A DNA stretch of 63,458 nt, counting the filler, from Klebsormidium nitens (lineage: Eukaryota; Plantae; Klebsormidiophyceae), in NCBI GenBank assembly GCA_000708835.1. It is 8 parts of 8 records of this genome, joined end to end, with 100 filler letters (N's around TTAATTAATTAA, not from the genome) between each part and the next. Parts side by side here need not be neighbours in the genome. Positions count along the whole stretch, not along the records: positions 26,737 to 39,221 come from DF238099.1; 7 more parts are not named here. One strand, written 5' to 3'. The number at the start of each line of letters is the position of its first letter. Position 1 is the first letter of the stretch. The notes under the pieces were generated by a model. The model ran no database searches and was not told the origin of the DNA. It saw only the letters and a list, made by a program, of their open reading frames with translations. The position numbers and the translations under genes are program-made. Positions 1-63,458 of the stretch are shown here, in pieces.

Positions 1-409
1 AGAATGTTGCCGGCATTCGTCCGGCATGCCCCGGCACGGTCGCCGTTGCCGAGCGGCGATGTGTCTTTATACCGTGCCGCGAGGTGCCGGCGGCACTGCC
101 CGGCACCTTACCGGCGACCCCCGCTTTATCCGATGTAAATATCGTCCCGTATCTGAAGATCCAAATCCACGTGCGACAAGATCACAATCGACGGTCTGCA
201 ATGATTCCATTGTAAGGATAATTATCCAGTACGGACGCTTGTCAACGAACATGCGGCGTACCGGAACGACACCCGGCCCCATTCGATAAAGTACCAGGCA
301 ATTTCTTGTACCCTTGTTATCGAGTATTTTTCAGTCAACACACCTTTCGACCGAACCTTCAACATTAGCGTCTTACCCCTTTCCACCATTCACAGTAGGG
401 CGCATCCAT

Positions 410-1804
410 ATGGAGGAGGTCACCCTGCCGGGAGGCCGGAGTGCCAGTTTTGAAGCGTGTACGGGCTACTTTGACCCCGATGTAAGCTGGCTGGAGGATG
501 CCGCCAAGGAGAGAGCAGACCTCAAAATCACAGCTCTGGTGAAAAAAAGGCGAGAGACCAGCAGGAGTAACAAGGGCGTGCCGCCCATGGAGAGGAAGAT
601 TCTCAGAGGCAAATACCTCTTGGCGCCGCAACTTTGGAATGAGTATGCAGGCATAGTCTGCATTCCAGAGGCAGCTGCAGCTGACATTTGTGCACGGGTC
701 CTGCCAATATACGCCAGGATTGTGACCGAGTGGGAGTGGTTACAGAGGAGAGAGGCGGAGAAGGAGTCCGAGGAGAATGCCTCGTATGAATTCGGTATAT
801 ACGTCTGGGGCGACAAGGGTGACCGCGCCTGCATCCCCAACGGCAAGGTGGATGTCTTGGAGGAAGATGCCAACATATTCGGGATTATGGTCAATCTGTT
901 CAAACCGGAGGTCAGGAAGCCCTTCTACAAGCACGCTGTGGATAGTGGTGAAGCTATCGAAAATAGAGAAGCGTTCCCCACCTGCCAACCCACTGGCTTA
1001 GAGGTGGAACGGGGATTCTATTCAGTCAGATTCCTCAGCCTGACCAGCCTGGTGGAAACCTACACGGGTCCTGGGGCGCGCGAGCTGCAGGGGTTGCTGC
1101 TGCGCTGCAAAATCCGAGCGCAGTATACGTGTATGTGCCAGGGCAGAGAGGCCCCCTCAGAATTAGGGTTCCAGCAACTCCCAAAGTCCGAGTGGCTCAG
1201 TAAGATCCAAGATGAACTGACGGAGGTCGCCGGCCGCGGGGGTGACTTTCCGGTGAAGTGGACGGATGCTGCTGGGATCCTGGGGCTGGATTTCTACTCC
1301 GATGCAAACATTGGAACGTGTAGGGAGCAGCTGCGGGACGCCGTGGCCGGTGCGAAGCAGGCTGGGCACCGAGTTGGCGCTCGCGGCGATGTGGAGATGT
1401 CCCTCGGCTGCCTCCAGGAGGTCTGCCAAGAGTGGAAGGGTTATCTCTTCACCAACAGAAAGGAGGACATCGCAGAGGGGTTCCGTCAGCTCAGTGGTAA
1501 CGAGCTCGGATTTTCCCATCTCCTACACGAGCTGGTCAAACTGGACGCGCGCCCTGGAGAATTCAAGATCGGATGTGAGGATGTCTGCAGGATGATGGGC
1601 AGTCGCCCAGGGCGATTCAAGGCCAATTTTGCCAGGAACGTGCATGCCAGGTTGGAGGATGGGTTGTTTCAACAGAAGGGTTCGGCTAGCCCAATAATGC
1701 TCAGCATGGCAGGCTTCAAATCGTACTGTGAGTTTTTTCACAAGACGAGAACAGCAGAGGTAGAAGGGGCTTTTCAGCACAAGAACAAGAGGCAGAAGGT
1801 GTAG
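410..1804 (+). CDS. Intronless hypothetical protein (~464 aa from ATG410), possibly with MSV199/KilA-like viral DNA-binding modules
   Basis: Long open frame without introns in an intron-rich genome. The C-terminal segment FKIGCEDVCRMMG...FKANF...IMLSMAGFKSYC loosely resembles the MSV199-like pattern seen at 53747. Confidence 0.45.
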   Translation: MEEVTLPGGRSASFEACTGYFDPDVSWLEDAAKERADLKITALVKKRRETSRSNKGVPPMERKILRGKYLLAPQLWNEYAGIVCIPEAAAADICARVLPIYARIVTEWEWLQRREAEKESEENASYEFGIYVWGDKGDRACIPNGKVDVLEEDANIFGIMVNLFKPEVRKPFYKHAVDSGEAIENREAFPTCQPTGLEVERGFYSVRFLSLTSLVETYTGPGARELQGLLLRCKIRAQYTCMCQGREAPSELGFQQLPKSEWLSKIQDELTEVAGRGGDFPVKWTDAAGILGLDFYSDANIGTCREQLRDAVAGAKQAGHRVGARGDVEMSLGCLQEVCQEWKGYLFTNRKEDIAEGFRQLSGNELGFSHLLHELVKLDARPGEFKIGCEDVCRMMGSRPGRFKANFARNVHARLEDGLFQQKGSASPIMLSMAGFKSYCEFFHKTRTAEVEGAFQHKNKRQKV

Positions 1805-2148
1805 AGACATTTTTACATGTAAATGCATCGTGAACGAGAATCAGTATATATTTTTCCACTGGCTTTGACATGGGCATTTGGCATTCTTTGCTGTGTGTGG
1901 GCTTCATCGAAATTAGTTACTAAGTAGGCTATATTGGAGGTTGTAGGTACACCCCCTGACTTAACCTAGCACAGGAGTACTAGTCCCGCGGCCCTAGTTG
2001 CCGCCTGGCTTCCCGATCGCCCCGCAGCCTGGTTGGTTCGGCCAAAGCCGGCTCAACACTTCTCCTATACAAATCGCCGACCGCGTATACCGTCTTTTGT
2101 AGCTAGGGCCGCGATCATTTCCGACTCACCGGCAACGGTCCGACCCCC

Positions 2149-2200
2149 ACAGTACAGGAGACAGTACAGGAGACAGTACAGGAGACAGTACAGGAGACAG
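2149..2200 (+). repeat. Tandem repeat (ACAGTACAGGAG)x4 plus a partial unit
   Basis: Four perfect 12-bp units read directly, abutting telomere-like repeats. Confidence 0.95.
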
Positions 2201-2229
2201 TAGGGTTTTAGGGTTTTTAGGGTTTAAGG
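2201..2229 (+). repeat. Interstitial telomere-like repeat (TTTTAGGG type, degenerate)
   Basis: TAGGGTTTTAGGGTTTTTAGGGTTTAAGG. Confidence 0.8.
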
Positions 2230-2480
2230 CTACGTGACCACAGTAAATGCTACGGTTTCGGGTCGGCGTGAATCTCCAACGATATGGACTCTGGACCTTT
2301 TACTGGCAGCGTGACGCAAATCTAACGAATTATTCACCTGTCCATGACCCGGCCCAACGGACATGAATTAGATTCTTCCTGGTAGTCTTTCACGTCAAGA
2401 TGAGAAAGGGCAGGAGACGGGTACCAATTCTGAAGAGAGGTTTTGACAGTGAAAGAGACTCTTCCAAAACATCCCGCAAC

Positions 2481-5400
2481 CAGACGCGCCAATCAAGTCT
2501 TTAAAGAAAGAGCTTGTTTGAGAAAGGGCGTTCTCACCCCTGGCTTTCAGCGACTTGAGGACGGGGCCCAGTTGCTGGTTGATGGCAAAGTGCATGGCGA
2601 CGGCGCCGAGCAGGCCGGACCCGCACGCCTTGGCGGTGGCAGTCGCGAGATTGCTGCCGTCCATAAGGGACAGGAAGGAGAGACCGGAGACACCGGTGAA
2701 TACCGCAATGGGCGCCGCTCGGCAGGCAGCCAGGCCAGGGCTGTCTGCCCGGTACACGAACTGCGGGGAGAGCGACGGGCCGACTCAGACACCATGGCGA
2801 GGTTTGGAGGCACTGGTTTGGTCGTTGGGAAACGACGGGATGGCTTGCTCTCAGTAGGAGAAGGATTGAGATTCGGGAGTTCGTCGCACAAAATCCGACA
2901 TGCGAACGATTGTGTTGCAGGGGTTGCTGCGGTTTCAAGAAATAAGACACCTGCATTGTTGTCTAGCCAGAAAGAAATGGTTGTCCGACTTGCCGGATGC
3001 ACGGTTGCCACACATTGTCAACGGTACGACCCTCTTTCCAGCTCGAATGAACAGTTCTCTTATTGTGTCAAACTATCAAGCTCATAAGGACCATTTTATG
3101 TCCACTCTTTACGCTCGCCGTAACCCGATGACCCTGGGATTCGAGTGAATCACAGTGACCTGGAACCTCAAGCCCCGACAAATTCGGTTTCTTCGAATCA
3201 CTTGCATGGACAAGAAAAGATACCTAAGCAATCAAGAGTCTATCACGCTCTTCTCTGTTGCTCCGCCCTGAAGGCACAGATGACAGCTCACCGTTCGTAT
3301 GCACTTTTGACTGCTCACCGTGCGTATGCACTTGTAGACGATGAACGACACGACGGCGCCGAGGAGCGGGGAGACGAGCCACGAACCGACCACCCGGCCG
3401 AAGGACCCCCAGTAGACCGCGCCAAAGCCGCCGTACACTAGGCCGAAACCGACCAGGGCACCGATGATGGAGTGGGTCGTGGAGACGGGCCAGCCGTAGT
3501 AGGACGCTACCTGGACCAATTATGAGAAAGAGAATGCCGTATTGAATACTCTGTTGCACGGGAATGGAGGCGGCTCTCCATTTGTTAGGTGGCAAGGAGT
3601 AGCGGGGGTGTTGAGAAAAAGGAAATGGAGCTGATGGTAGGAGTGGGAAAATCGACGCAAGATTCCACCTGAGTTACTCGGAAGACAGCGTTCACTTCAC
3701 CTGTCGTCCGTTCCTGCATCCGTGTTCTGTGTGTTGAAGACTGTCCTTCTGTTTTGTTCGTCAAGATTCCTAACGGGCAATTGAACAGGTGCAATTCGTT
3801 CCCCCTAGGAAAGAGTATTGAAGAAGAATATTAATGTATACTTGAAGGCCGTATCGCCCGGCGTTTACAGGTGCAGTTTATGCTTACAGATTCAGAGCAA
3901 AGAGAATAGGGTAAGGGGTGAAGAAGAACTTATCACGAACATATTTGAAATTTCCTTGCAGCAGAAGATTGCGCTTACAACATCATGCAAGTTTTTAGAA
4001 GGACCATCTCTTCTAATGATTCAGACAGTCAAAGCTTTCAGCCACTCAAGCAACCTGGAAGGAGCCACTTGCCTGCAGCCACGTCCCAGATGACGCAAGG
4101 GACGCAAGCATGCCACAGAAAAGGAGAGACGGGTTGTGCTGAAAGGCTGCAGAGTCCACAATGCCCTTCTGCATGGTGTGGGTGACATGAGATCCAACCT
4201 GCAGCACAAGGGATTGCCACCAATGAAGAGACTTGATAGAGAGGACGAGTAAAATCTTGAAAATTAGTAACAAACCCTGCTTGCTACGAAGGCAAAAGGA
4301 TGTACAATCTAAGGACACCACGCTCATCAGCTGGAGACGTGGGACTCCTATACCTGGCGGTGGTCGCCAGAGCACGGGTGCCAAACCGCACAGCGGCCCC
4401 TGGGAGGCGGCGACAACCTCGACTTACGAGGCATTATAACACCCTTTTACCCCGCACGCGGCATGACCCGAAGTGCGTTGCGAGGGATCGAACCCAGGTC
4501 ACCTCGCAGGCATTGACGTCATCATTTCATCACCCAGTGAAGGGGAATGCTTGCTACGAAGGCAACATCAGTTTCAATGACATATACATGGTCCTTCGAG
4601 CATTCTGTCCAAGTGCGCACTCGAAGGGGAGTTGACAGGGACTGAAAACTTGCAATTATGGTACCTTTTCACAAAAACTGGGGCTCTGAAACTGAGTCCA
4701 GCACTGACTCCAAACCTCTGTCTACTTGGCAATATTGAAGGGATTGTGCCCTTTGGTGATACTAAACTTGGGGTCCTGAGATATCTGGCGAATCCAAATC
4801 TCTTTGTACGGTTGTCAGGCTTCTTCAGGCAGATACAGAAGAACAGCGCTTTACCTACCAGGGAGGCCCCTGCGAACTCTAGAACGGCCGCTACGATGAT
4901 GGCCTGCTTGAGCGTCAGCGCACCTGAACCTACTGAGGTTCCCATTGCGTTTGCAACATCATTTGCGCCTGCGGGCAGGACAATACCGGTATGCTTCGTC
5001 AAGTTGCGTATTAAAGAAGGTGCCAGGATAGGATTTGATGAGGTATGTTCTGGGCGTTAGTTCTATACTCAGATACAGGGGGAGCCGCATCAATGCGAGC
5101 GAGCAGAATCTGCCAGGTTGACATTTGTTTCCCAGCCCTCTAAAGGACCACAACGAAGCAATCCTTGTCTATCATTTTGTTTCTCCAAGCTCCTTGGCTC
5201 AGATTTTCATCTCTCCAGTGGTAGCCCTACTTGAAGTAGAAATACATGTACAAGAAGTCCAGAACGTCTTGTGCAAAACACAGCGCCCCTAATACATACA
5301 CTCGCTAAAGGTGAAACACAGTGCAAAGAACGGGCAACTCCTGTCTGCAAGACTTACCAATATTCCAGGCCATGTAAAACCCAAATAGCATGGTGACATA

Positions 5401-6340
5401 TGCGAGGACCTTTGATCTCAGTGTCCCCCCCGCCAGCCCCAAAAACTGGCCAATCGCTGGATTTCTGAGCCCCACAGCAGGGACAGCAATTGCGGTTGCA
5501 GCAATTGAAAGAACAATGGTATTGACGGTGGCATTGGAGACGCCAAATGCCTCCGCCATCGAGAGCATCTTCTCCTCTACAGCCTTTGCAGGGTCAGACT
5601 CATCGTCCGAATGCACGTTGTCTGCAGATTGGAGCACAGTTCATTGGGAAAGGCTGGAGAACAAATGCCACCTGCTTGATGCGTGTTTTTGCAGGGACTC
5701 GGTGCAACGCTGCCCTTGCAATCGACAGGGGATCAGAAGAAAAGATACTTCAACCAAATTTTCTCAACCTGGGTTCAGAAAAGCTCTAACATATGCAGCC
5801 AGGGAGGAATGTTTGGATGAATGTGACCACTCCGAAGAGATCACTCCTCGGCTATTCAGATTGCAAGGGGCAGCAGAACTAGAAGCTCAATTTTAAAAAG
5901 GTAAAGCACTCCGATGCTGTATCAGCAAATTCCAGGGTGGTACATCTGCAAACTTTGGAATGCCTTTGCTGTAAAAGTTTGCAGGATTGCACTCTGATAA
6001 AAGCACATGGGTGCGTCAACATACCTGTTCCGGATGCGCTAAGCTTTGTAGCCTCCTCGACGAGGTCTTCAAAATGTTGCAGTTCATCATGATCAGGTGA
6101 GGCTCCTCCCCCTGCTGCAGCCCTGCACGGTCTCAAGTTTCTTCTCCCACAAACACTCTGAAGTTCAACAGTTTGCCGCTGCGGCCTCAATGCTGCTTTC
6201 AGACTGCTTCTTCCAGCATACAACTTGCCAAAAGCTGCGTTTTTCGTGCTTGATACTGCTCGACTAGTGCTGCCTTTTGGCACATTGCTGCACGTGCAAG
6301 GGCTCAAGCGTTTAACGCTCAGCTCTGCAACTGCCGCCAT
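2481..6340 (-). CDS. PHT2: Plastid inorganic phosphate transporter, PiT/PHO4 family (multi-exon; C-terminal part not found in window)
   Basis: Exons encode a transit-like N-terminus (ATG 6340), [10 protein letters not shown]|[22 protein letters not shown] (PiT signature), [31 protein letters not shown] and [21 protein letters not shown]. The 3' coordinate is approximate. Confidence 0.9.
4296..4547 (-). mobile_element. Candidate tRNA-derived SINE in a PHT2 intron, flanked by an 18-bp target-site duplication
   Basis: TGCTTGCTACGAAGGCAA at 4278-4295 and 4548-4565 flanks a 252-bp insert. The minus strand carries a B-box-like GGGTTCGATCCC near its 5' end. Confidence 0.65.
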
Positions 6341-6899
6341 CAGAGCGATTTCCGCTATGTGAGCTAAACTACAGGATCCTCTTCGTCCATCAAATTGCTG
6401 GAAGTGGGGTTACAAGTCAGAGCTGCTGCAAAACACAGCAAACCAGCAATTTTTCAGGCACCTGCGCGCTAATCATTCTATGATTGCAAAAGGCTGCAGG
6501 GTTCTGTGAGCAACGCTCCGTTGAAAAATCATTTCACACCTCTTCAATGTCTTGCTGTGGCCCTCCAAATGCGGTGCTGTTGCCAACTCTATGCCTCCCT
6601 TCAAGTTCAATGTTAAGAAACTGATCTACGTTCGCCCCTGTGCAGCAATGCTGGCACCATGGCACACGAAGGAATCAGGAATCCCCTGCCGGGACGATTG
6701 GAGTGTTTCGAAGCCGTCGATGCTCGATCGAAGTAAAAACAACAATGGACGGTTTCAAAGCCCTGTACCAATAAGTATGAGCTACCTAGTATGCTTAGAG
6801 AATTTCAGACCGTTCGATTGAACTGCATTGAAATGGAGCCTGAAGCAACTAGCATGGTGCATGCGACTCGGAGCCATCGATCTGAAGGACGACCAGCAA

Positions 6900-6966
6900 A
6901 CCAAATGAAGTTCACCACAAAAACCAGCCGCGCGATGGCCGCCACGTGTCCCCCCCCGGCCCGGAA
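6900..6966 (+). repeat. Dispersed ~66-bp repeat, copy 1
   Basis: ACCAAATGAAGTTCACCACAAAA..CAGCCGCGCGATGGCCGCCACGTGT.CCCCCCGGC is nearly identical to 10015-10080. Confidence 0.85.
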
Positions 6967-7601
6967 CAGCCCTTGCAGCAAGGCAATTGAAGTTCAGCAT
7001 TAAAATTGAGCCACTCAGAGAGCGCCATGTCAGCCCCCCAGCCCAACAATGTTTGCAGGTCACTAGTTGAGGGTCCAACCTGGTCGAAAGCTCTCCAGTA
7101 GCCGGTAGGTACCAATGCGTGGGTTGACTTGGATCCCCCGAGCACTCAATCAGGAACAAAAGCTGACATGTTGCTCTTTGTTCCTAAGTGAGTGATGTAT
7201 ATACATATTCATCAAAAGTCTCGAAAGGAAGAACATTGTATTATCATTTGTTATGTTTTCCCTCTGTCGGATATAACATAATACGATTGTTGATGGTATG
7301 GCCTTACTCATGCATTCATGGCATACAAGCTGCGAGTTTGTGCGGCACGACCTTTTGAAGAGCGTCAACCTTTCATGCGGGAGGCCCGCGGAGGAGTCAG
7401 CAACTTCACATAAGCATCAGCGCCACATCAATGATTGTTGTCGAGGTCTTGGCTAGCTCGATTGACTCGGCCACTCAGGTCACTAGTCACGATTCGTAAG
7501 GTTGTATTGCATTACATAGTGCACAATAAGCTGCAGTCAAGACTACTGACAAGTCTTTTCCAGTCATGCCATTATTCTGTGTACCCTCTGTGTGCCTATC
7601 C

Positions 7602-9470
7602 CTAGGCTAGATGAACAAAATTCTCCTTGTCTATGCCTGCTTGCAACAAGACGTCTCTAACGGGCTCGGCGCGGACATCAGCGTACAATCTTTTCCCGTG
7701 AATCTGGTATAGGGCCACTGCTGTCTCAAAGTCTACTGCATGCTCAAAGGAGAACCGAAGCGGTCTTTTCATGGCCGACTCCAAGACCACATCAACACCT
7801 TCGGAAGCAGGTGGAAAAAAGGAAAGAGGTGCGAGCGCCGTCCCTTCTGCCAGGGGGTTGCTTAGAGCCTCTACTTTCTTCAAAAGTGTGTAAAGATCGG
7901 CGACCGAATTCTCCTCATACAACGTTGCTTTCCAGGCCTGAACTGCTTCCGCCAGTGAAATTTGGGAGCAAACCACCAACTCAAAAGGTGATAGCAGAAG
8001 GTGGGAGTCAGGGTTCTTCTTCACTAATAGGGCCTGCAGAGCAGACGAGAAAATGATTCAAAATGGCACATCTTCATGTGCAAACCGGCTACCATGACTC
8101 ACTTAGCGGTGCAGGAGCAGACTTTGTTTCCACTCTGAGAGCTGTGATCCACTCAGCAATTCAGCAGCCTGATCTGTGTTCCCGGCGCCTTCCTCTGTGG
8201 ATGCTAAGCAGTCTCAGGGTCCACTTGTTACGGTAAATAGTTATGGGTATACCAGTCGAGTTCCATAATGGAAGCTAACAAGACGGGATTGGTGTACCAC
8301 TCACCTGCACTGCTAGTGAATCCAGGAAGAGAACCTTCAGACCAGGTGGTTCGACGCGTCGTCTTGCAAAAGCTCGTCTGATGGCTCTGCAGCTTTTGTC
8401 GGCGTCCGCATAGGCAGCCTTCCAGTCAATCTCTCCTTGTACGTCTGCAAGAAGGAGCCATGGTCTTGAAGAGCCTGCTGGTGCTCCCAAGCAGATTGCT
8501 TACAATCGAGGAGTATTGAGTCTCATTGTTTGAGAAGAAAAATGGAGCTGAAAGTAATGCCCCAATTGGCCTACACATGGAGGAGCCTGTCATACGATGA
8601 TTATCAACCTTTTGCAAGAATGTTCGGTCAATGCCAACTGATATGGAGAATCAGCATCATGACAACAGAGCAATGGGTCCACACACCGAGCAGATCCTGT
8701 CCACTTCCTTCTTCGTCTCGGCGTCCACCTCTGCCGCTCTCATCTGGGCCCGGCGCATACACTCCTCTAGATGGAGTGTTTTGATGCGATAGATCTTCTG
8801 CGATGAGTCCTTGCTCTGCACAATAAGGGCGGGGCATGCTAGGGCTTTCAATTGGCATCTTGACGACTCTGACTCTCTGTGAACTGGCGAGTCCAATCAG
8901 TGGCAGAAGAACCTGCGGTCAATGTTAAGATTGGCAGACTCTCTCCAGAGCGAGCTATGTTTGAAGATAGGGAGTCAGCAAGGTATGGAGGTGGTGGACA
9001 AAATTCTTACCGTTTGCAGTGCAAGCTCGACCCTGTTTTGATTCAGAGCTGCTTCTGTTCGTCTCCTGGAGATAGACTGCACAGCAAAACCAAGCAAATC
9101 TGGTCAGGCTTTTAGCGTCAACTCTGTTTTGCAAAACGGACAAAGCAATAATCCAGGGACAGGAAAGGAATCATGAGTGCAAAGTGGAGGCAGAATAAAG
9201 TGGCACTGCAACGCAGCTACATTGATCGACTGCCTGCATATTAGATATTGTGATACTCAAAGGCGAATCATAGCGTGATGGCTACTGGAAAGCTTTCTTC
9301 CGCATATCTTTCTTACTTTGGCGGAACCTGGTTTCTGTCAGAAGACTCAGTTGTGCTCTGCCAAAATCTGGCATCTTTGAGAGATGACCGAAGCTCAAGT
9401 TTCGATTGGCCTGTTCAGACCAACAGCAACGTTCAACAATCAGAACATTCCAGTCAGCCTGCAAGGACAA
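7602..9470 (-). CDS. Probable multi-exon hypothetical gene, product unrecognised
   Basis: Several minus-strand ORF segments with plausible GT-AG boundaries (7602-8024, 8275-8490, 8628-8858). No family motif recognised. Confidence 0.3.
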
Positions 9471-10014
9471 GCATCAGGAAAGCAAGCTGCAATGATAAAA
9501 AAATTCTTTTATTAGACTGAGGCTCCAAATTGACAAGTATAATAGCAAGCTGACTGAGAAGCCAGCAGGCAAGTACAGGTAATGACAGTACACCATACCT
9601 TTGAAGCAGGCGTTGGAACGTGGAAGCCAGTCAGACCAAAGTCACGACACTGGAGCACATGTGAATTCGCCATTGATCATCTCTATCATACAAGGGATCT
9701 GGTCTGAGTCTTGCAGGTCCCAGCGCGCTTGCAGCGTGCTTCGGACAGCGCCACTTTTAGAGCAGAAACTTGGGTGTCTAAGGCCGTCCGAAATTTATTT
9801 TTCGGGTTTCCTGTCCCCCTTTTTTTGAGGATTTAAAAAGAAAAAAACCCATATAATATTCCCAGAATCTTGCTAGGAGACATGCTGGTGGTCAACAAAG
9901 TGGCCGAGAAAAACTCTCAAAACTTCAGCTAATATTCTCGAAGTTAGGCCCCGGAGACACCCCACTTGGCCAGACAGTGGCTGCGGAAAAGCCTCCAGAT
10001 TTGAACCCCTGCTG

Positions 10015-10080
10015 ACCAAATGAAGTTCACCACAAAAGTCAGCCGCGCGATGGCCGCCACGTGTACCCCCCGGCGCGGAA
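10015..10080 (+). repeat. Dispersed ~66-bp repeat, copy 2
   Basis: Same orientation as and near-identical to 6900-6966; lies at the contig end. Confidence 0.85.
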
Positions 10081-10108
10081 ATCCGTCGCATCTTGAACTC
10101 CGGCGCTT

Positions 10109-10208
10109 NNNNNNNNNNNNNNNNNNNNNNNNNNNNNNNNNNNNNNNNNNNNTTAATTAATTAANNNNNNNNNNNNNNNNNNNNNNNNNNNNNNNNNNNN
10201 NNNNNNNN
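10109..10208. other. Artificial contig linker (N run with TTAATTAATTAA)
   Basis: Six-frame stop linker at 10153-10164 within Ns. Confidence 0.97.
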
Positions 10209-10266
10209 GCCACGTCAGCATTTTAACTTTGCCCGATTATAAATCGTGGGTGGTGGTTTAAACAGA

Positions 10267-10295
10267 AAAGCATCGCACCCTGGGTGCGATGCTTT
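10267..10295. repeat. Perfect 14-bp inverted repeat (hairpin)
   Basis: AAAGCATCGCACCC-T-GGGTGCGATGCTTT. Confidence 0.9.
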
Positions 10296-11323
10296 CCCAG
10301 GAGAACGACGTGGGACAAAATACCTTGGTAAGGTGACGGTACCTAGGTATTACGTCGGTGAATTACTACTGTACTCGAGAGTCCGCAGGATATATTCGAC
10401 ATATTAAGGGACGTATATGTTGGTATTTACCTAACACACCGTACCGTCAGCGACTTCGATGCCATTTGCCAGCTGTCTTACGTATACAATTCCCCTTGAC
10501 TTGATCGATCCTGCTAGCTTATAGGAAGTCTTATTGTCATTTTCGGCAGGATATGCACTACATAATTATAAGCTCATATTCGAAGGCCGTTAATTGAACA
10601 TCGTTGCACCGTGTGAAGTCCGCACGATTATGGTCGTGTGCCAGGTGCCTATGGTGCCAGCTTCACAGATACTTAATTGTTTAGAGGCCCCAGGGACAAA
10701 CTGTTGTTGCTGACGTCATACAGGCGACCAAGAACCAACATCTGCCCGGGGATTTCCTCAAAAAGCAGGGATGACGTCAGTTTTGAGCGTTTGATCGTCA
10801 TTTTTGAGTCGGTAACGCTCAAAACCAGTCGTTAACGCTCAAAATCGGGTCCTTTACGCTCATACGCTCACGAGCAAAAGCTCATGTCGAGAAATGGCTC
10901 GAGCTTGGACGGCCCCGATCATTGCACTTGTCTTGCAGTCAAACTTGGCTGGCTGAACCTTGTCAAGCAGTTTAAGTGTCCATGGCAACCGTTCGATATG
11001 CGTTCTAGGCCATCGACGGCTCTGCTATGCCACTTTCTCGGCAAGATGGCAGACTGACACTGACGCTAGTACGACGAAGTAGACTCCTTTTGTTAGTGTC
11101 TCAGGCTCCAAAAAAGTGTGAAAACATCTTACACGCGCGATCATAGGTTCACAGGATATCCGCGTGGACCGTACTGGGAGATCAGGTCCTTTGAACAAAA
11201 CTGTGTCAGAATGTCAGGTTTTACCGTACACTTTCCGGTACGGACTCTGGTACGGATGGAACTGGGTCGGGATGAATGGCTTACAACACTAAAGGACTCT
11301 GCCCGGTTGTCACTGTCCGTGAG

Positions 11324-11412
11324 TAACCCTAATGTCACTGGGAAATGGCGTAACCCTAACAAAGCGCTCGTCGACTGGCGTGAACAGTCACAGGTTTGCA
11401 ACGTAACCCTAA
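11324..11412 (+). promoter_or_regulatory. Three telo-box-like motifs (TAACCCTAA) upstream of ATP synthase beta
   Basis: Copies at 11324, 11351 and 11404. Telo-boxes are known promoter elements of plant housekeeping genes. Confidence 0.5.
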
Positions 11413-11432
11413 TGTCACAGTAAGTGTCCCGG

Positions 11433-11471
11433 GTCAATGTCGATGTCGATGTCAATGTCGATGTCGATGTC
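11433..11471 (+). repeat. Hexamer microsatellite (GTCGAT/GTCAAT)n
   Basis: About 6 units read directly. Confidence 0.9.
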
Positions 11472-11866
11472 ACTCTCGTTGTCAACGTCGTAACCACTAC
11501 CGTAACCACCGACAGATTGCAATAATTGTCACACTTCAGGTGCTTCGAGGTGGGTTGAGAGCAATTCACACCAATCAGAGTGGCGGAGACACTAACAAAA
11601 GGAGTCTACTTTGATGGTTTTGCGACAGAGACACTATGAAGCAGCAAAACTCAGAGCTCAGAGTTCAGACTTCAGAGTCAGTGTTCCGGTCAGAGTCAGA
11701 TTCAGGTCTGCAGACTCGGGAGTGGCGTCCTGCATCGGCTTCGTGGAGCGTGGCGGGGCGCAGCTGACGGTGTGCAGTGCCAGAAGCATCAAGGGGGCTG
11801 TGGCAGGGCATGGCTGCCGTCTCTTTGTAGATAAAGAACGTCTGCATCGCCTCATTGGCCTTCTGA

Positions 11867-15717
<3,851 letters not shown>

Positions 15718-17768
15718 GGATTACGAAATGTCCTTATCCAAGATGGCATTTGAGAAACCGACGGTGCTCTTGCCGATTGAAGTCTCAATTTATGGGAAAG
15801 CAGGACGGTGGAGATATCAGGGCGAAGGTCGAAGCTTTCAGAGTCTGTTTTTTGATTTCTAGACGTAGTCGGAGAGACTCAGAGCGGGTCAGAACAGACT
15901 CCTCCATCCCGTTCAACATCTTCAACAGGATGCCATGTCAAATATAGTCTTCATAGTGACGAGACCTTTCTGGCATGCACCGTTTTACCAGTTCTTTGGC
16001 AGCACCAGTTCCTCTGCTGCACTGTGAGACGCCGTGCCATGTAAACGTATTGGCACATCATTTGGAAGCCATCCTGCCAACCAGTCACCCATGCACGCAG
16101 TATGCCTAACCACAGCAAATAATGGCCCACGGATTCAGAAGCTTTTGATCTCTTTCAAGGTTCACATGCGGTGCACAATGTTGGCTGCTTAATTGCATGG
16201 ACAGATTGTATCTAGATTGTCATTGTCTATCATGCTAGCTAGCATGATGCCTCCTGCGTTAGCTGACCATAATCCAGGATACCTCAAATCAGTATATACA
16301 CTACACGGCCGATCAGCTATACCTACAGTATACGCATCAAGGCATGCACACTTCGCATGCTGCACTCATTCCATTTACAACTTGGGCATGCATGTATGCA
16401 ACGTCATGCATATGCTACGAGGCAGTCATGTGTGCCAAAACGCATCATATTATCCTTAATTAAACACGCCACAATACTATCCAAAGACGTATACAACTGA
16501 AAGAGCCTGTATGTATCGATTCTGCAAGTAATTAAAGCTTCTCACATGCACTTGTCAGCCGTCGGATCGTAGAGACGCCATGTGAACATACAGCAGTAAC
16601 CATTAAATCTACGGGGCGGTGACCAGGATTTCTAAGCCCCAGTTTAAATGGTAAGTCGGATTTGTTCATGGCGCCCGGCCATAATCACGTTTATATATGC
16701 AGCGTCTAGCTAGAAGTACAGAGATTAGACTGATCAACAATCGACCACCATTAATGCTTTTTAAGGCTAATGAGACATAGGGCAATGATGGCGGACCAGG
16801 CCCTAAACTCCCCTTGCTTCTTCGATTGTGCAGTTATGTCCAATTGCAATACCAAGACATGACAAGTTCTATATTTACATGCAGTCACGCATGTCCTCAC
16901 GCTTGGGGCCTGGGCCCATCCAGCGCCGCAACCGCTGACGGAAGTGTCCTGCCTTCCATCAGGCGACATGGAATGACCAAGGTATCAAGTAATACGGGCA
17001 GCTAGTGTTGGGAAACTTGCTTGTGATCGATCTTTCTTACTATAACATCCACTTGGACCGCTGGCAAGTAGAGTCTCCGCAAGTTAACCTGTCAGGGTAA
17101 GGTCAAAGATTCAGCAAGCAGCGCTGTTCCAGACAGCCCTTCAGCAACCTGTATGCGTGGACCGCGTGTATTGATAATCTTGGCAAGCATTTCCTTCTTT
17201 TTCGCTGATTTTTGGAACCGCTCTAATGCACGCCTCTTTACGTGGCCGGAAACTAAACAAAGCACGCGTCTATCTACAGCAATACCATTGTGAGGAACGA
17301 GGTCGAAGTCCCTGAATGTTTCTTTCAGTTGAGAGAAGCGTTATTTCCTCGATCTGCAACCGACTACAAGGCATAAAAGAGTAATGTGAGTCGTTCGGCC
17401 TTACTCTTGATTGCGCAGTCTCCCCTTTTCATTATTTTTGTCGTCGGGGCTTCTCCGCGCCAGGCTGCCAATCAAGCGCAAGAAGTTCATTCGTGGCCTT
17501 TCGGCTCCTCAGCTCTGCTGCAAGTCTGGTAGGGCGTTCATCGTATCAGCAAGTCATGCTTCTTGCCCGTAGGCTAACAGCCGACAAACGTCGCATCCCA
17601 GGCAGAAGGCAAGCAGACCGTCGTCAGGCAGGCTTCAATTCTGTGGAATGCCGTAGAGGCACCAGGAGCCGCCCGAGTCGACAACAGGAAGACGCCTTGC
17701 TTTTGAGGGGCAATCCCAAAAGGGTGGGCGGTGCGTACCTGTTGGCTGGAAGCAAGAAGATCCTTCTC

Positions 17769-20126
17769 TCATCGAGTTTCCGCAGAGCATCCCAGGGCTG
17801 TGGCGTCCCCGCCAAGGGGCTCATCCCAGAGCAGGGGGTAAGTTTCCCAGATTGAGAGGTGGGGGGTCGCCAACGGAGTGTTACCTGCAGGAGGCAACAA
17901 CAAAATCGTCACGAGACCGTTCCGGACCGTGGCTTTTAGAAAGGTTTCGGTTGTGCAAGAAACGATGTCAAAAGCAAGCGATGCTTCATGATGCTTCAAA
18001 GTTGTGAGGGTGCACTGAGCCCATTGTTTGCGTCAAGTGTCAAGCGTTTTGGTTCAAACGAAGTCCAAATCAGACAAATCAGATCACCAGACAACGAAGC
18101 AGCTCCCTTTCCCTCTAAGTTGTTAAATGAAGACACAAAATCAGAGATGGCTAAGCAAGCGTTTCGTCCAAGGAAGGGACGATACCTTCAGTTTTCTGGA
18201 CGCACACCGCAAGTGTGTGGTGAGGCGACGGGCGGACCAAGAAGAAGCGCCAGGCGGCTGGGTCTGGCCCGTACTTGCCCTCCCCGGGCATGCTGTTGTC
18301 ATGTAACGAGAGACCTATCTGGAGCGGCTGCACGGACAGACTGTACTTAGCTTCTTGCGCAGGTTCCTAGGATTCAACCGCATGAATCGTGTTCCTTGTC
18401 CGATCACTGTAGAGATATTGGAGGAATCTGGAGTCCCACGAGGTTGACCAAGGTAAAGCAACAAGCTAGCAATCGCCCAAACTGTGAGTGACCAGTGGCA
18501 GACTCTTAAGCACCAAGTAATGTTCCTACCATCACAACGGTTCGCCTGCTTGGAATCGTGTTTATCAAGCAGGACACTTGTGCAAGAGCTGGCTTACATT
18601 GGGAGCGCTTTGGAGGCCAGCCACAGTTTGTAAGGTCCGTGCAAGTTCGGGCTGTGGTCGGAGGTCAAAGGAGAAGCCGCTCAGAGGAGCTGCAGCGATG
18701 CCCTTTCCGATGGCCTTGACAAATGACTCCTGGCAGGAGCAGACGAACTCTGTCAGGAGAGGCTTAGAGAAAAGCGAATCTCTTTCCACTCCCTCTGACA
18801 TTTTATAACATGACCAAACGCATAAAGATTCCTGTCAGAAGCCTGGATCCGTCAAGAAGCGCAAACTTCTGGACGGGAAAGGATTGAACATTCTATCTCT
18901 TAGAGCAAAGTCTGCTCATAATGTATATCCACAAACGTGCTCATAGCAGACACAAGAGCGCCAGATGAGGCTGCAATAGGTCAAAGCTATCTTCACCAGA
19001 ATAAAGTACGCACCTTGAGAGTCCAAAGCTCCACAAATCGGGAGTGCCTTGCTTGCGGGCACTCCATCTTGGCAAGAGTCGCAGCTTCCGCTGCAGAAAA
19101 CTTCCTAGAGGCGAGTTTGAGAACATCGGTCTTCAGAAGGCGTGATGTTTCTTCGACGTCAACACCGACCTGCGGGACAACAAGCATTCGATCTCAGTGA
19201 TACAGAAGCAGAGTAAACAGGCACTCCAGTAGCGGCTCAGGATGGCTTTCTTTGCTTCTATAGTTCAAGCTCTGCAGCAAGTGAGGCTGCATTTCAGTCT
19301 TTGCAAGGTATAGACAAGCTGACAAGAGAGAGGAATTCAACAAGCCCCACCAGATTGCTCAAGGTGCAAAATTGAGAAGAGTGACTCATCGACAAGGATC
19401 AGGGCATAAGGCCTGACCTGCACCCTGTTGGCCACCCCACAGGCAATGAGCGACTTAGTATGTGACAGATTGAATTGCAAAGATGAGAGGGTGATTCCCC
19501 TTCCTCCCTGGAACAGGTTGGCGGGCCCTTTGATTGATGGCTTGCCGTGAATGTTGCAACCAAACTCGAGCTGAGAGGGATCAAGGAGGCCCCCACAATC
19601 TGCGCATAGACAAGGGCATCAGATGCGACCAAGCTGATTCAGCAACCTGTAGCTGCATTTGATTGCACTGAACAACACCACTAATAAGGAGTGGTGGTAG
19701 TAGAGGCAATCTCCATCGCACATGACCTGATTGCTTGAGCTTAATCAGGCCTTTCACTGTGTGATTCTCTTCTTATGAGTGCCTTGAAACTGTGATACAA
19801 GACACACCAGCCTACTCACATCGAGCCAGCGTTGTCCTGGCGAGCACTCTGGTAAGCAGCCTCTCCTTTCTAGCCTCCTCCGTCGCACCCTGCCCAACAA
19901 TCTCCCTCTCCTCATCATTCAAGAAGGTCGAGTACACTTCTAAAAGTACCGGGTCGTCAACCTTTGAGGGGTCGAGCAACCATAGATGGACCTCTCCAGG
20001 GCTTGGGGCGGCCCGCAAGAAGGAGCTTCCCAGCATTCGACGTTGTGGGTGGTAGCAGCTGGATGGGTACACAAGTGAAAGCGCCTTGAAAGAGTTCAGC
20101 GCTCGTAGAAGGAAGACGAGTGTCAT
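17769..20126 (-). CDS. Sfp-type 4'-phosphopantetheinyl transferase (multi-exon)
   Basis: EVHLWLL, LLTRVLARTTLARC, HGKP...FNLSHT (~19450-19520), VGVDVE, FVELWTLK|ESFVKAIGKG. Confidence 0.9.
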
Positions 20127-20518
20127 CAACACCACCAATTGACCGGCGGCAATACGATTGATGGTGGTGTTAGGCCAATTGTATGACCAGCGTTTTGGAC
20201 CCGAGTCTATCCCTTGTGTAATCTTATCTCAAGAGCGCCTCAATGTGATGGGAAAGGAGAAGTCTCGCATGAGCAATGTTGAATGAGCGCCCAAGCAAAC
20301 TTTGCTGCACAGTCCGCCAATTCAACTCATGACTATTTGAAGTTGAGCGTCCTGCAGCCTCAGGCTGCATTATGCAGATAGAATAGCGTTGAACCCAAGG
20401 GCCAGCTCCTTGCCACTGCTTGAACAGAAGAACGAGGTGGCAGTGGCAATTCAGCTTGTTGGAGTTGTTATCATCCTGACAGGTTTCAAAGGCCGCAATC
20501 TGCAGGTCAAACGTGCAA

Positions 20519-23500
20519 ATGGAGGACTTGGTCCAAGAGCCCGCCGGCATTGAGGTGGCGGGCGCACCTTCCATGCCTGTGGATGCGGAGATAGCAGAGG
20601 CGGGCGACATTGATATCATGGAGACAACGAGCTGGCAGTGGCCGACTTTAGATTATGGAGAGTCTCCTGAGAGAGTGCTGATCATAAGAAAACAGTTTCA
20701 AGATGCCCAGCGCAAGAGTGGTGCGGCCGACAAGTATCCCTTTGGAAACTTTCTGAAAGGAGTGAAGTGGTAAGCGGCTCCTACGAACCAATTGCTGACA
20801 TGAAGTACTCTCTCCCAGAATGCTGCTGATCAAGCGAATGTATGCGCTGGTTACCTGAAAGCTAGTTTGCTTATTCGTGTTCTTTCGCAGGTCGCCTGAC
20901 GGCACAAGCTTTCTCACCAACAGCGAGGATGCCAAGCTCCGGGTTTTTGACCTGTGAGTCTAAGCAACCCTCATGATGAGCTTGTCATGGGCCAGGACGC
21001 CATCAAAATACATGAAGTTGATGCCCAATGCGTACTACTCCTGATCATGATTGCAGAGAGAGCGTTTTGGCATACCACCCTGGCCATCAGAACAGAGCTT
21101 TAGCTGTTGCTTGATCGGTTCTGTCTTGGCACTCACTTTACTATAAGGCCCAACGGAGATCTGATGAAAGGAGCGGCCAGTAAGGGCCGTCCAGCATTGA
21201 AGAGCAAGGGGGATGGTCTTCATTGTCGCTGTCTCCCGTTGCAGACCGGCTGACACCCTGCAACGTCCTGCGCTCGACTCCGAAGTTGAAGGTATAAATT
21301 ATCTCATATGCTTCCACCTTGTCAAGGTAGTTATAGAATTTTGCAAATGTTGACACAAAGTCTCCACGCACTGGCTTCTATCAATCAATAATCAAAGTGA
21401 CTTTGCGCTTGAATGAAAGGCTTGATTTCAGGGATTTGCAGTATTGTCCGTCCAAACGCTTCAGGGCTGAAACTGAGTAGATTGTTTCTCTGATGCTTGG
21501 ATCTTATGATAGATCTTGCTGAGCATCCGTCACTCTGTCCATAGATGACTCCGTTGCGGCCGCCCTGACCATTTGGGAAGGGGAGATCGTCTATGATTTT
21601 GCATGGTTCCCAAACATGCATGCATCAGGTGAGGGGCATGTGTCCTTAAGTTTTCTTGTATGCATCATATCATGTCATGATTTGCAGTTGACGAATCCAG
21701 CTTTTCAATCTCGCTTGGAGAGGGTTTTTATGTCCAAATTCCCATTCTTGTGCAGTTCACTACTTTCAAGGTTAAAAGTTGGTCAACACTAAAGCCAACT
21801 TCATGGGTTCTTGGCTGCTCTTGCCTGATCTTCACTTCCACAGTACCTAGACGCCAGACTTTGTCGCCCAGATAGAGCTCCATTTGGCAAGCAACCTTTC
21901 CTTGTAAAAGAACGCTACCATATGGCTTCGCTTCCTAGATTCTTCGGAGTAAGTCTGAAAGCAATTCGGTTGCATCTGCTGCAGATCCTGCCACCTGCTG
22001 TTTCGTTGCCACATCTCGAGACAAGCCCGTCCACCTGTGGGATGCGTACACAGGACAGGTAACCACATGTCCAAAAGACCCCACATCAGTGCAACTTGTT
22101 TTCCACGTCTTCTGAGGCAACTGCCTCTTCTCGAAAGTCGGTAGGGTTGGTTGCTTGGATCGAGTCGTCCTTGCAGTGTTTCCGAGCGCACTTAGCTGGC
22201 AGTCAACTGGTCTTTACTCCAAGTGGCCACCTGTCCGTCTTGCTCACGATCATGCCTGCTGATAGGACGATCACAGAAGCCGAAGCCGTACTCAGTCTGC
22301 TTTCTGTCATGCTTTCAGCTGCGAGGCACATACCGAGGCTATAACGACAAGGACGAGGTTACGGCAGCCTTCAGTGTAGCCTTCAGCACCGGAGGCGACA
22401 GGTCAGTCTCGTATGAGACCCCACCCAAAAGCTTTTGTGCAGCTTCAAACTTGGAGAAAGCAGTACCTCTCCTCTACCTCTGCTCGTGAAGGTCACAGGA
22501 GCGGGGTTGCTTACAAAAGCGAGTGGGATATCTTGCTGGTTACTTGCTGGTTACGAACTGCTCTTGCATCTTTGCTTCTAACAACCGCTGTGCCCGAGCC
22601 TGTAGGCTGGGGCTTAGTCACATTGCGTCCATTTCGTTTTCTGCAAGATCGATTCCAGAATCCTTTACGTTGCTCCCTACGATTGCAGGCTCTGGTGTGG
22701 TTATGAGCAGTGCATACGAGTCTTTGACGTGGCGCGCCCTGGCCGTGAGTATACGGAACATATGACCGTCAACGGGGTGACCAAGGAGGGCCAGGCAGGT
22801 CGGTTTCTACACGACAACCTTAACGGATCTCGGACTCTGTTGGCAACTTGCGGTCTTCGCCTAAGCCGTTGGCATCTGGATTTGGAATTGATACATGCCA
22901 AGGTTAGAATGAAGATCAGGAACTGCAGCGGATGCTTTGTTTTGACATGGTTTAGTGGCACTTCAACGAATCTGAAGCGGAATAGAAGGAAACACAGCAA
23001 CCAAGAAAAGCGTGGTTATTCTGATCACAAAGAGCCAGTTTCTTGGGACCCCCGAAGTCTCTTTGCAGCCCAGTGCTCTCACCAACCAAGCATGGACGGA
23101 TCCGATTTGAAACTCGTGCAGGCATCATCTCCTGTCTCAGTGCCAGCCCAGACCACGGGGGCCTTGTCGCAGCTGGTAGCTACGACCGAACCGTGGGGAT
23201 CTACTCCGAGGCGATGGCCGAGCAACTCTTCGTGTTGTCCGGCCACACTGGCGGGATCACCCAGGTCCAGTTTTCCCGAGACGGTACGTACCTCTACAGC
23301 GGCGCCCGGAAGGACGGCAGCATCCTGTGCTGGGACGTCCGTTACACGGTTGGGGAAGTCTACCGGTTGTCTCGAGAGAGTAGTAACACCAACCAGCGGA
23401 TCGCGTTTGACATCGAACCCGGGGGAAGGCACTTGGCAACCGGGGGAGAGGACGGGTGCGTCAGGGTGTTCGACTTGACGACCGGGGAACTGAAGGCAAC

Positions 23501-23798
23501 GCACCGGGCGGCGCCGGACACAGTGAACGGGTTTGGGTTTCATCCGATGTTGCCGCTGGTGGCGACGGCCTCGGGGGAGCGGAGATTCAGAGTGTGGGAC
23601 GAGGACGATGAGGAAGATGAAAGAGAGGCAGAAGACGAAGGTAAGCTCGAGACGGGAGGAAGTGCGACACCTTTTCAGGATGCGGCAGTCGATCCTGCGC
23701 ATGATGGTGGGACTTCAAGCTGGAGAAGCCGATACTTTCGGTACTCTTTGACCGGCGATGGGAAGGATTTTGTTTGCAGCCCGTCCGATGCTTTGTAG
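20519..23798 (+). CDS. TCAB1: Telomerase Cajal body protein 1 (WD40; WRAP53/WDR79 family), multi-exon
   Basis: NFLKGVKW|SPDG, TSRDKPVHLWDAYTG, EVTAAFSVAF, GHTGGITQVQFSRDGTYLYSGARKD, TNQRIAFDI, typical of TCAB1. Confidence 0.9.
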
Positions 23799-26636
23799 GG
23801 AAAATACTACGGTAGCTTGCATGTTGAGTTGAAGGACAAGTGTTTCGTTGAGAGTGTCAGATCGGTCACGGTGTCACTTATCACCTGCGTCCCCTGTTTC
23901 TCGTCTGGCGACCTTTTGGTGCGCTCCTCATGTAAAGCGAACAGTCTCTGGCAGCTGTTCGCAAGCAACTTGTTCCTGGCTGCACCCATCTAAGGAACAA
24001 GAAACCCAAAACCCAAGAAAGCCCGACAAAGAGGGGTTTGCGCTTAAAAAAGTTATTCCAAGTATTGCTTGTTGCAGGCATGCGTAACTCGGTGTCCATC
24101 TGGCGCTTTGCATGCTCCTGGCCGGAAGGTCCTGTGAGTAGCGCAGATGGCGATGCGCCCAGGGAAACGGACGCAGACAGCATCATCACTCTGGATAACG
24201 GGGCCCCTGACAAGTTCTGCGTGGATGGCAATGGAGAAGCTGACCCAAGGGACACCATGTAAGAAGCTCAGCGCGGCTTTGTGCATCTTGGAAGTCAGAA
24301 ATTCAAGCGTCCGAAAAGTCCTCCGAACCTGTGAACGCCCGAGGGCGTCATCTTTCGACCCCAAGCCACGGCGGATTGGGAAAGCCAAGTCGGGGCGAGT
24401 GCGAGGTGGCCGGAACCAACGGAGCTTGGTGAGTGGACTCTGGCCTCTGCTCAAGCCGAAATCTCCAGAGTTGGCTTAATCAAGTCTCATTGCCAAGCAC
24501 TGTGCCTGGTATCATACTTCGATTCGTATCGTCTCAACGCTGACGTGTGTCGGGGAGCACCAGCACGTCATTAATGCAAGGGTCGGCACGCGCTGATCGC
24601 TAGACTCCTGAGTCGCAGCTAGAAAGCAGACTCGAGACTGTCTTACGACAAGGGGGCGAGCCCACGTGACCAAATCTTGTTTGTCACTCGAGACCCTTAT
24701 CGCATCAGTTTCAAATCGTGCCATTAAAAGCCACTTTCAGCGACAGTACTACGGTCTATCGTTGCAGATTTCACATCCGATGTGTCGAGGTACTCTTTGA
24801 TTTTGTTCAAATGTAATAATAAGCAATAGCACTGACTTGATTGCTTGAACAGAACATGAAAATCGCTTAAGTTTCCGGTGTTCTGCAGGTCAGCATCGTC
24901 TTTGCAATGCAAATGTGCAAACTCGTGCTTCCTTCGGATACATGTATGAGAGAGAGAGCTTCGAGCTAGCCTAATAGCGTCCTTGAGTCTTTAGTTCAAA
25001 CCGTCCACGATGTTTGCCGATCATAGTAGGCATGTCTCGGTGCCCATTGGAATGCATCAGGCGATCCAGCTAGTGAAGAGCGGATGCAACTTGGAGATCA
25101 TATGTGCGGGACTTGATACGCATTGCATCACGTGGGTGCGGATGGGATGCCATCCGCTCTTGGCTCGAATCTTTATTGTGATGTTGTAAGCCAGTGCATT
25201 GGGTTCTTTCACTGCCTCTTTCGAATATGTATCAACCTTTCTTTGCAGAATTAGATACGATTGGGAGGCTTTATTTCTCGCAAATAGAAAGAACTTGGAG
25301 GTTCTCAAAGGCTTGGTCGATCAGTTCAATCATATTTGAAGAAACATGTCCGATGCTCTTCGTTTATGTATCATGCATAGATGAAGAGTTTACATCATGC
25401 GGCATGCATATTGAACGTGCAGTGTTAAGAATTGCCACTTCGTAAGTCTAACGTTGTATTCCATATGCAGCTAGGGTCACGACTAAATATAGTCTTTTAA
25501 AACTAGATTTGACCATCCCAATGGATCGTTACAAATCTAGGTGAAAGAGTGAATTCATCATGATATAAATGTTTAAACTCTCCACAAGAACTAGTAGGGT
25601 ACATTCCTTCATTCATATGTTTGTTAAGAGCTAGCCTGCATATACAACTCAATAGGTCTTAGCTTGCTTGAAAGATTGCGAGATTGCGACCGTCATTACA
25701 GCTCATGGAAACACAACTACAAAGCGTCTAGCTCGAGCCGGCCAGGCATACTAATATGATCTTTCATACCCCAACTATCCATAGTGTATATACTCGAAGC
25801 TCCAATTTTGAATACCACATTGAAATGGGAAGCCATTAAGCGACATGTATACGCCCGATACTAAAACAACATGAAGATTGAAGACATCCTTGAATAGCAG
25901 CCCAATGCATATGTATGTCTGTCAGTACATGCAAGGGCATGCAAAGAAGCCCGCATGAACGGAGTAAAAGTCATGAAATAAGGAGGAGCATGTCTGTCAG
26001 CAGAGTGCATTCCATCTCTAGTACGTTATGCACTGCACAAAACGTCTAGCGCCATACCGACGACTTCATGATCTTGCGCTTTAAATTGCACTATCTAACT
26101 GAGGCGACGTCATGCCCGGCGAAGAGCTTGTGTACTTGTACCCTTACAAACCCCTTGTAACGTGACCGGCCTGCCAGCACTACACAGGCTGCACACATCG
26201 TGTACCTACATTGAGACATTGCTTTGCCGGCATCTGAAACCTCCCATAAATCCAGGCCGGTGCCCCTTTTCAAGAGCAAAGGCTGAGCGTGTTTGGAGTG
26301 CATGACCGAGTGTCCCACCTGGTGGCGCAGTGCGTGGCACTGATATAGTGGGGGTAAGCTCGGCCTGTGAGTGGATGATCGGGCAAAGTCTGCCGGACGG
26401 TGAGACCGGGACGGTACAATGAGTTGACTTTGCAGCTTGCTACGGCTGCAACGTGGCTGCAACTTAGTTAAATGTCCAACGTGGATATAGGGCGGTGCGC
26501 AGGGACGGTGCGTCATGGGAGTCATACAGGAGAGTCCTCGTCTTGTCGACAACTAGGTTTTAATATCTGAGTCATCATCTCATCCAATGCCACCGGCCGG
26601 CCTGTGCAGTGTGCAGTGCCACACTGTGCCAGTCAT

Positions 26637-26737
26637 NNNNNNNNNNNNNNNNNNNNNNNNNNNNNNNNNNNNNNNNNNNNTTAATTAATTAANNNNNNNN
26701 NNNNNNNNNNNNNNNNNNNNNNNNNNNNNNNNNNNNC
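26637..26737. other. Artificial contig linker
   Basis: TTAATTAATTAA at 26681-26692 within Ns. Confidence 0.97.
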
Positions 26738-26813
26738 TGAAATTATACTGGCGCTGGATACCGTGACTGGCGGTGTACAGAATTCAAAGATGGGCACTTT
26801 TGGCTGATTCATG

Positions 26814-27365
26814 TTATCTGGGCGACGTGATTTCAGAAGCTTCGTGAGCCACTCGAGCCTTCAGCGGGTTTGCAAGCATCTCGAGGCCCAAAACCGGCTC
26901 AGTGTCGTCCCACACAACGCTCAGAGCACGACAGGAGAGTAACGGGGATACCGCTCTTGGTTCCATGCAATTCGTGGGAGATAACACTTCCTTTTCATGC
27001 ACGTCTGCATGGGTCGTTGAGATTTGCAACTTCCGTGCCCGACGTCGTGCTTGAGACGCGTGATTCAGGGCGGCTCGCCAGCTCACCTTTATTGTATATG
27101 GGCCATGCAAACTGGATTTGTCCCAAAAGGCGCTGAACCCCTGAGCGACAAGCGACCGCACGAGCTGTCTGGTTATATGACAAAGGTCGAACGGCTCCGT
27201 AAGAGCTCGCATGCCGGCCAGAGCCGCTGCATCCAAGGTGGTCTCGAGCTTGCCAAACTCTTGGTAAGATCTTACGATAGCTGATCGAGCGCTCTCAAGG
27301 ACGGACTTGTCCATCTCGATGATTGCGAAGCGCGATTGAGGACGATAGCCAAGAATTGCATCCAT
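26814..27365 (-). CDS. Hypothetical protein (183-aa ORF) downstream of the repeat array
   Basis: Open frame with protein-like composition; no recognisable motif; ATG not established. Confidence 0.3.
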   Translation of the reverse strand: MDAILGYRPQSRFAIIEMDKSVLESARSAIVRSYQEFGKLETTLDAAALAGMRALTEPFDLCHITRQLVRSLVAQGFSAFWDKSSLHGPYTIKVSWRAALNHASQARRRARKLQISTTHADVHEKEVLSPTNCMEPRAVSPLLSCRALSVVWDDTEPVLGLEMLANPLKARVAHEASEITSPR

Positions 27366-27589
27366 TCAAAACGTTGAAGTATGATGCACAAAAGAATCAC
27401 AAGGTACACAAGCAATTTTTTGAGTACGTGTGACGTCCACCCTAAATTGAGCGAGCGACAAGGAAGCATGTTCGTCTTGGGAAAACTCTTGCGCAGCGCA
27501 ATTGAAAGTTTTAAGACTGACGTTTGAGCACAATCTGGCAGACCGTATCAGTCAAAGCGGGATCCGAGCATGCGCTAGAGCCCGTATCG

Positions 27590-28140
27590 GAGGTCGCCAT
27601 CGTGCTCTACGAAGAAGCCTTCACGACAACGCAAATTGACGGCTCCGAGCTATGCGCTTTAATAGCACCACGAAGTGCCCGGTTTGGTTCGAGGGCGGGC
27701 CGTCAATTTGCACCATCGTGCTCTACAAAGAAGCCTTCACGACAACGCAAATTGACGGCTCCGAGCTATGTGCTTCAATAGCACCACGAAGTGCACGGTT
27801 TGCATGGTTCGAGGGCGGGGGCCGTCAATTTGCATCATCGTGCTATACAACGAAGCTTTCACAACAACACAAATTGACGGCTCCGAGCTATGATGCGCTT
27901 CAATAGCACCACGAAGCGCCCGGTTTGGTTCGAGGGCGGGGGCCGTCAATTTGCACCATCGTGCTATACAAAGAAGCTTTCACAACAACACAAATTGAGG
28001 GCTCCGATGGCTCCGAGCTATGATGCGCTTTAATTAATAGCACCACGAAGCGCCCGGTTTGGTTCGAAGTTGGGCCGTCAATTTGCACCATAATGCTATA
28101 AAATGAAGCTTTCGCAGCAGTGCATATTGACGGCTCAGCT
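27590..28140 (+). repeat. Tandem array of ~4.5 units of ~118-130 bp with alternating inverted motifs GCCGTCAATTTG / CAAATTGACGGC
   Basis: Units begin near 27597, 27716, 27836, 27957 and 28088 (CATCGTGCT.TAC..AGAAGC.TTCAC...CAAATTGACGGCTCCGAGCTATG...AATAGCACCACGAAG...GGGCCGTCAATTTGCA). Confidence 0.95.
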
Positions 28141-28388
28141 CGTACCATTCAGAACAACGCATGTCACAGAGTAGAGCACGGCGTGCTTTCAAGGCAAAGT
28201 CAAGTGAGCATAGGCGGCCGGTCTCATTGCGACATCCTTCAATCTTAAGTGAATTGTGTATCTGCCTTGTCGCTTCAATAAATCTTAAGACCAACGATAA
28301 ATATGGCCTTCTAAGACGCTACGTACACTCTGCGATGCATATTGATCGACTCTTCACCTGGCGCACTGACCACAACGTCTATGAATCA

Positions 28389-31300
28389 CTACCTTCTCGG
28401 ATTGATCATGCACTCCACCCCAGCGACCGGCTCCGGATTGAACCAACCGTACCGCTCATGCAGGCTCAACCAGATGGCGGGCGTCAACACGTGGGGATGC
28501 TTGAATTTGCCGCCGCTCCTCGAGGCCATATGGAGCTCGATCCCGAGGCCCGCTCTGAGCACGTTCCCCACCGCATTCCGCTTCTGAGCCTTCTTCTCCC
28601 TCACTTTCCCTTCGGCAGCCTTCGACGGCCTGGTGGTCTGCTGCACAAAGCCGTAAAGGTTGAAGATGGTCTTCAAACGGGCCTTGTTGGGCCCGATGTG
28701 CTCCGCATAGGCAGCCTGCACGCGCTCATCTGAGACCTCCCACCGCTCCGCCTGATGATTCAGCTCCCCCTCCTCGCAACCCACGAGGAATGCAAGCACG
28801 CGGACCGCAAACGGCACACGGTTGACGGGGTCGCGCACTTCCTGGACGTACTCCTGAATCACGCCCTCCCCGTTGACCTGCCCAAGTGCTCTGTCCAGGT
28901 CCGCGGCGAGGGCGTCGAAGCGATGCTCACGAAACCTACAAGTCACAAAAAGCGTCAGAGGGGCAGCAATTTAAGACTTCGGACGTACGGCGTCGTTGCA
29001 GCTGAAGACTCGGAAGGAAACAAAAATGAGCGGAAACTTTGGCTCTGAACAGATGCTGCAGACTTGAAGTTCACCGATCGCTCACTTTCGATGGAAGTTG
29101 AAGGCGGCAGGAGGGCTTCGATTCTTGCTCAATAGACACGGCACGACTGGAATGCGGCGCTTACCTCAGATACTTTGCGTGGGCCTCTCTTGTTCCCTTC
29201 GCCTCGTCCTCGTCAGCGCAAAAGCGGGTGTAGAAGTCGTGATCAACCCGGCTGGGGTCGACCTTGATCTCCTTCGTGACCATCTCGAACAGGAACTCCT
29301 TGAGCTCCTCCTTCGGGCTCAGGTCCTCCGGCCTCTCGCACAAAATCTCGTATTGCTCCGAGTTGATGATGTACTTCGCTCGCCACTCTTCAGCGGTCAG
29401 GAGCTCTGGCTCCGCATCGAAGCCGAGGGGCACCTCCGGGGGCGGGCTCCCGAGGCCGTCCTGGAATAGAAATGGTGGGACACCCGATCATTCCACGGAA
29501 ACAAACACGATTTTCAACTGGTGGTAGGGTGAGCACTGAATATCGACTTGAAAACGATAAGCCCTGCAAGTTTTTAGCACGGCCTCATGACCAGCCGCAA
29601 CAAACCAGGCTGAGAGTTGGCAGACCCGGAACCAGCCTAACCACAGCACAAAAACCAGCCTGACCGCGCCCCCAGATCAGCCTGAGCACGGCCCCAAAAC
29701 CAGCCGCAAACCAGGACCAGGGGAACCTCGGAACCAGCCTAAACGAGCCCCAAACCAGCCTGACCGCGCCCCAAGACCAACTTGATCGCGGCTCCAAAAG
29801 TAGCCTCAAATCCAGGCCACAACAGATCCGAACCAGCCTGACTGGCGCGCCCTCAAAATCAGCGTGACTGCGCCCCCAAATTAGCTTGTTAACGGGCTCG
29901 AAACCTGCCCCGAAACCAGACCCACAGCGAACCCGGAACCAGCCTCACCGCGGCCACAAATCAGCCTGAAGCCCCAGCCCCAAACAGCTTGACCGCGCCC
30001 TGAAACCAAGCCCACACCAGACCAAAAGAAAGGCCCACAGTAGACGCCAAAACAGCCTGACCTTGGCCTAAGATCATGCTGACCGCGACCCCAAGAGCAG
30101 TCCGTTAGCTTGACCCTACTCGAGCCTACTTGATCATNNNNNNNNNNNNNNNNNNNNNNNNNNNNNNNNNNNNNNNNNNNNNNNNNNNNNNNNNNNNNNN
30201 NNNNNNNNNNNNNNNNNNNNNNNNNNNNNNNNNNNNNNNNNNNNNNNNNNNNNNNNNNNNNNNNNNNNNNNNNNNNNNNNNNNNNNNNNNNNNNNNNNNN
30301 NNNNNNNNNNNNNNNNNNNNNNNNNNNNCCCCAAACAGCTTGACCGCGCCCTGAAACCAAGCCCACACCAGACCAAAAGAAAGGCCCACAGTAGACGCCA
30401 AAACAGCCTGACCTTGGCCTAAGATCATGCTGACCGCGACCCCAAGAGCAGTCCGTTAGCTTGACCCTACTCGAGCCTACTTGATCATTGCAACCGAAAG
30501 GGCCACTTGACGGGCTTGACAATCTGCACCTCCTAATAGATTTGAATATACAGAACAACCTGTGCAACTTGTCGACCGAGCCATGCCGGGCGCTTTTCAG
30601 TTTCCGCATCACTACTCGGCAGTCTCACCGTTGGCTCGACGTGCTCGACCGTCACCTGGTAGCCCTGCTTTTCGAGGTCGGCCTTCAGCTTCGGCACGTA
30701 CTCCAGATAGCTTTCAACCTTGGCGAGGATGTTGTTTGCGTACAAGACGCAGCTCGCCGAGGAGCGGTCGCAGATGCCCTGCGAACCCCTCAGGAACTGG
30801 AAGCCGGCCGCGTCGCCGAGCATCTTGACGATCTGCTTGTCGTCCCGCTCGATGGCTTGAAAGACCGCCTCTGTAGAGCGCAGCAGGTCCACTGCAGTGC
30901 TCACCGCCTGCTTGTAGTAGATGGTGGAGTTAGTGACCGTTCGGAAGCGAGCATGCTGCTGGAGCATCGTCTCAACGGCGGGGCCGTTGAGGTTGTTGAG
31001 GGCGAAGGCGACCGTCTCCTCAGCGTACGGCTTCTCTTTCGAGACACCTGGGCCGAGCTTTGGAGAGAACGCCACACAGTCCGCTTCCAAGTAGGTGTCT
31101 GGGTCGGCCATCGCCTTCTGGAAGAACTCCTCGTCGGCTTTCGACCTCTTGTCGGCGTGCAGGAAGATGCCGCGTCGATCAGACTTGAGGGGCGGGTTCT
31201 CGATGTTGAAATGGTGTTCGAGGTGTTTCACGAAGCGCTTGGAGGTCGACGGGCACTGCGCAACAAGAGTCAAGAGCACGGCTGTTAGCTCCTAAACCAC

Positions 31301-34300
31301 AAAGGACCTATGGCAAGAGCAGATGATGCGACCTGCTGCGACCTGCTGCGACCGTTCTGACAGAGACCCGTTCGCAAAAGACAAACCGTGTAGTCTTTTA
31401 GCACGACACGGGACAGGCAGTGCCCACTTAGTACCCACTTGGCTTCCATCAGTAGTGGAATTTGCAAGGGCCAGACAACCAAACAGAGAAGATGCTTTGC
31501 ATGTCTGCCTTAAACCTTGGACATAGACGCTCTCTCACGGTGCTTGAGAAGATCACATGGATGTTCAAATCGAGCGCGCTGTGCACAAGGCTTGTTAGTG
31601 CAGGAAGGTCTGAAGGAAGAACTCACAACGACTTTCGTGCCTCGAGCGACACGGTCCAGCACATCCCGTACTGCGGCGTCGATGCAGTCGAGCAGCCCGC
31701 TCCCAAGCGGAAAGATCCGGATGGTCGCATGCCTCTCGGCCGGGTACAAGCCCGTGTTCCGGATGGTGTGGAGAACCGCATCCGGCCGCACCATGAAGAG
31801 GTACTCCATCACCCGTGCGCAGTCGATGTTGGCGTCCATTCCGATGACGACCTTCGATCCCCCAACAGCCGCCTCCAAGCAGGACAGCACCCGGCCCCGT
31901 TGGGACATGACCTCGGAGTTGAGGTTGGTGAGCACCATGTCCATCTCGTCCATCCCCACGAGGTCCATTTTGGCGCGCACGCGGTGAATGGAGTTGATGC
32001 AGATGACGGCGCGAGAGGCGGCGATTGGCCCCGGGGGCGCCTCCAGGTACAGCACCACGCCTTCCACGCCCGCCTCCACCAGGTCCTCGTGGTACTTGCG
32101 GGACAGCGAGATGTTAGCCCCGATCAGGACGAAGGAGAGGCCGGGGTTCAACTTGACCATGGCCACAAGCCACGCAATGAACTCCTTCGACTTTCCGACC
32201 CCCTTCTTGGCCGAAATCAGGATGGTTCGCTTGCGCACGTGAGCGAGCTTGAACGCGGGGTAGGGGCGCATTCCCAGGTTCTCCTCGTAGTCCTCCGTCC
32301 ATCCCAGCGTGGTGAGGATGTCCAGGGGCAGCACGCGGCACTCGCCCCTGCAAAGAGGGAACAAGAGGCGCTCTCAACAACAGCCCAAGCACCTTAACAC
32401 GATGCGGGGTACACGATGCGGGGTATTGAAATGTCTATTAGACCAATTGGCCGAATCCAGTCTGAGGCGCCCTTAAGAGAGCTTGATCGAGGCCCTTAAC
32501 CTAGCCGGGTTGCGGCTTCGAACGAGGCTTGACTACAACCTTACTACAGCCTTTCCGATTCAGCCTCACCACGCCCCAAAAAAAGCGCGATCGCGGCCCC
32601 CCAACCAGCCTGACCGCAGCCTCGAACCTAAGCCCACAGCAGACCCGCGACCAGGCCCACAGCGTAGCAAAAGCAGCCTCACCGTGGCTTGGAAGATGCC
32701 TGAAACCTGACCCTGGCCTTGAAAATTGTACCATCTAAGTTTCATTGTGAAGAACGGCCTGTGCAGATTGACGGCCGAGCCATGCCGTGCGCTTTCTTGG
32801 AATACAGAGCCGATCAACTCAGCGAAGAGGCCTGACAGATTGCACCGACTGACAAGGGTGAATGTAAAGAACGGTCTGTGCAGATTGACGGCCGAGCCAT
32901 GCCGTGCGCTTTCGTGAAGTACAGAGCCGATCCAACTCGAAGAGCTTGACAAACTGCACTGACTTACAAGCATGAATGTAAAGAACGGCCTGTGCAAATT
33001 GACGGCCGAGCCATGCTTGCCGCTTCTCTGAAACTGCTAGACCCAGTTTCAGAGAAGCTTTCAAAGAGCTTGACAAAGTGCATTGCTTTAAGAGGCTTCG
33101 GTGTATAGACCCTCGTGCAGATTGACAGCCCAGGGCCAGGCTTGATGCTTCCACATCTTGCTGAGCCGGTCAACCTTGAAAGAGCTCGAAAATCTGCACC
33201 ACCTTTTAAACTCGAATGTAAAGAGCGACCAATGCAACTTGTCGGCCGAGCCATGCCGGCCGCTTTTCAGGCTTCAGCTCACTACAAGGGCGCCTCACCT
33301 GCAGTTGTTGGCAAAGCACTGGTAGCGGGCGATGCGCGGCTCGTCCCGCTTGTATATCAGGTACGGGTTCTGGTTGCCGGGGGACGTGTGGCGCCTGCCC
33401 GCGATGACGCACGTGGGCTCGGGCGCGCGAAAGTGGACGAAGAACAGCCCCGGCCGCTCCTGCACCACCCGGTTGATCTCGACCCCTGCGTGGTCCTCCT
33501 GGTAGCGGGCGAGGAGGACGGCCCGCTCTTGCGCGCTCAGGTCCTCGCGGGGCCCCTCCGAGGTGCTCGCCTCATCGAGGGCGAGCGCCCTCTGCCGGAA
33601 GGCCCCCACGCGGGCCGGGGCAGGAGGGTCGCGCCGCGCGGTCGCCCACTCTCCGAGAAGGTCGCCGCTGATCTCGGTGGAACCAGCCAGCTCCGCTTCC
33701 GAGTAAAGGCAGACCAGGTGGTCAGCGATCGCCTCGGAGCTGCCCTCGCAGGGGACGAGGGCGCGAAGACGGTCCCCAAACTTGGAGGACCTGAGCATTC
33801 GGAAGCAGCGATGTTGCCCGTAGACGGACCCGTCCCAGATGTAGGCGGATCCGCCGTCCTTCCGCAGGAGCTCAGCACTCGGCTTTAGGTCGTCCGGGGG
33901 ATTCTCCAAGAAGCACCCAAAGGCCTTCCCGAATGCCCTCCTGGCTTCCAGCCCCCTCAGGCAGAACCCCTCCAGCACCTCGTGCACGCTGTACTTGAAC
34001 TCTTGCTTCGGGGGCCGCGCTGAACCGTGCGCCTCGCAAGCTTGGAAACGGAGCGCACCCTCGGGGACGTTCAGCACCGAGGTTAGAAACCGGTCCCTGA
34101 CCAGGTGGAAAGCCTCCAGGCGCCGTTCGAAGTCGCTCGGGTCCTCGGTTGGGAGCGAAAAGTCCAGGTCGAAGTAGATGCGCCAGCAGGCATCGTCCTG
34201 GATGAGCTCGTACAGGTGCGCAAACAGCCCGAGCGACCTCCGGTGCGCCACCAAGGCCGCGACATCCTTGAAGCTGCCGTAGCGCTTTGCCCCCTCCTGG

Positions 34301-35106
34301 TGCACATCCTCCGCCACCACAATTGCACGCCCGTTTGCCCGCCGTTGCCGGAGTGCCTCCACTAGCTTCTTGCACCAGCCGGGCCCACTATCTTCGACCG
34401 ACGCAGCCTGAGGGGGATCCCCAAGCAGCTGCGCGGCAGGCTCCGAGGGCGGAAGTGCGGACGACAGCTCTGCGGACGGCTCCGCTGTAGCGGGCCAGCT
34501 TGTGTCCGCTGCCCGGGGCTGGTTTGGCGGGTCGGCTGCAAGCGCCTGGTCGACGGGCGGCTGCTCTTGGTGGGTGGGGGAAGGGGAAGGGGCAGCTGCT
34601 GGGGGCTGACTGGGAACCACCTCGGGCTGTGCTTTTTCGAGGGGGGGCGGGGCTATGATCGGGGGCTCTTCGGGCTGGTCAGCGAGGGGGGGAGAGGGTG
34701 GGTGCCCGGGGGAGGGGGGCTCATCATGGGGTTGCGAGAGGGAGGGGGAAGGCAAACCCGGATCCGCGTCTATAGGGGGCTGGTCGGCCGGCGGCGACGG
34801 CGGGGCCCGTTCGTCTTCCACGGCCGGTGAAGAGGGGGCTCCTGTGGGGGTCTGCTCCGCGCTCGGGGGGGAATCTTCCCCCCGAGAAGGGAGGACGACA
34901 GGGGGCAGAGAGGAGGAAGGGCTCGGGTCCTGGTCCATGGTGCGGGCCAGGGCATCCCCCGTCCCACGTGGAGCACCCAGGGGTCGCACGCGCCCATAGC
35001 TTTTCAGCCGCTTCTCTCGTGCGGCCGCCTCTTCGGCGTCCCGTTTGGCTCTCAGGCGATCGACCAGGGCCCCGACGTCTGGGATGGGAGCGTCGGTCAC
35101 CAGCGC
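28389..35106 (-). CDS. Spliced AEP/PrimPol primase - Zn finger - UL9-like (origin-binding) SF2 helicase fusion, ~1,330 codons
   Basis: Exons 35106-33299, 32347-31627, 31255-30629, 29460-29165 and 28935-28389 join in phase at canonical GT-AG sites (3,999 nt). AEP motifs YELI...IYFDLDF, KYSVH, DGSVYGQHRCFRMLRSSK; Zn finger C..GRRH...N...C...C; Walker A AKKGVGKS; motif II MDEMD; MDANID; FSPKLGPGVS; QQHARFR. The first in-frame ATG is at 34938; further 5' exons are possible. Confidence 0.85.
29590..30486 (+). repeat. Intronic degenerate satellite (AACCAGCCTGACCGCGCCCC-like units), spanning a gap with duplicated flanks
   Basis: Many variant units. The sequence at ~29980-30137 recurs at 30329-30486 across the N gap 30138-30328. 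Confidence 0.85.
32570..32720 (+). repeat. Second intronic patch of the CCAGCCTGACCGC satellite
   Basis: CCAACCAGCCTGACCGCAGCC, CAGCCTCACC and CCTGACCCTGGCCT are shared with 29590-30486. Confidence 0.65.
32745..33290 (+). repeat. Intronic tandem array, ~5 units of ~115-125 bp, homologous to the 27590-28140 array
   Basis: Units AATGTAAAGAACGGCCTGTGCA(G/A)ATTGACGGCCGAGCCATGCC near 32745, 32861, 32976, 33101 and 33215; one more copy at ~30505-30615. Confidence 0.85.
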
Positions 35107-35299
35107 CTGCGCCAAAATAGTCGAAAGGGTTCGAATTCATGTTCAAGAGTAAGCCAGGTCAGGCATTTATGGTCAGGCTTGCAACCCTACAACGCCCTTA
35201 TTGCAGCAAGGCCGCATGTTTGACAGCACTTGAAGCCTCTAACGAAAGACCGCCAGCTACACCAGGCTGCCTGCCAAGGTGTTGTGGAACAGTATGCGC

Positions 35300-38200
35300 A
35301 CGAGCTGATCAAGCGACGTCAACAGCGGCAAATACAGGTGCATGCACAGAAGTCCACTCGGCCGCTTCAGGACAAAGGTATGCTCCACGGCAACTTACGA
35401 CGGGGCGTGCACGAGGCGGGCCTTCGAAATCACCCAGCTCGGTTTGATGAACGGCTTGCCCCTCGCGCTGCGTTCTAGATGTCCTCAATGCCCCCACAGC
35501 TTGCAGATGAGCTGCCGCAGCCGCTCGACCGGCCGCCCGAGCTGCCTCTTCCATGGTAGTAGGATTCGCTTTTGCCCTTTTGCTGAAGATGCGCAAGAAG
35601 AGAGAGCATATCAAACGCTCTGAAAATGCAGACCACTGTTGGGCAACGGCTTGCTACTTGCGAGATTTGGAAGAACTCAGAGGTAATCAAGTGAGCCCCG
35701 AGGGATGCCCTTGCTGCTCATAGTGCCTAAGGAAGCAACTGAAGGCATCCGGCACACAAGTATCACCTTTGTGTCGGAGATGAGAAGTCCAGAGAAATAC
35801 CCGGGTCAAAGAACTTACCGCCGCTTCTTTGAGGCCGGCCGATCAGTCTTTTGGGCCCGCGGCGTTGACGTCCTTGCTTCGCTGACCTGGTTCCGTTCCT
35901 GAAGTCCAATAAGATTACAAATGGGTGAGCTTTTGGGAGCGCACGTGGTCAGCAACCGCGGCGGTAAGAATGCCCATGGGCGTGGTAGGCTGGGCTCCAA
36001 AGAGGCGCAAAATACTCGATGCCAACAAGCCTCGAGGAATTGAAGCGTTGCTGGTGCATGCAAAAGTTGAGGTTTGGCAGCAGTGTGTCCTTCTTAAAGG
36101 GCCATGGTCGTGCCGGGCCCTGCCTTGCGCGCACAAATATGCAAGTGAAAGACCTGAACACTTTCAGATTCTAGCAGAGAGTTTAGAAGCACCAATACCT
36201 CCTTGGAAGGAAGCGATGGGCTCACCAGGTCGGGCGCTGTGGGTACGGACTACGCCTTTCCGGCAGCTCCTGCTCTCGGGCCTCGGCACCATCGCTGCGG
36301 CGGCAAGAAGCAGTCAACCTCTGACGACTCACTATGCGAAAGTGTACGCGGAGACGAACGAGCACATTTTGAGACCGGGTCGAGGAATGGATTTGGGACC
36401 GGATTGAACTCCAAATCAAAGCATCCGATTCGGGGTCGCAATTGGAACCTGTTTCTTGATCATGCTGAAAGAGTTCATCAACTGCAGCGCCATCGGAATT
36501 AAAGTGAGGCAATCCTAGAGCAGGGCCTCACGTTTCTAGACGCTCCAGATCTGGCGAGGAGAGTGGGCCGAACGTCTCCTCCTCTCTCGCCACCCAAGCC
36601 TCTCGCTGCTGTCTGCTCTCTGCAAAGAAGTCGGCAACCACTCGCTCCTGCATGGCCATGCCAGCGCCCATCGCGGCGGCTGCCCGCGGCCCGCTCGGAC
36701 GATCCACTGAGGTCCTCCTCAAGCTCTCCGGCCTCCCTAATATCGAGGAGAAGGAGAGCAGGATTAGAGAGTTCGGACGTCATACAGGCTGATGACTTGA
36801 TGCAGATGCAATCACTGAAACAGTCTCGCTGTGTTGCGCACTGTTCGTAACAAGGCAATTGACAAAAACGGATGACCGACCTCATGGGCGATGCGTGTTT
36901 TGAATCCTGGCACAGGTGCTTACCGTGTGCGCGCGCCAGTAGTCGGTTCGATCACGCTGCCTGTGGCGAGGTCTGTAGGGGCTCCGCCTTCAAGTTCAGA
37001 GAGCTTGAAGAGTCTCCTCCTTCCCCTCCTCTTTGACGAAACCTGCACACCAAGCCCCTTTCCACTAAACCGGATGATGTATTTGAGACCCACGTGCTGA
37101 CTAGCTTACCTGAAGCAACGACCGAAACCTGGCAGCATGGTCATGAAGTGCAGCTTCAGAAGCTCCCCAATTCGTGGAGCGTGGAGGGAAGTACATCGAA
37201 CCTGTGGGGGCTCTTACCTGCTCTGGCGGCCTCTTCGTGCCGACACCGGATCCCGAACTCTGCGATTGGTCCGCGCTGGCGTGTCGCCGATCCTCAGGGC
37301 CGTCCCTTGCCTGCAACAGGGATGCGCACACAGTCTGTAGGACTTCGAACCTAGCTGGGGCGTTTGACCCTAAAACCCGAAACCCTAAAAACACACAGCA
37401 TCGTTGCGAGTCGAGTCATGTGGCAGGACCGCGGTCAATTACACATTGCTCGGAACCAAGCTGACCTAACGGAGTGGGGAGCCAGATGCATGGGCTGACA
37501 ACTTGCACCTCGGGTTTTATACAATCGCTTTTTCGAGCCAGTGCAAATTGTCTAGGGCCTGGTCCAGAAACACTGCCCGATCGCTGCCGTCAATCTGCAC
37601 CTCGGATGTTAAACACTCACTTCTTCCAGCCTGTGCAAATTGTCTGGGCCCTGATCCATGAACAACAATGACTCTAAAAACACTCCCTGACGGGTGCTTG
37701 CTCACATCATGAGGAGGCGGCTGAGCGACTACTCCGGCCGCCCCGACGTTGCGTACTGGCATGTCGCCTCCCGATGCTAGGGGACTGTTCCCTTCGGTCG
37801 ATGGGAACCCCGGATTGCTCTCGACCCCGCCGATAATCAAGAGCTTTGCTGCAAAAGGGTCAACGGACGAATTAAACTTCCTCGACGTCCATCAATCTAG
37901 ACCCTGATCCGCTCACACGACCTTCAAAGAAGAGCGGCTAACCTTGAAGAGCAGGCAGCTTTCACCGAAAGTTTCTGCAATCGAACAAGCTGGATCAGTC
38001 TCCAATTGAGTGTTCTGCTACCGGGTCGAGCTGAATAAAGACCTGACTTGGTCTCTCTTCACTAAGTGACCTGACACGCGCTAGACTTGGTGCCAAGGCA
38101 TCAGAATGACTTACCGATCAGGTCTCTGCTTTTGGGAGTTGAATCCCACCAGTACTCGTTCTCGTGCCATTCGTTGCAACCTGTGGAGAAGAGAGGTGGT

Positions 38201-39150
38201 GATTGAATCGCGCATAACACAGGGAGGACTCGCAGCACTCAGCACAAGCTCAAATGAATTCGAGCTTTACGAGCATTCTCAGGGTAACCGGGAGACAGCA
38301 TAGAGGAGAGCCTGGCAGACTGCCCGTAGTTGCGCTGGCAGCAAGATTTAAGCTGGACCGAATCAAGGGTCGTCAAAGCAAGAGGCACAAATCCGCGGCT
38401 TTAGAGGCTTACAAACCCTCACCCCGATTGCCCTTGAGCCGCGCCTCCTCGTCGAGCGACCGCGCTAGCTCTCTCTTCAACTTGTACACTTCGCAGTCAA
38501 GTGCCCACTCTGAAAAATAAGGCACGAAGAACATGATTTTCCAAGTGACAAGCGCTCACATGCAGAACATGTCCAGGCTGTGGACGATAGCCACTGTGTA
38601 CACTTGCAAACTTGCAGATTCGCATGCTTGGGCCTAGCACAGCTCTTGGACGAGTGACCTCAAATTGTGGAGGCCATAGTGCGCCGGCACAACGGCACCC
38701 GCATAGAACTCACCTGCCCGGGCCGTCTCAATCTGGAAGCAGCCAGGTTTGAACAGGCGATGCACACCGCAGAAGTATTTGAAATTGCCCCCTTCCTTGC
38801 CCCCGCGCATCGCAAAGGTCGCGGGGTTGCTGCAATCTCCGCAGAGGAGGCTGTGTGGAACTGGAAGGGAAAGCACGAAGAGTTGGGATGAGAGTCGAGA
38901 CACCTGTGAAACTCATGTGAACGTAGAGGCTCGCATTCTCGTAGCACTGGCCGCGGACATGGGAGCTCTGCACAGACTTTGCAAACTCCGGGACCCTAAA
39001 GCAAGAGTGCCCCCCCAAGCTTTGGACCTGACTCACGCAAAGGCCCAATCGGGTACTTCGGTCAGACTGGCCCGATTTAGGTGCCGCTCCTCACCTTTGT
39101 CCCCAAAGAGGTAGCTGGTCAGTTCCTCCCTCGCTCTCCTCGCTCTCCTG
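35300..39150 (-). CDS. Unresolved multi-exon hypothetical gene upstream of (possibly continuous with) the primase-helicase
   Basis: A string of short exon-like segments with GT-AG ends, including CGDCSNPATFAMRGGKEGGNFKYFCGVH (C2-CH Zn-finger-like) and LLIIGGVESNPGFP (2A-like). The model could not be closed. Confidence 0.3.
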
Positions 39151-39221
39151 GATGCGCCACCAGCTGGGGGCCGGGCCTGGCTCGTGGCAGCTGGGCTCGC
39201 GTGCGCTGGGCTCGCAGCAGT

Positions 39222-39321
39222 NNNNNNNNNNNNNNNNNNNNNNNNNNNNNNNNNNNNNNNNNNNNTTAATTAATTAANNNNNNNNNNNNNNNNNNNNNNN
39301 NNNNNNNNNNNNNNNNNNNNN
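39222..39321. other. Artificial contig linker
   Basis: TTAATTAATTAA at 39266-39277 within Ns. Confidence 0.97.
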
Positions 39322-40123
39322 TAGCTACCGGGGGAGTCCCCACAGGGGGCTCGGGAAAGCTAGCGCCGTTACAAAACGAAACAGATATGGGGCGGGGGGG
39401 GTCGTGGATTGGAGGGGGAAAGAACGGGGCCTCGCACAGAGGGGATGGAGCTAACGTTGAAGGGAGGCGAGCCAGCAGAGGAACATCTGGGGAGCGCTGC
39501 ACGGGAAGACCCTCAGGGCATGGGGAATGCGGAAGTGCCTGAACCTCCAACAGTGACAAGGAAGCGTTCAAGGGTGAGCAGGCAATTCGGTGCGGCTCAA
39601 CACTTGCAGGCATCAACATACTCCTAAAGCTGTTATCTTCATACGAGACATCAGTCCTCACTGTCCATTTTGAAGGAAAGGAGGAATGGTCTCTGTTTTC
39701 GTGTTCTGGGTCTAAATTTGATTCAAAGCAAGAACAATGACATATGTCCTCTTTTGGGGCCCATGGATTGTCCGCTGTTCTTGGGCCATTTCTGAGCACT
39801 CTCGCATCTCTCATGCACCTCGTGCCCTTTCAATGTTATTGCAAGCTGCAAGCTTCTTCAAATACATGGCAACTACGGGTCCTCTTTCTTTGATTCCCTA
39901 TTTGTTACCCGGCTTCTGCTGAGTATTCTGGCGTCATCCAGCACCAAACTCTAAATCACTGATTGTTGTCAAGATAGCAAAGACCAAGCATCACAGAGTC
40001 AAACCGATTTTTAGACATCGCCTCTCAGGATAGCTGCCACCATACCCTCAAGCCATCTGTGCCCACTCAAGACCTCTCCTTACAAGCCAGAATGATCTGA
40101 CGTGTCACTTCGTTTTGTGACAG

Positions 40124-40993
40124 ATGCTCCGCGAGCTGGAAAGCCGCTTGAAAGACACAGAAGACACAGTTTCCTTCTCCCAAGGCCAAGGACAGGAAGA
40201 TCAGACCACAAGTCCCATCAGCAAGCCGGGCCGGCGGCGCGCGACACCTTCTCAATGGTGGGGCAATCAGATTAGCGCTCCCTGTCCTTACTCCAAAGAG
40301 AAGGCCCCTGGCAAGCGGAGGAAGGGTGTGAAAGCTCCAAAGTCGCCCGGTCAGCAGTCATCAAATGCAGCGGTGCCGGACGAGCAGCGGTGCAACAGGA
40401 GCGATGGGAAGAAGTGGCGGTGCAGCAAACAGCGCGCATTCGATCGCAAGGTGTGTGAGGATCACCGGCAGTCTCGAAAGAAGCCAAGCGCGCGCAAGGC
40501 GGGGACTAATTCGGGGACAGCGCGGAAAAAAGGACGGGGGCGGTCGGTCACAGATGCCGGCAGCCTGGGTGGCGAGGAAGGACAAGCTGATGGGAAAGCT
40601 CCTTCGGGGTTTGGAGGATCCAGGTCTGCAGGAGGAGTACGAGGGGCGCAAACTCAGGGGGGGGCAGAACGGGTTGTAAGAGGCTCGGCTGAGGTTGCGG
40701 AAGCAGGGCGGGCAAGGGGGGATGACGTCAGCAAGGGGCCGAACGGATCCGCAGGGACGCGCGTAAGGGCTTCGAAGAGGCGCTGGTGGGAGGCGAACGG
40801 ATCGGGGGCTACCGGAGAGAAGGGGAAGAGATTGGAGCAAAGCGAAGGTTCGGACGGCCTTCCACTCCTAAAGGAGGATGCTTCAGAAGGAGAAATTGTT
40901 GGAGCTAGGGCCAGCGATATTGGGGTTGGCGCCAATGAGACGGTGCCACGTGTCGATCAGAGCCGTTCAGAGGGCCCTCCTGGGCCCTCCTGA
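40124..40993 (+). CDS. WRC zinc-finger domain protein (exon; full gene model unresolved)
   Basis: EQRCNRSDGKKWRCSKQRAFDRKVCEDH matches WRC C-x9-C-x10-C-x2-H. The rest is low-complexity. Confidence 0.75.
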   Translation: MLRELESRLKDTEDTVSFSQGQGQEDQTTSPISKPGRRRATPSQWWGNQISAPCPYSKEKAPGKRRKGVKAPKSPGQQSSNAAVPDEQRCNRSDGKKWRCSKQRAFDRKVCEDHRQSRKKPSARKAGTNSGTARKKGRGRSVTDAGSLGGEEGQADGKAPSGFGGSRSAGGVRGAQTQGGAERVVRGSAEVAEAGRARGDDVSKGPNGSAGTRVRASKRRWWEANGSGATGEKGKRLEQSEGSDGLPLLKEDASEGEIVGARASDIGVGANETVPRVDQSRSEGPPGPS

Positions 40994-42204
40994 GAACGAC
41001 ACCACTGGGGAAGGTTTGCCAACGCAAGAAAGCGGGATGGAAAATGTCGAGGCAGGGAGGGGGCAAGCATGAAAGTGAATGTAAAGCGATCAGACGGATG
41101 CACTAGTAGGTAGTGAATAACAGATGTTGGTGAAAGCAGATTCAGTGAAACTTGGTGCGTGCCTGGCAAGAGAGGTGACGTCCGTGATAGAGTAGTAAGC
41201 CAGCTTGTCGCGGTCGCCCCTAAGAGGAAAGTAGAAGAAGCGGCATGAGAAACCTGGTTGCCTGAGAAGGGCGACTACTGTAAGAATAAGATTGGAGGAT
41301 TTCGGTGGTCGAGTAGAGGGCAGGCACCGGGGGATGCGAACTTGGAGAAGAGGCAGACAAAGGTTGCGGCACTCTGAAACCAGAATTGCGCAGGGGTTGC
41401 AAAGTCTTACACTCTCATTCAGACCCGCGGTATCTAGATTGTTCGGGCTCAGCCTGAGTTGGGGCGCAAGCCTAGGAAGGCAGGGGGACGCCGAGTTAGA
41501 TGCAACCGAAGTGCCGCCGGGCGGGGAGTCAAAGGTTGGTCATTGACCTTCAAGCGTATTTTTGGAACTTCGTCTTTCTTTATCTCGTCTGTTGTATCGA
41601 ACTTGTGTGTGCTTCTCCTTTGAGCTTAGGACCTCGCCACTGTACACGCGGGTTATTTGCGCAATATACTCGGTCAACTCTCCTCCCATCGGAGGAGTGT
41701 CTGGTGGAAGCCTGAAGGGAGAGGTTCAATTCGCTTTGTGTACATTACTTGTCAAGCAATTTACTTACGGAAATAGCGCGCAATGTGCACAGTGAGTCTG
41801 CTGTGGGAATGAACAGAAGAGAACGGTGTAAAGACAAATTCCTTACTGTGTTCTATATCTGACAAAAAGCACCCCGCTGTGATGGTTGGCCAGCTATATG
41901 CAGGGAGCTGGCAGGATAACTACACACGATCAGCTAACATGTGCGGAAACCATGAAAGCAGGCGTTCTCAAGCGATGGCGCAGCTCAGAAAAATTGCTGC
42001 CTTGCTGGAAGGACGTCTGGGAAGTGACTGGATGCAGCTAGGGGCGCTGCCCTGATCTGCCTCTCCACGATTCTTGACTGACTGAACGCAGGCAGAAACA
42101 AGACTCTGGAATCTTGAAGGATGTCCTGAGGGACTTGTCCAACAAGAGAACAGAAGTTGTCTTGAGCAGAAAGACAGCAATTTTTCTGAGCTGCGCCATC
42201 GCTT

Positions 42205-42304
42205 NNNNNNNNNNNNNNNNNNNNNNNNNNNNNNNNNNNNNNNNNNNNTTAATTAATTAANNNNNNNNNNNNNNNNNNNNNNNNNNNNNNNNNNNNNNNN
42301 NNNN
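42205..42304. other. Artificial contig linker
   Basis: TTAATTAATTAA at 42249-42260 within Ns. Confidence 0.97.
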
Positions 42305-42372
42305 CCTAAACCCTAAAACTAACCTAACCAAACCCTAAAACCCTAAAACCCTCAAACCCTAAAACCCTAAAA
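42305..42372 (-). repeat. Telomere-type repeat (CCCTAAAA)n, degenerate, at contig start
   Basis: CCTAAACCCTAAAACTAACCTAACCAAACCCTAAAACCCTAAAACCCTCAAACCCTAAAACCCTAAAA. Confidence 0.88.
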
Positions 42373-43525
42373 AGGTATTGCGTACGCTGGCGTCAATACC
42401 CTACACTAGAACTGTATGTGGGTCTCACCGTCGATGGCGGCTTGAGAATCCCATCGAGCGGTTTACCGACAACATTCATAATGTCCCAGTGGAATCTTGG
42501 ACCGGTCGGGTTATTACCGGTATGGCAAAAGGAGTGCCAGTCGGCACGGCACTTTGTAAATCGAGATCTACCGGGCCAAGGTACCGTGATCCGGATTCAC
42601 CGTATCAATACGGTAGAATTTCGAATCAGAGTACCGGTAGGTAATCCCTAGTGCCGTGTGGTCCTACGGTACATTCGATCAGCACGTCACGGACTCGCGC
42701 TGGTCTCGAGGGTGCGTATCCTACCGGGCCGAGTTATCTGCCCCGGGCCTTCAAGTTTGAGAGGTTGGATTCTGCCGCAGATCAGATTGAAGATTCTGTT
42801 GATTCGACAGACGAAATACCTGTTACAAAGTCCTGGACAGCTGCCTTGCCTGAGATGAGACTGAAGAAGACCACAGTACCGCAGTATTTTCGCCCGGTTG
42901 AACCAAGGTCCGCTAGTCACTTGCGATCTTTCGTCGATTTCCGGTTGCTGCCTGGTGGCGGCCAGGACTTGCTCACAGAAGCGACACGTCGCTTGTCAAA
43001 AGGCCGTGTGTGGCCCCCCTTATGACGTCAGCGCCAGACTTGTAGAGAGGACGTGTGTGGTTGAAGGAAGCTGCCTCACCGGCAACGCAAGGTGCAGACA
43101 GACCGTGCTCTCTTCTCGACTGTTCTCCCTGTTCTCCCCGCGTGCGTCTCCCTTAGCAAAGTTTCGTCACGCTGCCTTCTTGCTGTGAGCGTCCTAGGCC
43201 TGGAAGAGCAACCCTTGGGCGCCCACACCGCAGCTTGCTCCCCCTGTGGAAAACCTTGGAACCCTACACAAGCCATACACGGTTTAGTGTGTCGTCTCCC
43301 AAGAACATCTGTTGTGCGCACAGCTGGCAAGAGGGTGCTGGTTCTGTTGGTTCTTCAGGTGGTGCACGCCCGTCTTGTTGTCCCCTCTATCATCTGCTGA
43401 GTCTGCTCAAGATTGTCATATCCTCGAGCGCAGCAGGTTCGCCTCCTCTACCCCCCCCTCTCCCCTTTTTCAGCTCTGGCTGGCCCTCTGCGGGCTAGCT
43501 GGTGCTGTCCTGCCTACCAGGCACA

Positions 43526-43690
43526 ACGGCTTGCCCGGTTTATCCCCAGAGCGGGGCACTAGGCCCCCAGCAGGTGCTGTCAAAACTGCTGAGCTCCCCG
43601 GCTCTGCACGGGGGAAGAGGCGCCGCACCTTCCGAGGGGGGAAGACCCTCTGACCTTACCAAGCTGGCTGGAGGCGGTTCCGCTGTATAG
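43526..43690 (+). CDS. Conserved non-AUG (ACG-initiated) upstream ORF of GDP-L-galactose phosphorylase, 54 aa
   Basis: ACG GCT start. The peptide ends HGGRGAAPSEGGRPSDLTKLAGGGSAV*, matching the land-plant GGP uORF motif HGGRGALPSEGGSPSDLLFLAGGG, and stops 228 nt before the main ATG. Confidence 0.85.
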   Translation, partial: TACPVYPQSGALGPQQVLSKLLSSPALHGGRGAAPSEGGRPSDLTKLAGGGSAV

Positions 43691-43918
43691 CACACTTAGG
43701 AGTAGCCCGCTGTAGAGATAGAGATAGTTAGCGGTGCACCAGTCCGTCCATTGCTCGCTTTAGTGCCAGCGCTTGCTGCTGTACAGTTACACCGCCTCCA
43801 GGCTGTTTGAGATCCGGGCCCATCAAGCAGCCCCGCCGACTGCTGGCAGAGATCTGAGTGCCTGCAAACCCCTCCGCCGTCGTTTGCGCGGCTTGTCATT
43901 GCCCGCCACCCCGACGCC

Positions 43919-46673
43919 ATGGCTCAGCTGGGCGCCATCTTGACAATCCGGCGCGTCCCCACCCTGCTCTCGCTCAACCAGGACGCGGACGCCCCTGGGT
44001 GCGGCAATGCCTGCCTGGAGGAGTGCTGGGAGGCGCCAGGTGAGGGCCACGCTGCGGCGTACCACCCCGCTGCACATCATCACTGCTGTACATCACTACT
44101 AAGCGCAAGATCTTGTGTCTTGTGTGTGCCTGTGCTGGGCCAGGTGGCGCTGGCAGTGCTCTGGTGCTCAAGGGTGCTGCTCTGCTGCTGGCAGGTGCCG
44201 TCATTCCGCTGTACACGTACGCGCGGCGCTACTGCAGCAAGCCCAAGCGCACACGCTCATTTGGCGACCTGCACACCGTCCCCGACATTGACCCCCCCAG
44301 CAACAGCAGCGGCAGCGACAGCGACAGCGAGCCCGACAAGAGCTGCCTGGACCAGCTCCTCGTGGCACAGGTCAGCGCGCCGCGCTGCACACAGCCGCTT
44401 GCGGTGCCATCAGTGTCGTGTTGCGCCACTAGTGTCTCATTGTGCCACGATTGTCGTGCTCCTCTTGGCTGTGCACCGCCTGCTGGTGCCTGCTTGCCTC
44501 GCCTTCCCTCCTCTGCGCTGTCGGCCCTCTTACCTCGGCTGCTGTGCGTGTGCAGTGGGAGGATCGCGCGGAGAGGGGTCTTTTCCGCTATGACGTGACT
44601 GCCTGCGAAACCAAGGTACGTGCTGCTCCACCCCTTGCCCTGATCTGCCCTTGAAATGTCGCCAGATTGCTCGCATCTCGCTTTGTTTGTCCCGTTGTGC
44701 CGCTCTGTGTCCCTGCTGCGGCGTGCTGCTCCTGCGGGTGCTGCTGGCTGAGGCTGCGTGCTGCGCTGCAGATGCTGGCGGGGGAGTACGGCTTCATTGC
44801 ACAGCTGAACGAGGGGCGCCACCTGAAGAAGCGGCCCACCGAGTTCCGCGTGGACCAGGTGCTGCAGCCGTTTGACGCCGCCAAGTTCAACTTCACCAAG
44901 GTGGACCCCGCCGAGGTGCTCTTCCGCTTTGAGCAGTCAGAGGACGGCCGCTCCGACTACTACGAGCACGCGCCCGTCTCCGACAGCCCCAACGTCGTTA
45001 TTATCAATGTAAGCCCCCAACCTGCGCCAGCCTGCCTTGACAAGCTCCCCACCTCGCGCCGCCTCGCTGCCTCTTTGGTGCACTTGCGTGTCCCTCTGGG
45101 TGCCTGCCTGCGCTTGACCCGTGCGCTGACCCCTGCGCTTGTGGTGGGCCGCAGGTGAGCCCCATTGAGTACGGCCACGTGCTGCTGGTGCCGCGCGTGC
45201 TGGACTGCCTCCCGCAGCGCCTCGACGTTGACAGCCTGCTCCTTGCGCTGCACTTTGCGCACGAGGCCGACAACCCATACTTGCGCCTTGGCTACAACTC
45301 GCTCGGCGCATTCGCCACGATCAACCACCTGCACTTCCAGGTGCGCGGCAGAGGGAACACGACGCAGCTCGCACTGAAACGTGTTAGTCGGTGCTCTTTG
45401 GTGGTTGCTTGCGTATGGCGCTTGACGAGGTCGGTCATTCAGGGTTGGAGCTTCACGACTCTTGTTTGTGGAGCTTTCACAGTTCCTGGTGTGCCTAGCC
45501 TACCAGGGTCCACCATCCCCCGTGCTTTCCCCGGTGCAGCCTTGGAGACGCTCCCCAGTGCGCCGGCCGCTCTTGCGCGTGTCTGAGCTGCTGCCGCGTT
45601 GTTGCGTGCAGGCGTATTACTTGAACGCGCCGTTCCCCGTGGAGCGCGCGCCCACCGTGTGCTTCTCCCCCAAGAAGCGCAAGCGCGCCGTCAAGGTGTG
45701 CGAGCTGCGCCAGTACCCGGTGCGCGCGCTTGTCTTTGAGGTGGGCGCCAGCCTGCCGGAGCTCGCCGCCGCCGTGGGCCGCGTCTGCGCGCGCCTGCAG
45801 GACCGCAACCGCCCCTTCAACGTGCTCATTGCCGACAGCGGCGCGCGCGTGTTTGTGTTCCCCCAGTGCTACGCGGAGCGGCAGGCGCGCGGCGAGGTGG
45901 CAGCGGCGGTGCTGGACACGCAGGTCAACCCGGCCGCGTGGGAGATCAGCGGGCACATGGTGCTCAAGCGCCGCGAGGACTACGACGCCGCCACGCAGGT
46001 AAAGCCAGCAGCAGCAAGCCTCGCAAGCTGGGGAGCCGCGGATGGTCAGTTGAATTGCAGTGGTGCTTGTGTTCCATATAGCTGGCAGATTACGTTCCGA
46101 ATTCTGGGTGTGTTGTTAAGTAAACACCAAAGCTGAGACCTCGATCATTGGTAGGGACCTCGATTCAGCTGAGTCGTGTGCCTGCCTACCAGGGTAATTT
46201 GGTTGCAGGGCGTCCCGTGTATCGGAGGGTTGAAAGGGCGGCAGGCAGAATCTAATTACGGCGTCTCTGGCAGAGCAAAGTGTTGGGATCAGTCCTGTGT
46301 CCACTCTCGACCAGACATTCTGCAAGGGGTTGACTGGCTTCAGCAGCGCCTGCGGCACCGAGTCGGCGCAGGTGGTGTTTTGTCCGGCGCACTCTGACGC
46401 GGTGCTTCTGCTTTGCAGGATTGGGCGTGGGCGCTGCTGGCGGAGGTGTCGCTGGACGCGGCCGCCTTCCACGAGGTCAAGCAGTGGTGCCTCGACGAGG
46501 GCGACCCCGCACAGGCGCCCGACGAGGCGCAGCCGCAGCCGCCCAAAGGGGCGGGGGCCAAGGCGGTGCAGCACGCGTATGACGACGGGGAGCTGGCGCT
46601 GTTTGAGGACCTGCTGTACCCCGGCGCGGGCGCGGAGGACGCGGACGGGGTGGTGCCCCAACTGGCGGCGTAG
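43919..46673 (+). CDS. VTC2: GDP-L-galactose phosphorylase (ascorbate biosynthesis), 7 exons
   Basis: LTIRRVPTLLS, WEDRAERGLFRYDVTACETK, FIAQLNEGRHLKKRPTEF, INVSPIEYGHVLLVP, HIT-like TINHLHFQ|AYYL, NPAAWEISGHMVLKRR. Exons 43919-44039, 44195-44370, 44556-44615, 44772-45008, 45155-45340, 45612-45998, 46419-46673. Confidence 0.97.
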
Positions 46674-48924
46674 CGGGGAGGGGCGGCGGGCGGTGGCCAG
46701 TAGGAAAACAAGGTCGTAGCCTGTATCAGCGTTGCGTCAAGTTGGCCAACTGAGTATTGGAACCAACCATTTAGGCAGTCAAAAGTGGCTCTATTGAGTT
46801 TAGTGATTACAGTTCATACTTTTTTTAGTTATTGTAGGGTTTCGAAACGTTGTACGAAGATCCTGTCTTTGTACGTTTATGTCTAGATGGTGCCCTTTTC
46901 AAACAGACAGTGAAGCTGGACATACATTACCGGCAAAACGTGTTGCGGGCCAATCTACGTTGGCCCGATGAAGTTCTCCCTTTGTCGCTTTTCGGCTTGT
47001 TGAGTTGCTGAATGTCAATTGGAGGGAATTGTTGGTCCACCGGTTGATATCTGATTTAGTAGATCGAATTGCCCTTGGAGTTTAATTATATTGTTTAATG
47101 CTCTTCTGCCGGCCTCGCGGGAGACGAAGAAACTTGAAACATCATGCGAAGACAGATCGTCAGTATCACTTTAGCGAATTATGTTCTCTTTCTAATTGGC
47201 TGTAAATACTGCGTCGGTTTTGTATATGCTCCGGCCTCATGTTTCGCATTGATGAATGGCAACCATGCCTTCCGAACTTAGTGACATATGCTTGCGATAT
47301 ATGCAAAACACGCACAGATGATTGCTGCTTGCATGGCAGGCACGTGTGCATGGAGTCAACAAAGTAGTTCGCGCGCTGCAAACTTATGTTTCTGCTTGAG
47401 ATGTTCTTGTGTCATGAATACCTCCGTTGAAGTAAGGTATGGGCCGGTATCAAGGGCGCAGGCCAAGCTGTTTGGCAGATGCGTACTCTGTTAATTTATC
47501 ACAACGAAGAATTTCACTCGCTAGACTCGTTTTGAACGCGTCGCACGTACGTCCGTGACCATATACAATTTGGAAGTTCTACCGTTGTCACCCCATGTTA
47601 TACTACGATGCATGATCGATATACCAATCGCTGTATAAGCTGCTCGATCATATATATGCCCGTTGCTCCACTTGCCAAATGAACGGTTCTTCTTCATCAA
47701 TTCAGCATTCTCGCCGAACGTTGGCATGTGTGCACATGTGTGTGCGCTTAGCTAGTAAGCTGGGCAAGACATCACAGTATCGAAAATGTTAGCTCACGTT
47801 GAGGGACTGGCTGCGCCTGACGCCTGGCATGTTTCGCGGCGCGGCTAGCTACCGGCCTGGCCAAAACAATACCCTCACGGCTGGCTACAAGCTTTTATGC
47901 ACATAGATGATTCAACTCGTACAATGCAATGCGACCCGTGATCGGCTCGCCTGAGGGGCCCACGTTTGAGGTAGACCACTCCGAGTGTCCTACCAAACGC
48001 TAGCTCTCTGTCCTAAAGCAAGTGGCACAACCTTACCAACTCCACGTATACTTGTTCGCAAATCAAGACATGCCTTCTAGATATTCATCTTCGTTGTCCG
48101 TTCGAATGGGGTTCAAATCTCACCAGATCAAAGCCGAGCCTATACAATTGGCGGAATTGACCTTTTTGGATCTTCTGCTCCGGGGGCGCGCCGGGGGCCG
48201 ATCTGTACGCTAGACCTGGTTGTTTCGCTCTCCGAGAGTCATCCCCTTCAGACTCCCTGTTTCAATGGCGAGCATGCATCTGGGCTGGTTACATCCTTCG
48301 AACTCCGAATGTCATGCCATATGCCCTCGGTGCCAGATCGCCTCGACTACCCTGTAAGCGTGCAACACGTGGCGCAATCGAGCAAATACTAGGTTAAGCA
48401 GACTTGGTTATAATTAGAATAATCATACCTTAACTAGCGAACATGCTAGAACAGGATGACAAACGGACGCATTCCATTGGACGTCCATTAGCCATTTGCG
48501 TTCGCAGAATCCCTATAATTGCCGGATTCAATCCTAGGACGTTTCCACAACATTTTAAGGGTACATACCCGGCTATGTTACCGGTTGTGTAACCGTGACG
48601 GACCCAGGTACGAACCCAACATTAGCATGCAGTCCATTTTCATCATGACAATGCTTTTGGACATCCAAACTCAAGCAAGTCTCCACAAGGTACTTAAGTC
48701 AATTGGCATCGCCATTTCCAATTCGACTTTCATTCAAGTCAATTATCCATCACCAGCGGGCACCCGTGCCCAACCCAGCATCCGAGCGCCTTGAGCGTTC
48801 AACCCAGCATCCGAGTGCCGTGAGCACTCAATCAGTTGCCAGTACCATCGGCGAGCAGTACCGTACCAGCGACGACAACACCACGGAAGCAGAAGGACCT
48901 CGCGGAGAACTTAACCAGAATAGT

Positions 48925-49024
48925 NNNNNNNNNNNNNNNNNNNNNNNNNNNNNNNNNNNNNNNNNNNNTTAATTAATTAANNNNNNNNNNNNNNNNNNNN
49001 NNNNNNNNNNNNNNNNNNNNNNNN
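48925..49024. other. Artificial contig linker
   Basis: TTAATTAATTAA at 48969-48980 within Ns. Confidence 0.97.
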
Positions 49025-50669
49025 TAAATAGGAGCGGCGAGACCCGCTTTTTCCGATGCGTTGGACCAGAGCTTGCACCTCAACGGAAAAATGACGTCAG
49101 CATCAGTCGGCAATCGTTTGTATTTTTCGCATGAGCACGAGCACCGCCAGAAACTCGCAGGTGAGAGCGGACTTGACCAGTTCAGACTTCTTTTGAAAGG
49201 GTTCAAAACAGTCGTATCCCGGCTTTCACGATGCCAGCACCGTTTACGAACCTAAACAAGTGACGCCAACAGTCTTTTCTCGGGTGAGCTCCTACACTTT
49301 TGGGCCGTTGACGAGGCTTTGAAAGCGGCAGATCGGAGCGGTGACGTCACCTCACGGGGTTTCGTGCACCGCACTCCTTAATGAGAGATTCCTAGTCGGG
49401 TTGGGGCCCATATTTAAGCGTCAATCCGTTCCAGTTCCGCCAGAGTAACGGCGTCATTTTGTTGCTTTTGCGCATCGTGCGTCAAGTTGCACTCTAGGTG
49501 TCGAGAGGTATTGTGATAGCCGGCAGAATCGACGTTATCCGTCTATCCGTGGTGCTCCTTTCTTCTGCATCGCTCTCGGAAATTAGCTAATTAGCAAGTT
49601 CTGCTTCGTCCAGATGAGCACCGCGCACTTGTACTCGCAGGACGGACTTCTTGTGGTTGAACACCGCTTTGGGCGTGGGCACCTGGGACGCGTCGAATCG
49701 TCAGCTACCGGATCAGTTTTCGTACAACCTGCAGTTCGTGGGACCTAACGATGCCGACGTGTTTGCAACTGTCACTCGCAACGGGAATTCCAATCAGGTG
49801 CGTACTTTAGTAGCTTCTGATGTGGAGGAACAAGGTGCTCCCCTGGACTCCAAATCGGACGGCACTAGAATCCCCCAAGTACTCTCGCCTTTTACGTGAC
49901 TTTTAGAATCATAGACGAATTGCAACTCACCAAACCTCTTCGAAATGTTCAACTGCTTTCTTTCAGAACGGACGGGCTGAGTTCATCGGTGTGATGCGGC
50001 ATTCAGCGTAATCAAGTGCTGCGTGGGGGCGGAGGCTATGCGGAGCTTCTACAGGTACCATGTGCAAGACCGGGCTGAGAGCTCGTGCCCTGATTTCAGC
50101 AGTCGAAAAGCTTGGTGAGTCGCGGTTCGTCTATGATTCAAGTACAGTAGAAGATTTCCTAGGCCAAACTGGCGTTTAATGGGGGTTGGTTGCGGCCTTG
50201 AAGTTGCAGCCAGATTACTTGTATACGTACCAGACTGGTAGTCGGACGGCTCCAATCGAGTTTGGCTCTAGAGCTGCCCCAACAATCAAACTCACAATTA
50301 CCTCATTCAGCAAACAGGCCCGGGCTCAGCTCGCCCAATCACCTAGTAAATTTTGCAGTCGCAGTAACATTGACTCCCGATCTTCCAGCAAACGGGATAA
50401 GCATAACCGGAACTAAACCAGGCAGTCACGTGACCAGAAATTGACCGGGTTCCAACTGGTTACACCGAAGTACGTACTAAGCTGACGTCCATTAAATGAA
50501 CGGGAACAAGGAACCGTGCAGGCGCAACTCAAATAGCTCTAAATAAATTGGGGTAAAGGCGGAGTTTGCTTGCAAAAGCAATCGGTAAATAGAGCTTTCG
50601 AGATGCAAATCCACGAAATGATTCTCTCGTGAGCAGCCCTGAAACCATCCTTATTATCGTTTTACAGGT

Positions 50670-51339
50670 ACGATACGCCAGTTGCACCGAGACGCGCCAC
50701 CACGAAGAAGCGGGAGAAGGAAGGCCAATGAATCATCTATCAGACCTACTACGACTATTTCAAAAAGGCATTTCAAGCTCACGGAATCACGTCAGACAAA
50801 GTGGTCCATGCCGGCCGCAGGCATGGGGCACGAGCAGCTGCAGCTGAGCACTGGGTAAGTCACATCGGGCCGATCTAGTCTAAGTTTAACACCGTGGTGT
50901 CTGAGTCTGGCCGTGAGGTAATGCTCAGCAGAAGATTGCCGCAAAGGCCCCCCGAAAAGACCCCTGGTTCGGCTGCAAAATTTCCAGCTTGCCTTCCAGG
51001 AACGCCGTCATATTCTTGCTCTGAAGATTGTCATCTAGCCTCGCTTTTTATTGCTCTGGATACTGATGACGTAGTCGATTCAAGACTGACGGCGACATGG
51101 ATTCCGAATCACAAGGCAGCACCAGGGACAGTCGCACAGGCATTGTCGTAGTCAAGGCCGTCTTCCACAAGCCTTGCTTGCTTCCGTGTTGTTTTGACTT
51201 GGAGTTCGATCTCATTCAGGCTTCCTCCGTGTTTATGTTCAGAGCCAAGGAGAGAGAAACCCAAGGTCTTCGTCGTTGGACGTACGCTTAATTCGACATG
51301 TCCTACCTGACCTCACTGCCCACCAATGTGGCGTTTGGG
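50670..51339 (+). pseudogene. Crypton-like tyrosine-recombinase (Ndc10 domain II-like) fragment, decayed
   Basis: IYQTYYDYFKKAFQAHGITSDKVVHAGRRHGARAAAAE (H-x-x-R), GTAAGT donor at 50855, then LRRWTYA*FDMSYLTSLP (W...Y-L-T-x-L-P catalytic-Tyr region). Contains in-frame stops. Confidence 0.6.
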
Positions 51340-51439
51340 NNNNNNNNNNNNNNNNNNNNNNNNNNNNNNNNNNNNNNNNNNNNTTAATTAATTAANNNNN
51401 NNNNNNNNNNNNNNNNNNNNNNNNNNNNNNNNNNNNNNN
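51340..51439. other. Artificial contig linker
   Basis: TTAATTAATTAA at 51384-51395 within Ns. Confidence 0.97.
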
Positions 51440-51796
51440 GAATTCCAAATTGCTTCATGAGCGTCTGTGCATCTTTCTGAATATTTGGGAAGGCTGCCTG
51501 ATATGCTGCATCTACCCCACCGTCGAAGAAAAGCAGGCTGTTTGCAGGGGAGACGGCTGCGCTCAGATCCAAACCCATGTCTAGCAAGCCTTCGAATGAG
51601 GTATGAAGGAAACGACAACTATTGTACCTCAATGGATCGACGTTCTTCAGAGCACGTTCGAGACTACGAATCTTGTCCTCATCGATGTCGAAGAAAGTGA
51701 ACGTATTCATACTAGCTAGCATTACGAGAGCAAATTAACTTCTCCTCTGAACGCATAAACTGCTTGCAAAACTACTGTAGCTCGGTGCGAGAATAT

Positions 51797-52084
51797 CTAC
51801 AGCTGATTCCGCGCAGCTCTCTGCTGTCCGTCCCAACGATCCCATTTACCCTCTTGTCTCAGAGATGCGTCCCCCGTGAGCGTTCCGGTTCCTTCCTTGA
51901 AGGCACCCGAGATCTTGTCACCGATCGCCTGGGCCCGATTCTGCACCTTGGCTTGGTCGATCGCCGTATGCCCTTGGAACCTCTGAGCTTCTCCCTCGGT
52001 CCGCAGCCGCTCGCTCGCGATGCTGCCTACGGCTTCCTTGGATGCACCAATGACCTTGTCCTTGTAACCTGTGACTTTCGACAT
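51797..52084 (-). CDS. CsbD-like small hydrophilic stress protein (95 aa, two repeats)
   Basis: MSKVTGYKDKVIGASKEAVGSIASERLRTEGEAQ...GDKISGAFKEGTGTLTGDASLRQEGKWD, a duplicated CsbD-like pattern. Confidence 0.7.
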   Translation of the reverse strand: MSKVTGYKDKVIGASKEAVGSIASERLRTEGEAQRFQGHTAIDQAKVQNRAQAIGDKISGAFKEGTGTLTGDASLRQEGKWDRWDGQQRAARNQL

Positions 52085-53746
52085 GTTTGGATACAATATA
52101 CCAACAAAATAATCTCGGACGTCGATCCATGTCGCTTTGAGTGACACTATTCGCACTGCATACCGGACCATGTAGGAGAGCTTCGGAAAAACACCCGGTC
52201 CCTTCTCGGCCCACCATGATCTCCCATCTCTTAGATCGTACTCGAGGAGTGTCGGTGATTCATGTAGACAAATTCGTAGTAGATATGACCCGAGATGTCT
52301 GTCAGGTACGGCAAGGTGGTCACGGACGGGGTCGATGGTACTCGCCGGCTGCGAGACCATTTCGTAGTAGCTTTCCCCCCCCCTTCAGAAAGGGCCGTTC
52401 TCGGACGCCGACCCAGTTCCCATCTCATCCATCTCTGAGATCAGAGCTCTGGCACTGCTGATGATTCATGAAGACAGATACGCAATGAAAAAACCGAGGT
52501 GTCTGCCTATGGGTGACACGAGGTGGCAAAGGGATCCGGTTGAGATTGCTGGTTGCGAGACGAAAACGTAGTAGAATTTTTGTCTTCATCGAGGAGACAA
52601 AACAACCGGCAACGATTTATAGCCCGGCCCATAAACACATGTACTTCATGTTCATCTTCTCAACATGAACACAACTCGCTTTCCTTTTATACATATTCAT
52701 CGCCCTTTTTCTCATAATCTCTCCTTAATATGACTTCTTATGATACATAACCAGATACTTAGTATACTTAACGCGCACGGAACTAAAATATTAATATTCT
52801 TGTACTATATGGTATGGCTATAGTATTGGGATGAGTAGTGCTATGGTGGTCATGAGTTACATGATCACTGTTATTCGGATCTTTGGAAGATGAATATGGC
52901 CGACATATTCTATGGGACCTATTAATATTCCGGTTTTTTCCGGGTGCTCCGGTTTCTACTAGGACCCTGACGATTCGTCGTCGGGAGGTTTGTCTTCATG
53001 ATCGAAAACCCCGAAAATGTACAACCGGCAAACCGGTCCTCTTCATAGAATCGAGAGTCTCTTCACGAACCCTCTACATGAGCACTTTTTGCGATCTCAA
53101 CCGGTTCGTCCGGCCGGAAGCTATGTAGACGATATTTTCTACTACGATTCGTACTAGGGCGGTATAAGGGGGGCGCTTGGTGTACATCCTCTCGGAGAGA
53201 GACGTTTTTCGAGACGCGCGTGAAGACGAAACCGGATTCCCGAGCAACCGGCAGCCCCTGAGATGATGATGAATCTCAACTAACCCGAAAATCTATCCGG
53301 TTGTCCGGTTGGTTGGAAAATTTCGTAGTATATTTCGTAGTAGACATGGTTTCATGAAGAGGAGGGTATGACCACAGTCCGAAAAATTTGCTGTACAGCC
53401 CATTTTTCCTACTACGACTTTCTTTGGATGAATACGAAGGGATACATTTGTTAGGTTCCTCTCGGTGAAAGACGCATCCGTAAACGATCATCGAGACGAA
53501 GTCTTTGAAAAGCCATGTACTGATCTCCCGGGACCATAGATGAACCTGAAGTGGCCCCGAATCCTTGCCGGCTGTTCGGATTCCGGGAACCTTTTGTAGC
53601 AGTTCTCGTAGTACGAAGAATTTCATGAAGACGAGACGGCCCGACCAGGGAACACCGGACACTGTGTACCGGATGGTTTGTTTGGTTGAAGCGCGGATCT
53701 ACCCGCGTCTATTCTTCCTGAATCCGTTTCGGAGCAATACAGGAAG

Positions 53747-54643
53747 ATGGACCTCGTCACGAGCATCCTTGCACATCCCCGTGTCGTCGCAACTGAGATA
53801 AGTGCAAACAGCCGCGGGGAGCTGGCGTCCGTGTTTATCAAGGCATTCGACGACAAAGGCAACTATTTTCCCATCGACTTCGACGACACATGGCGCTTTC
53901 TGGGCTACAGCACCAAAGCAAATGGGCTTCGGAAGCTCAAGGGTGGAGGGTTCAAGGAAGGCTTCGATTACTGTTGCATGAAAGGGGGGGTCATCCAGAC
54001 TGATGATGGGTCTTACGAGGGGTTCGCACCAGATAAGTATCATATGACCATCAACGCATTCGAGCTCCTTGCTATGGTAGCTATGACTGAGACTGGCAAT
54101 AAAGTTCGGCAGTTCTTTCGAGCGATGAGAGATGCTTACGTAGAGTTGACGCAGTTGCAGTTGACCAACAGAGAGCAAGGGAGTACCTCTGAAAAGCTGG
54201 AGAAGGAGAAGGAAATCACGAAGCAATTGGAGTGGCAATACAAGATCGAGGAAAAGAAGCTCGAAGCCAAGAAACTAGAATTGGAGCACGAATATCGCTT
54301 GGCACGTCTCAAGAAGAGTACTGTGCAAGAGATAGATCAAGCAGAGGAGCTGGCAAAGGGAGGAACGGCAGATTCTATTCACGAAGAGGTTTTTACCCAA
54401 AAGGGTGAAAACGATGTTGAAGGTGGTCAGGTGTGCGACGGAGAAAGAATCAGCCGCACTCGAGAAAGTCGACTAAACGATGATAACCAATCCAGGGTAC
54501 AAGGAACAAGCAATACGGAGTCCCGGAGGGTATCAGGTACAAGAAGTTGGACTGCGGGACGACTCTATTCTCTGCCTACGACATCATCTCCTTCTGCGGC
54601 CACTCCAACCCCCGTCGAAATTGGAGAACACACTTCACCATGA
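53747..54643 (+). CDS. MSV199-like (KilA-N/antirepressor-type) viral DNA-binding protein with coiled coil; 3' end probably frameshifted
   Basis: FPIDFDDTWRFLGYSTKANGLRKL...FKEGFDY...MTINAFELLAMVAMTETGNKVRQFF pattern, typical of NCLDV MSV199-family proteins, followed by EK-rich coil. Confidence 0.7.
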   Translation: MDLVTSILAHPRVVATEISANSRGELASVFIKAFDDKGNYFPIDFDDTWRFLGYSTKANGLRKLKGGGFKEGFDYCCMKGGVIQTDDGSYEGFAPDKYHMTINAFELLAMVAMTETGNKVRQFFRAMRDAYVELTQLQLTNREQGSTSEKLEKEKEITKQLEWQYKIEEKKLEAKKLELEHEYRLARLKKSTVQEIDQAEELAKGGTADSIHEEVFTQKGENDVEGGQVCDGERISRTRESRLNDDNQSRVQGTSNTESRRVSGTRSWTAGRLYSLPTTSSPSAATPTPVEIGEHTSP

Positions 54644-55206
54644 TCCATAACGAAACGACTACCCACCCATTCGACAATAGAGGTGGTCCTACACCCGCCG
54701 TAACATTCGCACAAACCCACGAATTATTTCGACACTTCAACAAACGAAACCCGATCACCGAGGAAGCGAGGGCACCGCATCCTGACTACGTGACGTCCGA
54801 GCAGCTTCAAACGATCGTAGCTGCGGTAGTATCTTCGCTCGCTGCTCGCATCGAAGAGCTTCCGAAAAGGCGGCCCGCCAGAATCGAGGGGCGGCCCTCC
54901 GAGAGAACCAGACTGGAACCCGTTCAGACCGTCGTCCGAAAGAGTGCCGACGGACTGTTCAGCATCTTCGACAAGCTCGCAGTGGACTTTCCTAACATGA
55001 AACGGGACAAGGTTCGAAGGGACTTCCATGCTGTTCATGCTGACTTAGGCAACACTATTCGAATAGATACGTGCCCCGTCGAGTCGGGGACCAGACCGAC
55101 ACCATGTTGCAACGCGGAAGATCTCGAGACGATTTGCGAAAAGATTCGGAGTAAGATGACGAAGACAAGCACTAGTGGTGCAGATACATCGTCTGACTCA
55201 ATATAG
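54480..55206 (+). pseudogene. Protein with two Bro-N-like domains; probable frameshift just after ATG54480
   Basis: GIRYKKLDCGTTLFSAYDIISFCGHSNPRRNW...GGPTPAVT and VRKSADGLFSIFDKL...RPTPCCNAEDLETI. The open frame lacks its own ATG; ATG54480 needs a 1-nt shift. Confidence 0.55.
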
Positions 55207-55262
55207 GGAAGTGAGCTGCCGTGAGACAGATACCTTCTGGAGGACCGGCTAGAGAGGGAATC

Positions 55263-55718
55263 ATGGCTGAACAAGACAAGCACGGGCATTGGTTTACACT
55301 GGAGGACGGGAGCCTGTCCTACGTAGTCTCAGGACAACCTCTACCTAAGAACCTGAAAGAGACAACGATGTTGCACATCCCATGCTGGCACTACGTGCCC
55401 GGATTGGATGGACAATACATCTTCGTCGGTGGATCATATGAGAATTGGAAGAAGAACTTTGCGTACATGGAAAAGGAGTCAACGACAGACGAGTTCATGA
55501 TTCGTTATGGTACACTGCAGGCAATCTTAACGTTTCTGCCCAGGCTAGAACATGTGTACGAGACGAAGGATTCGGATCCCGAATCTACACAAGCATGGAA
55601 AAACTTTATGGATGACTGTGCCATCCTGATATGCCTAGAGAGAAAGAACGGTGCGAGGATCATGGTCATGCCAGAAGACAGGAAATGCCTTGTCCTAGAG
55701 AGATTTTTCAGGTGGTAA
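55263..55718 (+). CDS. Hypothetical intronless protein (151 aa), virus-like block
   Basis: Clean ORF MAEQDKHGHWF... with protein-like composition; no recognised motif. Confidence 0.6.
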   Translation: MAEQDKHGHWFTLEDGSLSYVVSGQPLPKNLKETTMLHIPCWHYVPGLDGQYIFVGGSYENWKKNFAYMEKESTTDEFMIRYGTLQAILTFLPRLEHVYETKDSDPESTQAWKNFMDDCAILICLERKNGARIMVMPEDRKCLVLERFFRW

Positions 55719-55725
55719 TCGTCTT

Positions 55726-56055
55726 TCAGGTAGCGGCTGATTCAGACTGTTGAGACACCTTCCACTCCTTCTCGTAGAAATGTCTACAAGCATCCATCAG
55801 AGATCTATGTCCAGGGTCCTCCTTGACGTATTCACGCACTTCGGTCCACTCCTGCAACTTCTCGTATGCATCCATGAGATCTCGAATGGTGATTCCTGCA
55901 TCCGGACGAAGCGGCTCGCATGCTTCCACGACTGGAATCACAGCCATGAAAAATCGCTCGTTGGTCACGCTGTATATCAACACCTTGTCATCGTACGTCC
56001 CTATGATGACAAAGTCTCCGACTGCGTTTCCGAATGGATAACGGTATAGATGCAT
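55726..56055 (-). CDS. Hypothetical intronless protein (109 aa), virus-like block
   Basis: Clean ORF tightly packed between neighbours. Confidence 0.55.
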   Translation of the reverse strand: MHLYRYPFGNAVGDFVIIGTYDDKVLIYSVTNERFFMAVIPVVEACEPLRPDAGITIRDLMDAYEKLQEWTEVREYVKEDPGHRSLMDACRHFYEKEWKVSQQSESAAT

Positions 56056-56074
56056 CGCGGAATGGGATCGTACT

Positions 56075-57823
56075 CTACCAGACCGTCTGGACGCGCACCG
56101 TCTCCTTTCCTATATCGAACCTGGCCTTCACCCTACGGTACATGGGACCGTCCGGGCGATACAAGTACTCCCTATATGCCCTCGATATCAGCTTGGCCGC
56201 TCTCGGCACGAGTCTCTCCTCTCTCTTCTTCATGAATGCATCTATGAGGTCCGCCGGTTGCCGTCCGAGGACCAGCTCCTCGTCCCATCTCGGAAAGTCC
56301 CCCGGGAAAAGCACCCCCGCCTCCACCTGCTCTCTCGTCGTCTGCTTCATGACCCCGCCCTTGCGCGCGAGCGCGTTGAGCACCGACAGCTCCTGGCAGT
56401 GCTTCGCGTAGACCATCTTGACGGAGGCGTCCGACTTGGTGTCCAGCCGCTGGAACCTGTGGCAGAGCTGGTACAGCGTGATCGTGCTGTAGTTAGGGCT
56501 CACGAGTGCCGTTCGCGGAAAGCTCCCGTGCTTGTCGTCAAGGTCTATCCCGGTAGAGCAGACGGAGACGTTCCCAATCAACACGCGCCTGTAGTGCGTG
56601 GGAGCCTGGAATGCATCTATGATCTCCTTGCGCTTCCGCTTCGAGACTGTCCCGTCCAGTACCAGCGGATCCCACCAGGAGAGGGCCGCTTTCAGCTTCC
56701 GGATGCTGCTCCTGTAGTTCAAGCAGATCACCAGCTTGCGGTCCTCGTCGCTCATCAGCAGGTCTCGTGCGATCCTCAGGAAGGTGCTGACTTTGGCCTC
56801 CTCGATCTGCACCAACGCTCTCGTGAGGTCGCCGAAATTCGCATTCTCGTAGGACACCCTCCCCGTCCCTGCATCATATCTCACGGCTTCCTGCAGCGCC
56901 CGCACACCTTCCGTGAGGCCGTTCCTGTCGCTCTCGTTCTTCACGTCGTAGAACCCGTTGTACTTGTACAGGGTCGCATTCGAGCGCGTGGGGGGCATCG
57001 CGGACGCCAGGTGCCGCTTGAAGACGTCCTGGAAGAGGAGGTAGCAGAGCCGCCGCATGTTGTACTCGTTCAGGAACCACCAGCGATGTTTCATCCTCAG
57101 TATCTTCTCGGTCCCCTCCAGGTCTATCCTCTTGCAATGTTCGATGATGTCGGTGATCCCGGTGCACTCCATGGTGCGCGTCCCGATGTTGTAGCGGCAC
57201 AGCTCGTTCCCCTGCATGAGGTTGAGGGTGCGGAAGAGCGTGGCCACCTGTTCCTCCTTGTCCAAGGGGCTGCCGGACAACATGAGGACCCGCGACCGCC
57301 CCCCTTGCTCGGAAGGAATCCTACGATGGTCCGCACGAGAGCTTGGCACGCGGAGGTCTGCGCCGTGACGTTCTTGATGAACTGTATCTTCGTCTACCAA
57401 GAGGAGGGCGCCCTCTCGTACGAACTCGCGGAACTTGTCCGTGACCCTAAAGTCCGTCTTTGAAATCTCCCGCACCTCGTTGTTCTTCCTGATCTCTACC
57501 TTGTAATCTCTCCTGGAGAGGAGCCCGTGCGAAGGCTGTTTATTCCTGACGGAACGGATGCTGCAGAAGCTGATATTCTCTGTTATGGGCACCCCGTAAC
57601 GCACGCGCATATCGTTCCACTTTGGTTGTACGCTGACGGGAGCGACGAGGATCACATGTTGGAACCCCATGGTGAGGGCTATGTGCGAGCCGGTGTAAGT
57701 CTTGCCCAGCCCCATCTGCGAAAAGTCTAGCGCATAAGGGCTCCTCTCCAGCACCCTGATCAGTTTCTCCGCATGCACGACCTGGCTAGGAAAGAGCGTG
57801 ATCTTCTCTGTGGTCTCCGCCAT
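56075..57823 (-). CDS. Superfamily II (SNF2-like) helicase of large-DNA-virus type, with two compensating frameshifts around motif II
   Basis: LFPSQVVHA (Q motif), SQMGLGKTY (I), VILVAPVSVQPKW (Ia), MLSGSP (III), KLVICLNY (IV), STGIDLDD (V), QLCHRFQR (VI). ATG at 57823 is preceded by TATATAAG. Confidence 0.88.
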   Translation of the reverse strand: MAETTEKITLFPSQVVHAEKLIRVLERSPYALDFSQMGLGKTYTGSHIALTMGFQHVILVAPVSVQPKWNDMRVRYGVPITENISFCSIRSVRNKQPSHGLLSRRDYKVEIRKNNEVREISKTDFRVTDKFREFVREGALLLVDEDTVHQERHGADLRVPSSRADHRRIPSEQGGRSRVLMLSGSPLDKEEQVATLFRTLNLMQGNELCRYNIGTRTMECTGITDIIEHCKRIDLEGTEKILRMKHRWWFLNEYNMRRLCYLLFQDVFKRHLASAMPPTRSNATLYKYNGFYDVKNESDRNGLTEGVRALQEAVRYDAGTGRVSYENANFGDLTRALVQIEEAKVSTFLRIARDLLMSDEDRKLVICLNYRSSIRKLKAALSWWDPLVLDGTVSKRKRKEIIDAFQAPTHYRRVLIGNVSVCSTGIDLDDKHGSFPRTALVSPNYSTITLYQLCHRFQRLDTKSDASVKMVYAKHCQELSVLNALARKGGVMKQTTREQVEAGVLFPGDFPRWDEELVLGRQPADLIDAFMKKREERLVPRAAKLISRAYREYLYRPDGPMYRRVKARFDIGKETVRVQTVW

Positions 57824-58012
57824 GACGTCCTGCTCACCCGCAGAGAATGAAGGTTCCTTATATAGACGCAAGAGTCCCAGTAGGACGCTCGTATTGCTGG
57901 AATAGAAGCTGATAGGGCGTCCGAAACATTCTCGGACGGAAGTCCCACGCCTCGTTTTCGGGCCCAGTCGCCAAAGCTCAGCGTCCGAGAATATCTGGCG
58001 ATAAGGTACGAG

Positions 58013-58708
58013 ATGACTTACGAACCTCCAAGCCCTTCTCGGATCTACGGAGCGTTTGCGGACCCGCGCATCATGACGGTCTTGAGGAGAGTGAGTCAAA
58101 GGGGGGCGCGCGACGCGCTGATGAATGCGGCTCGTCACGAAGAAATCGCTCTCTGTGCCATCAGGACGGTGGCTTTCCTGAAGACCCATATCCAGTCCGA
58201 GGACAGCGCAGATGATGAGCCAGGCGGCGTATGCTACCGTCTGTCCCACCGCTTGATCGAGAAACTGAGGGGGAAGGATGCCGCGACCGTCTCAGCGGCC
58301 ATGATCCTCCTGGATACTTTGTTTTCCGAGGATCAGCAGAATGGTCATGAAGACGAGGCGGAGAGTTACGTATGCGCCCTGTCCACGTTCCTACACAAGA
58401 GCTTCGGGGCGAACATGAGCGCTGCAGCAGGGGATAGGGGCAGGACTTTGGAGGTCAGGAGCATCAGCAGATCCTTGCAGGATCCAGAGAGCAGCGATCC
58501 CTTCCCTACGGCCGACGAGCTAGCGCTTCATCTACGCCCGCTTTCGATACGGGAGTACGAGCGAACGTGTAGCCTCCCAGGCCCCAGCCCGAGAGACTAC
58601 TTGCAGCCCCAGGATTCGCAACACCGCAATCCTCCGGATGAAGCGGGAATAAATCTGAGGAAGCGAGCGGAACGCATGCGGCTCGAGAGACGGCAACGCA
58701 GATCGTGA
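58013..58708 (+). CDS. Hypothetical intronless protein (231 aa), divergent from the helicase
   Basis: Clean ORF starting at ATG; no recognised motif. Confidence 0.6.
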   Translation: MTYEPPSPSRIYGAFADPRIMTVLRRVSQRGARDALMNAARHEEIALCAIRTVAFLKTHIQSEDSADDEPGGVCYRLSHRLIEKLRGKDAATVSAAMILLDTLFSEDQQNGHEDEAESYVCALSTFLHKSFGANMSAAAGDRGRTLEVRSISRSLQDPESSDPFPTADELALHLRPLSIREYERTCSLPGPSPRDYLQPQDSQHRNPPDEAGINLRKRAERMRLERRQRRS

Positions 58709-58735
58709 ATAATCCCTCGGTTTGCTTTCGGCTCG

Positions 58736-59449
58736 TTGTACTCAGGGAGGCGTCCGAAAAGTCACTCGGACGACCGAGACCTACCACGTGGTGGGTGGGT
58801 GGTATTCGGACGCCAAGAATCAATAGACACTGCCATCTTCGTGGAATCGCTCGGGGTTCAAAGAGAAGCTGTCTGCTCCTGGTGGGATCATTTCTACCTT
58901 TGGCATTCCGACGCAAAGATGATGCTCTACGTCGGACCTCTGTTGGATCTGTGGCCGGTCAGACGCTACGCGTTTGCACACAAGGAATTCATATATGTGG
59001 ACGGGCTGCCCGACAGCAAGTACTTCACACCGAAACAAGCTGGGTGGAAGAAATCCAAGGACAAGGAAACCATGGTATCCAATATCAGAGACAACTTGCA
59101 GTCTGACGACGCACTCGTCTCAGATGAAGAGCTTCCCGACGACGTGCACGTCTTCAGGTTGCGCGGTGGGGGCAAGCTGACGTACTTCTTCAACCGATTG
59201 GACGTCGACATGGCTAACGACCCCCTTCTGAAGGACGTTCTGCCACGGGTGACTGCCGTCTACGTTCAGGGATATCTCCCCAAGTTGCCACATCTGCCTC
59301 GCCTGAAACGGTGTTACTGTACTGGACTCTGTTGCGATGTGGATGTTCCAAAGTCCGTCGTAACGCCCATAGTTCCAGAGGTAGTGGGCAGCGATGAACA
59401 TTTACACGAGACTCGCTGTGAGTACTGCGAGGAGGTCATCGAGTTGTAG
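58736..59449 (+). CDS. Hypothetical intronless protein (~237 aa), Cys-rich C-terminus
   Basis: Open frame ending CYCTGLCCD...HETRCEYCEE; start codon uncertain. Confidence 0.55.
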   Translation: MYSGRRPKSHSDDRDLPRGGWVVFGRQESIDTAIFVESLGVQREAVCSWWDHFYLWHSDAKMMLYVGPLLDLWPVRRYAFAHKEFIYVDGLPDSKYFTPKQAGWKKSKDKETMVSNIRDNLQSDDALVSDEELPDDVHVFRLRGGGKLTYFFNRLDVDMANDPLLKDVLPRVTAVYVQGYLPKLPHLPRLKRCYCTGLCCDVDVPKSVVTPIVPEVVGSDEHLHETRCEYCEEVIEL

Positions 59450-59891
59450 ACATTCCTTAACGTTTACGCATTTCGACGGAACCTCGGAGGGGTGCATGCT
59501 CATCCTCAACGAGAGGCGAATGATGAATGGATCGCATCCCAGCTTTCTTAGCTACGATTCGTAGCGCCGGTATGAAAGTGTCCACACATCCCCATTCCTT
59601 GACGCGAGTCCCGCAAAGTCGATCCGCTAGATCATGCATGCCGTGAGCGCATAGCGAAGGGAGTCCGGCATGGGCTCGAATACAGGCACGTGCACTTTGG
59701 AACGTTCGTTCCGATCGAATGCCTCCAATATGCTCCTCACCGAATGCAAGTATTCAGCACGGTGCGTCGCCGAAAGCTTATCTAAGACGCTCGCGATGCC
59801 TCTAGCATGTTTCTCGGGCGTGATCGCAGGTCTCGCCGACATATACTCTCTATGCGAAGAGACCCGAGAAAAATGCTCATGACCTATAATC

Positions 59892-61283
59892 TCAGACTGC
59901 GCTGTAAAAACTAGACTCTGCACCGTCGTCGCTCTCATTCTCAAACCCTTGCAATCGCCGCTGCAACTCTGCCTCTATCGCGATCAGAGTGGCATTCTTC
60001 TTCTCGACCCCGGCAGCTTCTATGCGGGCGAGCTCGATCCGATCCTGGAGGGCGGAGACCCTGCAGAGACGACTCTTAGAATCAGTCATGGTGAAGATGT
60101 CATGCTATGCAATTCCTCGGATCGCTCGATACATCCTGCTGATGCTTCGGCGAATGAGTAAGAAGTGGGTGGACTCACTCTGACGCCATCAGAGCCTCGG
60201 ATCTCCTCAAAGAGGCGGCTTTCTGCGTCTCCACCTCCAGCGTCACCGACAGCCCATCGTGGACCGTCCTGGCCTCGGCACAGACCGTCAGCAGCTCTCT
60301 CACTCGCGAGCTCGTGCCGTTTAACTTCAGGCGCAACCCCCCAGCGAATTCTCTCCGGGCACGTATCTCAAGCTCCAGTTCCTGCTGCTGCTGGTTCAAC
60401 GTATTGAGGGATATGCTCAGAGTTTCGTTCTCCTTCTCTACCGTAGCCAGCTGTCGCCTCAGAGCAAGGCCCCTCTGGCTGGCGAGGTCCAACTGCTGTT
60501 TGTTAGCCACGTTCTTCTGCTTCTCTCTCTCGAGCTGCGCCCGAGTCTCTGCAAAGTCGTCGCAGTTCTCATCCAGTTCGATCAAGCTGGTCCTGGCTGG
60601 TCTCCCCCGCTTTCCAGGAGATGAGATGCCAGCGAGCGTCTGGTCGACACGGACCAGCGACTTCCACTGCACGGAGGAATTCACGCTCTTGGCTGCACAT
60701 TTCATGCAGACCCCAGCTCTCGCCCCTGATGCTGCATGATCACCTTCACTATCGTTTGCAAGTCATAGATGGCAAAGAGTACTGACCTTGTCTTTCAGCT
60801 GCGACGTCTGCAAGTCCTGGAACTCTTCGCACCTCTCCTTGATCTTCGCCCAGCTCTGCCCGTAGGTCGCTATTGCGGCCTTCAGGGTCTCCACCTTCCC
60901 GGGCTGCTGCCAGAAGAATTCTGCAGGAAGGAGAAGCGAAGGTTTGCGGCCGGGATTTCAGAAGTCGAGCAGCGAGTGCTGGCGCAGCATTCCTGTAGCG
61001 GAGGCGACACTCACTCGCATTGATCAGCTCCTCCTTGCGACTGCTGGTTTCGTCCACGCCCTGCACCGCCAGAGCGATCATCTTCGTGCGACCCTTGGGA
61101 TGGAGGCGGAAGTCCTGCACGAGTCTCTCCTCCACCCCTCCTGGGAACATGGTGAGCAGAGTGTTCGACCGTATGCTGCTGTCCCCGGACGAAACCAGGC
61201 GGATGAGCTGGGCCACGGATACCCCGATCTGGAGCTCCCACCACGGGACCATGAACTCCAGATAGTCCTTCTTGGAGGCATTT
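59892..61283 (-). CDS. Myb/SANT (TRF-like) domain plus coiled-coil protein, intron-containing, 5' end cut by linker
   Basis: Splicing 61015/60920 and 60787/60666 yields FFWQQPGKVETLKAAIATYGQSWAKIKERCEEFQDLQTSQLKDK|WKSL (Myb with KDKW). A further GTGAGT intron near 60178 joins the 59892 coil exon in phase. Confidence 0.7.
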
Positions 61284-61383
61284 NNNNNNNNNNNNNNNNN
61301 NNNNNNNNNNNNNNNNNNNNNNNNNNNTTAATTAATTAANNNNNNNNNNNNNNNNNNNNNNNNNNNNNNNNNNNNNNNNNNNN
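61284..61383. other. Artificial contig linker
   Basis: TTAATTAATTAA at 61328-61339 within Ns. Confidence 0.97.
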
Positions 61384-61611
61384 TGCCGTTACAGACGTTG
61401 TTCGGACGCGGGGCCGTTGGGCTAGGTGTTGGTCGACCCGGGTGGGCGCTGTCTGCTATCGAGGGTTGGATGCCTGCGTTTGGCTGCTGCAGTTGCAACG
61501 GAACGTCCCAGGGTCTTGGAACGAGGAGCGAGAGGAGAGCTACACCTTTTGGAGAGGGAGAGCGAATCGGCTGCTTCCCGGCGTTGAGGCTCTCCGCCCC
61601 CAAACCTCCAG

Positions 61612-62732
61612 GAGTATGCTCTTAACCAAGCCGAGCGCGAGCTGCTGCACGATCGGCTAGGGCTCTCCGGAATCGGACAGCTGCTCGAAGCACTCCCCGA
61701 AGACCACCCTTACTGCCGAGAGCAGAACGCACTTGGCTGCTATCCCCTCCCCGGTTGGGAGCAGAAACGGCCCATGCGGCAGTACCTGCCGTTTGAAGAT
61801 GAGCTTGGTCGGGCAGTCGAGAGCAGCGAGGAGCACCGCTGTAAGAGCGGTCTCACTGTCGCGGAGTTTGATGCCAAGGTTGCGGCGGCCAAGAGCGAAA
61901 AGCAAGGGAAGCGGCTGCAGAAGCATACGAAGGGGGGCTTCGTGTTCTGCTGCTCTCACAGGGTCGTTTATGGTTTCCACACGATGCTGCGGGGAGAGTC
62001 TCCTCGTGATCCTTTCGCGGTGTTGTACACCCGCCTACATCGGCACAACCTCCCTTCCTTCCTGTTCTACGACAACGCCTGCAAGCTGCGATCGTACAGC
62101 ATGCGGCGTGAGCCTGCATTCTTTGCTGACGTAAGGTTTCTCGTCGACCGGTAAGTGTGTAAACAGCAATACGTCCATGTTTTCGAGTTGTTCGTTGATC
62201 TAGAACAAGATAATCAACCTTTCCAGGGTAACTTTGGGCGTCATTCTGCCACTTGCTGTCCGTGTCCAAGCTGTCCTAGTTTTGCCAGATTCTGGGAGCC
62301 CGGTTTGATGACGTCGGCAACCGGCCCGTGTTCAAGTGTTTAAGCTTTTACCACTGAGACTTTCTGGGATCCCGTTTCTGATGACGTCAGCAACCGTCCC
62401 TTGTCCAAGCCGTCCAATTTTGCGCGTACAGGTTCCACTTCCAGAAGACCGGCGCTGAAGGCCACAAGTGTGGGGCAGCATTCAACCCAGACTATTACGA
62501 CGCTGTGCGCTGGGTTAACACTTCAGCGGTGGAGAGCGTCAACTCCTTCTTGATCAAGTTCAAGGTGCTAGGTTGGTTTAGTGGTCTCTAGGCGTTCATG
62601 ATCATCCTAGCTAACGTAGTGAGCGGGCGCAACGCAGAATTGACACGTGTTGATGACCAGAAGATTAAATTCGCTGGCAGAGTTGATTTATGGTCGCCGG
62701 CAGTTCGCGCAGCTCTCTTATACTGGTGTTGA
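61612..62732 (+). mobile_element. KDZ (Kyakuja-Dileera-Zisupton)-type transposase gene fragment, with an intron and an in-frame stop
   Basis: GGFVFCCSHRVVYGFH...GESPRD...FYDNACKL...REPAFF...VDR|FH...GHKC...NTSAVESVNS. Intron 62151-62431; TAG at 62589-62591. Confidence 0.8.
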
Positions 62733-63458
62733 TTGATAGCTAATGAGCTTCCCGCGAGCGTGTGGGGAGCTATCGTTCATGAGGGGGTGAAGGAAAAGGA
62801 GTTAGGACACCTCTTTCATATACTTGATAATGATATATAATAGCATGATTGCACTGCACACTCTCAAATCTCTGGCACCACGGACACCTTCGCACTTGTT
62901 TTCGAGTCGTAGGAATCCATTTTTCAAAAACCCCTCAAAATAGCGAGCGGTCGAGGTGTCAAGGCGTCATGGTGCATCTAGTGATTCGTCAGGAGACCTT
63001 CAAGTATCTTCTTTTCATAGGGTAGACAGTAAAGCACGTTTGTAACGAACGGGCTTTTGGTTAAGCCTAACCGCACGTCGTTACGAGAATAACCCCTGTG
63101 TTAAGCGATTATGTCAGGTTGCGACGTATGAGCACAGTATTGATGTGACGTAGTTAATGCTAGGTGATTAATTACGCCGCCGAATAGTTCGTAGAGTGCA
63201 AGATAAGTATGCTGAGTCATTGATGTGACTGCATGATCTTGCAAGACTATGGCATGACCAGGATTGCTTGGCATGGTGCATGGCGCTCTACTATGTGGTC
63301 GTAGTATGCAGTCCCAGTAAGTAAGCTGTCCTGGACATGACTGGACGCGTGTAACGATTACGACTGGTTAAGCCTAACCTCCTTCTCGACAGGATTTTGT
63401 TGACCGCGAGTTAGCGGAACGGCGGTGGTTACGTCTTAACGACGCACTGCGTAGCTGT

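Follow-up and report, generated by a model that had tools for sequence, protein, structure and literature searches.

A spliced, multi-copy primase–helicase gene with inverted box pairs in the alga Klebsormidium nitens: a candidate self-copying DNA element

Klebsormidium nitens carries, in several dispersed copies, a spliced virus-type gene that joins an AEP primase to a UL9-like SF2 helicase, and the copy studied here is accompanied by pairs of inverted boxes in its introns and on its 3′ side. This copy lies in a 63,458-nt window of eight joined genome parts (assembly GCA_000708835.1), on the part from DF238099.1 (Table 1). The explanation we favor, to which we give an even chance, is a dispersed selfish DNA element; we infer that the only protein it encodes recognizes the boxes and initiates copying of the element, and that the copies are reinserted. 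Between a mobile element and a domesticated gene family, our reading leans toward the mobile element.

Table 1. Features of the primase–helicase locus, in window positions.
Feature	Position	Strand	Remarks
3′ block	26737..27596	-	DNA contig depth above that of the gene; 183-aa ORF at 27365-26814
3′ tandem array	27597..28136	.	4.4 units of 116-122 nt; 4 complete box pairs
Exon 5	28389..28935	-	carries the stop codon
Exon 4	29165..29460	-	helical C-terminal region; putative DNA-binding role
Single box pair, start of 1,168-nt intron	30505..30628	.	
Exon 3	30629..31255	-	RecA2 of helicase; FSPKLGPGVS, QQHARFR
Exon 2	31627..32347	-	RecA1 of UL9-like SF2 helicase; Walker A KKGVGKS, Walker B DEMD
Box array in 951-nt intron	32700..33270	.	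4 complete pairs and one half unit; a GC-rich minisatellite comes next
Exon 1	33299..35106	-	proline-rich linker, AEP primase, Zn motif
Eleven 5′ exons	35399..39221	-	GT-AG; correspond to paralogue models
5′ exons 7-11	37042-36924, 36736-36532, 36294-36226, 35898-35819, 35582-35399	-	
Two box pairs in 5′ intron 37705-37311	37490..37664	.	period 92 nt
2A-like motif LLIIGGVESNPG	37797..37848	-	next residue F here, P in 1 paralogue, W in 2
5′ exons 1-6	39221-39095, 38860-38714, 38509-38423, 38180-38115, 37848-37706, 37310-37218	-	

The five minus-strand exons proposed by the sequence-only reading do form one frame of 3,999 nt (1,332 aa) whose sole stop is terminal; stops number 31 and 19 in the other two frames of the spliced sequence. 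Each of the four introns (951, 371, 1,168 and 229 nt) is bounded by GT-AG, and the longest contains a 191-N gap with an exact 160-nt duplicate on both sides of it. The GC3 of the gene, 0.81, is host-like, CpG ratios of the locus were uninformative, and an Rfam scan of 24000-43000 returned no match.

The proposed domain architecture, a virus-type fusion that joins an AEP primase to a UL9-like SF2 helicase and includes a Zn motif, was borne out. Exon 1 contains the AEP motifs YFDLD, SVH and WDGSVY/CFR and the Zn motif C-x-IAGR-x-H-x-S...CFAN-x-C, and all 11 motifs checked are present in the studied copy. The N-terminal AEP with its catalytic motifs and the C-terminal helicase lie in one chain, and the exon 1-2 junction that links them is seen in contigs. 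The helicase matches Pfam PF02399 (E 8.7e-15), with the origin-binding protein of HSV-1 as its top PDB match both by profile (E 6.5e-9) and by fold (E 2e-15); fold comparison gave its best matches to origin-binding-domain proteins of Pyramimonas orientalis virus, an algal giant virus. The primase was recognized as PrimPol by profile (E 2.4e-4), with an Atlas score of 0.98 to AEP_C962R/UL52 clusters and no match in Pfam. The helicase part alone also matches CyRepA1 (E 4e-26, under the NCBIfam curated cut-off) and 19 plasmid records; identity to viral and metagenomic relatives is at most 27%. The predicted fold is usable for the helicase alone (~residues 430-760), with pLDDT below 50 for C-terminal residues 763-1106 and for the primase region, and profile searches matched nothing beyond the helicase toward the UL9 C-terminal DNA-binding domain.

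The gene does not start at 35106, as had been supposed: 11 more GT-AG exons extend upstream to the contig edge at 39221, bringing the total to fifteen introns, and the start of the gene is in the assembly gap past that edge. Joints of the 5′ exons are seen in contigs at 38860-39095, 37310-37809 and 35104-35398. ATG 35554 was rejected as the family start, since the paralogues differ in residues there and extend further upstream. The 5′ exons hold a small C-x2-C...C-x2-H motif, low-complexity sequence and a degenerate 2A-like motif, and near 36660 the studied copy departs from the frame of its paralogues. An active 2A is not supported: the motif departs from the consensus D(V/I)ExNPGP in all 4 sequences, with G for D in each and the final P in one; in the studied copy it is probably inactive. 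The similar peptide IGGVEMNPGP is reported to have yielded the upstream product only (PMC13405545).

The four splice junctions of the core, whose absence was to count against the sequence-only reading, are all present in public contigs, mostly of sister copies. Sequencing runs were sorted into RNA and DNA by guess. The 1,168-nt intron junction appeared in all four RNA-guessed runs, the 229-nt junction in three of them, and the 371-nt junction exactly in two and one base off in the other two. The 951-nt intron is joined in runs X5 and X12, which were guessed to be DNA yet show mainly exon cover and spliced joints, and has a loose end in run X6. Because most contigs are only 90-99% like the studied copy (those at least 99% alike number 19 of 134, 5 of 107, 9 of 94 and 8 of 107), splicing is demonstrated for the family rather than for this copy. 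Spliced family contigs come from runs of several studies and also from three further organism labels. RNA-guessed contigs run past exon 5 to ~28176-28193, and the bin with the 69-nt 5′ exon has zero cover in all four RNA-guessed runs, an observation to which we give no weight.

A paralogue search retrieved 8 K. nitens gene models on 8 contigs, each of its own length, 76-86% identical to the studied copy over the core at the amino acid level (closest pair, 93%); half are complete, with all motifs, and half partial. The view of the locus as a single-copy ordinary host gene fails because the gene is multi-copy with linked boxes. Word-based protein searches, a weak test for streptophyte orthologues, found it in no other named eukaryote. 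In a DNA run containing the studied copy, zero-difference contigs have depths of 10.8-19.6, and the exon bins sum to 78-170, which serves as a rough guide. In model P0002 the sequence passes straight from exon 1 to a point mapping at 29298, and in run X12 one contig shows a deletion of 3,891 nt that ends at 29300; both show the same internally deleted form. Deletions of 102, 126 and 134 nt within introns in DNA-run contigs indicate that other copies appear to retain their introns and to differ in repeat units, in line with a DNA route. Synonymous changes make up 33 of the 61 coding differences listed (from 40 of 306 and 40 of 1,015 rows), against 25-34% expected, and purifying selection on the gene is thereby indicated. 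Of the proposed "recent activity or selection", selection stands, whereas recent activity finds no support for this copy, given the paralogue identities and the departure of the 5′ part from the family frame. The age of the annotated copies was counted against the element explanation. Viral-contig scans gave no match for the paralogue alignment, exon 2, the L002 protein, the helicase alignment or the box-pair pattern. The literature searched held no description of this gene family; supplementary tables of Klebsormidium genes of viral origin may list it.

The ~120-bp repeat noted earlier does lie 3′ of the gene and in two of its introns; it is not, however, a single family. The arrays repeat every 116-122, about 114-117 or 92 nt, and none of the 3′ array could be aligned to the intron arrays with blastn. 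The common feature is a set of two inverted ~11-nt boxes, 33-34 nt apart, which recurs in a third intron (37705-37311). Counted with a pattern derived from these same units, 11 box pairs (at most 2 mismatches) occur in the window, all at 27756-37644 in or beside the gene, and none in the other ~53 kb, with 0.1 per shuffle; the last 3′ array unit ends just short of its second box. Between sub-arrays (38 pairs), identity is 68% in the boxes and 37% in the spacers, which are mildly AT-rich (56% vs 46-50%), and the arms match no better within units (10.73 of 15) than across them (10.71). Judged from these comparisons, the boxes are conserved as sequence and not as hairpins. A hairpin as the common function of the repeat was rejected, given arms without covariation and six intron units with z of -0.06 to -1.3; the three 3′ units tested do form more stable folds than their shuffles (z -3.5 to -5.8). 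A miniature transposon spread genome-wide is disfavored, as no pair lies outside the gene in the window and the arrays have no depth excess. Starting at the donor GT, the 1,168-nt and 951-nt introns are homologous (78% over 116 nt), and they share the minisatellite, found at about 29580-30480 in the former; an intron-borne repeat would account for this homology as well.

Under the favored explanation, the element would measure ~12-13 kb and encode a single protein, predicted to bind, unwind and prime at its own inverted box pairs. The C-terminal region would bind the boxes, as UL9 does on the inverted boxes of herpes oriS, the SF2 helicase would open the 33-34-nt spacer, and the AEP domain would lay down primers for extension by host polymerases, producing additional DNA copies that keep their introns. 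Re-entry into the chromosome would rely on host break repair or on an integrase from elsewhere, a step invoked because the ORFs scanned between the genes on either side gave no sign of an integrase. Copies that are truncated or have lost internal parts would count as decayed or non-autonomous. Fifteen introns, the GC3 and spliced transcripts in several studies give the gene the look of a host gene, which we also counted against the element explanation.

Host-type genes (WD40, WRC, ATP synthase) surround the locus, with no giant-virus gene cluster around it, and the unit is enclosed by such genes over a distance of some 16 kb and two gaps. Outside the gaps, the ORFs scanned between the WD40 and WRC genes gave no sign of a transposase, integrase, HUH nuclease, reverse transcriptase or capsid, nor of any of the Polinton, PLV or mriyavirus hallmarks (capsid, packaging ATPase, pPolB, integrase); HUH/Rep families were not detected on the gene, a 1,945-aa paralogue or nearby ORFs, gaps again aside. 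Between the flanks, with both ends in assembly gaps, we found neither terminal repeats nor a target-site duplication, and no empty site was seen. The lack of a detected integrase or virion gene between such close flanks speaks against an alternative that we consider unlikely, in which a larger mobile unit, be it a small integrated virus or a transposon of the cut-and-paste or recombinase kind, replicates by means of the gene, has its integrase in a gap, past the 3′ block or in a master copy elsewhere, and is served by the boxes. So does the only transposase piece in the window, a KDZ piece 22 kb away beyond unrelated genes. Such a unit would nevertheless be consistent with contig ends at 26737 and 39221 that are both gaps and hide the gene start, with distant relatives on gene-dense metagenome contigs, one of them beside a GIY-YIG nuclease, and with the pairing of AEP and UL9-like helicase described in viruses that include the mriyaviruses (PMC11253617). 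That alternative can also draw on the 3′ block, whose DNA contig depth at 26737-27570 is 2-3 times that of the exons. The block is either the 3′ end of the element or a separate repeat; its 183-aa ORF has a weak giant-virus family lead (Atlas 0.80) but no match in Pfam, PHROG, NCBIfam or viral contigs, the viral scan including its 96-aa head.

It is rather unlikely, in our assessment, that capture of a viral primase-helicase in the distant past, followed by intron gain, gave rise to a host repriming or repair family spread by segmental duplication, its boxes being an autoregulatory site or an intron-borne repeat. The fifteen introns, the host-like GC3, the spliced contigs across studies and organism labels, the synonymous excess and the failure to find a mobility gene all favor such a history, and eukaryotic PrimPol has been described as giant-virus-like inheritance (PMC6222260). 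Yet the copies lie on separate contigs, partial or internally deleted models make up half of the set, no other named eukaryote emerged from the word-based searches, the 5′ part of the studied copy is off the family frame, and box pairs of fixed spacing at four places are unexpected for an ordinary gene. We disfavor, as highly improbable, a decaying, non-functional relic of giant endogenous virus insertions that multiplied along with the viral region. Giant-virus regions are reported in Klebsormidium (PMC5294986), the top fold matches come from an algal giant virus, and an intronless virus-like ORF cluster lies at 53.7-59.4 kb, 14 kb off; host-type genes, however, stand between that cluster and the gene, no viral core genes are nearby, and motifs that are intact, the surplus of synonymous changes, the numerous introns and the splicing of transcripts are at odds with decay.

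Viral proteins that combine an AEP with a UL9-like SF2 helicase include, as described in the cited texts, mimivirus R8, ASFV pF1055L, mriyavirus SF2_hel and those of Ostreid herpesvirus 1 and SmDNAV (PMC11253617; bioRxiv 10.64898/2026.08.29.747986). The Klebsormidium protein resembles them in its single chain with an intact-motif N-terminal AEP and a C-terminal UL9-like SF2 helicase. What sets it apart is that its gene is nuclear, is interrupted by 15 introns, exists in several dispersed copies and has box arrays of its own and no virion genes nearby, and that the protein is extended at its N terminus by up to ~840 aa. HSV-1 oriS is described as inverted boxes flanking an AT-rich spacer (PMC12543377), a layout shared here in addition to the helicase match, although the Klebsormidium spacers show no more than a mild AT bias, there are 11 pairs, and UL9 of mammalian herpesviruses, as far as the source describes it, has no intact AEP. 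CyRepA1, phiHAP-1 RepA and the SF2 primase-helicases of N15/PY54 are single-protein initiators (PMC4889955) in which a primase joined to a related SF2 helicase serves, by that account, as the replicon's own initiator; these are bacterial, and the N15/PY54 primase is DnaG-type. Helitrons and Replitrons are likewise eukaryotic copy-and-paste DNA with one large, possibly intron-bearing replication gene and non-autonomous derivatives, but by the same accounts they need an HUH endonuclease, which was not detected here, and the Klebsormidium helicase is instead UL9-like SF2 fused to a primase (PMC6431247, PMC10288648). Transpovirons, too, are selfish DNAs of small size that encode a helicase and contain an internal tandem repeat, integrating, as far as the source describes, without an evident dedicated integrase; they are 7-kb linear giant-virus episomes with several genes and terminal inverted repeats, whereas no terminal repeats were found here (PMC11788076).

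We propose only tentatively, as a rather doubtful possibility, that the family represents a new, transposase-free class of eukaryotic mobile element, in which a spliced primase and origin-binding helicase gene would use iteron-like boxes in its introns and 3′ flank as a private origin and over-replicated copies would be reinserted by host repair. The eukaryotic self-copying DNA elements known so far use an HUH nuclease (Helitrons, Replitrons) or a polymerase with an integrase (Polintons). If the proposal is true, a primase with a UL9-like origin-binding helicase would be a third route, a viral replication initiator would have persisted as a nuclear, plasmid-like selfish gene, and a close algal relative of land plants would offer a sequence-defined, directly testable replication origin. 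Even if the gene is domesticated, a streptophyte nucleus would house a viral initiator that is intact, spliced and present in several copies, candidate binding site included.

The sequence-only reading had proposed that five minus-strand pieces splice into one primase-helicase gene, and this was borne out: the exons total 3,999 nt with a single terminal stop and four GT-AG introns, the remaining two frames holding 31 and 19 stops. All four introns (951, 371, 1,168 and 229 nt) were seen joined in contigs assembled from public sequencing runs, whose RNA or DNA kind is a guess. The 1,168-nt intron junction occurred in all four RNA-guessed runs, the 229-nt junction in three of the four, and the 371-nt junction exactly in two and off by one base in the other two; the 951-nt junction was present in runs X5 and X12, both guessed DNA. 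A single X5 contig joins exons 1–3, with 52 differences over 1,928 nt relative to the window copy. None of the three spliced joints examined was present in the two DNA-guessed runs containing this copy. Because few RNA-guessed contigs are at least 99% like it (19/134, 5/107, 9/94 and 8/107), splicing is demonstrated at the level of the gene family, not of this copy specifically. An exact 160-nt duplicate (29978–30137 and 30329–30488) on either side of a 191-N gap probably stems from an overlap in the assembly, and the intron of 1,168 nt may therefore be shorter than assembled.

Positions of the exons, flanking genes and virus-like reading frames
Feature	Position	Strand or place	Basis
Exon 1	35106–33299	−	frame and GT-AG check
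Exon 2	32347–31627	−	frame and GT-AG check
Exon 3	31255–30629	−	frame and GT-AG check
Exon 4	29460–29165	−	frame and GT-AG check
Exon 5	28935–28389	−	frame and GT-AG check
WD40 gene	ends near 24260	flank	Pfam scan
WRC-domain ORF	starts near 40120	flank	Pfam scan
Virus-like ORF	53750–54640	+	PHROG anti-repressor, E 1e-4
Virus-like ORF	54487–55206	+	long, apparently intronless
Virus-like ORF	55215–55718	+	long, apparently intronless
Virus-like ORF	56075–57880	−	PHROG DNA helicase E 2.6e-18, Helicase_C
Virus-like ORF	58709–59449	+	long, apparently intronless

The gene extends beyond the 5′ limit of exon 1 by 11 more GT-AG exons up to the contig edge at 39221, eight matching the 1,945-aa K. nitens model P0022 (tblastn) and three the paralogue models P0001/P0002. 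Near 36660 this copy departs from the paralogues' reading frame: including a 69-nt exon (36294–36226) leads to a downstream stop, and excluding it leaves an open frame of 5,250 nt (1,749 aa). The 5′ part carries a small C-x2-C...C-x2-H motif, with no Pfam match better than E 0.05, and a 2A-like motif that in this copy departs from the canonical pattern.

The proposed domains, an AEP primase and a UL9-like helicase, were supported by Pfam, profile, Atlas (viral protein cluster) and fold matches. Exon 2 matched Herpes_ori_bp (E 8.7e-15), and among PDB entries a profile of six paralogues picked out HSV-1 origin-binding protein at E 6.5e-9 as well as human PrimPol at E 2.4e-4. The primase region had no match by Pfam alone and scored 0.98 in Atlas to viral clusters in which 37% of members carry AEP_C962R and 17% carry Herpes_UL52. 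All 11 motifs checked are present in this copy. In the model of paralogue P0003 the helicase was confidently folded and the other regions were not; its top PDB matches were HSV-1 OBP, and among viral proteins a pair of origin-binding-domain proteins from Pyramimonas orientalis virus ranked highest. The same fold matches included more than one origin-binding helicase for several giant viruses (four rows for Catovirus CTV1, three for Bodo saltans virus, two for Pyramimonas orientalis virus), a hint that such genes multiply within viral genomes too. The helicase also resembles phage origin-binding proteins (288 records), proteins in 19 plasmid records and the plasmid initiator CyRepA1 (E 4e-26; 92 bits, under the cut-off of 200). 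On metagenome contig L002 (886–4487), an AEP and an origin-binding helicase lie in the same order as in the window gene, at ~20% identity, adjoining an unannotated 260-aa ORF. PMC11253617 and 10.64898/2026.08.29.747986 describe this fusion in mimivirus R8, ASFV pF1055L, some mriyaviruses, Ostreid herpesvirus 1 and SmDNAV; by the definition tested, the window protein is of the viral R8/F1055L type.

K. nitens was the only named eukaryote among the protein-search matches; one search returned 20 proteins, six from K. nitens and 14 metagenomic at no more than 27% identity. The gene is not single-copy: eight K. nitens models, P0022 included, lie on eight contigs with 76–86% identity to this copy across the core, four with all motifs and four partial, and this copy is absent from them. 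In DNA run X1, zero-difference contigs had depths of 10.8–19.6 and exon bins totalled 78–170, in agreement with roughly ten copies, contig depth itself not being a copy number. In paralogue P0002, exon 1 is followed directly by sequence that maps to 29298, and an X12 contig has a 3,891-nt deletion from 33192 to 29300. Among the differences listed (40 of 306 and 40 of 1,015), 33 of 61 distinct coding differences were synonymous, against expectations of 24.6% for random changes (p 8e-7) and 34.2% for transitions only (p 1e-3), an excess that is indicative, coming from part of larger sets.

A repeat family had been claimed 3′ of the gene and in two introns. It is present there, but the shared unit is a pair of inverted boxes (consensus G(A/T)CAANNTGCA, spaced 33–34 nt), which also occurs in a 5′ intron. 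Eleven pairs with at most two mismatches comprise four in the 3′ array (27597–28136), four in the 951-nt intron, one in the 1,168-nt intron and two in the 5′ intron, with none in the rest of the window (shuffles, 0.1); the pattern was derived from those same units, and the informative result is their confinement. A 13-nt motif was matched 17 times where 3.6 matches would be expected, and 15 of the 17 fall within 27631–37598. Between sub-arrays, boxes are 68% identical and spacers 37%; box arms match within a unit no better than across units, and good folding is limited to the 3′ units. Such a pattern is what fixed-spacing protein-binding sites would look like, making the boxes candidate sites. 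The arrangement is reminiscent of oriS, in which an AT-rich spacer has inverted boxes on either side (PMC12543377); the spacers here are 56% AT versus 46–50% in introns. Part of the box spread may reflect intron copying, because homology between the 951-nt intron (33298–32348) and the 1,168-nt intron (30628–29461) begins at the donor GT (78% over 116 nt), as though one intron had been duplicated into another place, and both carry a GC-rich minisatellite.

Between the flanking WD40 and WRC genes, no transposase, integrase, HUH nuclease, reverse transcriptase or capsid was detected by Pfam, and no terminal repeats were found. The 3′ array ends just short of a second box at 27597. Past it, block 26737–27596 has a depth of 270–370 in DNA runs X1 and X3, 2–3 times that of the gene in DNA contigs, and encodes a 183-aa ORF for which Atlas offers a weak lead (0.80) to giant-virus DUF5759. 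A telomere-like (AAACCCTA)n run opens a contig within a scaffold (42305–42372), and two short copies of the word lie in a gene intron near 37374–37389. Apart from the gene, a cluster of virus-like ORFs (53690–59449) is likely a separate endogenous viral fragment; giant-virus regions in Klebsormidium are reported in PMC5294986, and a tendency of viral-origin genes there towards methylation in PMC12344493. Elsewhere are a 504-aa open frame (290–1804, +) matching nothing in Pfam, PHROG or NCBIfam, a KDZ (Kyakuja-Dileera-Zisupton) transposase piece (61588–62154; Pfam E 6e-5, under the curated cut-off) and a two-copy, 91% identical 64-nt repeat (6893–6956 and 10008–10071) unrelated to the gene.

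We consider the chances about even that the gene is a selfish DNA element initiating its own copying. Its protein would bind the boxes, unwind the DNA and prime copying; the host would extend the primers, and copies would reinsert. The gaps at both ends of the gene's contig leave room for a larger element of which the gene is a passenger, a reading we hold doubtful. Domestication as a host gene family would explain why there are introns, expression and signs of selection, yet it leaves both the boxes and the existence of broken and deleted copies unexplained and is unlikely; a plain viral relic fits poorly and is highly improbable.

By the definitions tested, the window unit is not a Helitron, Replitron, Polinton-like provirus or giant endogenous virus. 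The literature searched held no description of this primase-helicase family. As a self-copying element of K. nitens, it may, tentatively, be a candidate for a new class.
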